From contig CAIIXF020000001.1 of the NCBI GenBank assembly GCA_903813345.2, positions 9,176,001 to 9,240,000 on the forward strand: 64,000 bases of DNA. The letters are read 5' to 3'. This DNA is from Owenia fusiformis. Lineage: Eukaryota. Under the pieces are notes generated by a model. The model did no database searches, was not told the DNA's origin, and worked only from the letters and a program-made list of their open reading frames with translations. Shown piece by piece: positions 1 through 64,000 of the stretch (position 1 is the first letter of the stretch; every line of letters starts with the position of its first letter). The position numbers were made by a program, and so were the translations under genes.

Positions 1-116
1 GAGATGCTAATAAACAGAGTACAGAAACTAATAATGATAAAATAGATGCTAGTAATGATAGTATAGATACTAATGGTGCTACTCATGCTGCTACAGAAGC
101 TGAGTATATATCTTAC

Positions 117-170
117 CGTTTTCTTTCTAGACTGACCCGTTGCAGCCATATTCTCTTTTATTGCTACCTC
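117..170 (-). CDS. KIF13: KIF13 exon ([18 protein letters not shown])
   Basis: 54 nt, tag|GAG...ACG|gtaaga; phase-compatible, and resembles the AVxVKE motif that follows LRQ in KIF13. Confidence 0.8.
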
Positions 171-3100
171 CTAATATAGCAAAATGCAAATTAACTTTAG
201 AATATTGCATCACACAAGAGAAAAACATTAAATTGTTGAAAATAAGATTAATGAAAAAACTTTTAAACTATAACTGTGTCTTAGGCAAAGTGTAAACTAG
301 AAGTGAAGTGAACTTTATTCCATAGTTATTGTGATATTCATAGGACGTCATCTCAAAATAAAAATGGTATTTCATAATGAGTAGAAAAAATCATACTTTA
401 GCTTTCAATTAACCATCGAATACGTCTTTAGAACCATGAGAAAAATTTGATTTGAACCACTTAAACTATGGAGTAAAAAGAACAACCTATGATTTATATA
501 TTACTCAGAATATGATTTTCATCCACTCATTTGGATTGATACCTGCAGGAGCCAGCATATCTATACATGGATAAAAATCATATCATGAGTAAATCATAGG
601 ATATCCCCTAAAGAACTACATATGATATGATTACTGAATTAATAAAACAAATATCAAGCATTCGCATTTTATAATGTATGTATAAGAACTAACAGACACA
701 CACTTCGCAAACAAGCCCAACAAACTGTAGTGAATGGGCTTTCACTTCTAAATGCTGACAAACACGAAAAAAAGATCAAAAGAAATCAAAAGCATATATT
801 GTAATTTGTTAAACACAACTAAATGCACCAAAAAAAAATTACAAACTTGCCAAGCAATTCCAACTAATGACCTGAATGGCATTTTCTTTATTTGAAAAAA
901 TATTAATTCAAACATAACAAGCAAGACACTATACTTTGCAGTTTTCAAGATATTTTGTCTTATAACAAATTAGTTATAATATCTCATCAAGCCTAGTACT
1001 TCTAATGCTAGTTCTAATATCTATTTCATATTAAAATTCCAGATATTTGTTATATGGCAAAATATCTGAAATGACCAATGAAGGCAATTAGAACTCTTCA
1101 CATAGACACCTACCTGACGTAATCTATCCAGCGTCAAGATACTCTCTACAGCAGAGACACCTTTGATATATTTCTCTATGTAAGTCTCTCCATCTGTAGT
1201 ATCTTCCTCGTCATCATTGGAGGCTGCCATTTGAGCAAGAGACTCGCGATCTTCCAGGTCTTCAGAGGCTTTAGGGATGTTCGACACAACCTCGTACATT
1301 ACACCTGTAGCTTGTACCATCTCCTGTAAAGTGAAGAAACTTTCTTGAGCTGGAAAATTTCTAAAATATTCAAACAGATTGCCATTTCTGAAAAATGCTG
1401 GGGTGCATATCTGAAACTGGTCCCTGAAATCATTTGAACTTCTATATATTCTCATTTTGCAAAATAAAAGTACTGTATGATGAAGAGTCAAAGGATAAAA
1501 GTAAAAGATTAATACATGAACCTCTCCAAAAGAAACATTTAAACATTTTAAGAAAACATTGCAATCGGTATCTGAACTGGGTTATATGAAAAGATACAGT
1601 CATGGATTTATGCTGAATGTTATTTAGAAAGTAAACATTAAACACTTAGAAACAATGTTGTCATGTTATCTGTGAGATTTAGTATTTTAAAACAAAAGAA
1701 CTATTGTTACACTTCCTATATCATCATACTGCTCAAGCTATTGTGAGCTGCTCATATGTTAAAGTGGTTAATTATATATGATGGCTTAGCTCTATGGCAG
1801 AACTCTATGAAAGAGCTCTAAGGCAGTCATATTCTGGAAGCAAGTGTTTAGTCTAGAGAACTGTGTCTATGACTTTTTTATTTTTATAATTATCCCCTCC
1901 ACACCAGACTAAAAAGGGTGGCTGTGAGTGGGGCACTTTATTTGTGACATCATTAGTTAGCATCAGTAGATATTGCATTGGGCAGTGTAACAGCAGTTTC
2001 CCATGATTTTGTCACATCATTCAAAGTTTAGAATAATTAAAGGAAAAACAAAATATCTAAATTGTTTTGATCAAATTAAGCTATTGATGCACACTCAGGC
2101 ATAGCATATAAGTCACACACTATTTAGGTGAAAGACTGTATCAGAGAGATATATAAATGTACGACTGAACAGCTGAAGGGAATTGTGAGCTATTGAAACC
2201 TTTGCCAGAGGAATGAATTTGAAATAAAGGAAAGCAGTGTTGGGTAAAAACAAAGGAGGAATACACCAATCCCAGGGTTCATTTGGGTTGTATTTACTTC
2301 ACATATGGGATACAATGAGGTCACAAAATGTGTTGAGGATGGGGAGGTTACAGGACAGATCAAATAGCAAAATGCAGCTGAGCTTTAACGAGAAAATAAT
2401 GGATGCACATTGTGTATAAATCACAATATTCTAAATAAATGTAAAAAATTCAAAAAGGTTGCCTACAATATAAAGGTAAAGACACACACAAAACAGTAAC
2501 AAAGAGGGGAGATAATACATTTGGGATTAAGCAGGGAATGGGGCTAAACAAGGTACAACAAACAGTGCATACAATGAGATCTAGCAACGCCATTCAACAC
2601 TTAAATTGCAAAACCTAGGCTTACTTATACATGCCTCATTTCCAATAAAACCCCTCAATCATAAATTAACAAGCTACTAAAATTATTTGAAAAACATCCA
2701 CCATGTGTATATAGATGATATCCCTTAACCTAAATCAATGGAGGTTGATTCCCAGGTTATCCAGCAAGTACTGAACCCGCCTGCATGCACCTGTAGGGCA
2801 CATGGGAGACAACCCAACTATAACCTTCTTATTTCTAAATGATAACCTTACAATGCCATTGCATTTAAGCACTAGAGTCAGCCACTAGGTGAACCTTGCA
2901 GCGGGTAGGGAAGCATCAATCAAGACAGGCATCCTTGGATACACTCAAAGTAACACCAATTTTCCACACAAATCTTGATGACTACTTGTAATGGTTAACA
3001 AAGAATATGCATGTTCAATAACAGATTTGCCTGAAGTAAATATCAAGAAGGTATATTGTCTGAAAGACTAATCATGATCTGAGAGGATGTGGAAAACCGG

Positions 3101-6100
3101 TGCAAAAGTGTCCCAACAGATGTCAGCAGCATCAACATGACTTACACTCGCTCCGGCAAAGCTTTTTATTGTATCGATATGCTCTCCACTTAGCCCAGCC
3201 CATTCAACGTTAGATTTGATTCCATCCCATTGCTAGGTGAATAAAATCAAACAAAAGCTTCAGCCATGCAGTTTAACCACCATTGACCAACATCATTCAT
3301 TTCTTCAATGTGTGGTGTGTCATGGCTTGTTTAAGCACAATACTGTATTTAGTGTATATCATATGAATACTAACATTACATGTCAGGCCCATATCTGTGT
3401 ACAATTTACTGAGACAAAACAACTCATTCCAAAGTATCTCAAAGTTGTTGAGTTGAGATGAACATGAAGCACATAAAGAGTAGGCCAAAAGTTTTCAGCC
3501 GCTGAATGAAATTTTTTTCAAAATTTTAAGTGCGAACATGAATATAAGCTAAAATGGCCACATCAAAGAATTTTAAAAGATCCATGACAAAATGGAAAAC
3601 ATCTTAAAAATAAATGTCAGGTAAATGTCAGGCGCCTTGATTGCCAGAATGGAAGTATGGGCCTGCATGTATGCTATTACAGAAATAATGAAGTGCATCA
3701 TTAAGAAAACACTTTTGCAAAGAAATTTCTTTGGATCAATTGCTGCGTTCTAATATTTGTTTTCAAACAACATTAGAAAACAACTCTAGTTTGAGAATGA
3801 AATTCAAGTAAGTAGTAAGTTCAAACCAAACAAGTGTCGCAGCCACAATAAAATTCATGGCTCATTGCTTATATGTATTTGTTATTATTTACTTGATTAG
3901 AAGATATAAATAAAAGTTATGGTCATTAGTCGGAGGCAAAAATGAATGATGTTAATACTAATACAGCACTTTGTTATTAAATAGAAATACAGTGTTAACT
4001 TTACAAAGGATGGTACTAGAGCAGGATTTTAACCAACTGCCTCATTATTGGGCCTGGGATGAATCTAGTATTCTAATCCAAGTTTTAAGCATATAATACC
4101 AACAATATTCAACTATATCTAACTATGTCATGACTAAGATTACTGTGCTATCCTTTATTACAAGTTGTCTTCTATTGTCTTGTGATATAATATAATATAT
4201 GTGGCAGGTTATATCTGGCATGGTAAATATAAAACACAGGGTCATATCTTACAAAGCATCTTCTTGTTAAGGGAAATAAATACATGTAATTGTATATATG
4301 AAGGAAAACAATTAGCACCAACTAGCTGAAGCGTTATACTTGATTAGCAACTCAAAGCAGTTTATCTAAATGGGTTTAAAGTATATTTCAATTAAGACAA
4401 AAGAGGCAGCAAGAATGATCATGCGTAATGTGAAAGATTATGATAATCTTTGAATTAATGATTTAGAAGCATGATCTGAACTTAGACTTTTAATAGCTAA
4501 TATATTTGACTGAAATTCTCGATGGCACTGAAAATCTTCCTCAAATCAAATGATGAACGGAACAAAATGTGGTTAACTAAAAGTAAACAAAAAAACATAG
4601 ATAAGCACTTAGCAATTAGGAACAAAAGATAAACTGAACCAAAAATATGCAGATATACATATCTATTCATGCTATTTCATATAAACCTCTAAATTATAAC
4701 ATTGATTCAACTTACAAACTTTGATATCCTCTTTTTGAATTTCTCTGTGAGACTTTGTCGCTTGTAGACATTAATACAGACTCTCTTCCTAAGGACGAGT
4801 TCCATGGAGGCGGGATGGCTCAGCCGCACTACCACCTTGATGATCAGGTAAACACGCTCGTTGCTAGGGGTGACACGGTTGAGATGGATGGAATCGTGGA
4901 TAGAGCTATCCCAGGATGCAAGAGCACACACCTGAAATAATAAGCTTGTGAATTAATATTATATTTCAGATAGTTGTTATTATTTTTGAGGCGACCTGGC
5001 AAATAAACAAACCTTGTAAAAATGGATAAGATTAAAGGGAGATTCAGAAAGAATCTTAAAAACTTTGACATGAAATGGGAATAAACAAACTAATTATTAA
5101 CTTGTTTCTTTTAGATTCATGCTTATTCCACTGTCCTTTGCAAACAGAACATTCAAGTAAGTTCAATTTTAATCTCCTTCCATTAAATGGTGATTGGATA
5201 CTCAAATCTGACTAGTTAGAAGAGTCCTCCTCTAAAGGGTTAGCACTACCAGACTATATAGTCTGACCTACCTCTCTTTCATTGTATTTAATGATTGGTA
5301 GATTGTAGAACTTTGTGCCATGTTCCTTTGGTAGGATAGACATGATTCCTGCAGCCTGACCACCCTCTTTAACACTAGGGGTGCTCATATCATCAGCTGC
5401 AATAACAGTGGAGAGTTGCATAAAATACTGCAATTAATGGCAGCTGCTAGCTGTAGTAGGGTATATGGGAGTAAAAACACAAATAAGAACTCTGATTATA
5501 AAATTGGTACTTAGAGTAAGTGTCCTGAATTGATTAGAGAGATGTTCTGATATCTTTGTTCATTCTAGGTAAGTTTAAGTTTAAGTGCTTACCTGTCAGG
5601 TCTAAATATATGACAGGAACATGCTCCTCCATACCAGATGGCGGATCCCTGCAAATATAAACATTTCACTTTAGTCTTTAGCCTGCTCTACTCATTAACT
5701 GTTGGTTAAAGGATTTTGCAATAACTTTCTGAAAGACTATGATTTCATTACACTTGATTAATCTATGCAGCCTTTAAAACAAGTAATGATTTAACATGCT
5801 AAAAACGTGTGAAAACATGTAAAAAATAATATTTGGTTTAATAGTACTTTTGAAGAATTAATGCATTTAATGGTCAGAAATGAATGAATATCTGTACTAA
5901 CCAGTCAGCAGGGGCACCTGGTATGCCAGAGCCTGGCTGGGGGACTAGTACTGCATTGCGCTCTTCAGTCAAACAAACCCATTGGTCGATCAATGATTTT
6001 TCTCTCTCAGCATCACTGTCAGTCTTATCTAAACATATTGAAATAAAAGACCAAAATTAAAACTTGAAATGCAGAATAATATGCTTACAGATTTTACATT

Positions 6101-9100
6101 CTATCATATTGTTTGTGTACTACAATATAAGAGAACTTATGATTTTTAGTTGTAATAAATATTTATAGAAAGTCCTTGATTGGATGGCTGAATCTACTAA
6201 TTTGCGAATGTAATATAAATATAATATTCGGAAACATATAATGCATACCTTCTTTATGCATTATTCTCTGTATCTGCTCATCTAAATAATCCTTGCGTCT
6301 CATCAACATATCTGACCACTTCTCTCTCAGAGCAGTCAAGTCCTCTTCCTGGTAACTGTCCAGCCCCTTCTGGAGCTTGGACCTGGCACATATACACCCA
6401 ACAGATATGGATGTGATTGACTCACAAATTATGGGCAAAGTTCCTGAATCTGCAACTGGCTTTACTTTGGCAAGAATTCTCCTAGATTGACCCTGAAAAA
6501 TAGCATAAAACAAATGATAACAGAGTTAAGTTTTACAAAACAAGGCTGATATTATATAATGAAGTCTATGTATCGAGTACAGCATAAGGTAACTGGCCCT
6601 TAGACATTCAAATATAATAGAAGATGAGAAATATATCTAAAGAACATTGAGGTTCTAAAAGGTTAAGCCTTGTAGAATGTTTTGCACTTGCCTAAGGTTT
6701 GTTAGTAAGTCATGTAAACCGATGTGAAAGTGATTCACCAAGTCAAAGGTCATTTCTCAAAATGTTCACAATTCTTGTGTAAAACGTTCAACATTACTGG
6801 TGTAACCATAAAAATCATAAAAGATCAATAAGAATTCTGAAATGTATCAATGTTCAAGATATACAAGTACATCTCAGAATACTTATTCTAATTTGGATTA
6901 TCTTATGGCCTAGTCACATAGCCCGGCCGATGAGGTTCCGATGAGCCAGCGATGCAATTTTCACCGAACTCGGCCGAACACCGGCCGGACATCCGTGGCG
7001 TTTGTTGCTTAAAACCGCATCGGTGGCAGCTCGGTGAAATTTTAACTTCGGAGTTAAATTTCACCGGGCTCTCACCGAGCTCCCTCATCGCAGCCCCATC
7101 GTAACCACATCAGAACACACGTCGGCCGGTGCACGGCCGAGTATCGGTCGGTGTCCCGTGCATCTGAGACAACCAGAGGACGAGGTTTTTTTAACGGACA
7201 ACTGCCGAGCTCCGGCTGATGTGGGACAGAGCCTTGGAAAGTATAGTACCTGAAGATGTCCGGACGGAGTCCGTTCACGTCACCGAGCTCTGCTTCCGAT
7301 GAGGAGAGCTTGGTGGCACCAAAAAAATCTACCGAGCTCTACCGATGCCGGACATCGGCCGGGCTATGTGACTAGGCCATTAGCTGTAAATACCTGTCTG
7401 ATTTGATATATTCCTCCAGTTAGGACCTCAGGTTTCTGTTGTACATCTACAGGAATGTGTTCACCTTGGTCATTCAATTCTTGGACCTCAACCCACATTT
7501 CAACCTTACGTGTTAATTCATTCCACCTGCAACACAGTGCAACAGTAAAAGTCAATAGTCTTAATGTAGTAAGTTTTTTCCAAGAAACTTTTTCACTATT
7601 ACAATCTACTGTAGATATACTGCCTCAGAGCACATAAAAGTATAATGAGAAGATGTTATGCGGTTAAATATATTTCAGGCAAACCTCTTGACCACTATTC
7701 AATAACTAGTGAATCCATGCCTAAACTCTGACCTAGATGAAGGAGGGGGTAGAGAAAATGCACAATTACAGTACATACTAACCTGTCAAGCAGTGACCTA
7801 GATTTGGCCTGAACACTCTCCAGCTCCATGGTGGGGTTCAGAAGTCCAGCACTCTTGTGTCCCCACACCTCAAAGCTCAATGCCCCCTCAGAGGCATGCT
7901 CTATGAATTCCTCAGTGACCCGCACTTCAAATTCCTAAGGAAGTGAAAACAACTAGTAACAACATTAGGACCAACTGGCATTGGTTTTAGGAAGCTGTCA
8001 ATTAAAAAGTGTTCAATTTTTGATCACCAATATAGCAACACAAAATAAATATCTTAACTAAATTAAATATGAAAACTAATTCCAAAACTTACCTTCATAT
8101 GATTAAACATAAAAGACATGCCAGAATTTTTCTTCTTTGGTCCAACATCTGGTCCTATGATAGGTGGCACCACTACAGCTTCAGTGTGCCCCCACAGTTG
8201 ATACTGACAGAACACAAAGTGGGACAGGGCAGGGGGCAAACCTCTCGCTTCTTTAATACACACCTGCAACATGAATTGATAAAATATTGAAAGACAATAT
8301 GTTAACCTTTGGTCACCAAGTTTAAGTCGAAATTGAAACTCCTGTTTTTAACAGGTTGTAAAGATGTCACTAAGCAGCATGAGGGCATTGGAATTTGGTT
8401 CAACAGAACAAAATCACTAACCCAGCACATTAGAGGTGAACTCAACCTACATATTATATATAAAATGTGAACTTAACCTGTATATTAGAGATGAGTTATT
8501 ACCTTCATATAAGATTGGAATTTCACCCGCATATTTGAGATGAACTCATCCTGCATATAAGATTTGAGCTTATCCTGCATATTAGAGGTAAACTGCATAT
8601 TAGATTTAAACTTAACCAATATATCAAAGGTAAACTTACCCTGCATATGAGAGGTGAATGTACCCAACATGATATAGGTGAACTTACCCTGCATATGAGA
8701 GGTGTGCCTACAGTCAGTCTGGTATCCTGCTCCTCAGTTTGTTCATCATAAGAATAGGTACCATCAGAGTATTTCTCAGGTAAAGTTTCTCGAGATATCT
8801 CAACATGGAGTTTTCCAGCAACCTGTAAACATGTAAACCATTTCAACTGAATATTCTAGAAATCATTGAAAAGTAAGAAGTCATTGAAACATAATAATGT
8901 ATGTAATTTGATGGCGATTGGTATTTAGGAACTGTAAGACGTAACTTTACCCAAGAGTACAATGAAATTAGATTGCAATGTACTGTATGACCTATTGTGA
9001 TTTCTGAATAAAAAAAGCAACATACCAACATACTTACACATCACAAACAGAAATACACTATTCAATATAGCAAATCTAATTTGATATGAAACATCTGATT

Positions 9101-12100
9101 ATTCTTTGAAAATCATGCAGTTTTTCACCATTCTGAGGATTTTTCAAGTGGCTTTAGTCAAAGTTGTCTAATGTGAACGACCCCCCTGCAAAACCAAAAG
9201 CTGACTAAGGGCCTGAGTTAAACTATCTTACCTCCCCCTGTTGATTTATGATTGGCACATGGTAGTCAAGCTTGACGTCATAGAAGAGACACTCCAGGAA
9301 TACATTAGCGACACCAATAAGGTTATGGTTCTCCTGGGACTCGTAGAATGGATCTCCTTTAGTAGGGGGCTTACTGTCATCATCCTGTATACAGCAAATA
9401 AAAGATGAATTAATATACATTTGAATATCAAAAGGTGTAGACAGTTATTAGTTCATATACTGTGCTAGCCTGCTATTGAGAAGCTTTCCAGCAACTATGT
9501 AAGCAAAGTTTTTGAGGTTGTTCATCTCCAAATATTGTTAAGAAATTGAGATTTTTGTCATCTTCATGGGGAAACCATTTTGTCATCAATTAAACTAAGT
9601 ACTAGTAATTTAGCATAGAGGTGTTTCTATTGGGTAATTTAAATTCATACTCACATACTCCATTAAAATGATGGAAACATTGATATTGGATAAAAGAGAC
9701 AACAGTTAATGGCCTATGTTTGGCAGTGCAATATACATGCAATTCAATGTTACTGAGTGAACCATGCAATGTGGAATTTCTACTTGTGAAAAAGAGATAT
9801 CATATTATGAACAAAGCGCAAAGCATTAAAGGTTACAACATTGATTACAGTTGTCAGTGTATTTTTGTCACATATACATACAATGAGTAATAATGGGCAC
9901 AAATCACACAAAATGCGAAATAATGAGCATAAATCACGTAATATGAGTAACCATGGGCCTAGATCACAAAAGATGAGTAATAATGCATGGGCTTAAATCA
10001 CAATAATGAGTAATGATGGGAATAAACCCAAAATCGACTTAAGAAATTTATGTATGACTTTGTAAATGAGCATTTTCAATAGCAAGCACCACAACATACA
10101 ATAATTCTACATGTACTAATCTACAACACAGTTTTACGACAAATATAATTGAATGAAATAACTGAAAGAACTACTTTATGACATAATCAATTCAAAAACT
10201 ACATGTTCATGCCTTCTTCCAATATTTCCACAATTGAACAGGCCATATTATTTCAATACGATTAAACTGTACTTGCATGTGGAAATGTCAGGTTCAAATT
10301 ACAATTATTTCCTGGCAAACCCAGTTTATACTGAAGTTATTATCAAATGGTAATATGATTAAGGCTATCCTTCATCATAGTGATGAGCTATAATTTGGCC
10401 CCTCTAGTGCATTATGTAAATTTCAGCAATATAAGATGGAATAAATGAAAAACTATAATATATAAGGAATTCTTCACAATGCTGTTTAAAACACTATTTC
10501 ATTCTTATTTCTATTTCAGTTTGCTTATACAGGGTTTGCTTTGAATTCTTCTATATGTGTAGTTAAGGAGAGATTTTTGTCAAAATCTAATATTTTATTA
10601 ACTCAACATATAAAAGATTTATGAATGAAATAATAAATAAATAAAATTAAAAAGAAGTTTGGCCAATTCCATCATAAAAAATACCAAAAATATAACACAG
10701 TGCAAGTCTCAATCCCATGATTCCAGTTAGCCAGTGGCAATTTGAATCATGGGTAGAAACCTCCATTGCTCTATCACACCACATGGATTGTGTTAATGAT
10801 GGTATTGCTCAAGCTTCTTTGATGACAACAAAAGTGCAGACAGACCAAGCGATATATATGATTGTCGTAATCTACCATCATGGGGAGACCCTTGTCTTTT
10901 CTCTCTTCGTACATCTCCCGCATGTATATAATCTTAATCTCAAACTTCTCCATGGACCACACCTGACTGCCTTTGTTTTTACGTTTCACTAATATGGCTG
11001 GCTCACTAACAAATGCTCCTCGCTGAAATGAAAAACAAAGGAGATCAACACACAATCTTGGGGTATTAATATTCAGAAGTCGTCAAAAGTCATATTTGTT
11101 TATTTTTCATTTTTGTGCCCACTGGCTTACTTTATTCACTCATTTAGTACTCATTGTTAGTTAACATATATGAAGTATATTGAGAATAAAACAAATACTG
11201 TTTTACCAGGTCTTTTGAGCTGTTTAAAACTCTATATAAATTTCCAGTGTCATTTGTTTTCAAGCAGATGTCGTTTATTACCTTCCGATTGGGACTAAGG
11301 TTGGCTGCAGGGATTTGTAAAGTTACAAAGAACTCGGTTTTCTTATTCATCTCTAGAGCCAAGAAGTTAGCTTCACGGACCAGGGCCTTGGCTCGGATGA
11401 CTTCTTGACGTAACTTAGCTAGACTCTGAGTAAACATTTTCTCTCTGAAAATACAGGATCCATAATTAAACCTCTTAACAACTAACTTTTAACAGAATCA
11501 AGAGAATATATTCCAAAATGAACCTTGACTTGGAGTGCTACAATACACATGTAGAGTCATACACTTTAGTATTTTAATGTTTTCATTCCTTAATATCATT
11601 GGTCCATGATAGAGTGTATTTATGTCTCTTACCTTTCTGCAGCCCATTGTTGGTATTTAGGATGAATCGCCTGATTGGACATCCCTGATGGGACAAGACC
11701 TGCGATTGGTGGGAATGGTTGCGATGGGGTGGTGGGTGTCATTAATTGGCTACGTAAACTCTGCATTTGCTGCTCATACATTTTACGCTGTTTCTCTAAA
11801 GCATCTAAAAAATAATAAAAACACATCAAAAATTGATGCTTTCTTTTCCGGAATATCTATCCTAGTTGATTCACATTATCAATGAAACATCTGTTTAAGA
11901 GTATGTTCCTTCTGAGTATTAACATCAATGTCAATTAGAAATGCCCATTGACTTCCATACAAATGCTTCACTAGGTATATAATACTGTAAAGTCCTCCAA
12001 AAGAATTACTTACCAAGTTTTTCATCTTCATGTTGCTTTTCTATTGCACTTATAGCTTCTGTGATGGGGTCAACTGACAGTTCATGCATCATTAGCTCCT

Positions 12101-15100
12101 GCTGGGCGAAGTCATAGTCTGCTTCTTTACCAGCCTCCTTACCGGGTTCATTACTAGAGGGACCTACAAAGAAACATATCAGACAGGGTTTGAATTTTGA
12201 AGAATTGCAGAAACAAAGCCATGGATAACACCAGAGAAAATATAAATAACAGGAAGCTGCACTTTCAGGAACTTAATAATTAAAATGATCATTCTATTGA
12301 TACCACTAGTTCCTTGACTCCCTTTGATAAAACCGATTATTTTTACAAATAGGCCAGTTCAAGATCTTACCATTAACTCATAAAATCTTAAAGTCAAGAT
12401 CAATATAGCATGCTAGTGTTATTGACTTATGTTCCAGATCTACTTACTGTTTGCCTTTGGGCAATTGATTCTAAAGAAGTGGTTATTCCCCCACAATACC
12501 CTATCACCATGCTTCAGTTTGGTCCGTTCTTTCACTACTGCACCATTGACACATGTTCTGAAGGCAAATGTTCATATCAATTACATTCCAAATAGCTCTT
12601 CAGATCTTCCTTCATTGATGTTTTATAATGCTTTATAAATCAACTCATTGTGCCTTTGGACTCCCTGACATCAAGTGATTGCCTTGGTTTGTCGTCCACA
12701 CACTAAAACCTTAAATTAATGGCTATTTCATAGTTGTGTCAAGATTAGACATGGTTCACTGCCCCATATATGTCATGTGGTTCATCAAAGAGAATTGGAT
12801 ACCTGGCAGAAGAATATAAATATATAGACGAAATAGAGCCATTCTATATTGTGCATTGTACTGTACTAGAATGATATTTTTTATGAAAAATCATGATTCT
12901 GACATTACTCCACTGCAATATGACCTTTATAATGGGAGAGATAATATGATTGAGGCATTCTAAGTTGGCCCCATGATCATGATTGATCTCCAGAGAGATA
13001 TAACATGATTCTGTTTCATCAGTTAATCATCTATTGTAAAATCAATGCAGTACATAATTGTCTGAATATCCTAACTTATACACGAGCAAAGTAGTGTTAT
13101 GGCTAGCCCCAATAGAAGATATCATAGCTAATTAAAAAATATCCCATTTAAATGACAAACTGGATCCCTTCATTTTAGACTTAACTAAGCTAAGAGAGCA
13201 CACATTCACTACATACTGTACTTCCACTTATATTCCGCGTTTTGGGCATTTTGAAATTTCATGGCTATTATATTTCGCTAATTTTCATTTTTAAAAATTT
13301 CACGGCTATTAATTTCGTGGATTTGTCATACAAAATACTCTTTCGACTTCAATATTAGCCATGGTTGTTCCTTCACCCGATGATTTGGGTTTCTTATTAA
13401 GCCATTTCATTAGAATGTTTATTTTAAAACTGTAATAACGATCTTTCTTCTAATTTTTCTTCTTCAAAACTCGAAAGGTCACGTTTTTACCTATTATATT
13501 TCGCAAATTTTACAAAATGCACGAAATATAGTAGCGCGTGAAAATTACCGGGAATACAGTATATTGTTTCTTATAATCATGGAACAATGTTTATTTAACA
13601 ACAGAGGTCATTTAGTAAATGTGGATTATGTAGCAAATTCCGTGGTCAATCTCTACATTTTTTTCAAACAATTCACAATATATTTGAAGAAAACATATAA
13701 AAAATGAAAAATTGTATTCTAATAACTACTATAACGTGTTGCAGTATAATTAGTTCACTGAGAGGCAGTTATTGGTTCGAAATGCAGATGTAAATCTTGC
13801 ATTTAAGGCTGGATTATTTTTGTTGAATATCTTGCCCTGGCAATACTACATGTATTACATGCATCTCATTCAGAAGGAGGGATACCATATCCTGGCCTCT
13901 CCGAAAATATACCATATCTACTCACCGAGCTTTCTCCATTGAAGTCAAGTAAACATCCTGGTTCTCTATTTCCAGTATGCAGTGTTCGGGTAATATACCC
14001 AGGCCAGAAAGCTGGATATCTTGACTGTTCTTAGCATCAGCTCTGCCTACTAGTGTTTTGGTATCCTAAAAGAATAAAAAATAACACCCTTGTGTAAAAA
14101 GAATATAATTAATTGATGATACCACTTGTTATATTTTCTACAATAGCTATTTCAATTGTAAATTTTTTTATGATCCCTGTGAAAGTAGACATGTTTTAAC
14201 CGTAATCAAATGACATCTTATATTAGTTTAAAAATTTATTGCACTTTAGGTGTACTGTCAGTTTGGGGGGGGGGCAATTTGATATCTTTACATTGATAGG
14301 TATGATTCATATTTATATTTATTTTTTTACATGTATATAGCAACTTCTAGATTCTGATTCATATGTTTAAAGTTCATTACTTTATTTTATGAGCAACATT
14401 ATGTTTAACTGCACAGTAAAAGTTCATCTTAATTTGATTCTGAAGTTGAAATCCTCAAAGTTGCTGATTGGTCCGAAAATAAGCGTCTTATGGTATTTTG
14501 AACTTCAATGGAACATTCATATAAAATATGTATGTATTCATTCAGAAAACATCCAATGAAAAATATTGAATAATTAGCCTCCTTTTTAATAGTGTCATCA
14601 AAACAGGCACCGGACAACAATGATATAACTGTATCATGTGTCATGTTCAGTGTTTATTTCAAACAACAAGTAACTCCTCTTCATTTCGGAATTTCCATAG
14701 AAATATTGGAAAAAACATATTAACTAAACAATTTACCAATGTCCAATTACATATATTTAGACAGTAAATACATTAACAACAGAAGTCCATGTTACAATAG
14801 GGATGAAGAACTATATTTTTTTACTATACGATGACCATGTTATTTCCCTTTCCGTTAATTTCAGCCCATATGCCTCCTTTCTGAGGTGAAATATTGCAAC
14901 TAAGAATGTAGCTTAAAATTACTTCAATAGATCATGTGTGTGAGAATGTTTTCTAATGAAAGCTTAGAAGCAGAAGAGTATGATAAATTGTCCCATTGTA
15001 TTGTTTGAAGTTGTTCATAATGTTACACTGCCCCTTCAAGAGCATGCTTATTGCTTTGAGTAGTCTTCAGCTATTTTCAGAGCCATTCATGCAGCTCATC

Positions 15101-18100
15101 AAGGTGCGAGGATTTCCTATATCCATTTGGCATTTCTACGATAATTGATTTTGACAGTGTTTAACAAGGGGTGCATAATATTCAGACTTAACTGGTTTTT
15201 GTGAAATGTACTGAAGTAAATGTTTAGTTTGACTTACGATCTACATTTAATTACTGTTACATTTTTTGTTTTGCCTTTTTTATTTAATGGATTTTCCATT
15301 TAGCAATGTCATATAAGTGATATCCAATATCTCATGGGATAACATTTTGGAAATAACATTTCTGGCATCTTTGCCTCTCTTTTATTATTTTGTATTCTGT
15401 TTCAAAATCACTCTGAATAATGTGCATCAATATTATACAACAACAACACGATTTATCGTGAATTGTCAATTTTTTTCAACATTGCCCTTTGTGCTGTCTC
15501 ATAAAATATTTAAACTCAAGATATAATAATAATAAAAACTTACCTTTAAGTAATAAACTAATAATTCATTTAAGGATGGATCCGCATTCAGATTGACGAG
15601 GAAATATTTTCCATGTTCTACTTTGATCCCCGACTTCTGCACAGAGACCCCCATCTTCTCCAGAGTGGCATGGCGCTCCTGAAATCACCCAATATGACAC
15701 TGATTGAAGATTTTAAAATAAAGTAGCTTCATCTTAAACAAAATTATTTGTTATCTATCCAGCGCAGAATGTTAGTAGAATCATGTCTCAGAGATTGATA
15801 CTTTTGATAACAGATCTGTTTCTTATTACTATTGACCATGACTCGAAAATTAACTTCTCTTGGTTCTTGCAGCAGCCATAATTCAATTTCACAGAGTTAA
15901 ACTTATAAAGTATTTTACTAAATATCATCTAATTTGAGATCATTTTTTCATAACTTTTAAGAGTTAAGAATGAATACTTTTATCACGAAACCTGAGATAT
16001 TTTACTTGATAATAGAAATATTCGATGATATTGACTATATGAAGTTTTCTTCCATGTTTTCCCAAGTTAAGATACGTAATCCCATGAACATCTACTAAAT
16101 CCTTTATTTAATTGTTTCCAGTAGCATGATATTACCAGCACAATGTAATTCCACAATTCCCAAGTTTCTAGATTCAATAACAACAAGGCTCATAACTTTC
16201 TGCATCAATATTTTTAATCTATAACATCCACTCTAATTTATCTAGAGTATACTATAGGTATACTAACAGAAGAGGTTCTGCTATGTAACTGCCTAAAGGT
16301 AGATAATCGACAAAAGATCACCATTCACGGACTTGCAAATCTTAACAGAAAGCCTGATATCACACAAAACAGGGTTATGCTTATTTTTGATAGCTGGCAA
16401 TATATGACTCAATAAAAGAAATGATTTATGTTTTTAATCAAAATCAATTTGAATTTTTATCAGCAGTAAAGCCACTATCCAGATAGCCATTAATTAAGAA
16501 TTTTCAAAGATATTCTAAAATGATCTTAACAGTGAAGTAAATGATAGCAACTTAAATATTTCCCTTAAGTGAACCATCCAACTGACTCATCAAATATTCA
16601 TGTTCTCTTATTGGAATTGTATTAATTACAAGCGTAAATCTATAGGAAATGCCTGTTCAAAGGTAACAAGTTATAGAACATAGACACAAGGTCTGAGTAT
16701 TACCGGACTATATTCAAAAACATTAGTGCCTGGTTTCCCGTACATTCTAAAATATTATATATTCCCAATATCAACATTAGCATTGGTGTTATTGTTGAAA
16801 AACAACAGTGTTGATGATAAATTCTCCTTTGTATGATATTTTTCAGGTCGGAAAAATCAAGGATGGTATGCCTTAAATACCATGCCGCAATGTAAACGTG
16901 TTTATAAAATCCTGAAGGTATTATTCTATATATAATCAATCAGGTAATCAATTGTTGCTTTGAAATGTATATTTCTCAAAAATTCTTGAAGATATACACA
17001 AAGCTGAACAGTTATACCAAATTTTATATCATATGAATTCTTTCAAAATAGAGAGAGTAAAATTTAGATGTGATCATTACAAAATATATTCCTATTAGAC
17101 TATGTTTTCTTTATAATACAACATATCTGAAAAATTGAGATATCCAATCAGATATAGAATTTTAGGAATAATATTACAACCAATTCTGAAAAAAGGAAAT
17201 GCTGGACTCAAAAAGTGCATCAATCTTTAGACACACCCATCAAAAAAAGTTACAAAGGGTTCACAAAATCTTAATGTAAAATAAAGACTGACCTGATAAC
17301 CAAGAACAACAAAAACATAAATTGTTATTCTAATCACTCAACATTGTCCAGACCCTGAATTCCAGGGTAATCTAATCATCTGCTTTTATTTAGGTAAAGT
17401 TCATGTTCAAGTTCAATAAAATTCAATTAAAAAGGATTAGAAGAACCTTGTGGAAGACACAAAAGTACACATTTAAACAACTGAATGCAATACAGCAGCC
17501 AACTCAGCTACAGGCAAGTTACTTTTATTTGGGGGTATGGAAATGGGATACAAACAATTTTTATTGCACTTTCTCAAAGTAGTTGTAAATATATTAAGAT
17601 GATATCTGATTTATCATGTTCCCATTGATATTTATTTTCTGTTTAATTTATCTCTGACTAAATTTAGTTTTTATATATAGTATTATATTTAAATTATTTA
17701 GGTATAATATACTTCATTGAAGACATCAAGCGAGTCAGCTGTTTAAACCACAAAAAATAATTCAGGTTTGGGCAGAATGACAAAAATAAAAATAAAAAAA
17801 TTAGATATTGAAAATGTGTAACCTTTTCGATCTTACATTTTATCTTTCCACTCAATATAATAAACAAACAAAAAATTCCTGGTTATTGGAGAGAGGATCC
17901 TGAATATAGAACTTTATTTATTTTGAAGGAAGAACCTTTCACTGGGGCTATCAATTAGCAATCTATTAGATGGAATTAGACAGCACCAGATATAGCAATC
18001 TACCTGTTTGTTTATTGATGCATTGCTAGCAGTGAGCTTAAAGCACCCATCAGAGCCATTAATAAAAAAAACACCTATGTGCAACCAAGGTATTTAAGCT

Positions 18101-21100
18101 CATGTTTTGGTAACTCAAATTCTGGACTTTTTTAAATGAGATTATAACAACATCTCTGAATTGAAAACATGTTTCCTTCTTATTTCAAGTCATTAGCATG
18201 TTGTATATCGAAATAAATGACTAAATAATTACTGGTCAGCATAAGGATACGCTAACAGCTTTAGCAGAAACTTTCAAAATGGCATACATAAAGTGTTTAA
18301 ATTACTGAAAAAATGAAACTATATGTCTCAGATTTTGAAAAATAATATTTAGCACTTTTGACTGTATATGACACCAAGGTGATGGTAGGTATGATAAAAT
18401 AAGCATGTAGCTGAATTATGCCACAGAATTGAGTTCTCAGCTTCATCATCAAAAGGACTCTAAATATCACTACATTGTACACATGTGCATCTAACATGAA
18501 ATTGTTCAAGTCAATAAAAGAAGTTGTAAAGAACACACCTCAATTCTCAACAAGTAAGGAGTTACAGATGAAATAAAGTTAGTACAGTTACAGATTTTTT
18601 CAACGTATGCCAACCTTTCACTTTTGATTAATGTGAAAGAAGTTTTACTGCCAAAGCGCAAGAAATCAACGTGATATGGCTTCTAATGAGGCTGTAGCCT
18701 AACTTATGCGATTACATGGGTGATTTGACTTACCAGGAATGTACAATATAACATTTGCATATTATATTTGTCATGTAAATCTTGTATGAAATATTTCAAT
18801 ATTTTATTTTTAAGTACATTGTAGTTGGTGATGTTGTTAGTGAGTGGTTAACTAAAACTCATTGCTTTAACAAAACAAATTAATATTGGCACCTAATATG
18901 ACAGCAACAGCAGGATTAGATCTGATGTGTTTGATGCTAATTGGGCGTGTAATTATCCTAGGATATATGCCCCAGGTTACCATGCTGTTTGTACTGACTT
19001 GATAGACCAGGATATATATCTCCCAGTTAGTGTCGTGAAAATACATAAGTTCCGCAGAAACTAGTATCTAACATCCTCATTAAATGAACTGAATGCTGCA
19101 TGTTTTCTAAATTGAGAGTAGCAAGGTTCTCCTACCATTCACATTCATTTCCTTAGCTTTTTAAAAGATAGTTTCGTCTCACTCTCAGTTTAAGGGAAAC
19201 CTTTGAACTCATGAGCCAATCGAGCTTGTCATCACCAGATGGATGATTTTCTATATATGGTCATTTTCTCTAAAGTATTGTTTACACAGTATTGACCAAC
19301 ATTTAAGTTTTATTATGCACCTTTCATTCTGCTTGCTGATTGGTTAAGAACATTTCAGCATGATTTTTGAACTTATTTATGACCCGAGCCGTGACAACCA
19401 CCAGGAGAGGGAGTGGGGCTGCTAAATTGTAAAATGGTCTTTACTATTCAGAGTTACTTTAGATAGCTTCTGCACTCACTTCTGCACTCAGGGTAACGAG
19501 GTATTTGCTTTTTCAAATTACGTTAGCCTGAAGATTTCAGTTTCTTTGAATTCAACACTGTTGTTGGTATGCTTAACATACAGTTGAGATATTGACAATC
19601 CCTTAATCAAGACCAGGAATTAATCAAGCTAAATAAATAAAATCTTTTTATAACCAGAATAAAAAAATAACAGAATGATGCATTATTAGAAAGAGATATC
19701 ATTTCCTTAATTCTGCTCTGCAATACATCTAGAGATTCCCACAATTAATAATATTCTTTGAGAATTTCTTCAAAGTTATTTCTCTCCTATTAGAGATCTC
19801 ACACTTAACAATATGTTTTATTAATCGACAAGAGATGCTTCAGCGTGAGTGGTTATAATTAAAGGTAGCTTTAGATCCCCACGTCTTCAGAAATAGTTGA
19901 AACAGTATGGATTCAGCTTGATTAGTTATTGGTTTTATAAGCTAATCTAAAGGATAAATTCTGAATGTGGAACTTCTTATTAGACAAGGCATTAACATGA
20001 CAAAATGTCACCACCTAGTTGCTCACAATATTATGAGTTCAAACTTAAGTCAGATTTGAATTTCTGAGAACTTGTAAAGTCAAATTTGAACTTCTGAAAA
20101 GATGTAGATGATTTTGAAGAAAAATTTGGTCAATTTGAAGCAAGTTGAAAACAGACCTTTTTGACCTTTTTTGACCTTGAGAAGGTCATTAAAGGTCAAA
20201 TGTCAAATCTAAAGTCAGATTTGAATTTCTGAGAACATGTAGATGATTTTGAAAAAAAAAATTAGTCAATTTGAAGCAAGTTGAAAACAGACCTTTTTGA
20301 CCTTTTTTGACCTTGAGAAGGTCATTGAAGGTCAAATGTCAAATCTAAAGTCAAATCTAAAGTCATATTTGAATTTTTGAGAACATGTAGATGATTTTGA
20401 AAAAAAATTTAGTCAATTTGAAGTAAGATGAAAAAATACCTTTTTGACCTTTTTTGACATTGAGAAGGTCATTGAAGGTCAAATGTCAAATCTAAAGTCA
20501 GATTTGAATTTCTGAGAACATGTAGATGATTTTGAAAAAAAAATTTAGTCAATATGAAGCAAGTTGAAAAAAGATCTTTTTGACCTTTTTTGACTTTGAG
20601 AAGGTCATTAAAGGTCAAATGTCAAATCTTAAGTCAAATCTAAAGTCAGATTTGAATTTCTGAGAACACGTAGATGATTTTGAAAAATTTTTTTAGTCAA
20701 TTTGAAGCAAGTTGAAAACAGACCTTTTTTACCTTTTTTGACCTTGAGAAGGTCATTTAAGGTCAAATGTCAAATCTAAAGTCAGATTTGAATTTCTGAG
20801 AACATGTAGATGATTTTGAAAAAAAAAATTAGTCAATTTGAAGCAAGTTGAAAAAAGACCTTTTTGACCTTTTTTGACCTTGAGAAGGTCATTGAAGGTC
20901 AAATGTCAAATCTAAAGTCAAATCTAAAGTCATATTTGAATTTTTGAGAACATGTAGATGATTTTGAAAAAAAATTTAGTCAATTTGAAGCAAGATAAAA
21001 AAATACCTTTTTGACCTTTTTTGACATTGAGAAGGTCATTGAAGGTCAAATGTCAAATCTTAAGTCAGATTTAAATTTCTGAGAACATGCAGATGATTTT

Positions 21101-24100
21101 GAAAAAAAAATTTTGTCAATTTGAAGCAAGTTGAAAAAAGACCTTTTTGACCTTTTTTGACTTTGAGAAGGTCATTGAAGGTCAAATGTCAAATCTTAAG
21201 TCAAATCTAAAGTCAGATTTGAATTTCTGAGAACACGTAGATGATTTTGAAAATTTTTTTTAGTCAATTTGAAGCAAGTTGAAAACAGACCTTTTTGACC
21301 TTTTTTGACCTTGAGAAGGTCATTGAAGGTCAAATGTCAAATCTTAAGTCAAATCTTAAGTCAGATTTGAATTTCTGAGAACACGTAGATGATTTTGAAA
21401 AAAAAATTTAGTCAATTTGAAGCAAGTTGAAAACAGACCTTTTTGACCTTTTTTGACCTTGAGAAGGTCATTGAAGGTCAAATGTCAAATCTAAAGTCAG
21501 ATTTGAATTTCTGAGAACATGTAGATGATTTTGAAAAAAAAATTTAGTCAATTTGAAGCAAGTTGAAAAAAGACCTTTTTGACCTTTTTTGACTTTGAGA
21601 AGGTCATTGAAGGTCAAATGTCAAATCTTAAGTCAAATCTAAAGTCAGATTTGAATTTCTGAGAACACGTAGATGATTTTGAAAAAAAATTTTAGTCAAT
21701 TTGAAGCAAGTTTAAAACAGACCTTTTTGACCTTTTTTGACCTTGAGAAGGTCATCGAAGGTCAAATGTCAAATCTTAAGTCAGATTTGAATTTCTGAGA
21801 ACACGTAGATGATTTTGAAAAAAAAATTTTGTCAATTTGATGCAAGTTGAAAACAGACCTTTTTGACCTTTTTTGACCTTGAGAAGGTCATTGAAGGTCA
21901 AATGTCAAATCTAAAGTCAGATTTGAAGGTCAAATGTCAAATCTAAAGTCAGATTTGAATTTCTGAGAACATGTAGATGATTTTGAAAAAAAATTTAGTC
22001 AATGTGAAGCAAGTTGAAAAAAGACCTTTTTGACCTTGAGAAGGTCATTGAAGGTCAAATGTCAAATCTAAAGTCAGATTTGAACTTCTGAGAACATGTA
22101 GATGATTTAGAAAAAAATTGAAGTCAGTCTAAACAGTATTTGTTAAGTTATAGGAAGTTGTAAGAAATTGTTACAGACGCCAACCGCCCGGACGCCAAAC
22201 GCCGGACGCCAACCGCCGGACGCCAACCACCAACCGCCGGACGCCAACCGCCGTCGCAAAAAAAAACGGAGACCATAACAATATGTCACCACTTTTGGTG
22301 GTGACATAAAAAATAGAATTACATTCACAAACAGTAAGATTACCCGGTGTTATATTGAAAAATGAAACAGGAAGAATGAACTAGGAATTATCATAATTTA
22401 CTTATTTTAGAGCATACTGCAATTGTACCATTTTTGGAGTTTAATTAGATTGCAAATGAGAAAACATACAACAGATTTTTAGAAGTTGAAATGTTCAGCC
22501 TCTTATAATATTTATCATTATTCATTCAGATAAACGCCTTTATAATATCAGTAACGCTAAAATATGTTAAGATTCACCTACAATCTGCTGCATACATGCA
22601 TGTTGAATATCTAAAATAGTTTTAATGGGGTATAACAGCTTTATCTACAGACAGAGTAGTAATAGTAAATTCCATTTTATATGAAAATGTGGAAGTAAAA
22701 ATCATTCTCTACCTGATGAATCTGTTCAGTTTCTTTTAGTTTCTGCTCCCAAGTTTTACTGAGATCTGCTATAAGTTTCTCCGACTCTTGAAGCTTTTCT
22801 TGTAGGTTTTCTCCATCTCCCTCAACCTGTGCTGCACTACTAGGACTCTCTACGATTTTGTTCTTCTGTAATTCACATCAGCGCAGGTAAATACAGGTGA
22901 ATTGAACCAAAAATCTCTTTTTAATAGAGGTATTAACAGTTCATGGATTTGCAGATTTTTTCACGGGGGGCATATCAAAATAAAATACAATCTGTGGAAG
23001 AGTTGTTGACTTTGTTTGTATCAAGATCTGGGTTAAATAATTCTCATTGCAGGATATAAAACAACATGCGACATTGTGTCAAAGCAACTTTATAGAACAA
23101 ATAAAACTGTAGCATCGTAAGTAAATAAGAACATATTATATAGAAATGAATTCATGAAAAAACAATTGATAATGTTAGTCACAAAATAACAACAGAATAA
23201 ACGGCATTGTACTTTCTTTCCTAGATTATTATGTAACAGCTACTTAAAATTTAAATTAAAACATCCTCTACCATCAAAGGATATAGTTAACCTGTAGTAC
23301 ATGCAATTAATTGAACTATTAACTATTGATGAAATTACAAAAAATATTGTGCAATGATGAAAAGTAAAAACAGCAAACTAAATATTTTTTGTGTTAAAAA
23401 GCATCCAAACATTCATATTTGAAACTAGACTCGTAATAATGGTCATTCCAAAAACTAGATAAAAAATTTGAACAAAAAGCGAACAAAATACAAAAGCAAG
23501 AAACAAAACAAGAAACAACAGAGGTGCATACAGAAATATACAGGTCTTCAGTTGGCCCAAACTTCACACAGCAAATATAATTCCATGTGTTCTCTTGGGG
23601 CTAGTGCCTTAAGCTAGATGTGGGTGCAGTAAAAAATGAACAAGAAAACATGTAAACAAAATGAAAGACAAAGTGGGGATTTTTGGAAAATATCATTTCT
23701 ACAGCAGAATTTTGAAACTAAAAACAGGATAACTGAATCTTAAAGTGAGATGTGTATTACTGATTTGCTACCAAAGCTGTGCATAATAAACGTGCATGGT
23801 AATATTTCGATATAATCTCTGAACTTAATACAATAGTAATGATATCAATGAAAAAAGGAAAATGACATCCTGGATAAAACTATAGAAAATAATGCAATAG
23901 AATCAGTCAGTTTTCATATAGTCAACTAATCCAAGGGAAATAATTAAGACTTCATGCAGGGATTGAGAATCTAAAATTTAATAATTCTATGTGGGAATGT
24001 AGGCAAAACGATAATCACAAAGCAAAATTAACAAGAATACGCTCTCTCAATTTTAAGTTAATTTTACATTGCTCAGTCGTGTATAGATGAAAAGAAGCAA

Positions 24101-27100
24101 AATGGGACAACATGTAACGTCAACTACCTGTGATCCATCTGACGATTGATTTGCTTTTTTAACCTTAAGTGGGGATAAATAAAAATACAAACACACTTAA
24201 CATATAAAGTACAAATATGCAATACTGAATACTGAACAGGAAACATAATTTCTGAAATTATACAAAAGCTATGATATCTGAAAGCTTGAACTGGAATTGT
24301 TATTTAAAATACAGCCATGCAATGGCATAGTGAGGAAAAACAATTGAGCAGGTCAATGTTTTAAACATGCACAATATGTATAGCATAATGGGATACACCG
24401 AAAAATCATAAATCTGGATTTTGATAAAGAATAAATATTTAATGAATTTGAAATAAAAATGATTATTATCATACTTTTTAACAGTCAAATGCAGACATAA
24501 TCCAAAGCAATAAGCATCAAGATGCTACATACACTTTCTCCATTACTGCTAATACAATCACAAACTTTAAGCCAGTACATTTGAAGCAATTTGAAAATTG
24601 ACATGAGAACCATCTATATATGATGTAAATCATATTATGAGAACTTTTTGTTAAATAAATGAGGTCGGGTTACATTCCATTGATTTCCCTTTAAATCATT
24701 TAAACATTTCTTTGAAACCTGATGGAACAAGAGTTCCTTAGTGATAAAAGCAGATATAGTATGTCATTCTCAAATTCATTTCTAACCGGAGTTTGAAGAG
24801 AAATTATTCCATTCACACAAGATTCCCAAGTTGATGATCAAATTTGTTATATCTCACCTGAGCCTCATCTAATTGTTTCCTCAATTCATCAACCTCCTCG
24901 CGTAACTCTCGTATGATCCTCGCATTCGGGTCCTCATTAACAACTGCGTGGTTCTCGATACGTTTGGCACGATCTGCGTAGCGTAGCGTTGATAAAGATT
25001 CCTCATAATTATCTGAAGCCGGTGAGACAGTTGCTACCATAACAGTCTTACTATTTCCACCGAGGTTATCCTAAATAATAATTTTAAAAAATTGACATTT
25101 TTGTGTGGTTCAACTAATCCAAAAATGTCAACTTCTGTCCCATTGATTTTTTCCACTGTCACCTACAAAGGAAAGCTCCCACCCTAAACTGTCTCTTTTG
25201 AACAGAAAATTCTACTCGATGTCAGATTCTATACAAGATTCGCGAATCATCCTGTTTTTCCCTGCCATTTATTCACTTTATTTAGCATATGAATAAGTCA
25301 ATAAAATCAAGGTGTATTTTATTTATCTGATTTGTACGTTAAAAAGATTATTCAATGTCAAATTCTTCTCTAGGAGTTACTTTTCATATCTTTCATTTGC
25401 TTGTGCCGAAGGTTCTCGCAGGTCGCAACATTGATTTGTTTCTACAATAATCCATGACTATAACCATGAAGATTCTTCAAACACAATTTGTATTCATAAC
25501 ATCTGATTTACTAGATACTAATTAAGATAAAAAGTTATATCTCTAAATTATAACACAGAAGTTGATGTTATCATAATATCTCTCTCAAATGAACTTTATT
25601 CACCCGCATATGTGCTCGCAATTAACTTAACCAATACAAAAATAATTAACCACTAAAAGGTTAAAAAATATAGTTTAGTTGAATGTACATTTCCTGCATG
25701 GCTATTTCCTGATTTCAAGGACACCAACCTTGTTTCTGAAGTAAATGTCACAATCATTATGATAAATAATGTCAACCTTGATATAGATGTCATATTTGAA
25801 TATTTCTGATGTCAACTCTGTGAATGCTGATATCAATATAATCAATGTGCATGTCTCTGCTGATTAATAAGGCAAAATTAGTATTTCCTGCATTTAGAGT
25901 CAATTATATTTATATATAAGAAAAAATGAATGGGTTAATTCAAAATGAATTTTGAACAATGTCATCAAAGAGTATGATCCTTGCGTCACGTCACATCACG
26001 TCACGATATATATATACAATCGCGTTGATGTAAATCCAGTTTCATGTCACGCTAGATCCAGGTCTATTATTTTCTCCCGATACTGTACTGTTACTGATGA
26101 CAAATACATTCTGGTTAGGAATCCATTACGTAAAATTTCAGGCTGGTATAAAACGCAATTCAAATAACACATGTATATGTCTTCAAATTAAATCTGTCAA
26201 AATCCTTGCAATTTTCTATCCTCGAGCAATGGTTTCAACCAACTGAGAGAACATCTAATTCAGTCAGGATATGCATGTTCAATAGCAGAACCACTGATAC
26301 AATTTATCTATGGGAAACTTCATTCAATTCCATTACAGTGAATTGGTTAGTTTTCCTATATACTTGACATCGACATTTATTTCAAGATATTTCACGAGCA
26401 ATTCTAGCATTGTTCCAATCAATAAAATTTAACTTCACTTATTTATACATTCCCAAATAGATTTCTATTAGTTCTGATCGCAGTGCAACCGTGAGATTGA
26501 AAGAACAGAAATTTATCGAACAAGATAAAACTTTAATCAACTTGCCATTTCCAAATATCAAAACATCATTCAACTACCAAAATTTCCCAATATTTTTCAA
26601 TTCTCTATATTTCATTGGGCACTGATTAGAAAATATGGCATGAATAAACTAGATTAATTGAGGTTTACACTAAGTTAAGCTGAAGGATTATCATTAATAT
26701 TTTGCACAATTGGTTTCTTTGCTTGATTTATTCCTTGGATGAAGCCGTCTGGATAAGATTATGTGATATATGACATATAAGACTCAAGGTTACATCAAAT
26801 ATCAAACTGTAGAATTGTTTCTTGTGAACAATTCTTGCGTGCATTGAGCAATTTCGTTATTTGACATGGAGAAATATTTGGCTCAATTTCAAGACAATAG
26901 TTGTCCTGGTATACTTTTATACACATCATTATTTGAGTCAATTAACATCATTCTAAAAAGGGCAAAATCCTTTGGTTTACAATATAATGAGTAAATTATC
27001 AAATGTTTTATGTTGATCATTACGTTGATTGATTTTGTATTTTTGACTTGTTCAGTTTCATTAGATTGGTTTTGACTTTCCCATTCAAAAAATGTCAACA

Positions 27101-30100
27101 AGAAGAAAAGATTCTCATAAAGTATCAATAACATCATTTATTCATATCTGTAGTGCTCCAAAATTATCAAGACTATCACCATGGGCATTCTTTCAAATAG
27201 GATGTCCTTATTATCACCAACATCTAACCAGATTTGTTAGTTTTGAATAAATGAGGAAAAACATGGGACATTTTTAAGCCATTTGGGGAATATATGAACT
27301 GCATTTAGTTCACTTAATCATTTTCACCAACCAGTTCTATAGAAATCTATATGTTCCCATATGTCTGGCAAAATATTTGTACATTACTGATCAGGATTAA
27401 CAAGATGTTTGCGCTGGCAGTATGGTGATTCCATCTATATAAATTGATGAAGGATGAATTGTTTGATTGGTGGAATGTATCTGATACAACAGTTACAAGT
27501 GAGAACACATTTATCATTCACTATTTAGTAGTGACATCTTTGTGTGTTTCTTGTGCAAGGTGTTGAAATATGTCAATGCTTGTTGTTCATGGGTTTAGCA
27601 ACTACTGGATCCAGCCTAGGGTTCAGATCTCAAGATTGTATTTCACAGAAACATTCTCAAATACATTTTCTTCACTTGCAGTACTTAGTTGCACTAATAT
27701 AGGCAGCAGCCCCCCCCCACACTCCAATTAAAATGCAGATGCTTTATTTTTTATTTTTCTTCTAATATAAAATTGTGTATAAACCATGTTTACAAATTGT
27801 AATTTCTACATTGTCACCTATAATGCCACTGGCGATTGGGTCCCTTATGTATGACATGTACTTTTAATGATTATTGGCAATAAAATCTCTTTATGAAAAA
27901 AAAGTTGCACTAATTGATTTTCTCATGAAAAACTGTTGATCAAGTTGCTAATAATGATTATAAAAGTTAAATCACATAAATGAGTGAACTTCAGCACTTT
28001 TACGGAAAAAAGGTGACATCAATACATATCTACCTTTATGAACCAAATGATAACAGAATCTTTCTAGGGCATAAATTTTACATACCTTTAAAAGCCACGT
28101 GAGAACTGAATCTCTGTATGGCACAAACTTATTCTTATTCTTCCCAGATGCACTGTCTGCAAGAGCTGAGATAACCAAGCCTAATGTTGTCAAAGATCTG
28201 GAAAAAAGTAAAAATGATAAGTGAATTTAAATCCCCTATATCAGTGTATTTTTAGAGTGGATTGTATTATAATGGATTAAAATCCCATTCGCACTCTCAA
28301 ATCATGATATCATATGGTACATTTAAGAGTTTGGTGCTATACGGCACTGTTCGAGTATGGTTCCATATGGTACATTTTTAGTTTACAGTACCATACAGTG
28401 CTATATTTTACGCTGCTGTACAGTACTGTGGTACTATTGGAGATAGCTGTATATGCTCTAGAAAAGCTCCAAAAGAATAATTTATTTCTAGAGGGCTAAA
28501 CAATCCGGTAAATGAAACAATGGAATATCCATGAAAAGAGAAGATAAATAAGAGAGACATTTAAGGCAGCCAAAAACACATTTTGAATACATGTATGAAT
28601 AAAGCTACATAAAATGGCATGCATCATTCAATTACAGACTGAATAGAGCCACATATAAATTTGCATGATGTAAAGATAAATTCTTGAATAATGATTAATG
28701 ATGTTGGTTGACTTTTATCTGTCAAATGAAAGTTAATATGCTGACAAGCTTACAAGGACAATATAAATATTTCTACCAATTACTACATATCGCTATCAGT
28801 TTTTTATTAACAGCTTTGTTGGTTGGATGCAATAATCATACATTATATTTTGAACTTATATTCTATGTACTTTATATCACTCAGTAATCATTCATTTCAT
28901 CGGGAACAATAAAATCAAATCTAGGTATTGGAGGCTCAATACCCTTTTAAGCCATGGGATTCCAATAGATTATTCTCTGAATAACCAGTTAATATAATCC
29001 TAGCATTATAGTTTGATCATTTTCCCCATACAACATAGTAAAGTGTCTCCATGACGATGTGCTACACCATAATAGCTGAATGATAACCCCCGCTTTGTTG
29101 TATTCTGATACTTGACAAGCTTAATGTTATTCACCTCGACAAGTTTATTGATGAATAAAAAGTACCATGTGACCTTGAAAAGAATTCTTTTTAAAGATTT
29201 CTTCTGGCAGGAATCTTTTATAACCAAAAGAAATACAAGAAATCAATGTCATCAATGGTTAGAAGACATTCTGAAGAAATTCCAAATAATCAGAGGCTTT
29301 TACTCTAAGTAGGCTCGAGTAAAATAAGTTCTGAATATCCGGCGTCAGTCAGTCAAGCCTACAATATAGAAGCTTAAGGTAAATAGCCAGATTAGTCAAT
29401 GCAATCATCTATATTAGAAGGACTTTGAGTAGTATGAGGTAATCTTAGCTTGTCAAAAAGCTTTGTAATGTGTTCATCATATAATCATCTAAAAGATATT
29501 GGATATCAATTTATTTATTGACTCATAAGAACGCTCGCCGTAGAATTTCTGCGCTCTCATACTTTTGCAGTCACATTTCCCACGGCGGCCGCACGGCAAA
29601 TTTTAAATTTCTGTTGATAAACAATACTTATTTTCATTTTATTCACATCAGGACAATTTATAAAATAAAAAAAGACCGCAATTTGGCGAGCGTAGTTTTT
29701 CTACGCTCGCCGCAGAAATTCACTGATTTAATTGATCTGCAGTCGACGCACGGACTCCGTGCGACAAATGTGACTGGGGTGTTAGGAACATTCTATGATA
29801 GAGTTATTGTAGTCATTTTCTGGTCAACTACTTACTTATTGATGTTACTGCCCTCTTTGAGCCTGTCCCCCATGGCCCCCGTCTTCTGAGCACGCTCGCT
29901 ACCAGCCAAGTCAACCAATGACAGCTTACTCACTTTCTCACCCGATACCTACAAATATTGGAACAATATTAGACACATTGATATATTATTCATAAAGGAT
30001 ATGGCTTTAGTATTACCTTTTCACGGATAAATAAATAAACAAATTGTGCACTAATCTAATATAAGCATCCATTTAATTAATTAACTATTCAAAATTGTAA

Positions 30101-33100
30101 CATATTATATAATCAGACTTTGTCCATTGTATTCAATGTCAGAATAATGAACTAACAATACAAATACACACACAATACATACATATACAATACATACATA
30201 TGAGGTTCCAGACAGCTTGCCAAACCAGATCATCTTCTAACAAACATTTACAACATTTTGTTCTGACCATGTTTTGTATTGGTTAGAGTCCCTAATAGTC
30301 TTTATTTTTAAATAATAATCATGAATTAAGAGATTCCTCTGAAGGTCCTCTTTGAATTTCACTAATAGGGGATCCTGATTTGTGATTGTGTTTTGTAGGG
30401 TATAAAAATTCCAATATTATTTACAGTCGAATCTCAAAAAAAAAGGTCTTTTGAGATGTATGAATGTCTTTGACAGTGTGGCACCACAAAATGCAAATTT
30501 TTAATATGAAAATAAACCTCAATTCTAACGGAATATTTATTATTTTATTACGAGAGTGTTCAATGGAGGAGGTTTTGGCTTAACAATGAACAGATCAAAT
30601 CAGCAGTGACGTATATTCACAGTGCCATACATTGTTGGTCTTTATTCTATTGTTATAAGACCGATAAAGTACATAGGAGGTAAGTTGCAATCAGTCGCAA
30701 TTAGTTAGTTTCTTGTCTCCGCAGGACATTAACCTTTATACTCTTCATCGATTCATAATTGCCATTTAGGTCCTATTATCATTACATAACTAGCTCATAA
30801 TAACCTGATAACTCGAAGGAAATTATGGCTCAAAAGACAGGAATTACTTTTACTAATAAACTTCAAACCCTTGAAAGTAATGAAAGGTACTATATATCAT
30901 AATACCTGAGATATGCTAGGAGCAGTTTTGTCTATCATGGAGAAGCCCACTACTTTTTCTTTCTCATTGCAACAAAGAAAAAGCAATACCTACTTCATGG
31001 ATTAGTATATACTTTATCATTCATGTATAACCTTGACTCTGGTTAAAGTCTAATAATGCTCTGAACTATTGAAAAAGTCACAACAAAATATACTCTAAAA
31101 TGCATTTTCAATGCCACAAAATTGACGGTTATAGAATTTTGAATTATTCAAAGCACTAAGAAAGTATTGAATACAGTCTTTATAATTGTTTTCATCAATC
31201 TCATATTAAATATTCTTACATAACAATGCTCTTGCATTACTGTATATTTGACATTGTAATGGTCAAATACTGACCTTGCAATGGTCAAATACAAGTATAG
31301 AAAATGTGCATGAATAGACTGAAGAACTGTCCAACAAAGTAAAGAATAAACACATGAATGTGTTTTTCCTTAGTTTTTTCTGGAAACACCTTTGGTGCAT
31401 GTTTTGTTATGTGGAACAGAAATGAATTATAAGCTAAAATGCTCTAACTTGGAGTAGAAAGGAAAATTAAACAAGGCATTAACATGACAAAATGTCACCA
31501 CCTAGTTGATCACAATATTATTAGTTCAATCTAAGTAAGATTTGAATTTCTGAGAACTTGTAGATAATTTTGAAAAAATAAATTGGAATAAATTGGTCAA
31601 TTTTAAGCAAGTTGAAAAATACCTTTTTTTACCCTGAGAAGGTCATTGAAGGTGAAATCTCAAATCTAAAGTCAGATTTGAACTTCTAAGAACTTGTAGA
31701 TGATTTTGAAAGAAAATTGATAAATTTGTAGAGAGATGAAATTAAATCTTTTTGGCCTTGAGAAGGTCATTGAAGGTAAAATATTTTTTGACCTTGAGAA
31801 TGCCATTGAAAGTCAAATCTATGGCCAAATTTGAACTTTTGAGAATTTGTCTATGATTTTGAAAATTGAATTTGGTCGATTTGAAGCAAGTTGAAAAAAT
31901 ACCTTTTTAACCTTTTTTGACTTTGGAAAGGTCATTGAAGGTCAAATCTTAAATATAAAGTCAGATTTGAACTTCTGAAAACTTGTAGATGATTTTGAAA
32001 AAAATTGAAGTAAGTCTAAACAGTATTTGTTAAGTTATTGGAAGTTGTAAGAATTTGTTACAGACGCCGATCCCGAACCACCAACAACCATCAAAAGAAA
32101 ACGGAGACCATAACAATATGTCACCACTTTTTGGTAGGCAGCAATTTTGAATGTTTTTTCTTCTTGAAATACATGTATCAGCAATTCCTGAAGTTCGCAT
32201 TGGCTTACCAGGTTTATTAAAAGAGGACAATCCACAGTTGCTTAATTAAACAAGAACACAAACGTGTACAATATGTCCCCACCAATGGGTGATCCTGTCA
32301 AATGGATATCCTGATAATGAGTAGTCAAGACTTTATCGTTACAATTTTGGGATGGAAAATGCAAAATGGCCACCTTAAAATTTACCCAGAATGCCAGAAA
32401 ATTAGTCAGCTCTAGATTTTCATACTACGAACCTACCCTGAAAATTTGAAATTGATCCGTCAACAGTAAACAAAAAAATGCGTAAACAAGACTCTACAGA
32501 CAAGATTTTAGGTCGGAAAAATCCAAAATGGCTGCCTTGACATTTACCCAGAATGCCCAAAAACTAATCAGATGTAGATTTTCATACTAAGAATCATCCC
32601 TGAAAATTTGAAATTGATCTACCAAACGGTTCAACTGGAAATGCGTAGACAAGACTTTACAGACAAGATTTTAGGACGGAAAATCCAAAATGGCTGCCTT
32701 CACATTTACCAAGAATGCCAAAACACTAATCAGATCTAGATTTTCATACTAAGAACCATCCCTGAAAATTAGAAATTGATCTACCAAACGGTTCACCTTG
32801 AAATGCGTAGACAAGACTTTACAGACAAGATTTTAGGACGGAAAATCCAAAATGGCTGCCTTGACATTACCCAGAATGCCCGAAAACTAATCAGATCTAG
32901 ATTTCCATACTAAGAATCATCCCTGAAAATTTGAAATTGATCTACCAAACGGTTCACCTGGAAATGCGTAGACAAGACTTTACGACAAGATTTTTGGACG
33001 GAAAATCCAAAATGGCTGCCTTGACATTTACCAAGAATGCCCGAAAACTAATCAGATCTAGATTTTCATACTAAGAATCATCCCTGAAAGTTAGAAATTG

Positions 33101-36100
33101 ATCTACCAAACGGTTCACCTGTAAATGCGTAGATAAGACTTTACAGACAAGATTTTAGGACGGAAAAATCCAAAATGGCTGCCTTGACATTTACCCAGAA
33201 TGCCCGAAAACTAATCAGATCTAGATTTTCATACTAAGAATCATCCCTGAAAATTAGAAATTGATCTACCAAACGGTTCACCTGGAAATGCGTAGACAAG
33301 ACTTTACAGACAAGATTTTAGGACAGAAAAATCCAAAATGGCCGACAATAAAAAAGTGATGATGAGTTTTTGCTGATTTCTTCTTACAAAATTATCACAT
33401 ATAACTACTGTTAACAATAACATAGGCTATTACAACAAAGTACACCTGAAATTATTTATAAAGCTACTAAATAGTTAAAGTATGAAAACTGAAAAACACC
33501 ATTCAATATGATACAAAGTATTATCGCGCGCTCACTTTTCTTAAAACATTCAAAATGGCTGACATGACTGAGCTAACAGGTCCAAAACCTAATCAGATCT
33601 AGAATGAAGTGAGCTGAACAAGATGTTAAAGTTTTAAAAGCAACTGTGAAGCCGTTTTTCTTAAAGCTTGCAGACAAGGATTTTAGCATTTGACTTCAAA
33701 ATGGCCGACAGGAAGTAGGTATCGTGATAATCTTTTTTCATCCACATCTGTATGCACTCATAAGTTATCCCTGAAAATTTGAAGGTGATATCTGTAGCGG
33801 TTTTGGAGAAAACTGCCGGACGTACGGACAGACGGACAGACAGACGGACAGACAGACGGACAGACAGACGGACGGACGGACGCGCCTAGGCCGACAATAT
33901 GGCCCCACACTATGTGGTGGGGACATAAAAAGGTAAGGAAATAACACATGTCTTCAAACTTTATTTTATACCACAGAATAGGATATCTTAAAATATTTTG
34001 TTTCACTACTATCTGGTGTCATTAGGGTAAAAGCTAATAATATAGCTCAACATATATGTTTGTTCAGGAAAACTCAAACTTTAACTTTAATACATCCCCT
34101 CAAATACTATAAATACCAATAATTCTTATCGTGCACAGTGTTATTATTGGTTATAGATTGAAAATGTTTCATAACCTAGTTACAGGAATACAAATCAATC
34201 CAACCTAACAAAATATCACGCATATACACCATGTCTGTTTTGTCAAGAATTGTCTAAATCAGGTTATCTACAATATTATAGCCATTTTCTTCAATAGGAA
34301 CATTTGGTATGCTTATTACCAAATTATATAAATGATTTTCTTATTGATTATCAGTACTTGTCGATGTTCAAAAAAGAGATTTCTTGAGCACAATGAACCT
34401 TAAGTAAGTAATGGTTGCTTTGGGGACATTTACTGTTTCTAGCTTTTTCTGCCAATAGGACGCATGTTTTTGTGAGATATGATGTGCACTCTTTGTCACA
34501 GGACCATTTCAATGTCTTGCCTTCTAAAACACATATTTTCATTGAGAACACTATCATATCAATTGGTGTAACAAGTCAAAGCAGCCGTGATTTGAAAAGT
34601 TTAATTTCACCAATATTGCGGAAAAATTTGAGAGTGGGACATCTCACACCTGGCAGCTGAAAGGTTATGTGATTGTACTTTCTGACCCAGAAATCTGAAT
34701 TTGTGATTTTTAAACTACAGTCAAAAAAAAGAAAAGAAAAACTATACACTATTATAAACAGTAATAAAGTCATTACTATTAAAAAAATCAGGAGTCACCA
34801 AAACAAGGTCTTCTATTTAATTTACAAGTCTACAAGAGGAAAAATTAGCAGGTATTTTTCATATGCAATAATTTCTTCATCCCTCGCATACCCTAAAATG
34901 CACTTATTACACTTGGCACTGGCTGACTCATCTTAGCTCTCCAGAAAAGCATTTTGTCTCATAAATCAGAGGCTCTCACAAGTGTTAGACAAGGGGACCT
35001 AAATCAAGAATGAGGTGGATGATACCATATCAGGAAATTCTCATGGAAAAATAAAAGAGCCCTGGGAAATGGTTCAATAAGTTTTTTATGATGTTAATCA
35101 ATGATCTTCATCCTACAATGTATGTTGTCCCTTGGTCTTAAATTCTTATCAATTTTTTAGTCCAAAAAATTCTTGATTTATTGAAATAAACCCCAGATTT
35201 CTTTCAAATTATCACATGATTTTTCATGAGAAAATACAGTAAAACTTTAATAAACACCTCTCTTATAAGTGAACACCTGTTTCTAGTAGATACCTTTCCT
35301 CCACACATACTTTTGTATAAATTACCCTTTCTGTATTGAAATGTTCAATATACACAGGTTTTACTGTATATAAAGAAGATACCATGTACTCTAATATCCT
35401 AAGAGTATACTTTATTTTTATAACTCCTACTTCTTCATTAATTAAAAACCTGATGAAATTTCCTTTTTTATATTGACATAAGCTTTCTTTTTGTGGATAG
35501 GTATGCCATTGTAATTACAGAAGAATAACAGCACAATTGATGTAATACTTATCAATACATTGAATTGACATTTTGTCTTTCCATGTCTCGGTACAGCTTA
35601 GTGATATAACAAATAATGGTTCTTTATGATTATGTTCTTTTCAAAATACCTTTTATCATCATGTTAAAACCCTTTGCATAATTAAACATACCATCCATTA
35701 GACAGTTTGCTACACATTTTCCTAGGTACATAAACAACCAGTATTTCATCTATTATTCATTTCTCCTTTCTATTATGCTATCCAACCCTTTGATAATAAA
35801 TATCAAGGGTTTCTACTTTGCTTTGTAATCAAGAGTAGAAAGGGAGAGACATATGATCAGGAATGTACTCGACACTCTTAAAAAGTAGGAATGATAGAAA
35901 TTTGACAATTAGGTTCAAATACAATCAAGATTATGATAACATATACGTATCAACAGTGGAACTCCTTGTATAGGCTTCAATTTGCCCAAACAATGAATAG
36001 AGGATTAAAGTGTCATCATGATACAACAATTAATCTTCCCATTCTACCTTTTCATTTCATGATATACCCTTACATGATAGATATCCTAGGAAGATCAACA

Positions 36101-39100
36101 ACTTAAAAATGGATTTAAGGTGCAGGTTTTACTGATGGTTATTTAGAGTAATTTATAACAATAAAGGAAACAAACACGGCTTTAATATGCAAAATATCAC
36201 CACCTGCCATTTGATGCAAAATGCCATCCGCTGAAAACTGCTAAAAGAGTTGGAGACTATAACAATATGTGACCACTTGTTAAGGTGACATAAACATCAT
36301 GTTAATATATTTCTCATATCTTTCCATTTCTTATATTTCATAAGATAGATCTAAATATCAATTTAAATGAAAGATGAGGATGAAAATGCTTTCAGAAAAA
36401 GCCTGGGGACGAATAGCATACACTACATTAGTTTATATGGTTAATAGATTTTTTGAGTACCCTAACTAGAAAAAACATATGGATTTACTCCTAAGGCTTT
36501 GATGCATGTCCTCGGAAAAGTAATTACTAATAAACAGACAATTTTATTGTTTAATAGAATTTTTTGGGATTCATGTAGACACAATTTTACCACAGGGTGA
36601 AAAATGTTTTTCCGATGTTATTGACTCTATGAGTCATCAGAAAAAGATAATTCCCATTTTCCAGTTTTCATGCATCAAGGAAGATTTCCAAATCAAAAAG
36701 TTAACTATATATTAGTACCTGATTAGTCCCTGATCTATCACAATTATCAAACATATTTGAATGTCTGATGACCAAAGTTTTTCTTGATATTTTTCTTCCT
36801 TTATACAAATCATAACGACAACATTCAAAATATAATCAGGATTTTCACTGAGTATATAATAAAAAGTATACATGTTAATCAATAACATAAGATAACAAAC
36901 ATTTCAATATTATCATATTATGCAAAAATAAATTTTATTTTTGTTTTTAAATCAATTCTAAATTAGATAAATTGTGCATTTTTACATATATTGCAACAAA
37001 TTAATTATAGCTCAAGCCTATATTCAAATTTCATCAAAAATGCACAATGGCTGCATGTTGGCTATCACTGCCAAAATGAAAACTGGTGAATGAAGAATAT
37101 AAAGACACGTCTGTTTTATTCAATATAAATAATAAAGGGTAAAATAGCCATATGGGTGGATTCCACACTCTATTGTTATGCCGACTTCCTCACTTAATGC
37201 GGACAACAATGACACTTATAACAGACAAATAAAATCAATGTCATTTCCTCATTAACATATCATAGTTAATATTGAATTTTGTAAAAGAATGTTGCATGCA
37301 GAAAAATCACTTAAAGCACTATAGTTAGTTGTTGTTCTGAATAAAAAAAACATATTAACAATTTTACATGAAACATGAATTGAATTTTGGAAAATGTAAT
37401 CACAATGCCCCAACAGTATTGACTATTCTAAAATGAATCAGCATCAGATCTTTAATCTTTTCTTCTTTGCATCACAAAATAATAAAAATAGGATATATAT
37501 AGATATATACAATCAATAGATCAATGCAGCACTCTTCAAATCAGCGTACAACAGCGTCCCAACAACGTAATAAAGTTCAAACTTGTTTAAGTTGACACAA
37601 CAACTTTCTTTTTCTTCTTTTTCTTGCAAAGTTCTATCGGTGGTTTATAGTCCTTTGGAGCATATGGAGCTGTGTCTTTTCTTAAATGCCTCAATAAGCT
37701 AAGAAAATCCATGTCTTCTAATTTCTGTGGCTCCTCTACAGTATTCACAGATGAATAACTTTCAGTCATACTGTTGGTTTCTGTGCCATTAGTCGGTTTA
37801 TTCAATTCCTCACTGATCAGGCTTTCAATCTCATTATTGTCAGCATTATCATCTACTTGGACCTGAGATGGGGTCACTGGTGTTCTACTGGAGCTACCAT
37901 GTGAGCTGTTGGAACTTAATAAAGCATATTTTGCATGAGGAGATGAATTACTTCTGCTTCTTAAACTAGCTGTAGAGTCTTCAATGCTCACTGATGGTTT
38001 GTCCCTATCATGATCAGGCTCTTTATCCAACGAAATATCCGGATCCGACAGATTAGTCCTATCTTCGGGTTTATTTTCATTGTGAAGTTTACTCTGAGAA
38101 TTTTTCCTTTTAAGACTAAGCCGTCTTTTCTTTGGAGAGACAGTTTGTTCCTCAACAATATCTATAGCTCCAGATTGTCCAGTTGGTGGTCGAGACATAA
38201 CACGACTGGATGAAGTATTAATCCCCATGTTTGAACTTTCATTGGTCTCACAGTTAGAGTGTGAACTCTCCGTTCCTTCACAAACAACTTTATGATTCGT
38301 GCTTACTGCATGATCCGATTGTAAATATCCTGTTTGATCAACATCATATTGACAATCAATCACATTGTTTCCCAGGACTTGTGGCAATATTGCACTACTA
38401 TTATTCTCAGCTGTTTCATCATTGACGCTAATTGAATTGAAAGACTGTAACCCACAGAGATCACTCTTTAATGATAAATTGTCAGAGTCGCACTCTATTG
38501 GTAAGGGATTTATAATAGGCCTCCTATAATAATCATTTGATTTCCTAATTGGAGTCCCCATCTTTTCTTTTGTTCCAACCACTGTATTATGCATATAATC
38601 ATTACTTCCTTGTTTCGCACCATCCAATGAACTTGGATTTGCATAAATGATCGATCCGGTTGGTGAATTTTTTTTACTTTGAATTGCATAAGAGTTGTAG
38701 GCCGAATCGGTCGAATTATTTGTTTTAGGTGAATTGTTATGATCATCAAATTTGCTTTCATCTTGTCTATCCAATTTTAAAGACTGTGCAGACCCGAATT
38801 GAACAGTTTTAAATGATGCTTCAGAAATGCTCCTTGAATTAGAATACACAGCATCAGCAACATTGTTAGTTAAATATGTAAGCTTTACATTTCTGCTTGC
38901 TTCCACATGCTGATCTTCATTCAAATCAGGAGATGTAACAACCAAATTGTCTATTTCATCATTCAAGTTCTCTTCTAATCTTGTTGACATATTGTTATTC
39001 ATAGTAGTTTCTTCATCACTATGTGCATTCTCTGAGCTCCTCGTAACATATAAGTTAGAAGCTTTTATTTCCTGTAAACTCTCCTCTGAACTAACCTTCC

Positions 39101-42100
39101 CCGAGTGTTTATTCCCCATTGTCTCCTGATAATCATTCAATCCTCCACTATTGCCACCAACCTTTGTTACGATTTCATTATTTATACTTAATAGATTCAC
39201 GGCTAATTTGAATGAATTGCACGATGGAAATTTATTATTCAGCACCCTATTTGTTAATCCATCTTTCCATTCAGTGTTTGATTTATTCAATAGAATTTGT
39301 TTCTTTTTATTATCTGCTTCACTAGGTCTACCTTGTTTCTGAAATCTCGCTATATTGATGTTAAATAAAGTTTGTTTTAAACACTGATTATTTATTACAT
39401 TCCCATGCTTGTTGCTAAGGCGATCAAAAGTCCTATTGGCGATACTTTGATGGATAAGAGTTCGTTTTATAAGTTGCAGTATCAGGTTTCTTCATCAGCA
39501 TTCTAAAAATATAATAAAACATCAAATTCAGAGCAACTATTATAATTAATAAAGAACCGATGATGATGTTTAATAGGTAAGTGTCGTTCATCAAGACATG
39601 CCCTCGAGAAACTTCTTTCAAGTGGATATTTCAAAACTCCGGAACATATTCCATTAAACCCAGACCTAAAATGTAGTTTAAAAAATAGCCAGAAGGTTTT
39701 TAATGTAACTACTTACCACCTGAACATGCCTACATTATTTCACACTTTCTCTAATAGGAGCACTTCATAAAACTAGGAAAATCTATAGAAAGACACGTTC
39801 TTTATATAAAGGGGTATTCTTTTCCAACGGATGACCAGAAATCAAATACATATCTAATCAGATTATTGATTGGATTCATTAACAAAGATCATTATGCAAA
39901 CATGAAAATTCGTAATGCAAATAATTCCATATTTCAGCATTTATTATAGGTTTTCTATATGAATGAATAAGTCAATAAAGGACTCTTGGGAATATATGGC
40001 GCTCAGTTCAGACAGAAGCAGAAACTGATACTTTTGATCATTATTTGCTTATCATTTTTCCTAGACGTCACTTTAAAACTAGCATTACAGGCCTTTGGCT
40101 TATAATCAATCAATGAGAAATATTTTAATTTTAACTAAACACATTTTCTGAAAAATTTTGGATATGTTCTCAACAACTCATATATTGTGTCTATAAATCA
40201 ATTAAAAGTAACAGAATGTACAACTCCCATGACTATGGGAAAGAGAAGGTTCAAATCATATGCTTTTAATCAATTAAGTTCAAATCATGCGACTAATTAC
40301 TAATTGTCATATTTAGAGACATAATTCGATGGGATAATAAGCAAAGCTAGCCCAGCTGATGATTCACCCACCTTTAATTAATCAACGATCTCCCCCCGAG
40401 AGGCAAATTCCATGAAACAAAATATTTCCTCTTAATGTCTCTACTCTATAACATATCAATATTATAAATATGAATCAAAACTATCAAGTGGATCAAATAT
40501 ATACTTTTAAGAAACTGTGGCTGTTTTAAGACATTCTATATTTAAGAGCCCATGTCCACCCCTGTGCAATATGCATGCACAGTGAATTGTTAACAAATCA
40601 TACTGGAAAAAGATGAGTCCCACTTTTTGTCACATTCCATGATATTCTTAACATCATATGGTAGTTCAATATGGCATAATTTTGAGATTTTATTGAAACT
40701 GAATTTTTTTTAATAATAAAATCACCAAATTTTCAAAAAATATGATGTCTCAATAAACTTTGATTAGTTGTTCATGATAACCAAAAGCATGGGTTGAACA
40801 ATCTCAAAAATAAAGTCAATCAGATGTCAGAATATATAATAGTCAAAACAAACTTGCAATACCTACTTATTTTGCTGACACTGTCAACTCAGAAGAGAGC
40901 AAAAACACCAACATTTTAACATAACAATCATTAACAAGGCATTTACATGCAAAATGTCACCACCTGCCATTTGTAACAGATATTGAATGCTGACTGCCGA
41001 ACACCATCCAAAAGTAGTTGGAGACCAGAACAATATGTCACCACTAGTGGTGGTGAGATAAAAAATATTCTAACACTATCTGTTTTCGACTAAAAATACT
41101 ACTTCAAAAGACATTTATGCGATTTTGCTTGACAACATAAAATTGAAGATCCCATTTAACTCTTCAACAAGAACTTGTGGATTTTTTATTGTCTAAGTGG
41201 CAACACAAAAAGCTGCAAACTGTAAATACAAATTGTTATATTATTTTACCATGTACAAAATGACAAATAAGTCAAACTGAGAAATCTGATTCATGTCATG
41301 GAGTTCAAAATTATAAATATTCATAATATATCATATATTATAAAATATTTTTTTGTAGCATCCGATAAAAAATGCAGCTTGGAATGAATGTACTGGGTCT
41401 TGCTGCAAAATAATAATACACCCTTGAATAGAATATCATGAATGAAAAGACATAAAAATATGGGACAAAAAATCAAAAATGGCCACGTGAAAATTTCCCA
41501 AGTATTTCCAAATCTTATCAGTTCTGAAAATTTGAATTGCATCTATGAAACAGTTTGGCTAAAAATGCGTAGATGATATTAATTACTCAACTATGGGATA
41601 AAAATTCACCAAGACCAACTAGGACTCACATTTTACAATTTGCCAATTAGTATGATTGGGCCAACTAGTACATTGTGAGCACTGACAGACAGTCCCACGT
41701 GTAACTGACTCAACCATGTGGACTAAGTATGTCCGAATTCCTCTTGAAAAATACTGCTAATTTTTAAAATGCCTATGGTAACTTAGGCAGTGCTGATATA
41801 AACATGAATAAAATAATTCAGAAAAACTATACATTATACTAAATAGATATAAAGATTAAATATTTACCTGATGACTGCTCGTGTCATTCAGATACATCAA
41901 TGTAATTGATCTTGACAATAGAAGAGTTGTCCTCCCTTTTATTATTACTTATAGAATGGTGTTGTTGTTTCTCTTCCTCTCACTTCTGTCTCAACGGAGT
42001 GTAGGGATAGATGTTAATAGATAGTTTCCGTGTCTATACGAAGCATGTATGCCCTACAGCTGATTATTGTTTTAACTTATGGCGTTAGTGATTTTATCAT

Positions 42101-45100
42101 AAAAGGTAAGGTATAATTAATTGATACAGTGAAAACTGTCAATTAGAACACCTCTGTAAGTTGAAAATCTCCTTCAGAAGAACACTTCAGAGTCCAATGA
42201 CACATTGATAAAATGTTATATGAACCTCTGAAAGTTGAACACCTCCAAAGTGAAACACCTTTCAGAGGAACAAAGGTATTCTACTTACACAGGTTTTACT
42301 GTATATCAAATTATCAATATTCCTATAGGCATTCTGCTGATATCAAAAGTTGTGTTACTCACTCAGTACCGGCATTTCACTTTAAAACAAATCCATTATA
42401 CATTTAAAGTATCTATTATACATTTTCCCCAATTAAGATGAATAAAGAACTACAGTTCTTTTTTAATCACACTTAGCATGAAGTCTGTCGCAATACCATT
42501 GTTATATATTTCTATCACCTTTTATTCTGTGTAACGATTTATTTTAAATACTTTGTTTTCCTAATGTCACGGTATCTTTGAGGTTATAGACGGGCTCAGT
42601 CTAAATCACTTGACATTTCTGTGATGTTTGCCGTAGAATTTTAAATCGCAGATAATGAAACAGAATACATACGAACTAGTGATTTAACAATTATGACTAA
42701 AAATAGAAAATTGCTTCAATAAAATAAAATAGCACCATGGGAGGGTACTTTTAAAGGAAGAAAATTTTGAATTTTATCATGAATAATATTGTTTACCAAA
42801 TAACAGAGCTACCTGCAAAAGTTAAAGGAACATTCCTTGCCAGACTATTTCTCTCCTGATATGGTAGCTACAATCATATATATACTTTACATATTTAGCA
42901 AAACACGGGAATTTTTTTTCATATGGTCAATATTGATCATTTGAAAATGTAGTACTCATTCCCAGTAGGCTGCCATCTTTTCAGATTTCTTTCAGGAAGT
43001 GATGTCATCGACTCTCACCTGTTATAACCTTGTCTATTACAGTATAGGAAAGAAGTACAAAATCACTTCTAAACAAGAAGCCCTTATCTTCTGTGTAAAA
43101 ATATTTTCAGGAGTTGTCAACTTAGAACTAAAGAAGAGATCATCAAAAGGATTTTAATCATAGACCAAATTGAAAAAAATTTCAGCTGGTTTAGTAATTC
43201 TAATAGCTCCTTTCCTAATGTTATATGCAAAGTTGAGAGTCGATGACATCACTTCCCGAGTGAAATTTTAAAAGATGGCAGCCTACTGGAATTGAGCACT
43301 ACACTTTTAAGTGATCAATATTGACCATTTCAAAACATTTTTCTGTTTTTTGATAAACTTGCAAAGTATGTATATGGTTATAGCTACCATATTAGGAGAG
43401 AGATGGTCTGGCAAGGAATACCCCTTTAAGGTACTTTTTCGGGACTTCTGTAGAACAAAGCATGGGTGAACATGGGTCAAATGGCTTCCATAAAAATGAC
43501 CAAGCATGTCCAAAACTTATTGGTTCTTTTTCATACCAAGAAACATACCTGAAAATTTCAAATTAAAATCAATCAGTCGAGTGGTTTGTCTGGTAAGTGC
43601 AGATAACAAAAGTAAGAGGACCCCATCTACCACTTGAATAGTAACAACAGCAAACGGCTTATCTGAAAATCTGTAAGGATTTTGCCGGATGTTGTTTCTA
43701 AAATATGGTATACAAATCAATGTTGTACTTTTGTACTTTGGGCAAAACGTGATATTTCATAAAAGTGGTTGAGGCATTTTAAGATCTTGAGAAAATTTCT
43801 GCTGAAACTTTTACAAAAGTGTATAGTTGTTGACAACTTCTATTTAGGGGTGTGACCATAACAACCATGTTCCATATTATGAATACTGTACTACCAAGTA
43901 TTATACATATCCCATCAAGGATATTTTCAAGATATTATGGTATTGAACGCATTGGTTGCTTAACAGCAAATTCTACTTGTAATTTTGTCACCTTCTTCAA
44001 GACACATCTACCTTGAATAGTTAATTAATCTAATAGCGTAGAAGAGGGATATGAAAGTCAGCGTGATCTCGTACAAACACCCTTATATTGATTCATGGAA
44101 TCGGCAAATAGTTATTCATAAGTCTTCAAATGGAAATCACACTATGTGTTAATTAACGCACCTCTTACATTAAATCAATACTATTGGACTCTTAATAGAA
44201 TTCATAGAAGACAATTGCTGAAAATACAGAAAAACTTAAACCCAATATAGAAAAAGGTTCCATATTGAGAATCGTCAATAATAGCCAAACTTGAAAGGAA
44301 GCATACCTTATTGGAAAAATAAATTATTATAATCATAAATATATAGTTTCTTGAGTATTTGCCAAATTATTTTCAAACTTTTTCAAATATGTTTTGAATA
44401 TAGAATCAGATCATATTTTTGGCCCTAATCTAATAACTGGCATTAAAGTATTAGAAATTACATTTTATGAGAAATTGTGACTTATTTTGAATTCATATCA
44501 GGATCTTTCGTGAAAATTCCTTCTTCAGACAACTTGCATTTGATTAAATTTAAGATTACATATTTATGAAAAAGTGGCAGGAATTTTGAATTGAGCAGCC
44601 ATACTGGACATCCCTTCTTGTGGCAAGAAACAGACAGAAGGACAAATTGATGGCTTCTCAGTATCCTTATTCAAATTTTGTCCCGTGGGATATGAGTCAG
44701 CATAATAAAAGTTTATGTAAACATGTAAAATCCTCCCCCTTGGCTCCAGAAATAAGAACCAAATAAAACTGAATTGCAAATATCAAAACTAATAAGCCTA
44801 TTAAACATGAACACAAAGCGATAAGTAATGAGAGATGAAGATATGAAAATCATTTGAGATTAATTTTTGAGGAACAATGCATGAACAGACCATTGCAGTG
44901 AGAGAAACAAATCCAAATAATTATTGATTTAATTCCACAATTTACAATTTAATCCCTCAATCCGGTTGAATTGTTGCCTTAGTAACAAACTATAAAACAG
45001 ACATGCCCTTGAAAACATACTGTTCAATAGGCAGGCCCTTGGCAACATACTTTGCAAAAGGTAAAACCTTGACAACATATTGCACTACAGGCAGCCCCTT

Positions 45101-48100
45101 GGCAACATACTTTGCAAAAGGTAGAGCCTTGGCAACAAACTTTGCAAAATGTACAGCCTTGGCAACATATTGCACTACAGGCAGCCCCTTCACAACAAAC
45201 TTTGCAAAAAGGTAGAGCCTTGGCAACATACTTTGCGTAAGGTTGAGCCTCGATAACAACTGCACTACAGGCAGGCCCTTCCAACATCCCAAATGATATG
45301 CAGACAATTGGCAACATATTATATACTAGGCAGGCCCTAGACATATGTTCTGCAACTGAAGAATGAAAAGCTGCATGAAAAGCTGCATGTACAAAAACAA
45401 ACAATTGAAAAGATTATGGTTTTTACCCCTGGGAGAGATTCTCTTTGTAAAGACATAGAATCTTTTGCGATAACACATGTAAAATACCTCATCACTTAAG
45501 ACAAGCATTGAGTATAGTTTAAGAAACAATAGACATTCTATATAGATAAAGAGTAGATCGATGACTCATTATGCTAACATGAAAATAATAATGTGTACAG
45601 CTCTTTACGAATGAATCACTTCTATATCATTCTTTGCAAAATCCTCATATAATATACATGTAATTAAATGTATATCAGATATTATTAAAAAGCAGTATAT
45701 CCGACCATCTCTTTCATGCGAACACCTCTCAATGTGAACACTTTTTCTTGATCCCAAAATTGTGATCTCTCATTAACTCAAATATTCAAACAAATCATTA
45801 ACATGCAAAATGTCACCACCTGCCTTTTGTTACAAACACCAAACACAAACTGCCAAATGCTGTAAAAGGTGTTTGGCATTTGTAAACTGTAAACACCATG
45901 CACAAAAAGGTTGGAGACTATAACAATATGTCACCACTTGTGGTAGTGAGAATAAGACTGAAATGCGAACACACACACTTTTGGCCAGTCCCAGAAGCAT
46001 TCAGATTAGAAAGATGTTACTGTATGTCCTAACAGACAGAGGTATGTTGATTATATACCATAAATGATGCAAATCCTATGATTAATATTAAACGAGGCAT
46101 CAACATGACAAAATATCACCACCTGGAAAAGTGTAACAATTGTTACAGATAATTGACAACTTAAAAACTTCTTAGTGGTAGTGAGTTCACAAAATTATTG
46201 CCATAATTTTGTCATGATATCCACAATGGGGTCAAAGTCTATCAAAACTATACTCCCCGGCCCCTAACCTTGTTCGATGGTGTAATGAGTATACAAAAGA
46301 AGACAATTCAAGTTAAAGTGCATGTAGTTATCTTTATTAATCTTGTTAAAACAAAGTGCATGTCAATCAAATTCTTAAAATGTTGATACATATGTATTAC
46401 CACCACCAGTATGTGTACAGTGAAAAAAAGTTAACAAACTCTATTGTACCAATGTTATAAAAATGTAACTCCTTAAATTAAGTGATCAATCTTTCTTGAC
46501 ACTGAACAACAATTGAAATGGCACCATTGTTTGTACAATGACTAATACTTGTAAGACTGCTATTAAGAAATGGGTGATTTATAAAATAACACCACTGCAA
46601 TTTAAAAGTATTAAACATCACAGAGAAAAAGGTGGCAACCTCAAGTGAAAAACAGAATGAGAAAAATAGAATAAGTAACCTTAGCAACAACCAGGAGAAA
46701 CAAAAGGAGGTTTAAAAACAGGGATTACAGTAAGAATTGACCTAGTAATAAGCAGAGAACTAAAAAATTAATAAGGATATCTTTATTCGCCATTCTATGA
46801 GAAAGATAAGAGAGTAGCCTGTTAAAACAATACTTAATCCTCTTACGGATTGTGTACCACAGGATGTGGAATAAAAAGAGTACTTGGCAGCCTGACAATT
46901 AAGAAACAATAAAACGGGAAAGGCCTTGATAGATGATTAAGTTCATCGTTATCTGTATTGGCTCAAGAATCATAGTTTTAACTACATTTAAGACAAGTAT
47001 AAAATATGATGTCAATATCAAAAAAAAATAGAAACACTCCCAAAAGATGAATATAACACTGAGAAAGAAAATGTATCTTTTCATATGTCTTCATATTTTT
47101 GCATCTTTGAGTATTATTGTGACAACCGAGTGTCCTCCGCAATGTTCAGTATGTGACTTGGAGGGGTTTATAACTAAAGCTAGATGCACTGGGTTATCAC
47201 GTCTAAATGACCTACCTCTAGAACTGCACGAACTGACACTGGAAGATGGACAACTAGAGACGGGTGGTATCAATAATGACACATTCAGGTCTTTAACAGA
47301 ACTACAAAGACTAACAATCCAGCGCTATGGTATCCAGTTTATAGAACCAGGGGCATTTATGTATCAAACCCAAACGTTCCATTTAGAGATAAGTGGGAAT
47401 GCACTAGTGGAACTGAAAGCCAGTAATTTTATTGGACTTGGATCACTTACTGACTTATACCTCACTGGAAACGGAATAAAATGGATAGAATCCGGAAGCT
47501 TCCTAGAATTAAACAAACTTGAGTATCTCTACTTATCAAGAAATGATCTGACCAATATCTATGAAGGGATGTTCGAAGGGCTGACATCATTAAAATCTCT
47601 GTATCTTTTAAAAAATTCCATCCAGCATATTGGTCCATATGCATTTAGCAATCTCCAAGCTATATCCCGCATAGACCTCCCTGATAACAATCTCCTTGCA
47701 GTAGCCAACAATGTATTCAGTGACCTACCCTTGTTACGCTCCCTAGATCTGAAACGCAACAAAATCTATGGAATCGAAAATCAAGCTTTTAATGCTACGT
47801 CACTTCAGAAATTATTTCTTCAAGATAACAATTTACACACACTATCTGCTGAAGCCATTCAAAGTGCTGCGGGAACACTGAATCAAGTGATGGCCTCGGG
47901 TAACAATATAAAGGTCATCTTCAAGGGGACATTTAGTAATCTGACCATGACCCGTGTTGACCTTTCATATAACAACATGGAGCTGATATATCCAGGAGCA
48001 TTCAGTAATGCACATATAGAGCTATTAATTCTAGATAGTAAGTAACAAATACTTTTTATTTCTGTTTTTATAAAAATATTCAAAAATATTTTGTATGGTA

Positions 48101-51100
48101 TGGCTATGTATGTGAATGTAGACAAATTAGATGAAAATCCATTGAGCAGTTTTTCCTGCCATTGCGATGACAGGATTTATCAACTTTCTTCCAAAATGAG
48201 TACCAGAAAAAAGACAGAACTTTCCTACGTAAGTGGTAGGGCTCCAACGGCTTCATAATTCCTCAATTGAGGTTCATGGTTTTTATCTTTTCGGTTGTAT
48301 TTCAGTTCGAGGAGTCGGTCCTTATTGCACTTTAATGAAAAAATTCAGATAACTCAAACTAACACTTCATCTAACAAATTTGTTTTTTCACGCATACCTT
48401 TCTCATGTATTATAAGAACTTTACACAACCTGCATATGGTCTTGCCCATAACCATTAAGAAACCGAACCGTATAGTTAGGAAACAAACGGACCAACTGGG
48501 CCCTAAAAAAACAGTTCATTGCGGTTTTGGTTTACCTTCAGAGCCTCAGTAAGTGGTAGATATAGAGGGATCAAATAAATCAGAAAAGTTTATGTCATTT
48601 ATTAATATAACCATCAAGAAAAAGCACTTAGAGTTCGAACTCATAGTGACAGAAAACCTCGAAGATGACAGGATAAAAATATTTGATTTGCTAATTGAAA
48701 ATACTAAACAAACATTCATATATCACTTAAGTAGGTAAATATTAAGAGACACACATCCAAAATATTGATGCATATTTTCAATTAAAATATCAGATGACAT
48801 AACAGTAAACACAGAAGATTATATCAATCAATATATACCTAGATAAAGTATAGACATACTGTATTTATCATGTGTATTGTTGTATTGGTATCAAAATTAG
48901 CCATTGAGTTTAACATCACATAGTTTCGTTCAAAGGAATAATAGAAAAATCAATAGCTAGTATACATGAATGGTGTGAGAATTTTGTAAATAACAATGAT
49001 ACAATCCCAATTCTGAATGGTATTTCCTGACATCTAAAACCACATCAATAAATTACATCCTCTGGTCAATTTTTCTCATATCCACAAAAATAAGCAAATG
49101 CAATTGTTTTGAAATCACAAAATAAAATCAAAGATTATTGAGCTGATCATTGACATTTTCTGGATATGATGTGACAGGTAAAGTATGGTACAGGTTACCC
49201 CCTACTCAGGTGTTTTGATCGTTGTATTAGAGCTATCAAAATAATCGTTATTATCGACTCTTGTATTTGTCTATAACAGCTTTGACACATTTGAAATAAT
49301 TGTTTTATTAAGATATTACAATAAGATATTACAACAAATAATTGTGTCTGATATAAAAATTAAATACACAATGACATAACATTGATCTTGGAGTAAATAC
49401 CAATGTTGCTATAGTATCATGTTTCTTGAGAAAAACAACAAAAGGAGTGGAGAGAAGGATCTGTCAATCAATAGTATGAATATTGAGAGAAAATAAAGAA
49501 CCTTTTGGAGTTGAATCTAAGACAAGGTAAACGGAGAAAGATCTCTGTACCCAAGTTGCATAATGTAATGTCCAAAATAAGAACAACATAAGAATAAATT
49601 GCTATTAGAAATAAACAAGCATATAACATAAGAATAAATTGCTATTAGAAATATACAAGCGTATAACATAAGAATAAATTGCTATTAGAAATATACACGC
49701 GTATTAAACTGCAGATACCAGAATTCAAAATTGTAATCCAAAAATTAATCAGCTTCCAAGCGTGATATCATGCAAAACCGATTCAAATCCTTAATTGAAT
49801 CCGTCATTTTTCTGCAATTGTAATTATGTAATGTGATAAGGGTTGAAGAGACAGATCAATATGAATATGCTTCAAATAAAGTACATGTAAATAAAGTTTA
49901 CAAAAAAAATAAACAAAAAATTGAATACGCTTCAGGATTAAGTGTTCCAAGGATCTTATACAAGTTCAAGTTACTCTATTGAGTCAATAAAATAATAAAA
50001 ACCTGCGACTTGAGGCATTTCCCTGATTGATTAATTGATTTACAAATTTGAGAATTCTGACATTTGGAACATGCACGTTTTTCGTGTTGTAAAGTTGTTT
50101 TTCCATAATCATAAAAGACGTTTATATATCAATAAATGGATTAACCCATACATGTACTTTAATCATAATAACTCCAAATATGATTTTGCTTTTGGAAATA
50201 TTAAATTCCATGTGAAACAGATTGGTAAGAATATGTTCAAGAAGTTTATATCAATTAAGAATTTAGCAGACTCATATACTTTAATTATAATAACTCTGAC
50301 CTGGTAATACGAGTTGTGACTTGATTTAGGAAATAATAAATTCTATGCGAAAAGCATTAGTTAAAATTTGAAAACTGATCCCAAATGAATTCCCAAAGCA
50401 AGTATAGATTTGCTGACATGTCCATCTAGATATCAAAGAGAAGGCTTTAGTCATTCAAGTACATGTACATATACAGCATCATTGTGTATGTATCTAAAAC
50501 TGAAACTTCTCTCCTTGAGCTTTGAGCATGAAAAGTTCCATTGTAAGTGATGGGTTAAGTCAACAATTAAGCACTTTGATAAAAAAAAAGAATAAAAGAA
50601 AAAAAAAGAAAAAAAAGAAAAAAAAGAAGCAAAAACATATTTAAACATTACATTTATATTCATTGAAGCAGGCTACTGATAGTCCAATAAAAAACATATT
50701 CAGCGGAGAAGGTTTTTCATCACTGCTATACCCACACCCTCTTTGTCTTAAACTTTCCAACACAAGTGACAATTAAAAGAGAGTCTGGTAAACCAACTTT
50801 TTAGTATCAATATGTGTCAACTAGGGGTCCCACGATACATTATGAAACGATACGATACGTATCTCGATACTCAGGTCACGATACGAGCAACGATACGATA
50901 TATAATAGTGTAGTTGAACCGGGGGAGGGGGGGGGGTGCAAAACTGACGAAGCTGAGGTCGAGTTGAAAGTCTATCACTTGCTGTGACATTTGATTAAGA
51001 TGCAGCATAAAAACTATTGTCAAGTATCAAGCCTACCTGCTGAATAGTAGCCAGCTATGCATATTTTGCAATATTTTTTGAAGTCCGGCTGTGCTTTCCC

Positions 51101-54100
51101 TTTACTGAGGAATGTTACAAAGTACTACAGTAAATTTTCTATTAGGGGCCGTATTAGGATATCACAACTACTCAAGTTTGATATTTACACGACCATAATT
51201 CTATCAATTGTTTTCAAAACTTTCAAAAAGTTTCAATTTCTAAACTCCGGTCAACATTAATACTCGTCTCCGAACGTAAATATTGTTCGGTTTTTTATTA
51301 GAGTTATCAATATTAGTAGGCAATTTTTAACGCAGCGTTCTATCGAATAAAAAGTTCAAAGATTATATTTATTCATACTAAATTGTCAAAAAGTATATAG
51401 AATAATTATAAACAAAGTACGTTGATCAAGACACGAGTAATTTCTTCGCATTTTGACTGTCAATCCGCTAAGCATTCTGTTCGCATTTATACACCATTTT
51501 GGGCGTGTCATGTCCAGCGAGAAACCAAACAAAAGATATAAGATTTCAGGTATGTTAATAATATTTTTGGTGTATCGATATTTGAGTCTTCGTATCGATA
51601 CGCTCGTATCGTCACCAAACGAGCCGATGCATCGATATATCGATGAATCGCGGGACCCCTAGTGTCAACCTTAAAGCCTGAAACATTTATGTTAAAAATC
51701 AATTAACAGCAAAAAATTGATCAAAACATCATGAATATTCTAAGCTTTTTGTTCAGTTTTTTTGTTTTTTACTCTTGTTTGACATTTATCTCAGGTAACA
51801 CTGACCTGAACGTCAGATGAAACAACCTTGATTTTTTATGTTTATACATTGGCATAATCAAAATAATTAAAGTGATATCAAATTTGAAGTTTAAACTACA
51901 TCTATCTAAATATGTAGTTTCAAAAATTGTTAATTCTGAATTTGTCATAAGCTTCAAAATTTTGTTTACAGAATCCCTAAACTCTGGTTCCAAGACAGAA
52001 GAATTTCAGAACCATTTATTCTGAAATTCTGAAATCCTACTACAAATGAAACCAAAAATACATTGTAAATACTATTGGAAAACCAATAACACATTAAGTA
52101 GTTATATAAGAATTCCATCACATGAAAACATTTCTCTTCAACAGAAGATACTCCTGCAATGCTCCCTCCCTTGCAAACTGAGTTTATCTGTGAATCTTAT
52201 TAAAAAATCTGTCAGCTAAGCTGTCATTTTTTCATTTTTCTTCTAAATCATTTTACAAATTTATTTTGTATATCAGGGCTCTCCAGTTTATGTTTCAACT
52301 TTCAACCCTTTGGATATTCTCATTACAGTAATAGAGTACAGTACATGTCAGATAGTTAATGTAAGATAATGCTATCTTGTCTGTGTCATTGTTAATAAAA
52401 CGCAACTTAATTAATGAATGTGAAGATAAGAGCCTTGCACATAGTATAAATACAGAGGATAACAGAAATTCAATCATACTGTGATCATACTTTGTGATTA
52501 AATATAACAACAATAAATCTCTTTGACAGACAGTATGAATGAATAGCTCTGTAAATATTGACCATTCAGCATGCTCCAATACTTCACCCCGCCCTTGTAA
52601 GAGTGCAAACCTAGAGGAGCTCAATAAATCAATCATTGCTTTTACGTCACATTTCTTTGTTTGTCGACGACATCAAATGAACACATAACAAATCAAAAAT
52701 TTTGAACTTAACATGCAATTGGCCATTTGTAATAAGAATTCAATTAGTCTGTATATGAATATTGTTGATATGCATTTGTCGCCATAGTAATATGATGTTA
52801 TTTAGAAAAAAGATTCATGTTCAGACTGGATTCATATGACATCATAACATACATTACAAAAGTATATAGTAAACAAAGCAAAGGCAATTCAAATATTTGA
52901 AGACAAAGCTGAATTTATCTCTCTACCATGTCTAAACATTTATCCTACTGACAGATACATTTGTCTTATCCTCTAGACTTTACATAAAAAGACATTCATA
53001 ACATAATCCAATATATCTAAATCATTTTATATTTATCTGTATTTGCAGCAAACAAACTGCCCATGCTGCCCAGTGATATGAATGAGTTCATGGCCCGTAC
53101 TGCCAGTACAATTATAACAAACAACCCCTGGCATTGTGACTGCTCAACCAAATGGCTTGGACAATTTGTAATAGATGCAGGATTGAACTACCAACGTTAT
53201 AAGTATAGAGAATACTTACCTGATCCATCATGTAGTACGCCATCTTTATTTCGTAACATGCCTCTACATAATGCAACAAGACATTTGGATAAAGCTTGTA
53301 ATGGATCAGTAACACCATCTTTCAATAGCACTTTGAGTTATACTACCTATTTGCCATATTCCTCTTCAATAGCATTACAATCTACAACCATACATCAGAC
53401 TATATCATCACATACAACAACTCCACCTGGTGAGCAAAACCAGAACCCACAAGCAGACGGCATGATGTGGATAATCCCAACAGTGGTTGCAATTGTGATC
53501 TTAATATCATCAATTATTGTGATAATCCTGTTGAGAAAGCATTATATCAACAAAATAAAGGTTGCCCCAGGATCTGGACAACGGGACCAAGTGAAATATG
53601 TTAAGAAGACAAGTATAACTCCCGTGGAAGAGGCACTTCAAGATGATAGGATGAGCATAGACAGTATGAATGCCTTGATTAATGCTGACAGGGCCAGGTC
53701 TGCACGAAGGAAAATGGATAAGATTTTCTCAGTTCATCAATGATATTAATGAGCTAGATGTAAGGTCTATAACTACTGACAGTGAAAGGTGGCCCTTTTA
53801 TATCAATACATGTATGTGTCTAAAGCAAATTTCTGAACTTTAAACTGAAGTATGTCTGCAGTTTTTTTAACTAGACTAGAGCCCTCAATAGTGTAATGAA
53901 TACAGAATCCCTTTAAATCAACATGTACAATCCAACATTAGATATTATAATACATAAATATATATTTTATACATTATTTAAGTGTATCATTTATGATGGT
54001 TATATAAAACCTTAATTTCATCTAATCATGAGGTTTGTAATTATACAGTTACATTTTCAGCATCATTCTCTATCAAATAATTGAGACTGATGAACGAAGA

Positions 54101-57100
54101 AAATTGTGCATTGGTTTTTATTAATCATTCTACACAGAACAGTTAGAAAAGAATTGGTATTCAATCTTCATTTATTCAGCTCAATAGGCTTCATTTCAGA
54201 ATTTCTCATTTCCCTTCTATTGTATCTTTTGTTCCGTCACGTAACTCAGAGAGATATTAGCTATCAAAATATAAAAACTCCGTGATTTTAAAATCAATCA
54301 TGACACTGATACAAACATCCAGGTTAGCAACAGATGAAAAGGATAGCTAAATACAGTAAAGTACTCTTACAATGAGTATAATTACAGTTACTGGAATTAC
54401 ACAATGCATTTTAGAAAGGCACCTAAGGTTTTAAAGGGTTCCGATAAGCATCCCGTATAAAAACAATATGGCGGCTCCAGGCGAATCGACTGGATCAGTC
54501 CATTTTTAAGAAATAAGGGGAGTTCTGTAAAATCCAGTTTATTGAAATTGTCTTTGAGATAAAGTAATCCGTTTATAATGATTTTGAAAACATTATCCAT
54601 AGAGTGATTGCGTTCAAAGAATATTTACAACAGCCAATATAAATCCTTGTATTAGAACTGCTTTGTTTCATTTGTAGGATATTTCATATACCAAGCTGTG
54701 TGCTATTACGTTATGGGGAAATTTAGATGTCAATTTTTCCTTATTATACACAAATAGAAGATCCTGAAACTTCACCCAAAAATGTGGAATTGATTTGTCA
54801 AAATAAAAATCACCGTTTTATAAATATGTGACGATCTATAATATACTTATGCTATATAACAGTTAGAGGTGTTGACACAACGACCTCGAGCCTATGAACC
54901 CTTGAGTATTATTCCGGGATCGGGCCTTTTATACTAAACGGTGAGCAACACTAGAAACGAGCGTTCGATTTGCTAAACGATATGCGTCACCCTTTAACCC
55001 GTTTTGAAAAATAGGTGTAATCACAATTGTGGTTTTACAAAAGTGCTTTTCCAAAACTCCTTGATCCCTAGTCACTAAAAATCCTTAAATCGTTAGCCAC
55101 TTTAGGAGTGTAGTGAATTACTGATCGGTTTTTGAAAAACGCCTTACACAGGTTTTTATCATTCGAATGCTACACATTTGGGCCACCGCAAAAATACAAG
55201 AAATGATTCGATGGGACCCAAAAAATGCAATGGGTCATCGAATTACATCCCAAAAATTGAAAGTAAGTTCATATCACTGGAACTTTTGAAATGTTGGTGG
55301 AATTAGAATGGCAATTTTGTAAAGCGCTTTCTACTAAAGCACTTTTAATTCCAGCAAGTGAGCCATTTTGCAATACGCCATTAAATCTCATTTATAGAGA
55401 GTATCGCTATAAGGTTTATCACTGCAAGATCATATCTTTTGAAGAGGCGAGAATACAAGAACTGAATAAGCAAGCTTGGAAATTACTTTACCTCATGCTA
55501 GAAATGATGGCATTCTATAGCCTTAGATTCTATTGAATCTAATATGTCAAAGTCAAGTAAGAAGAGGGCGCAAAACTAGACTCAGTCAATGACACTAGAA
55601 GCAGGTCTACAACCTGAGATAATTTATAACAGCTATTTCAAATATAATTAATGTCAAAGGTACAGAAAGACGTCTCTATGAGGAAAGATTATCAACTATA
55701 CCATTTCCCCATATTGACTATCAATGGGTCTGCTTACCCAGCTTTCTCAGCTTAGAATATGCCTTGGAATATTTCTTTGTCTTAGTGCCTACTTTCCCTC
55801 AAAATGTTGTCTGATGTTGAATAACTATATGTACTTGTAAAATGGTTACAGGATATTCTAAAATGGGCTAAAACATAACCAGAACAACGGCAACGCCAAA
55901 GCATAGCGAATCCCATCGAACATTTTTCAAAAGGGGCACCTTCTACCAAAAGTGCCATTAGACAGTGTGCCATGCTTATAATATTCACATACCAAATATG
56001 AACAAAATCGCTCTACTACTTTTCGAGTTATAGTAAAATACGTTAAAATGGTGGCCATTTTGAAAAATGGCCGCCTTCTACCAAAAGTCTCATTAGACAG
56101 TGTGCCATGCTTATAGTATTCACATACCAAATATGAACAGAATCGCTCCACTACTTTTCAAGTTATAGTAAAATACGTTAAAATGGTGGACATTTTGAAA
56201 AATGGCTGCCTTCTACCAAAAGTGTCATTAGACAGTGTGCCATGCTTATACGTATTCACGTACCAAATATGAAAAAATCGCTCCACTACTTTTCGAGTTA
56301 TAGTAAAATAAGTTAAAATGGCAGCCATTTTTCAAAATGTCCGCCATTTTTCAAAATGGCAGCCTTCTACCAAAAGTCTCATTAGACAGTGTGCCATGCT
56401 TACAGTATTCACATACCGAATATGAACAAAATCGCTCCACTACTTTTCGAGTTATAGTAAAATACGTTAAAATGGTGGCCACTATGAAAAATGGCCGCCT
56501 TCTACCAAAAGTCTCATTAGACAGTGTGCCATGCTTATAGTATTCACATACCAAATATGAACAGAATCGCTCCACTACTTTTCGAGTTATAGTAAAATAC
56601 GTTAAAATGGCGGCCATTTTGAAAAATGACCGCCCTCTACCAAAAGTGTCATTAGACAGTGTGCCATGCTTATACGTATTCACATACCAAATATGAACAA
56701 AATCGCTCCACTACTTTTCGAGTTACAGCAAAAATCGTAAAATAACGAGTAAAGGCCGCCATTTTTCAAGATGGCTGCCATGTGCTTTTTTAATATCTAC
56801 ATTTCTAGCTTTATTAATGTCCTATATAATTTTTTTTACATTTAAAACATATTGCTATTGCAGTTTTACATATTGCACCTAAATTACTGTAAAATCGGCA
56901 CTAAAACGGCCGCCATTTTTAAATGAGCGGCCATTTTGAAAATCGGCTTTCGAGCAGAACTTCTACCCCCATAGGGTATATGTGTACAAAATATGAATAA
57001 AATCGGGCCAACGGTATTTGAGTTATTGCCCGGACGGACGGACGGACGGACGGACGGACGGACGGACGGACGTACGTAGGGACGGACGGACGGACGGACG

Positions 57101-60100
57101 GAGGCGTTCCTTATATCCCTCCGAACTTCGTTCGATGGGATAAAAATAAAAGCATCCAAGTTATAAGGATTTTGAAATCGCATTATTTTTCTGAAGATGG
57201 GAAAAAGCTATTCTTATGTCACTGTCAGTTTATCAGAGTACTTCAAATGTAATGTCTATAATTGGGATGACACTGATCTAATGACACATTGTTATAGGGT
57301 CAGTTCTAGATCAAGTACACTCATCAATAGCATTGTTAAATGTATGTTAAACTGAAATACAAGAATGTGTCCAAGGAAACCCATATATACAAAAAACTGT
57401 ATAACTGAACCCTCTCTTACTGAACAAATTTTTCAGTACCATTTTTAACACTTGCCAATCTGAAGACTTTAGGCTGGTCTGAGTGGTCCTCAGATAAGAC
57501 ATTCATTACGGATTAGACAGGTTTTTTTATTCTTGCATTTAGCCTCCTTACTTCCCCGTTTTCTCTTAGCAATATGGACGGAGTTACACAGCAATAGCAC
57601 AATAACACTTATTCTCAAATGTTTTTATGTGTTTTTAAAATGAATAAATAAAACATGGCTAATGCAGCAATAGAACATCTTGGATTACCAAGGTATGAAG
57701 TTTCCATAATAATGAAAATCAAACTGGTAAATGAGTATGACAATAGACTACACTCATCAATGGTTAAATAATATAACAAGATGGTGATATTTCAATCAGT
57801 GGCTAGTTTCAATCAAACATCTCCATTATTCATTAGTCCAACATAAACACTTCTTTGATTTCCCAATAGCAATTGCTATTCCTATGTTTAGCAAATAAAG
57901 CACAGATTCGGTTTCCATGCTGATAGCAATTCTGGTCACTTGACGATGAAATCATTTCACAACGTAGACCCAAAAGGCAATAGTTATGTCAATCTATCGT
58001 AAAATGGCTTTAATTTGTTTGGAGTTTATATTAGAATAATGGAAATAGCTCAAGATTTTAGTGGGATTTGATAAGTATAATAGCTTTTTCCCAAATATCT
58101 GTCTTGCTAATACAGAAATATACCTTAGTATACTAGTATAAAATGGAATTCTTACATTTTATGATTAATTCTGGCTGGGTAATAATGTAGTTGTGATAAC
58201 ATTCATGGATATACATAATTTTCCACAATTTATGTGCTATAAAGCTTGAGGAGCTAATTTTGTAATAAATCAATATCACTATATATAAATAGAATAAATA
58301 AATAACAATAACAATAAAAAAGTAATTTTATTCTACATTAACACAATTATGTATTCTATAAGGCAATAAGACATCAGTTCAGTCAAAATATATGTAACCT
58401 TATTTTCCATTAATACTACAGTGATTTTTTCATGTTGATTCAAGTTTGTTTCAAATCTTCTTAGTCTTGTCATGAGATGTTGCTGCTTGTGAAACAGAAA
58501 GATTTGATAAGAAATAGAATGCTTGGATCTTCTGGTTATATTATACATTTACATTAGCATTAACTCAACTAACAATAGCAGAAAGCATCAGGTGTTCAAG
58601 ACAGGACAAGGACAGTGAACTTCGAATCAACTTATTGTTCTGAAGAAATCATAAACATCAACTAACAACATAATAAGTCCCTTTACTCAAAGGCTCTATA
58701 GCGTTTTATATTGGCCACTGACCGCAATATGAAAGAAATGTGAAAATATAAGATGAAAAGTAGAATCTTCAGATTAATAGAAGGTTAATGAGATTGGATT
58801 TCTGCAGTGTTGACTTCACAACAATCTCGCAAAAAACATCACGAAATAAAGTCATAAACATCCTGGAAATCTAACTAAGTATAAATAAACTGAAGATTTC
58901 AGGAGTGAATAGCGATGGTATATATTATTGAATTAATCAGTCAATTCCTCCGATATCCTATGAAATTATTTCATCAATTGGCAGATACTTTGAAGCTTAA
59001 ATCAGTTATCATGTACCATCATAGAAATAATAGATCTCTTATACGGAGACATCAGCGAATCAGCGCCCCATTGATTTAGAGAGGGTTACCATGGTAACCT
59101 AAGATATATGCTAAGCCAGGCTTTTATCACCCATTAAATCTTCCAATATTTTACTACTTAGGTAAGCCTGAAAATGTCAAATACGTAGTTAGCTTGATTT
59201 GAATATTATTTATATAAAGCTGTTATAGGTACAGTAATTACAATAAAGAATATGAGTCCTAATAAGGCATTTTATGAAAGGATTGGGGTACAAGTATCAT
59301 GTACATAATGGTATAAGGGTTTCTGATGTGTCAAAATACAATTTTGATAATTTTCTGAATAAGGTCCATTTCACCCCTTATATATAAACAATTATGATTT
59401 TATAATAGCAGATAAAAACATTTAATTCACAATCAAAAACAATATACTGTACATAATATAATTTTACAGTATTACGATGAACATATTTGTTCAATCAACT
59501 TCAATATCAAAACAAAAACGCCATATCTAATTCATAGCTATAGGAAAGAAAAATCCAAATCTAATAATTAATAGAAGTTGTAGGATGTTGATTTCCCAGT
59601 ATATTACTTCTGAGCGTATAGAAATGTCAGTCTGTATTATATTATGCAAGATCTTCTCTCAGTGTCTCAAAGTATCCTTGGTATTCTAGGTTTCTACGTA
59701 CATTAATAATAACAGGTAATCAGTCATGATTATGAACAGGAATAACTTCAATGTCAATCAAACGACACAATTTCATTTCTCAAGATAGAGATCCTGATTT
59801 TTAATTAATTTCTCTTTTTGCTTAGCACACACAAATTGTATAATTTGTCATTCTTAATTTGAGGACACATCTATCTTCTTAGCTGGTTCAAACAGTCGAC
59901 TGTAGTAAACACCCAAAGAGAGCAAACAACAGACTGTACTGTATGCCTATTATTGTTGTATTATTCATTGCCATAGAAAGTGTATGTACTCTCTCTTGCT
60001 AATGAAGACCTTAATGTGTAGAAACCGCGCTGTCAGATGCATACACTGAATACAGATAGACTGTTCATTAGATACTGATCGTGAACATGAATTTTGGCCT

Positions 60101-60793
60101 TCATTCTTGACATTTTACAATCAGTGGTCCCGTTGCTATTTCAAATGATTGAATTGTTTCTGGCATGGACTTTTTAATTTCCCTGTTGCCCTCCATATCT
60201 CAACATCCAATGTAGCCAAGCTAATGAGATTGTGAAATTCAATCAAGCTCAAAATGTTTGGCCGCATTATGTATATGGCTCCCTAATCCCTCCTTGTAAT
60301 ATCCAACACATCTTCAACATGGCCTGAGTGCACTCCTGTCAAAGCTCAAATAGCAGTTTGCCTCATTCTAAATGATACTCATTTTGCATAAGTAAACAGA
60401 ACCCATCGATTCATGGTTACTTTATCAGTGTCACAGTGCACCTATACACAACCAGGATATCCTGTTTTTTCACAGTCTGTTGACTCCTTTTTTAACAGAA
60501 TTTATCCATGCGATGTTTAACATCTAGGACAACTAACTCAAACAAGCATGTGTGGAACCTCAATACATGTACTGTGCATAAAAAGCTAATCATTCGGGAT
60601 ATCATTTTTATCCATGAAATAATAATGATATCCACTCATGGTTCTCTCCTATACTCACCCCCGAGGCTGCATCAACCAGAGTTTGGGTAAGGATGATGTT
60701 AAATACTGCATGTGAGCGACTGGATTCATTATTCATGTTGGTGGCAGCCACTGTACGAGATTTGTTACCTTCACTCATAAGATTGTCCACATC
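117..60793 (-). CDS. KIF13: Kinesin-3 family motor, KIF13A/KIF13B (Khc-73/KLP-4)-like; partial spliced gene with 24 coding exons in the window
   Basis: Exons join in frame at GT-AG sites: 60659-60793, 29836-29948, 28086-28197, 24858-25070, 22713-22865, 15544-15678, 13926-14065, 12448-12557, 12014-12163, 11633-11804, 11282-11444, 10876-11022, 9232-9384, 8688-8822, 8093-8263, 7783-7934, 7394-7526, 6249-6492, 5902-6028, 5593-5648, 5272-5396, 4716-4931, 1114-1323, 117-170. Motifs include [45 protein letters not shown], an FHA domain and KIF13-type stalk motifs ([18 protein letters not shown]). Confidence 0.96.
486..600. repeat. Imperfect inverted repeat (hairpin), probable transposon remnant
   Basis: CCTATGATT…TACTCA..ATATGATTTTCATCCA pairs with TGGATAAAAATCATATCATGAGTAAATCATAGG. 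Confidence 0.6.
1114..1323 (-). CDS. KIF13: KIF13 exon ([30 protein letters not shown]…[27 protein letters not shown])
   Basis: 210 nt, cag|GAG...CAG|gtaggt. Confidence 0.94.
3146..3232 (-). CDS. KIF13: Candidate 87-nt in-frame cassette exon ([29 protein letters not shown])
   Basis: ttttgtttgattttattcacctag|CAA...AGT|gtaagt; phase 0/0, 29 codons, no stop. Confidence 0.55.
4716..4931 (-). CDS. KIF13: KIF13 exon ([22 protein letters not shown]…KKRISKF)
   Basis: 216 nt, cag|GTG...TTT|gtaagt. Confidence 0.93.
5272..5396 (-). CDS. KIF13: KIF13 exon ([42 protein letters not shown])
   Basis: 125 nt, cag|CT...GAG|gtaggt. Confidence 0.9.
5593..5648 (-). CDS. KIF13: KIF13 exon ([18 protein letters not shown])
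   Basis: 56 nt, cag|G...G|gtaagc. Confidence 0.9.
5902..6028 (-). CDS. KIF13: KIF13 exon ([43 protein letters not shown])
   Basis: 127 nt, tag|AT...TG|gttagt. Confidence 0.93.
6249..6492 (-). CDS. KIF13: KIF13 exon ([13 protein letters not shown]…[18 protein letters not shown]…MHKE)
   Basis: 244 nt, cag|GGT...G|gtatgc. Confidence 0.94.
6906..7379. mobile_element. PIF/Harbinger-type MITE, 474 bp
   Basis: 27-bp TIRs TGGCCTAGTCACATAGCCCGGCCGATG / CATCGGCCGGGCTATGTGACTAGGCCA, TTA target duplication (6903-6905, 7380-7382), GC/CpG-rich interior. Confidence 0.92.
7394..7526 (-). CDS. KIF13: KIF13 exon ([28 protein letters not shown]…GGIYQIRQ)
   Basis: 133 nt, cag|G...CAG|gtattt. Confidence 0.93.
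7783..7934 (-). CDS. KIF13: KIF13 exon ([27 protein letters not shown]…SLLDR)
   Basis: 152 nt, tag|GAA...AG|gttagt. Confidence 0.93.
8093..8263 (-). CDS. KIF13: KIF13 exon ([25 protein letters not shown]…MFNHMK)
   Basis: 171 nt, cag|GTG...AAG|gtaagt. Confidence 0.93.
8433..8704. repeat. Degenerate 24-bp minisatellite derived from the exon end and 5' splice site
   Basis: Unit about GGTGAACTTACCCTGCATATGAGA, roughly 11 diverged copies. Confidence 0.8.
8688..8822 (-). CDS. KIF13: KIF13 exon ([12 protein letters not shown]…[10 protein letters not shown])
   Basis: 135 nt, cag|GTT...AGG|gtaagt; the donor is duplicated downstream. Confidence 0.9.
9232..9384 (-). CDS. KIF13: KIF13 exon ([51 protein letters not shown])
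   Basis: 153 nt, cag|GAT...GAG|gtaaga. Confidence 0.94.
9883..10030. repeat. Degenerate ~30-bp tandem repeat
   Basis: About 5 copies of ATGAGTAATAATGGGC..AAATCACA. Confidence 0.6.
10876..11022 (-). CDS. KIF13: KIF13 exon ([49 protein letters not shown])
   Basis: 147 nt, cag|CGA...ATG|gtagat. Confidence 0.92.
11282..11444 (-). CDS. KIF13: KIF13 exon ([29 protein letters not shown]…[15 protein letters not shown])
   Basis: 163 nt, cag|A...AAG|gtaata. Confidence 0.93.
11633..11804 (-). CDS. KIF13: KIF13 exon ([20 protein letters not shown]…YQQWAAER)
   Basis: 172 nt, tag|AT...AG|gtaaga. Confidence 0.92.
12014..12163 (-). CDS. KIF13: KIF13 exon (…[35 protein letters not shown])
   Basis: 150 nt, phase 1/1, tag|GT...G|gtaagt. 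Confidence 0.92.
12448..12557 (-). CDS. KIF13: KIF13 exon: FHA ([36 protein letters not shown])
   Basis: 110 nt, cag|A...A|gtaagt. Confidence 0.93.
13214..13561. mobile_element. Degenerate TA-flanked MITE (Tc1/mariner-like)
   Basis: Ends TACTGTA(C)TTCC … GGAATACAGTA; internal ATTTCGC/TTTCGTG subrepeats. Confidence 0.6.
13926..14065 (-). CDS. KIF13: KIF13 exon: FHA ([47 protein letters not shown])
   Basis: 140 nt, tag|GAT...CG|gtgagt. Confidence 0.93.
15544..15678 (-). CDS. KIF13: KIF13 exon: CC1 end to FHA start ([45 protein letters not shown])
   Basis: 135 nt, cag|GAG...AAG|gtaagt. Confidence 0.95.
19984..22310. mobile_element. HINE/pearl-like (Helentron-associated) non-autonomous element with an internal satellite array
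   Basis: Head ACAAGGCATTAACATGACAAAATGTCACCACC; about 15 tandem core units; GGACGCCAACCGCC short repeats; terminal hairpin TATGTCACCAC-ttttg-GTGGTGACATA followed by an A-run. Confidence 0.85.
20040..22120. repeat. Tandem array of alternating 135/136-bp and 148-bp units
   Basis: The anchor GATGATTT recurs at 20107, 20242, 20390, 20525, 20673, 20809, 20957, 21092, 21240, 21388, 21524, 21672, 21808, 21976, 22101. Confidence 0.95.
22713..22865 (-). CDS. KIF13: KIF13 exon: hinge plus CC1 ([51 protein letters not shown])
   Basis: 153 nt, cag|AAG...CAG|gtagag; the ESEKLI...TWEQKL CC1 motif is present; an alternative in-frame acceptor is possible at 22826. Confidence 0.9.
24128..24163 (-). CDS. KIF13: Candidate 36-nt in-frame cassette exon ([12 protein letters not shown])
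   Basis: Pyrimidine tract tttgtatttttatttatccccacttaag|GTT...CAG|gtagtt; phase 0/0, no stop. Confidence 0.55.
24858..25070 (-). CDS. KIF13: KIF13 exon: motor end, neck linker and neck coil ([11 protein letters not shown]...[27 protein letters not shown])
   Basis: 213 nt, tag|GAT...CAG|gtgaga. Confidence 0.95.
28086..28197 (-). CDS. KIF13: KIF13 exon: helix 4 / loop 12 ([37 protein letters not shown])
   Basis: 112 nt, cag|A...AAG|gtatgt. Confidence 0.95.
29520..29783. mobile_element. Truncated or degenerate PIF/Harbinger-like MITE
   Basis: CpG-rich island; CAGTCACATTT (29568) / AAATGTGACTGGGGTG+TTA right end, similar to the TIR at 6906. Confidence 0.5.
29836..29948 (-). CDS. KIF13: KIF13 exon: motor switch II ([38 protein letters not shown])
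   Basis: 113 nt, tag|GTA...AA|gtaagt; translated by hand, not in the ORF track. Confidence 0.95.
31470..32138. mobile_element. Second, more diverged copy of the 19984 HINE-like family
   Basis: Same head and same tail (GTCTAAACAGTATTTGTTAAGTTAT…GGAGACCATAACAATATGTCACCAC); about 4 diverged core units; hairpin damaged. Confidence 0.85.
32248..33931. mobile_element. HINE/pearl-like element, family 2, with a ~162-bp core array and GACA/GACG microsatellite
   Basis: Head AACAAGAACAC…TATGTCCCCACC; about 6 units (CAAAATGGC at 32362, 32524, 32686, 32848, 33008, 33171, 33334); microsatellite 33817-33881; terminal hairpin …GGTGGGGACATAAAAA. Confidence 0.88.
35237..35366. mobile_element. TA-flanked CAGT…ACTG MITE (Tc1/mariner-pogo-like)
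   Basis: TA|CAGTAAAAC … GTTTTACTG|TA; internal AACACCT motifs. Confidence 0.7.
36173..36293. mobile_element. Miniature array-less relative of HINE family 1
   Basis: CAAAATATCACCACCTGCC head; GGAGACTATAACAATATGTGACCAC…GGTGACATAAA tail. Confidence 0.7.
37587..39290 (-). CDS. Uncharacterised Ser/Asn-rich, probably disordered protein (intronic, same strand as KIF13); first ATG at 39119 gives 510 aa
   Basis: Frame is open from 39491 to 37587 (about 1.9 kb) in AT-rich DNA; the track start is a TTG; first in-frame ATG is in ACAATGG context (MGNKHSGK); no recognisable domain. Confidence 0.75.
   Translation of the reverse strand: MNKSNTEWKDGLTNRVLNNKFPSCNSFKLAVNLLSINNEIVTKVGGNSGGLNDYQETMGNKHSGKVSSEESLQEIKASNLYVTRSSENAHSDEETTMNNNMSTRLEENLNDEIDNLVVTSPDLNEDQHVEASRNVKLTYLTNNVADAVYSNSRSISEASFKTVQFGSAQSLKLDRQDESKFDDHNNSPKTNNSTDSAYNSYAIQSKKNSPTGSIIYANPSSLDGAKQGSNDYMHNTVVGTKEKMGTPIRKSNDYYRRPIINPLPIECDSDNLSLKSDLCGLQSFNSISVNDETAENNSSAILPQVLGNNVIDCQYDVDQTGYLQSDHAVSTNHKVVCEGTESSHSNCETNESSNMGINTSSSRVMSRPPTGQSGAIDIVEEQTVSPKKRRLSLKRKNSQSKLHNENKPEDRTNLSDPDISLDKEPDHDRDKPSVSIEDSTASLRSRSNSSPHAKYALLSSNSSHGSSSRTPVTPSQVQVDDNADNNEIESLISEELNKPTNGTETNSMTESYSSVNTVEEPQKLEDMDFLSLLRHLRKDTAPYAPKDYKPPIELCKKKKKKKVVVST
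40933..41065. mobile_element. Miniature array-less relative of HINE family 1
   Basis: AACAAGGCATTTACATGCAAAATGTCACCACC head; GGAGACCAGAACAATATGTCACCAC…GTGGTGAGATAAAAA tail. Confidence 0.75.
42127..42301. mobile_element. TA-flanked CAGT…ACTG MITE, same family
   Basis: TA|CAGTGAAAACTGT … ACAGGTTTTACTG|TA. Confidence 0.75.
42826..43425. mobile_element. TTAA-flanked foldback MITE (Kolobok-like), 600 bp with ~190-bp inverted arms
   Basis: TTAA|AGGAACATTCCTTGCCAGAC … GTCTGGCAAGGAATACCCCT|TTAA; arms pair as far as GAAGTGATGTCATCGACTCTCA / TGAGAGTCGATGACATCACTTC. Confidence 0.85.
45005..45345. repeat. 30-bp minisatellite with two unit variants
   Basis: GGCAACATAC/T recurs at 45041, 45071, 45101, 45131, 45161, 45191, 45222; variants TTTGCAAAAGGTAGAGCCTT and TGCACTACAGGCAGCCCCTT. 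Confidence 0.85.
45788..45955. mobile_element. Miniature HINE family 1 relative, apparently nested in a TA-flanked MITE (about 45693-46022)
   Basis: CATTAACATGCAAAATGTCACCACC head and GGAGACTATAACAATATGTCACCAC tail; flanks carry GAACACCTCT…/…AGTCCC…TTACTGTA motifs of the MITE family. Confidence 0.65.
47047..48037 (+). CDS. Nested antisense LRR transmembrane protein, coding exon 1 (signal peptide, LRRNT, about a dozen LRRs)
   Basis: Hydrophobic N-terminus (alternative ATG at 47071), ECPPQCSVC…C cap, repeated LxxLxLxxNxI/L motifs; donor GATA|gtaagt, phase 1. Confidence 0.9.
49585..49704. repeat. 40-bp tandem repeat, 3 copies
   Basis: AACATAAGAATAAATTGCTATTAGAAATATACAAGCGTAT at 49585, 49625, 49665. 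Confidence 0.9.
50822..51661. mobile_element. Non-autonomous hAT element, 840 bp
   Basis: TIRs TAGGGGTCCCACGAT / ATCGCGGGACCCCTA; perfect 8-bp TSD GTGTCAAC (50814-50821, 51662-51669); clustered subterminal CGATAC/GTATCG motifs. Confidence 0.92.
53049..53743 (+). CDS. Nested antisense LRR transmembrane protein, coding exon 2 (LRRCT, S/T-rich stalk, TM helix, short cytoplasmic tail)
   Basis: tttgcag|CA acceptor restores the LRR LLILDTNKL across the junction; NPWHCDC…C…[30 protein letters not shown] followed by RKH; spliced product about 561 aa. Confidence 0.9.
55884..57145. mobile_element. HINE/pearl-like element, family 3, with a 135-bp core array and GGAC microsatellite
   Basis: Head ATCCCATCGAAC is the reverse complement of tail GTTCGATGGGAT; 6 units (55941, 56076, 56211, 56365, 56500, 56635); (GGAC)n 57031-57101; terminal hairpin followed by an A-run. 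Confidence 0.88.
60659..60793 (-). CDS. KIF13: KIF13 exon: motor switch I ([45 protein letters not shown])
   Basis: 135 nt, tag|GAT...GGG|gtgagt, phase 0/0. Confidence 0.95.
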
Positions 60794-60881
60794 CTAGAAA
60801 ATAACAACAAATGGATATATAGATATAGAATAATGCATATAGTCTAATATATCACATGTGCATTTTCATGAAATACATGTA

Positions 60882-61043
60882 CAGTGAAACCTGTTAAGTA
60901 GAAACACCTCTGCAAGTGGAGCACTGTTCAGAGTCCCAAAACCAACTGACTTAATGTTAAATGAACCTCGATAAGTGGAACACCTCCCAAGTGGAACACT
61001 TTTTAGAGATACCAAATGTGTTCCACTTAAGAAAGTTTTACTG
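60882..61043. mobile_element. TA-flanked CAGT…ACTG MITE, same family
   Basis: TA|CAGTGAAACCT … AGTTTTACTG|TA; interior similar to 42127-42301. Confidence 0.75.
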
Positions 61044-64000
61044 TACAATAGTTTTTTAAAATGTAAGCAACTAGTACAGCAAATGTTAACCTACAACTTA
61101 ACCTAAAAATTGTAAATAGGTTAATATTTTCGAAATGGGGTGATGCGAATACATACATTTACATTAGAATGTTCATGAGACAAAGCATCTCTTTGAAACA
61201 GTTGACTTTGACCATTAGTATGAGAAAACATCAAATAATTAATCAACTTTTCTAATATCATACCATCTTGCCAACAGTCAATAACCACATTTGTGCTATC
61301 TTGTCATGGCCTGTTGAATAATATGCTATTAAATCAAGAACTCTAAACTACAGGGACCATGAATTTAGATAAATATTAGAATTGTTGATGATAGTTTGTT
61401 TACTGGCTTGGAATTGATTCAATTGTAAGGCATGACAGCATCGATTCTGGGCCATACACGATGAAAGATTATTTGTCATTTGAGACTAGTGGCAACTTAA
61501 ATTGATAAAGAACCCTAAGGGATAACTAGGACTATTCTTGGAGATTTACATCATGATTCTACATGATTTCAACAACCCACGTTTGTGATGTGTAATGCCA
61601 CGGGGGTTTGTTTCAATTTTGCAAATCAGGGATGTAATGAAGTTTACCAAGGGGGTAATTAATATTACAATTTAATTGAAAGAAATGATCTGAATGCTGA
61701 CTTATGTGAATCTTATATTTCTGTCTAAGTTATTCAAAAAAATTGACAATATAATATAATATAAAATACTTATAGAGTAGAAACAATAGAGATGACTGCG
61801 TTTTAACAATGCTGTAATGTTTGTAATTTATAATCTTGTATTGTATTGTATTGTATTGTATATACATGTATATTATTTAAATCAAAAATCAATGCTGTGA
61901 TTGTCTCTTCTTTCCATCATTTAAGAAATGAGGCCAAGACAGAGTAAAATTGGATAAATGAAACATCCATGGCTAATTAAATATGTTTCTGGACAATCCT
62001 GGTTTGTATCAGAATGGCCAATGTTGTAGTGGCCATCACACCACAGTTTATACAGCTAAGTGTGTCACTCCACAATTCATATACAGTAGTGTCCCCTGAG
62101 ACATCACTCAAGACATCTCAGCAACCAAGATATTGATTTTCGGATATAGGAGGTTACAAAAGTCTAATCTTACCACAAATATTATTCAATCTGATAATTT
62201 TCAAATTACGGATAATTTTTGTCACAATTACATGTAAATCAAAAAATAATAATATTATATTTGAAATACATTTTACACTAAGTGGTGTTTCAGATTTAAG
62301 ACTGAAAAAGAAAGTGAAATATTCAGAAAATAAGGCAAAGAAATGTGATTTTCTTGCTAAGATTCATGCTATATTATAGAACAGTTGGATAATGTTTGCA
62401 ATAAATCTAACTAATGACTACATTGGGACTGATCTAGGGATAGCCATTTGTTAGCAAGACACGCAAAGACAAAATGATAATGCACATCGTGATTATTAAC
62501 ACTAATTTTAACATCCACAGGTATATTCTATAAATATTGCCTGATTAAGAACTGAACTGACATGCGAATGAACAAATAATCACACTGCTAGGAGATGATG
62601 AGTAGAGGGTGGCTTTTGCTAATTAACTCAGACATTTTATATGTAGGATTGCGTACTGACATGACGTGCATAAAGAATAGGAGTCAAAATAGCTCCATTA
62701 ATTCCAAAACAACACTAAACCCCAATTTTTGTGTCTGAATGTTAGAGTCCATATTTTCAGTGTTTGAAGGGAACAAATTCAGATGTGAAAACTCTCCAAT
62801 GTTTATCTATTTTCAGCTCTTCTTTGGTCAATCAAACCAATATTCTATGAGATAGGATTTTTAAACTAAATGTGCTAAATGCACATCATGATAAGAGAGA
62901 GATCAAATAGAGCATTTTGATTGGCTTTGGGAACCATTCACATACCAATAAATACATAAATATGACAATGTGTCTTTTGACCCAGTAGAAAGTGACAATG
63001 TTATATGTACTGACTCAACTCCCTAAGATCCATTTTACGATTTCTATAAAATATTCATCAAGTAGAGAAACTTAAAATAAAACTAGTCATACAGTGTTCT
63101 TATTAAGGTTTGTATTCATCACAAGCTAATGATTAGCCCCTTGTACAAATGCCATGCGTCCCGAAACCAATAAACTTGGAATAACGATCAGTCTATAAAT
63201 GGCTTAAGGACACTGAAAATATGAGTCAAAATTATCCTTAAAGAGGTTAATCAAATCTAATTATTTGCAATGAATTTATTAAGTTCCATTCTAAAATAAG
63301 GATGGTTAAGCGTGCACAGTGAAACAATTAACTTGCACCATAAATGTGATTTAGAATTGAACACCGACTTAGTGCTTGGTTTAATTGCCAATTGACTTTC
63401 ATCAAATCCCTATAATCCGTGTCAGTTTCCAATCAGAAGTGGCTGACATATGATCAGACACAAGCAAACGTCAACAGAGGCTTCAGATTGCGGGGTACAA
63501 TCCCAAATTACAAGTCACTAAATAACTACCTCAAGGATTTATTAGAGGTTTTAATACTAAAATACTAGTTCTTTGAATCTCTAAATGGCATACTACAATA
63601 AGTTTTGTGAAATTACAAAATACATTCTCGAGATCAAGTGATATTTTCCATTGATAATATTTATTATGACAAGTATAGGAATTAGCGTGTGATACCATAT
63701 GATTTTGAGTGATTATCATCAGTTGATATGTAATATTTGACATTTTACTAATACCAAATGTAAACGTGTGAATGTATTTTTGCCATAAAATTTTTTAACT
63801 GATATTAACTTATTCCAGAGTTAAATGATTCAAATCAAATTTTCCAAATGATTGTTCGGCCATTGTTATTGTCAGACTCGCATTAAGTCAAGCAGCAAAT
63901 TTCTGATCAGACATGACACCACATCTAAAGGTTTAAAAGCTATATTCAATGGTTTCATAGAAATCTGCAAAAATATGATATTTTTCTCCTAGTTATAATA

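Follow-up and report, generated by a model that had tools for sequence, protein, structure and literature searches.

Is the long open frame in the motor-domain intron of the Owenia fusiformis KIF13 gene a gene in its own right, or does it belong to the kinesin in which it lies? In this work we have analysed it within a window of 64,000 nucleotides, by which we mean the whole stretch of DNA examined, and the features discussed are collected in Table 1. An earlier note on this DNA had described a stop-free minus-strand frame of about 1.9 kb in AT-rich surroundings, with a first ATG at 39119 that gives MGNKHSGK. All of this is present: the frame runs for 634 codons, the local GC around it is 0.33-0.36 and the product read from the ATG has 510 aa. 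The last base of the KIF13 switch I exon, which reads AASG/GTGAGT (GGG/GTGAGT) at its end, is 60659, in phase 0; the following motor exon begins at 29948, so that the frame is nested in an intron of 30.7 kb (29949..60658) which splits switch I from switch II. The placement within a kinesin motor intron was thus right. The entire frame, its stop and its possible poly(A) signal sit within this one intron, which also holds a second nested gene, on the opposite strand, for an LRR membrane protein.

Table 1. Features of the open frame and of its KIF13 host intron (slash, exon-intron boundary)
Feature	Position	Strand	Remarks
KIF13 switch I exon	60659..60793	minus	phase-0 donor; Pfam Kinesin E=2e-11, profile positions 177-215 of 327
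Candidate donor CAG/GTAAAT	41868..41897	minus	last exon base 41868; preceded by in-phase ATG at 41897
Adjoining 65-codon frame	39436..39630	minus	+1 relative to the big frame, overlaps its first 56 nt
Stop-to-stop open frame	37587..39491	minus	634 codons, then TAA (37587..37589)
In-frame upstream extension	39120..39491	minus	124 codons without stop or Met
Candidate acceptor TCAATATAGCGAGATTTCAG/AAA	39338..39358	minus	39338, the first exon base, begins a codon
510-aa CDS as in public databases (P0002)	37587..39119	minus	ATG 39119..39117 to TAA
Basic patch, residues 329-339	38103..38135	minus	matches an NLS-like K-K/R-x-K/R pattern; includes an RRLS site
C-terminal module	37590..37709	minus	predicted helix 472-482, Cys498, seven Lys (37605..37625), VVVST
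ATTAAA hexamer, possible poly(A) signal	37451..37456	minus	131 nt past the stop
Next KIF13 motor exon (switch II)	29836..29948	minus	starts 29948, phase-0 acceptor

By its sequence statistics, the 634-codon frame is real protein-coding sequence. It is the longest of the 8613 stop-delimited frames in the window, the runners-up having 337, 240 and 186 codons, and chance alone would be expected to supply about 6e-16 frames of at least 634 codons in such a set. For the 510-codon body that follows the ATG, the probability of being open at the local base composition is 5e-18; no stop falls in frame, while the two alternative frames have 29 and 77. The use of G over the codon positions of the body is coding-like (G1 0.28 versus 0.149 for G2 and 0.176 for G3). 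Under a codon model for which 1565 codons from KIF13 and the LRR gene served as the training set, and which gives held-out real exons a mean of 0.139 (sd 0.128), the body scored +0.085 bit per codon, a value that just 13 of 447 null frames reached. Hydrophobic residues make up 23.7% of the product compared with 46.2% in random open frames, and D, E, S, T and P together 41.8% compared with 23.0%. The GC3 of the frame, 0.29, is near the GC of the intron and below the value of 0.42 in the known exons, as expected for a gene that is weakly expressed, young or evolving fast.

A GC3 at intron level, together with an open frame that has no Met at its head, would also suit a frame that is no longer, or never was, a working gene: either a gene that was inactivated not long ago or an insertion of foreign or mobile origin, present once, whose frame has not yet decayed and was annotated for its length alone. 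The frame is set among dispersed repeats, it lacks a Pfam domain and relatives were found nowhere in the protein sets searched, all of which would fit. We nevertheless consider this explanation unlikely, because a frame of 1.9 kb, with a stop probability of 0.075 per codon, would decay fast if unconstrained, and because the residue make-up is strongly non-random and hydrophilic. Moreover, no transposon, retrocopy, viral or tandem-repeat signature was found at the frame, tandem repeats that could drive the open frame were not seen, and neither a target-site duplication nor a poly(A) tract ahead of a 20-nt direct repeat was detected. No paralogue that could be the parent of a retrocopy turned up among 1.84 billion protein representatives. 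The repeats of 130 bp on the two flanks were considered as LTRs and rejected, being members of a dispersed family. The earlier statement that transposon motifs are lacking therefore holds, with 0 Pfam families and no mark of a mobile element, and membership of a multicopy repeat family is contradicted by the absence of a second copy in the window and by the single protein cluster to which the product belongs. As far as the window and the protein sets searched extend, the frame is single-copy.

The ORF had been called hidden, which it is not: an identical 510-aa protein (100% identity) is already predicted in the NCBI records, in NCBI nr and in UniRef, although this record may itself have come from ab initio prediction. 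Another entry, P0003, has 595 aa, lacks a Met and reads the frame from codon 40. For the product we found just one protein cluster (in sets of 5.8 billion clusters and 1.84 billion representatives) and no relatives among the 1.84 billion representatives. The 634-aa frame matched no Pfam family at E<=1, and searches of the PDB and the Atlas with the ORF product gave neither a structural match nor a lead. In the sets covered, the frame accordingly has one copy, no recognisable domain and no detectable relative. Such a result is in keeping with lineage-specific (orphan) genes, whose relatives can escape detection (PMC7660931). The nearest KIF13 proteins retrieved are only about 70% identical across 1077-1156 aligned residues, so a disordered protein could have diverged past recognition.

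Which gene, then, does the frame belong to? A gene that lies wholly inside the intron of another forms a host/nested pair with it, as surveyed in mammals (PMC11694760). Here, too, a full coding unit lies within one KIF13 intron; the present pair differs in that the nested unit is on the host strand and phase-compatible with a host exon, and chimeric host-nested transcripts are therefore possible. The earlier note had left the choice between an independent nested gene and an alternative terminal exon of KIF13, in which donor 60659 would be spliced to 39338 and the transcript ended by intronic polyadenylation, giving a kinesin that is cut after switch I, lacks switch II and the microtubule-binding half, and carries a disordered tail of 583 aa. 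The phase-0 acceptor TTTCAG/AAA was correctly placed, with 39338 at the beginning of a codon in the frame. As donor 60659 likewise has phase 0, the junction (AASG/KQGRPSE) would indeed be in frame, but such an agreement of phase would arise by chance in 1 of 3 cases. Similarly, the score of the acceptor, 7.6, is within the range of true acceptors (mean 6.2) but is equalled or beaten at 30 of the 1584 intronic AG sites, and the strongest acceptor nearby, 39502 with a score of 8.0, leads from donor 60659 to a stop after 6 codons. A terminal exon would also agree with the common strand of KIF13 and the frame, with a frame that stays open upstream of the ATG and has body-like codons at 52-124, and with the truncated host isoforms to which nested genes and intronic poly(A) sites are known to lead (PMC11694760). 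However, no protein in which KIF13 is fused to the ORF was found among the proteins of 348-1110 aa searched, a range which covers the fusion of about 780 aa; the ORF itself was the sole match. The product would also have two-thirds of a motor domain (Pfam to about position 215 of 327), which would be unlikely to fold. The terminal-exon half of the either/or model thus has little behind it and seems improbable to us, whereas its other half, the separate nested gene, is the one that we favour.

Because the identical 510-aa protein stands in nr and UniRef, the ATG has a suitable context and no fused form was found, we propose a separate gene, restricted to its lineage, which lies in the KIF13 intron in the orientation of its host and of which the frame is the main, and probably the final, coding exon; we put the probability of this reading at roughly 0.6. 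Transcription would start inside the KIF13 intron, either at a promoter of its own or with a short 5' exon that is joined to an acceptor like the one at 39338, and would finish past the TAA of the frame at a nearby poly(A) signal. The ATTAAA downstream of the stop is weak evidence of such a signal, since hexamers of this kind have a background density of 2.3 per kb. For a short 5' exon, the candidate donor at 41868, which the note had listed, scores 9.4, a value reached at 8 of 1757 GT sites; among the 8 best intronic donors two offer a leader with an in-frame ATG to 39338, so that 41868 is not unique.

More questions are raised by the 5' end of this proposed gene. The ATG at 39119 has A at -3 and G at +4 (GAGACAATGG), and the database model begins there. 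Yet this ATG may not be the true start, because the frame is open above it and P0003 reads from codon 40. The upstream extension contains no stop in frame, where the two alternative frames have 15 and 19, and its probability of being open is about 2e-5. Its codons 52-124 are body-like in usage (a score as high is reached by 4 of 447 null frames), whereas codons 1-51 look like null sequence (165 of 447). Any long 5' UTR would be burdened by the six out-of-frame ATGs found from 39406 to 39136. In favour of the annotated start, the cumulative score for body-like composition does not climb until about codon 113 to 125, close to the ATG. The public 510-aa model probably has a wrong or incomplete 5' end. 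What does this mean for the proposed lipid at the N-terminus? The pattern G-{EDRKHPFYW}-x(2)-[STAGCN]-{P} after the initiator Met is the PROSITE-type pattern of NMT substrates, and MGNKHSG at residue 1 fits it. With the 5' end in doubt, myristoylation of the N-terminus is just one of the two possibilities that we keep in view.

Could the open sequence above the ATG come from a membrane protein instead? The adjoining 65-codon frame contains a transmembrane-like stretch of 21 residues without charge, with a mean hydropathy of 2.52, followed by RMLMKK. Null frames as hydrophobic as this were 5 of 316, and those having such a stretch with at least 3 K/R in the next 10 residues were 0-1 of 316. The big frame could accordingly encode the cytoplasmic tail of a protein that spans the membrane once and whose transmembrane segment lies in the small frame, the two being joined within 39433..39491 by an indel in the assembly, by a frameshift that is real and recent or, with the lowest likelihood, by recoding; this would explain why the big frame is open above its ATG. 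The small frame also matched Pfam Syndecan (PF01034) over the transmembrane and juxtamembrane part, with E=0.0044. We did not assign it to this family, as its 17.4 bits lie below the gathering cut-off of 25.2, and a match of such strength is noise here, since E<=0.01 was also reached by 2 of 76 other intronic frames, in one case with 6.8e-5. In addition, the 65 codons are used much as in null frames (77 of 445), codons 20-51 of the big frame, which this model needs to be coding, are null-like too (87 of 445), and the small frame gave no PDB match at E<=10. By eye we found no phase-matched donor and acceptor with a workable intron to join the two frames, and the 76 minus-strand frames from 39.6 to 60.6 kb included none that we could recognise as an ectodomain exon. 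As this arrangement also requires a change of frame that is not observed, we think it quite unlikely.

Under the preferred reading, a separate nested gene, the product would have 510 to about 590 aa and be mostly unfolded, with two basic patches (residues 329-339 and the Cys with seven Lys) and a short helix near the C-terminus. The composition of the 510-aa product suggests disorder, as the note had proposed: GRAVY is -0.97, the longest hydrophobic run is shorter than 6 residues and the mean normalised hydropathy, 0.393, is below the charge-hydropathy boundary of 0.426. A fold predicted with AlphaFold2 without an alignment, which as a single-sequence result is weak evidence for disorder, points the same way with a mean pLDDT of 39.4 and values below 50 at 433 of 510 residues; the helix at 472-482 reaches about 50-62. 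The predicted product is acidic (pI 5.3) and rich in Ser, Asn, Asp and Glu. The internal 11-residue motif is present; its NLS-like and RRLS elements were matched with regular-expression patterns alone. The Cys-polylysine C-terminus is likewise there, down to its VVVST end, and within the Lys run a 9-nt repeat, TTCTTTTTC, occupies 37606..37625. Of the two membrane anchors once proposed, the N-terminal one keeps its fit to the myristoylation pattern with a doubtful start, and the C-terminal one lacks a CaaX box: none was matched in the ORF product, and as the sole Cys nearby, residue 498 of 510, is 13 residues from the end, there is no prenylation motif at the C-terminus.

Two known protein types resemble parts of this design. 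Proteins of the MARCKS, BASP1 and GAP-43 type are natively unfolded and membrane-associated, combining an N-terminal lipid, a basic patch and an acidic chain. The 510-aa reading shares with them the Met-Gly start of myristoylation type, the acidic unfolded chain and an internal basic patch containing Ser, but it has no sequence relationship to them (0 Pfam families at E<=1), its N-terminus is uncertain, and its basic patch lacks the aromatic residues which the MARCKS effector domain contains. Small GTPases of the K-Ras4B type are anchored at the C-terminus by a polybasic run and a lipidated Cys. In the ORF, a Cys adjoins seven Lys near the C-terminus; in contrast to K-Ras4B, however, it stands before the lysines, there is no CaaX and no GTPase domain, and the chain ends in VVVST. 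Judging from composition and short motifs only, the protein may act as a flexible adaptor, regulated by phosphorylation, with basic patches for the binding of acidic partners. If MGNKHSGK is the start and Gly2 is myristoylated, the partners would be lipids of the inner leaflet; otherwise the NLS-like patch would bind importin or nucleic acids.

It is common for large introns to contain nested genes, and common for disordered proteins to be restricted to one lineage, and the finding is to that extent a modest one. A wrong or incomplete 5' end would change the predicted N-terminal lipidation of the public 510-aa model. A sense-strand, phase-compatible site within a motor domain is a clean test bed for whether a host and its nested gene compete, in splicing and in premature polyadenylation. 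The one 1.9-kb exon could even serve both uses, yielding a free N-myristoylated MARCKS-like disordered protein from an intronic start as well as, by splicing in frame from the switch I exon and intronic polyadenylation, a motor-dead KIF13 head fused to the tail. We regard such dual use as very unlikely; if true, use of the nested unit would also throttle the output of full-length KIF13. Lastly, a product that proved to be myristoylated, polybasic and disordered would mean that the MARCKS-type design was invented independently in a lophotrochozoan.

The minus-strand frame at 37587..39491, which an earlier note had proposed as either a nested gene or a terminal exon of KIF13, runs for 634 codons from stop to stop and closes with TAA. 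None of the window's 8613 stop-delimited frames is longer (the runners-up have 337, 240 and 186 codons), and the chance expectation for frames this long is about 6e-16 at the window-wide stop frequency of 0.067 per codon. Its first ATG, at 39119 in the context GAGACAATGG, opens a product of 510 aa beginning MGNKHSGK, and we refer to this reading as the body of the frame. The probability that the 510 codons of the body stay open at the local base composition is 5e-18, and they contain no in-frame stop, whereas 29 and 77 stops interrupt the other two frames. On evidence besides its length, the large frame is protein-coding. The frequency of G in the body is 0.28, 0.149 and 0.176 at codon positions 1, 2 and 3. 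Under a codon model trained on 1565 codons, of which KIF13 supplied 992 and a leucine-rich repeat (LRR) gene 573, with one HSP left out for a stop in its cut, the body scored +0.085 bit per codon, a value reached by 13 of the 447 intronic open frames that formed the null; held-out 70-codon pieces of real exons averaged 0.139 (sd 0.128). The product contains 23.7% hydrophobic residues and 41.8% D+E+S+T+P, compared with 46.2% and 23.0% in random open frames of the region. The GC3 of the frame, 0.29 versus 0.42 in known exons, is in keeping with weak expression, youth or fast evolution of the gene. An antisense shadow of a plus-strand gene was rejected, as plus-strand frames over this stretch reach at most 72 aa. 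We consider it unlikely that the frame is non-functional or decaying.

The host gene was mapped by tblastn against the window with the KIF13 proteins of Ostrea (P0052), Solemya (P0016) and Capitella (P0010), which gave 20–22 exons on the minus strand, between about 60.8 kb and 1.1 kb, with junctions placed by guided search. Because the flanking KIF13 exons lie at 60659 and 29948, the large frame falls inside a motor-domain intron of 30.7 kb. The switch I exon matches the Pfam Kinesin profile over positions 177–215 of 327; the best matches of a 70-aa motor exon, from molluscs and an annelid, are 89–91% identical, and the closest full-length KIF13 among the fetched proteins, including those of Pomacea, Solemya and Argonauta, are about 70% identical. 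These matches point to a lophotrochozoan, probably a mollusc, as the source, with no close relative among the proteins examined. Our reading, to which we give a probability of about 0.6, is that a lineage-restricted gene lies nested in the KIF13 motor intron on the sense strand, with the large frame as its main coding exon; the product is best read as a disordered, acidic protein that carries two basic patches. The same intron holds a second nested gene on the plus strand, a two-exon LRR membrane protein whose second exon shows, by eye, a hydrophobic membrane-spanning stretch and a tail; several tandem arrays and dispersed repeats occur in this intron as well. Near 8338..8903 on the minus strand there is a weakly conserved KIF13 exon (HSP 8682..8903, 33–40% identical); the acceptor placed at 8338 has no pyrimidine tract, and the junctions there are probably misplaced. 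Rfam gave no matches over the whole window.

Features of the KIF13 locus around the large open frame (window positions; a slash marks the exon boundary; AG and GT counts are sites of the large intron scoring as high or higher)
Feature	Position	Strand	Details
KIF13 switch I exon	60659..60793	minus	ends ...LVDAASG/GTGAGT, phase 0
Next KIF13 exon	starts 29948	minus	phase 0
65-codon frame	39436..39630	minus	offset +1 from the large frame, overlaps its first 56 nt
Acceptor 39338	39338		TTTCAG/AAA, score 7.6, 30/1584 AG
Acceptor 39502	39502		TTTTAG/AAT, score 8.0, 25/1584 AG
Donor 41868	41868		CAG/GTAAAT, score 9.4, 8/1757 GT
Donor 39096	39091..39098	minus	AAG/GTTAGT, score 9.3, 9/1757 GT
LRR gene exon 1	47044..48042	plus	Pfam LRR_8, E=3e-47, 6 stretches
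LRR gene exon 2	53021..53740	plus	weak sub-cut-off Pfam matches (TMEM154, DAG1)
Dispersed repeat, ~130 bp	36173..36294, 40933..41062, 45787..45951, 22268..22315, 32087..32128, 19979..20016, 31470..31503
Large tandem array	20075..21927		KIF13 intron; period 136–148 nt (also 284 nt), ~13 copies, 86–89% matches
Tandem array	32316..33342		162 nt x 6.3 copies
Tandem array	55921..56733		135 or 289 nt x 3 copies
Tandem array	45006..45287		30 or 90 nt x 3–8 copies
Tandem array	57031..57102		(CGGA)18

How such an exon would be joined to others was assessed with splice weight matrices derived from the 20 inferred KIF13 junctions, of which 18 donors and 17 acceptors were used; two donors and three acceptors that seemed misplaced, including the junctions near 8338, were left out, and candidates were ranked among every GT or AG site in the large intron. 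True acceptors average 6.2 with leave-one-out scoring. All four candidate sites around the frame are usable in principle and none is conspicuous. The acceptor to which the earlier note had drawn attention does begin its exon, at 39338, on a codon start of the large frame, and the junction from 60659 to 39338 is in frame by the phases of donor and acceptor, as had been claimed. It would allow the frame to serve as an alternative terminal exon of a KIF13 isoform, which we nevertheless regard as improbable; from 60659 to 39502, the reading would meet a stop six codons on. An ATG at 41897, in phase with donor 41868, could act as a leader. No upstream first exon can be singled out, since two of the eight best intronic donors come with an ATG leader in frame with 39338. 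The MGNKHSGK codons immediately precede donor 39096 and would be a tiny first coding exon if this site were used. On sequence alone these splice models are indistinguishable.

The position of the translation start bears directly on the claim of myristoylation. The 124 codons upstream of ATG 39119 contain no in-frame stop, compared with 15 and 19 in the other frames, and the probability of their being open is about 2e-5 for the whole stretch, with 9e-4 for codons 52–124 and 0.019 for codons 1–51. In codon usage, codons 52–124, bounded by 39338 and the ATG, are close to the body, with a score that just 4 of 447 null frames attain, and codons 1–51 resemble the null (165/447). Six out-of-frame ATGs occur upstream of the main one, between 39406 and 39136, the last of which opens a short out-of-frame reading frame overlapping the main ATG. 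P0003, a second database entry for the frame, is 595 aa long, lacks a Met and corresponds to the frame from codon 40 (QTLFNI...), starting at window position 39374 on the minus strand; there is no splice acceptor just upstream of this position, and the entry looks like a 5'-incomplete gene call reading through 39338. The open 124 codons, the body-like codons 52–124, the six out-of-frame ATGs and P0003 favour an upstream start, which would need a spliced 5' exon because there is no in-frame Met upstream of 39119. The annotated start is favoured by the public 510-aa model, the good context of the ATG and the cumulative body-versus-null score, which declines until about codon 55, is level as far as about codon 113 and climbs steadily only from that point, near the ATG at codon 125. 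The MGNKHSG sequence does fit the N-myristoylation-type pattern that had been proposed for it, but its place at the N-terminus is in doubt with the frame open for 124 codons upstream.

Could the large frame instead be the long disordered tail of a membrane protein whose transmembrane segment a frame change has split off? The adjoining 65-codon frame, which contains the strong acceptor 39502, has a charge-free stretch of 21 residues with a mean hydropathy of 2.52, followed by RMLMKK, 17 residues and a stop. Hydrophobicity this high is seen in just 5 of 316 null frames, and 0–1 of 316 pair such a stretch with at least three K/R in the next ten residues. The frame also has a sub-threshold Pfam match to Syndecan (E=0.0044, 17.4 bits against a cut-off of 25.2), but matches of this strength are noise, with 2 of 76 other intronic frames at E<=0.01, and there is no match in the PDB. 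Its codon usage is null-like (77/445), as is that of codons 20–51 of the large frame (87/445), which would be required for the joining. By eye, we found no intron that would link the two frames in phase: past the hydrophobic stretch, GT occurs only in GAT/GTTTTA and AAA/GTATCG, and these give introns of 18–32 nt or the wrong phase, and a U12-type intron was rejected for phase mismatch. Such a membrane protein is an improbable rival reading.

The 510-aa product of the putative nested gene is rich in Ser (15.7%), Asn (9.8%), Asp (7.5%), Glu (7.3%) and Lys (7.3%), with a pI of 5.26, a net charge of -18, a GRAVY of -0.97 and no hydrophobic run of six or more residues. Its mean normalised hydropathy of 0.393 lies below the charge-hydropathy boundary of 0.426, on the side of disordered proteins. 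AlphaFold2 run without an alignment gave a mean pLDDT of 39.4, with 433 of 510 residues below 50, and placed helices at 37–57, 68–93, 431–438 and 472–482, three short low-confidence strands at 247–260 and nothing else regular; such a single-sequence model is weak evidence for disorder. The 11-residue basic motif of the earlier note is present as written at residues 329–339, as is the C-terminal ending. By pattern matching, we found the K-K/R-x-K/R pattern twice, as KKRR (330) and as KKKK (499), RRLS and RKNS sites within the basic patch, and eight SP/TP sites. The C-terminal membrane anchor was not borne out: there is no CaaX box, and the Cys stands 13 residues from the end without a recognised lipidation motif. 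The seven C-terminal lysines could serve in binding acidic lipids or in nuclear import. From its composition and short motifs, the protein may be a flexible, phosphorylation-sensitive adaptor that binds acidic partners via its basic patches, and an N-terminal myristate would add to this binding if the annotated start is used.

The earlier note had recognised no transposon motifs in the frame; Pfam likewise gave no family at E<=1, and poly(A) and target-duplication signatures are absent. Nor is it a multicopy repeat as far as the window extends, in which no second copy was found. A retrocopy was rejected: a 20-nt direct repeat (37109..37128 and 39276..39295, 17/20 identical) has no preceding poly(A) tract, and no candidate parent paralogue was found. 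An LTR element was likewise rejected, the repeats on either side being 73% alike and members of a dispersed family; no inverted repeats were found around the frame. The copies of this family are 73–95% alike and spread over the KIF13 introns, two of them flanking the frame at about 1.4 kb on each side. Tandem repeats do not keep the frame open, with only two short arrays, in the lysine run and the 3' flank, and an origin from KIF13 sequence was rejected by blastp against 120 kinesins (E>=2.7). Elsewhere, several tandem arrays give long spurious open frames on both strands (e.g. 56354..56710 and 44993..45413), one array-derived frame having a sub-threshold Pfam match to Nairovirus_NSm (E=6.8e-5). 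A repeat of about 180 bp with 71% identity occurs at 42125..42303 in the large intron and at 60880..61045, just upstream of the switch I exon.

The frame is not hidden, as had been supposed, since an identical 510-aa protein (P0002) is already in NCBI, NCBI nr and UniRef; P0002 and P0003 both come from one 62.2-Mb contig. With phmmer against 1.84 billion representatives the protein was its own sole hit at E<=0.001, and a word-indexed search of proteins of 348–1110 aa also returned nothing else; none of 518 candidates among shorter fragments (proteins of 30–279 aa) passed. A PDB sequence search gave no match at E<=10, the best ESM Atlas score for the whole protein (0.78) was at noise level, and residues 431–510 had no usable match there. 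The absence of relatives is uninformative on expression; among its proteins of 124–2000 aa, the collection showed no 100% match even for the KIF13 exon of this organism, the best being 91%. As evidence of youth the absence is weak: the nearest KIF13 proteins examined share no more than about 70% identity, and disordered sequence diverges far faster; homology-detection failure is treated in PMC7660931. Within the papers searched, nothing related turned up on KIF13 together with a nested gene, nor did the peptide MGNKHSGK. Nested genes are known to affect host isoforms through premature polyadenylation, as described in PMC11694760 (see also PMC3192792). Since both nesting and such effects are already known, the large frame would be a further, uncharacterised case of a known phenomenon. 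In practice, the locus is of use as a warning that the 5' end of the public gene model may be wrong.
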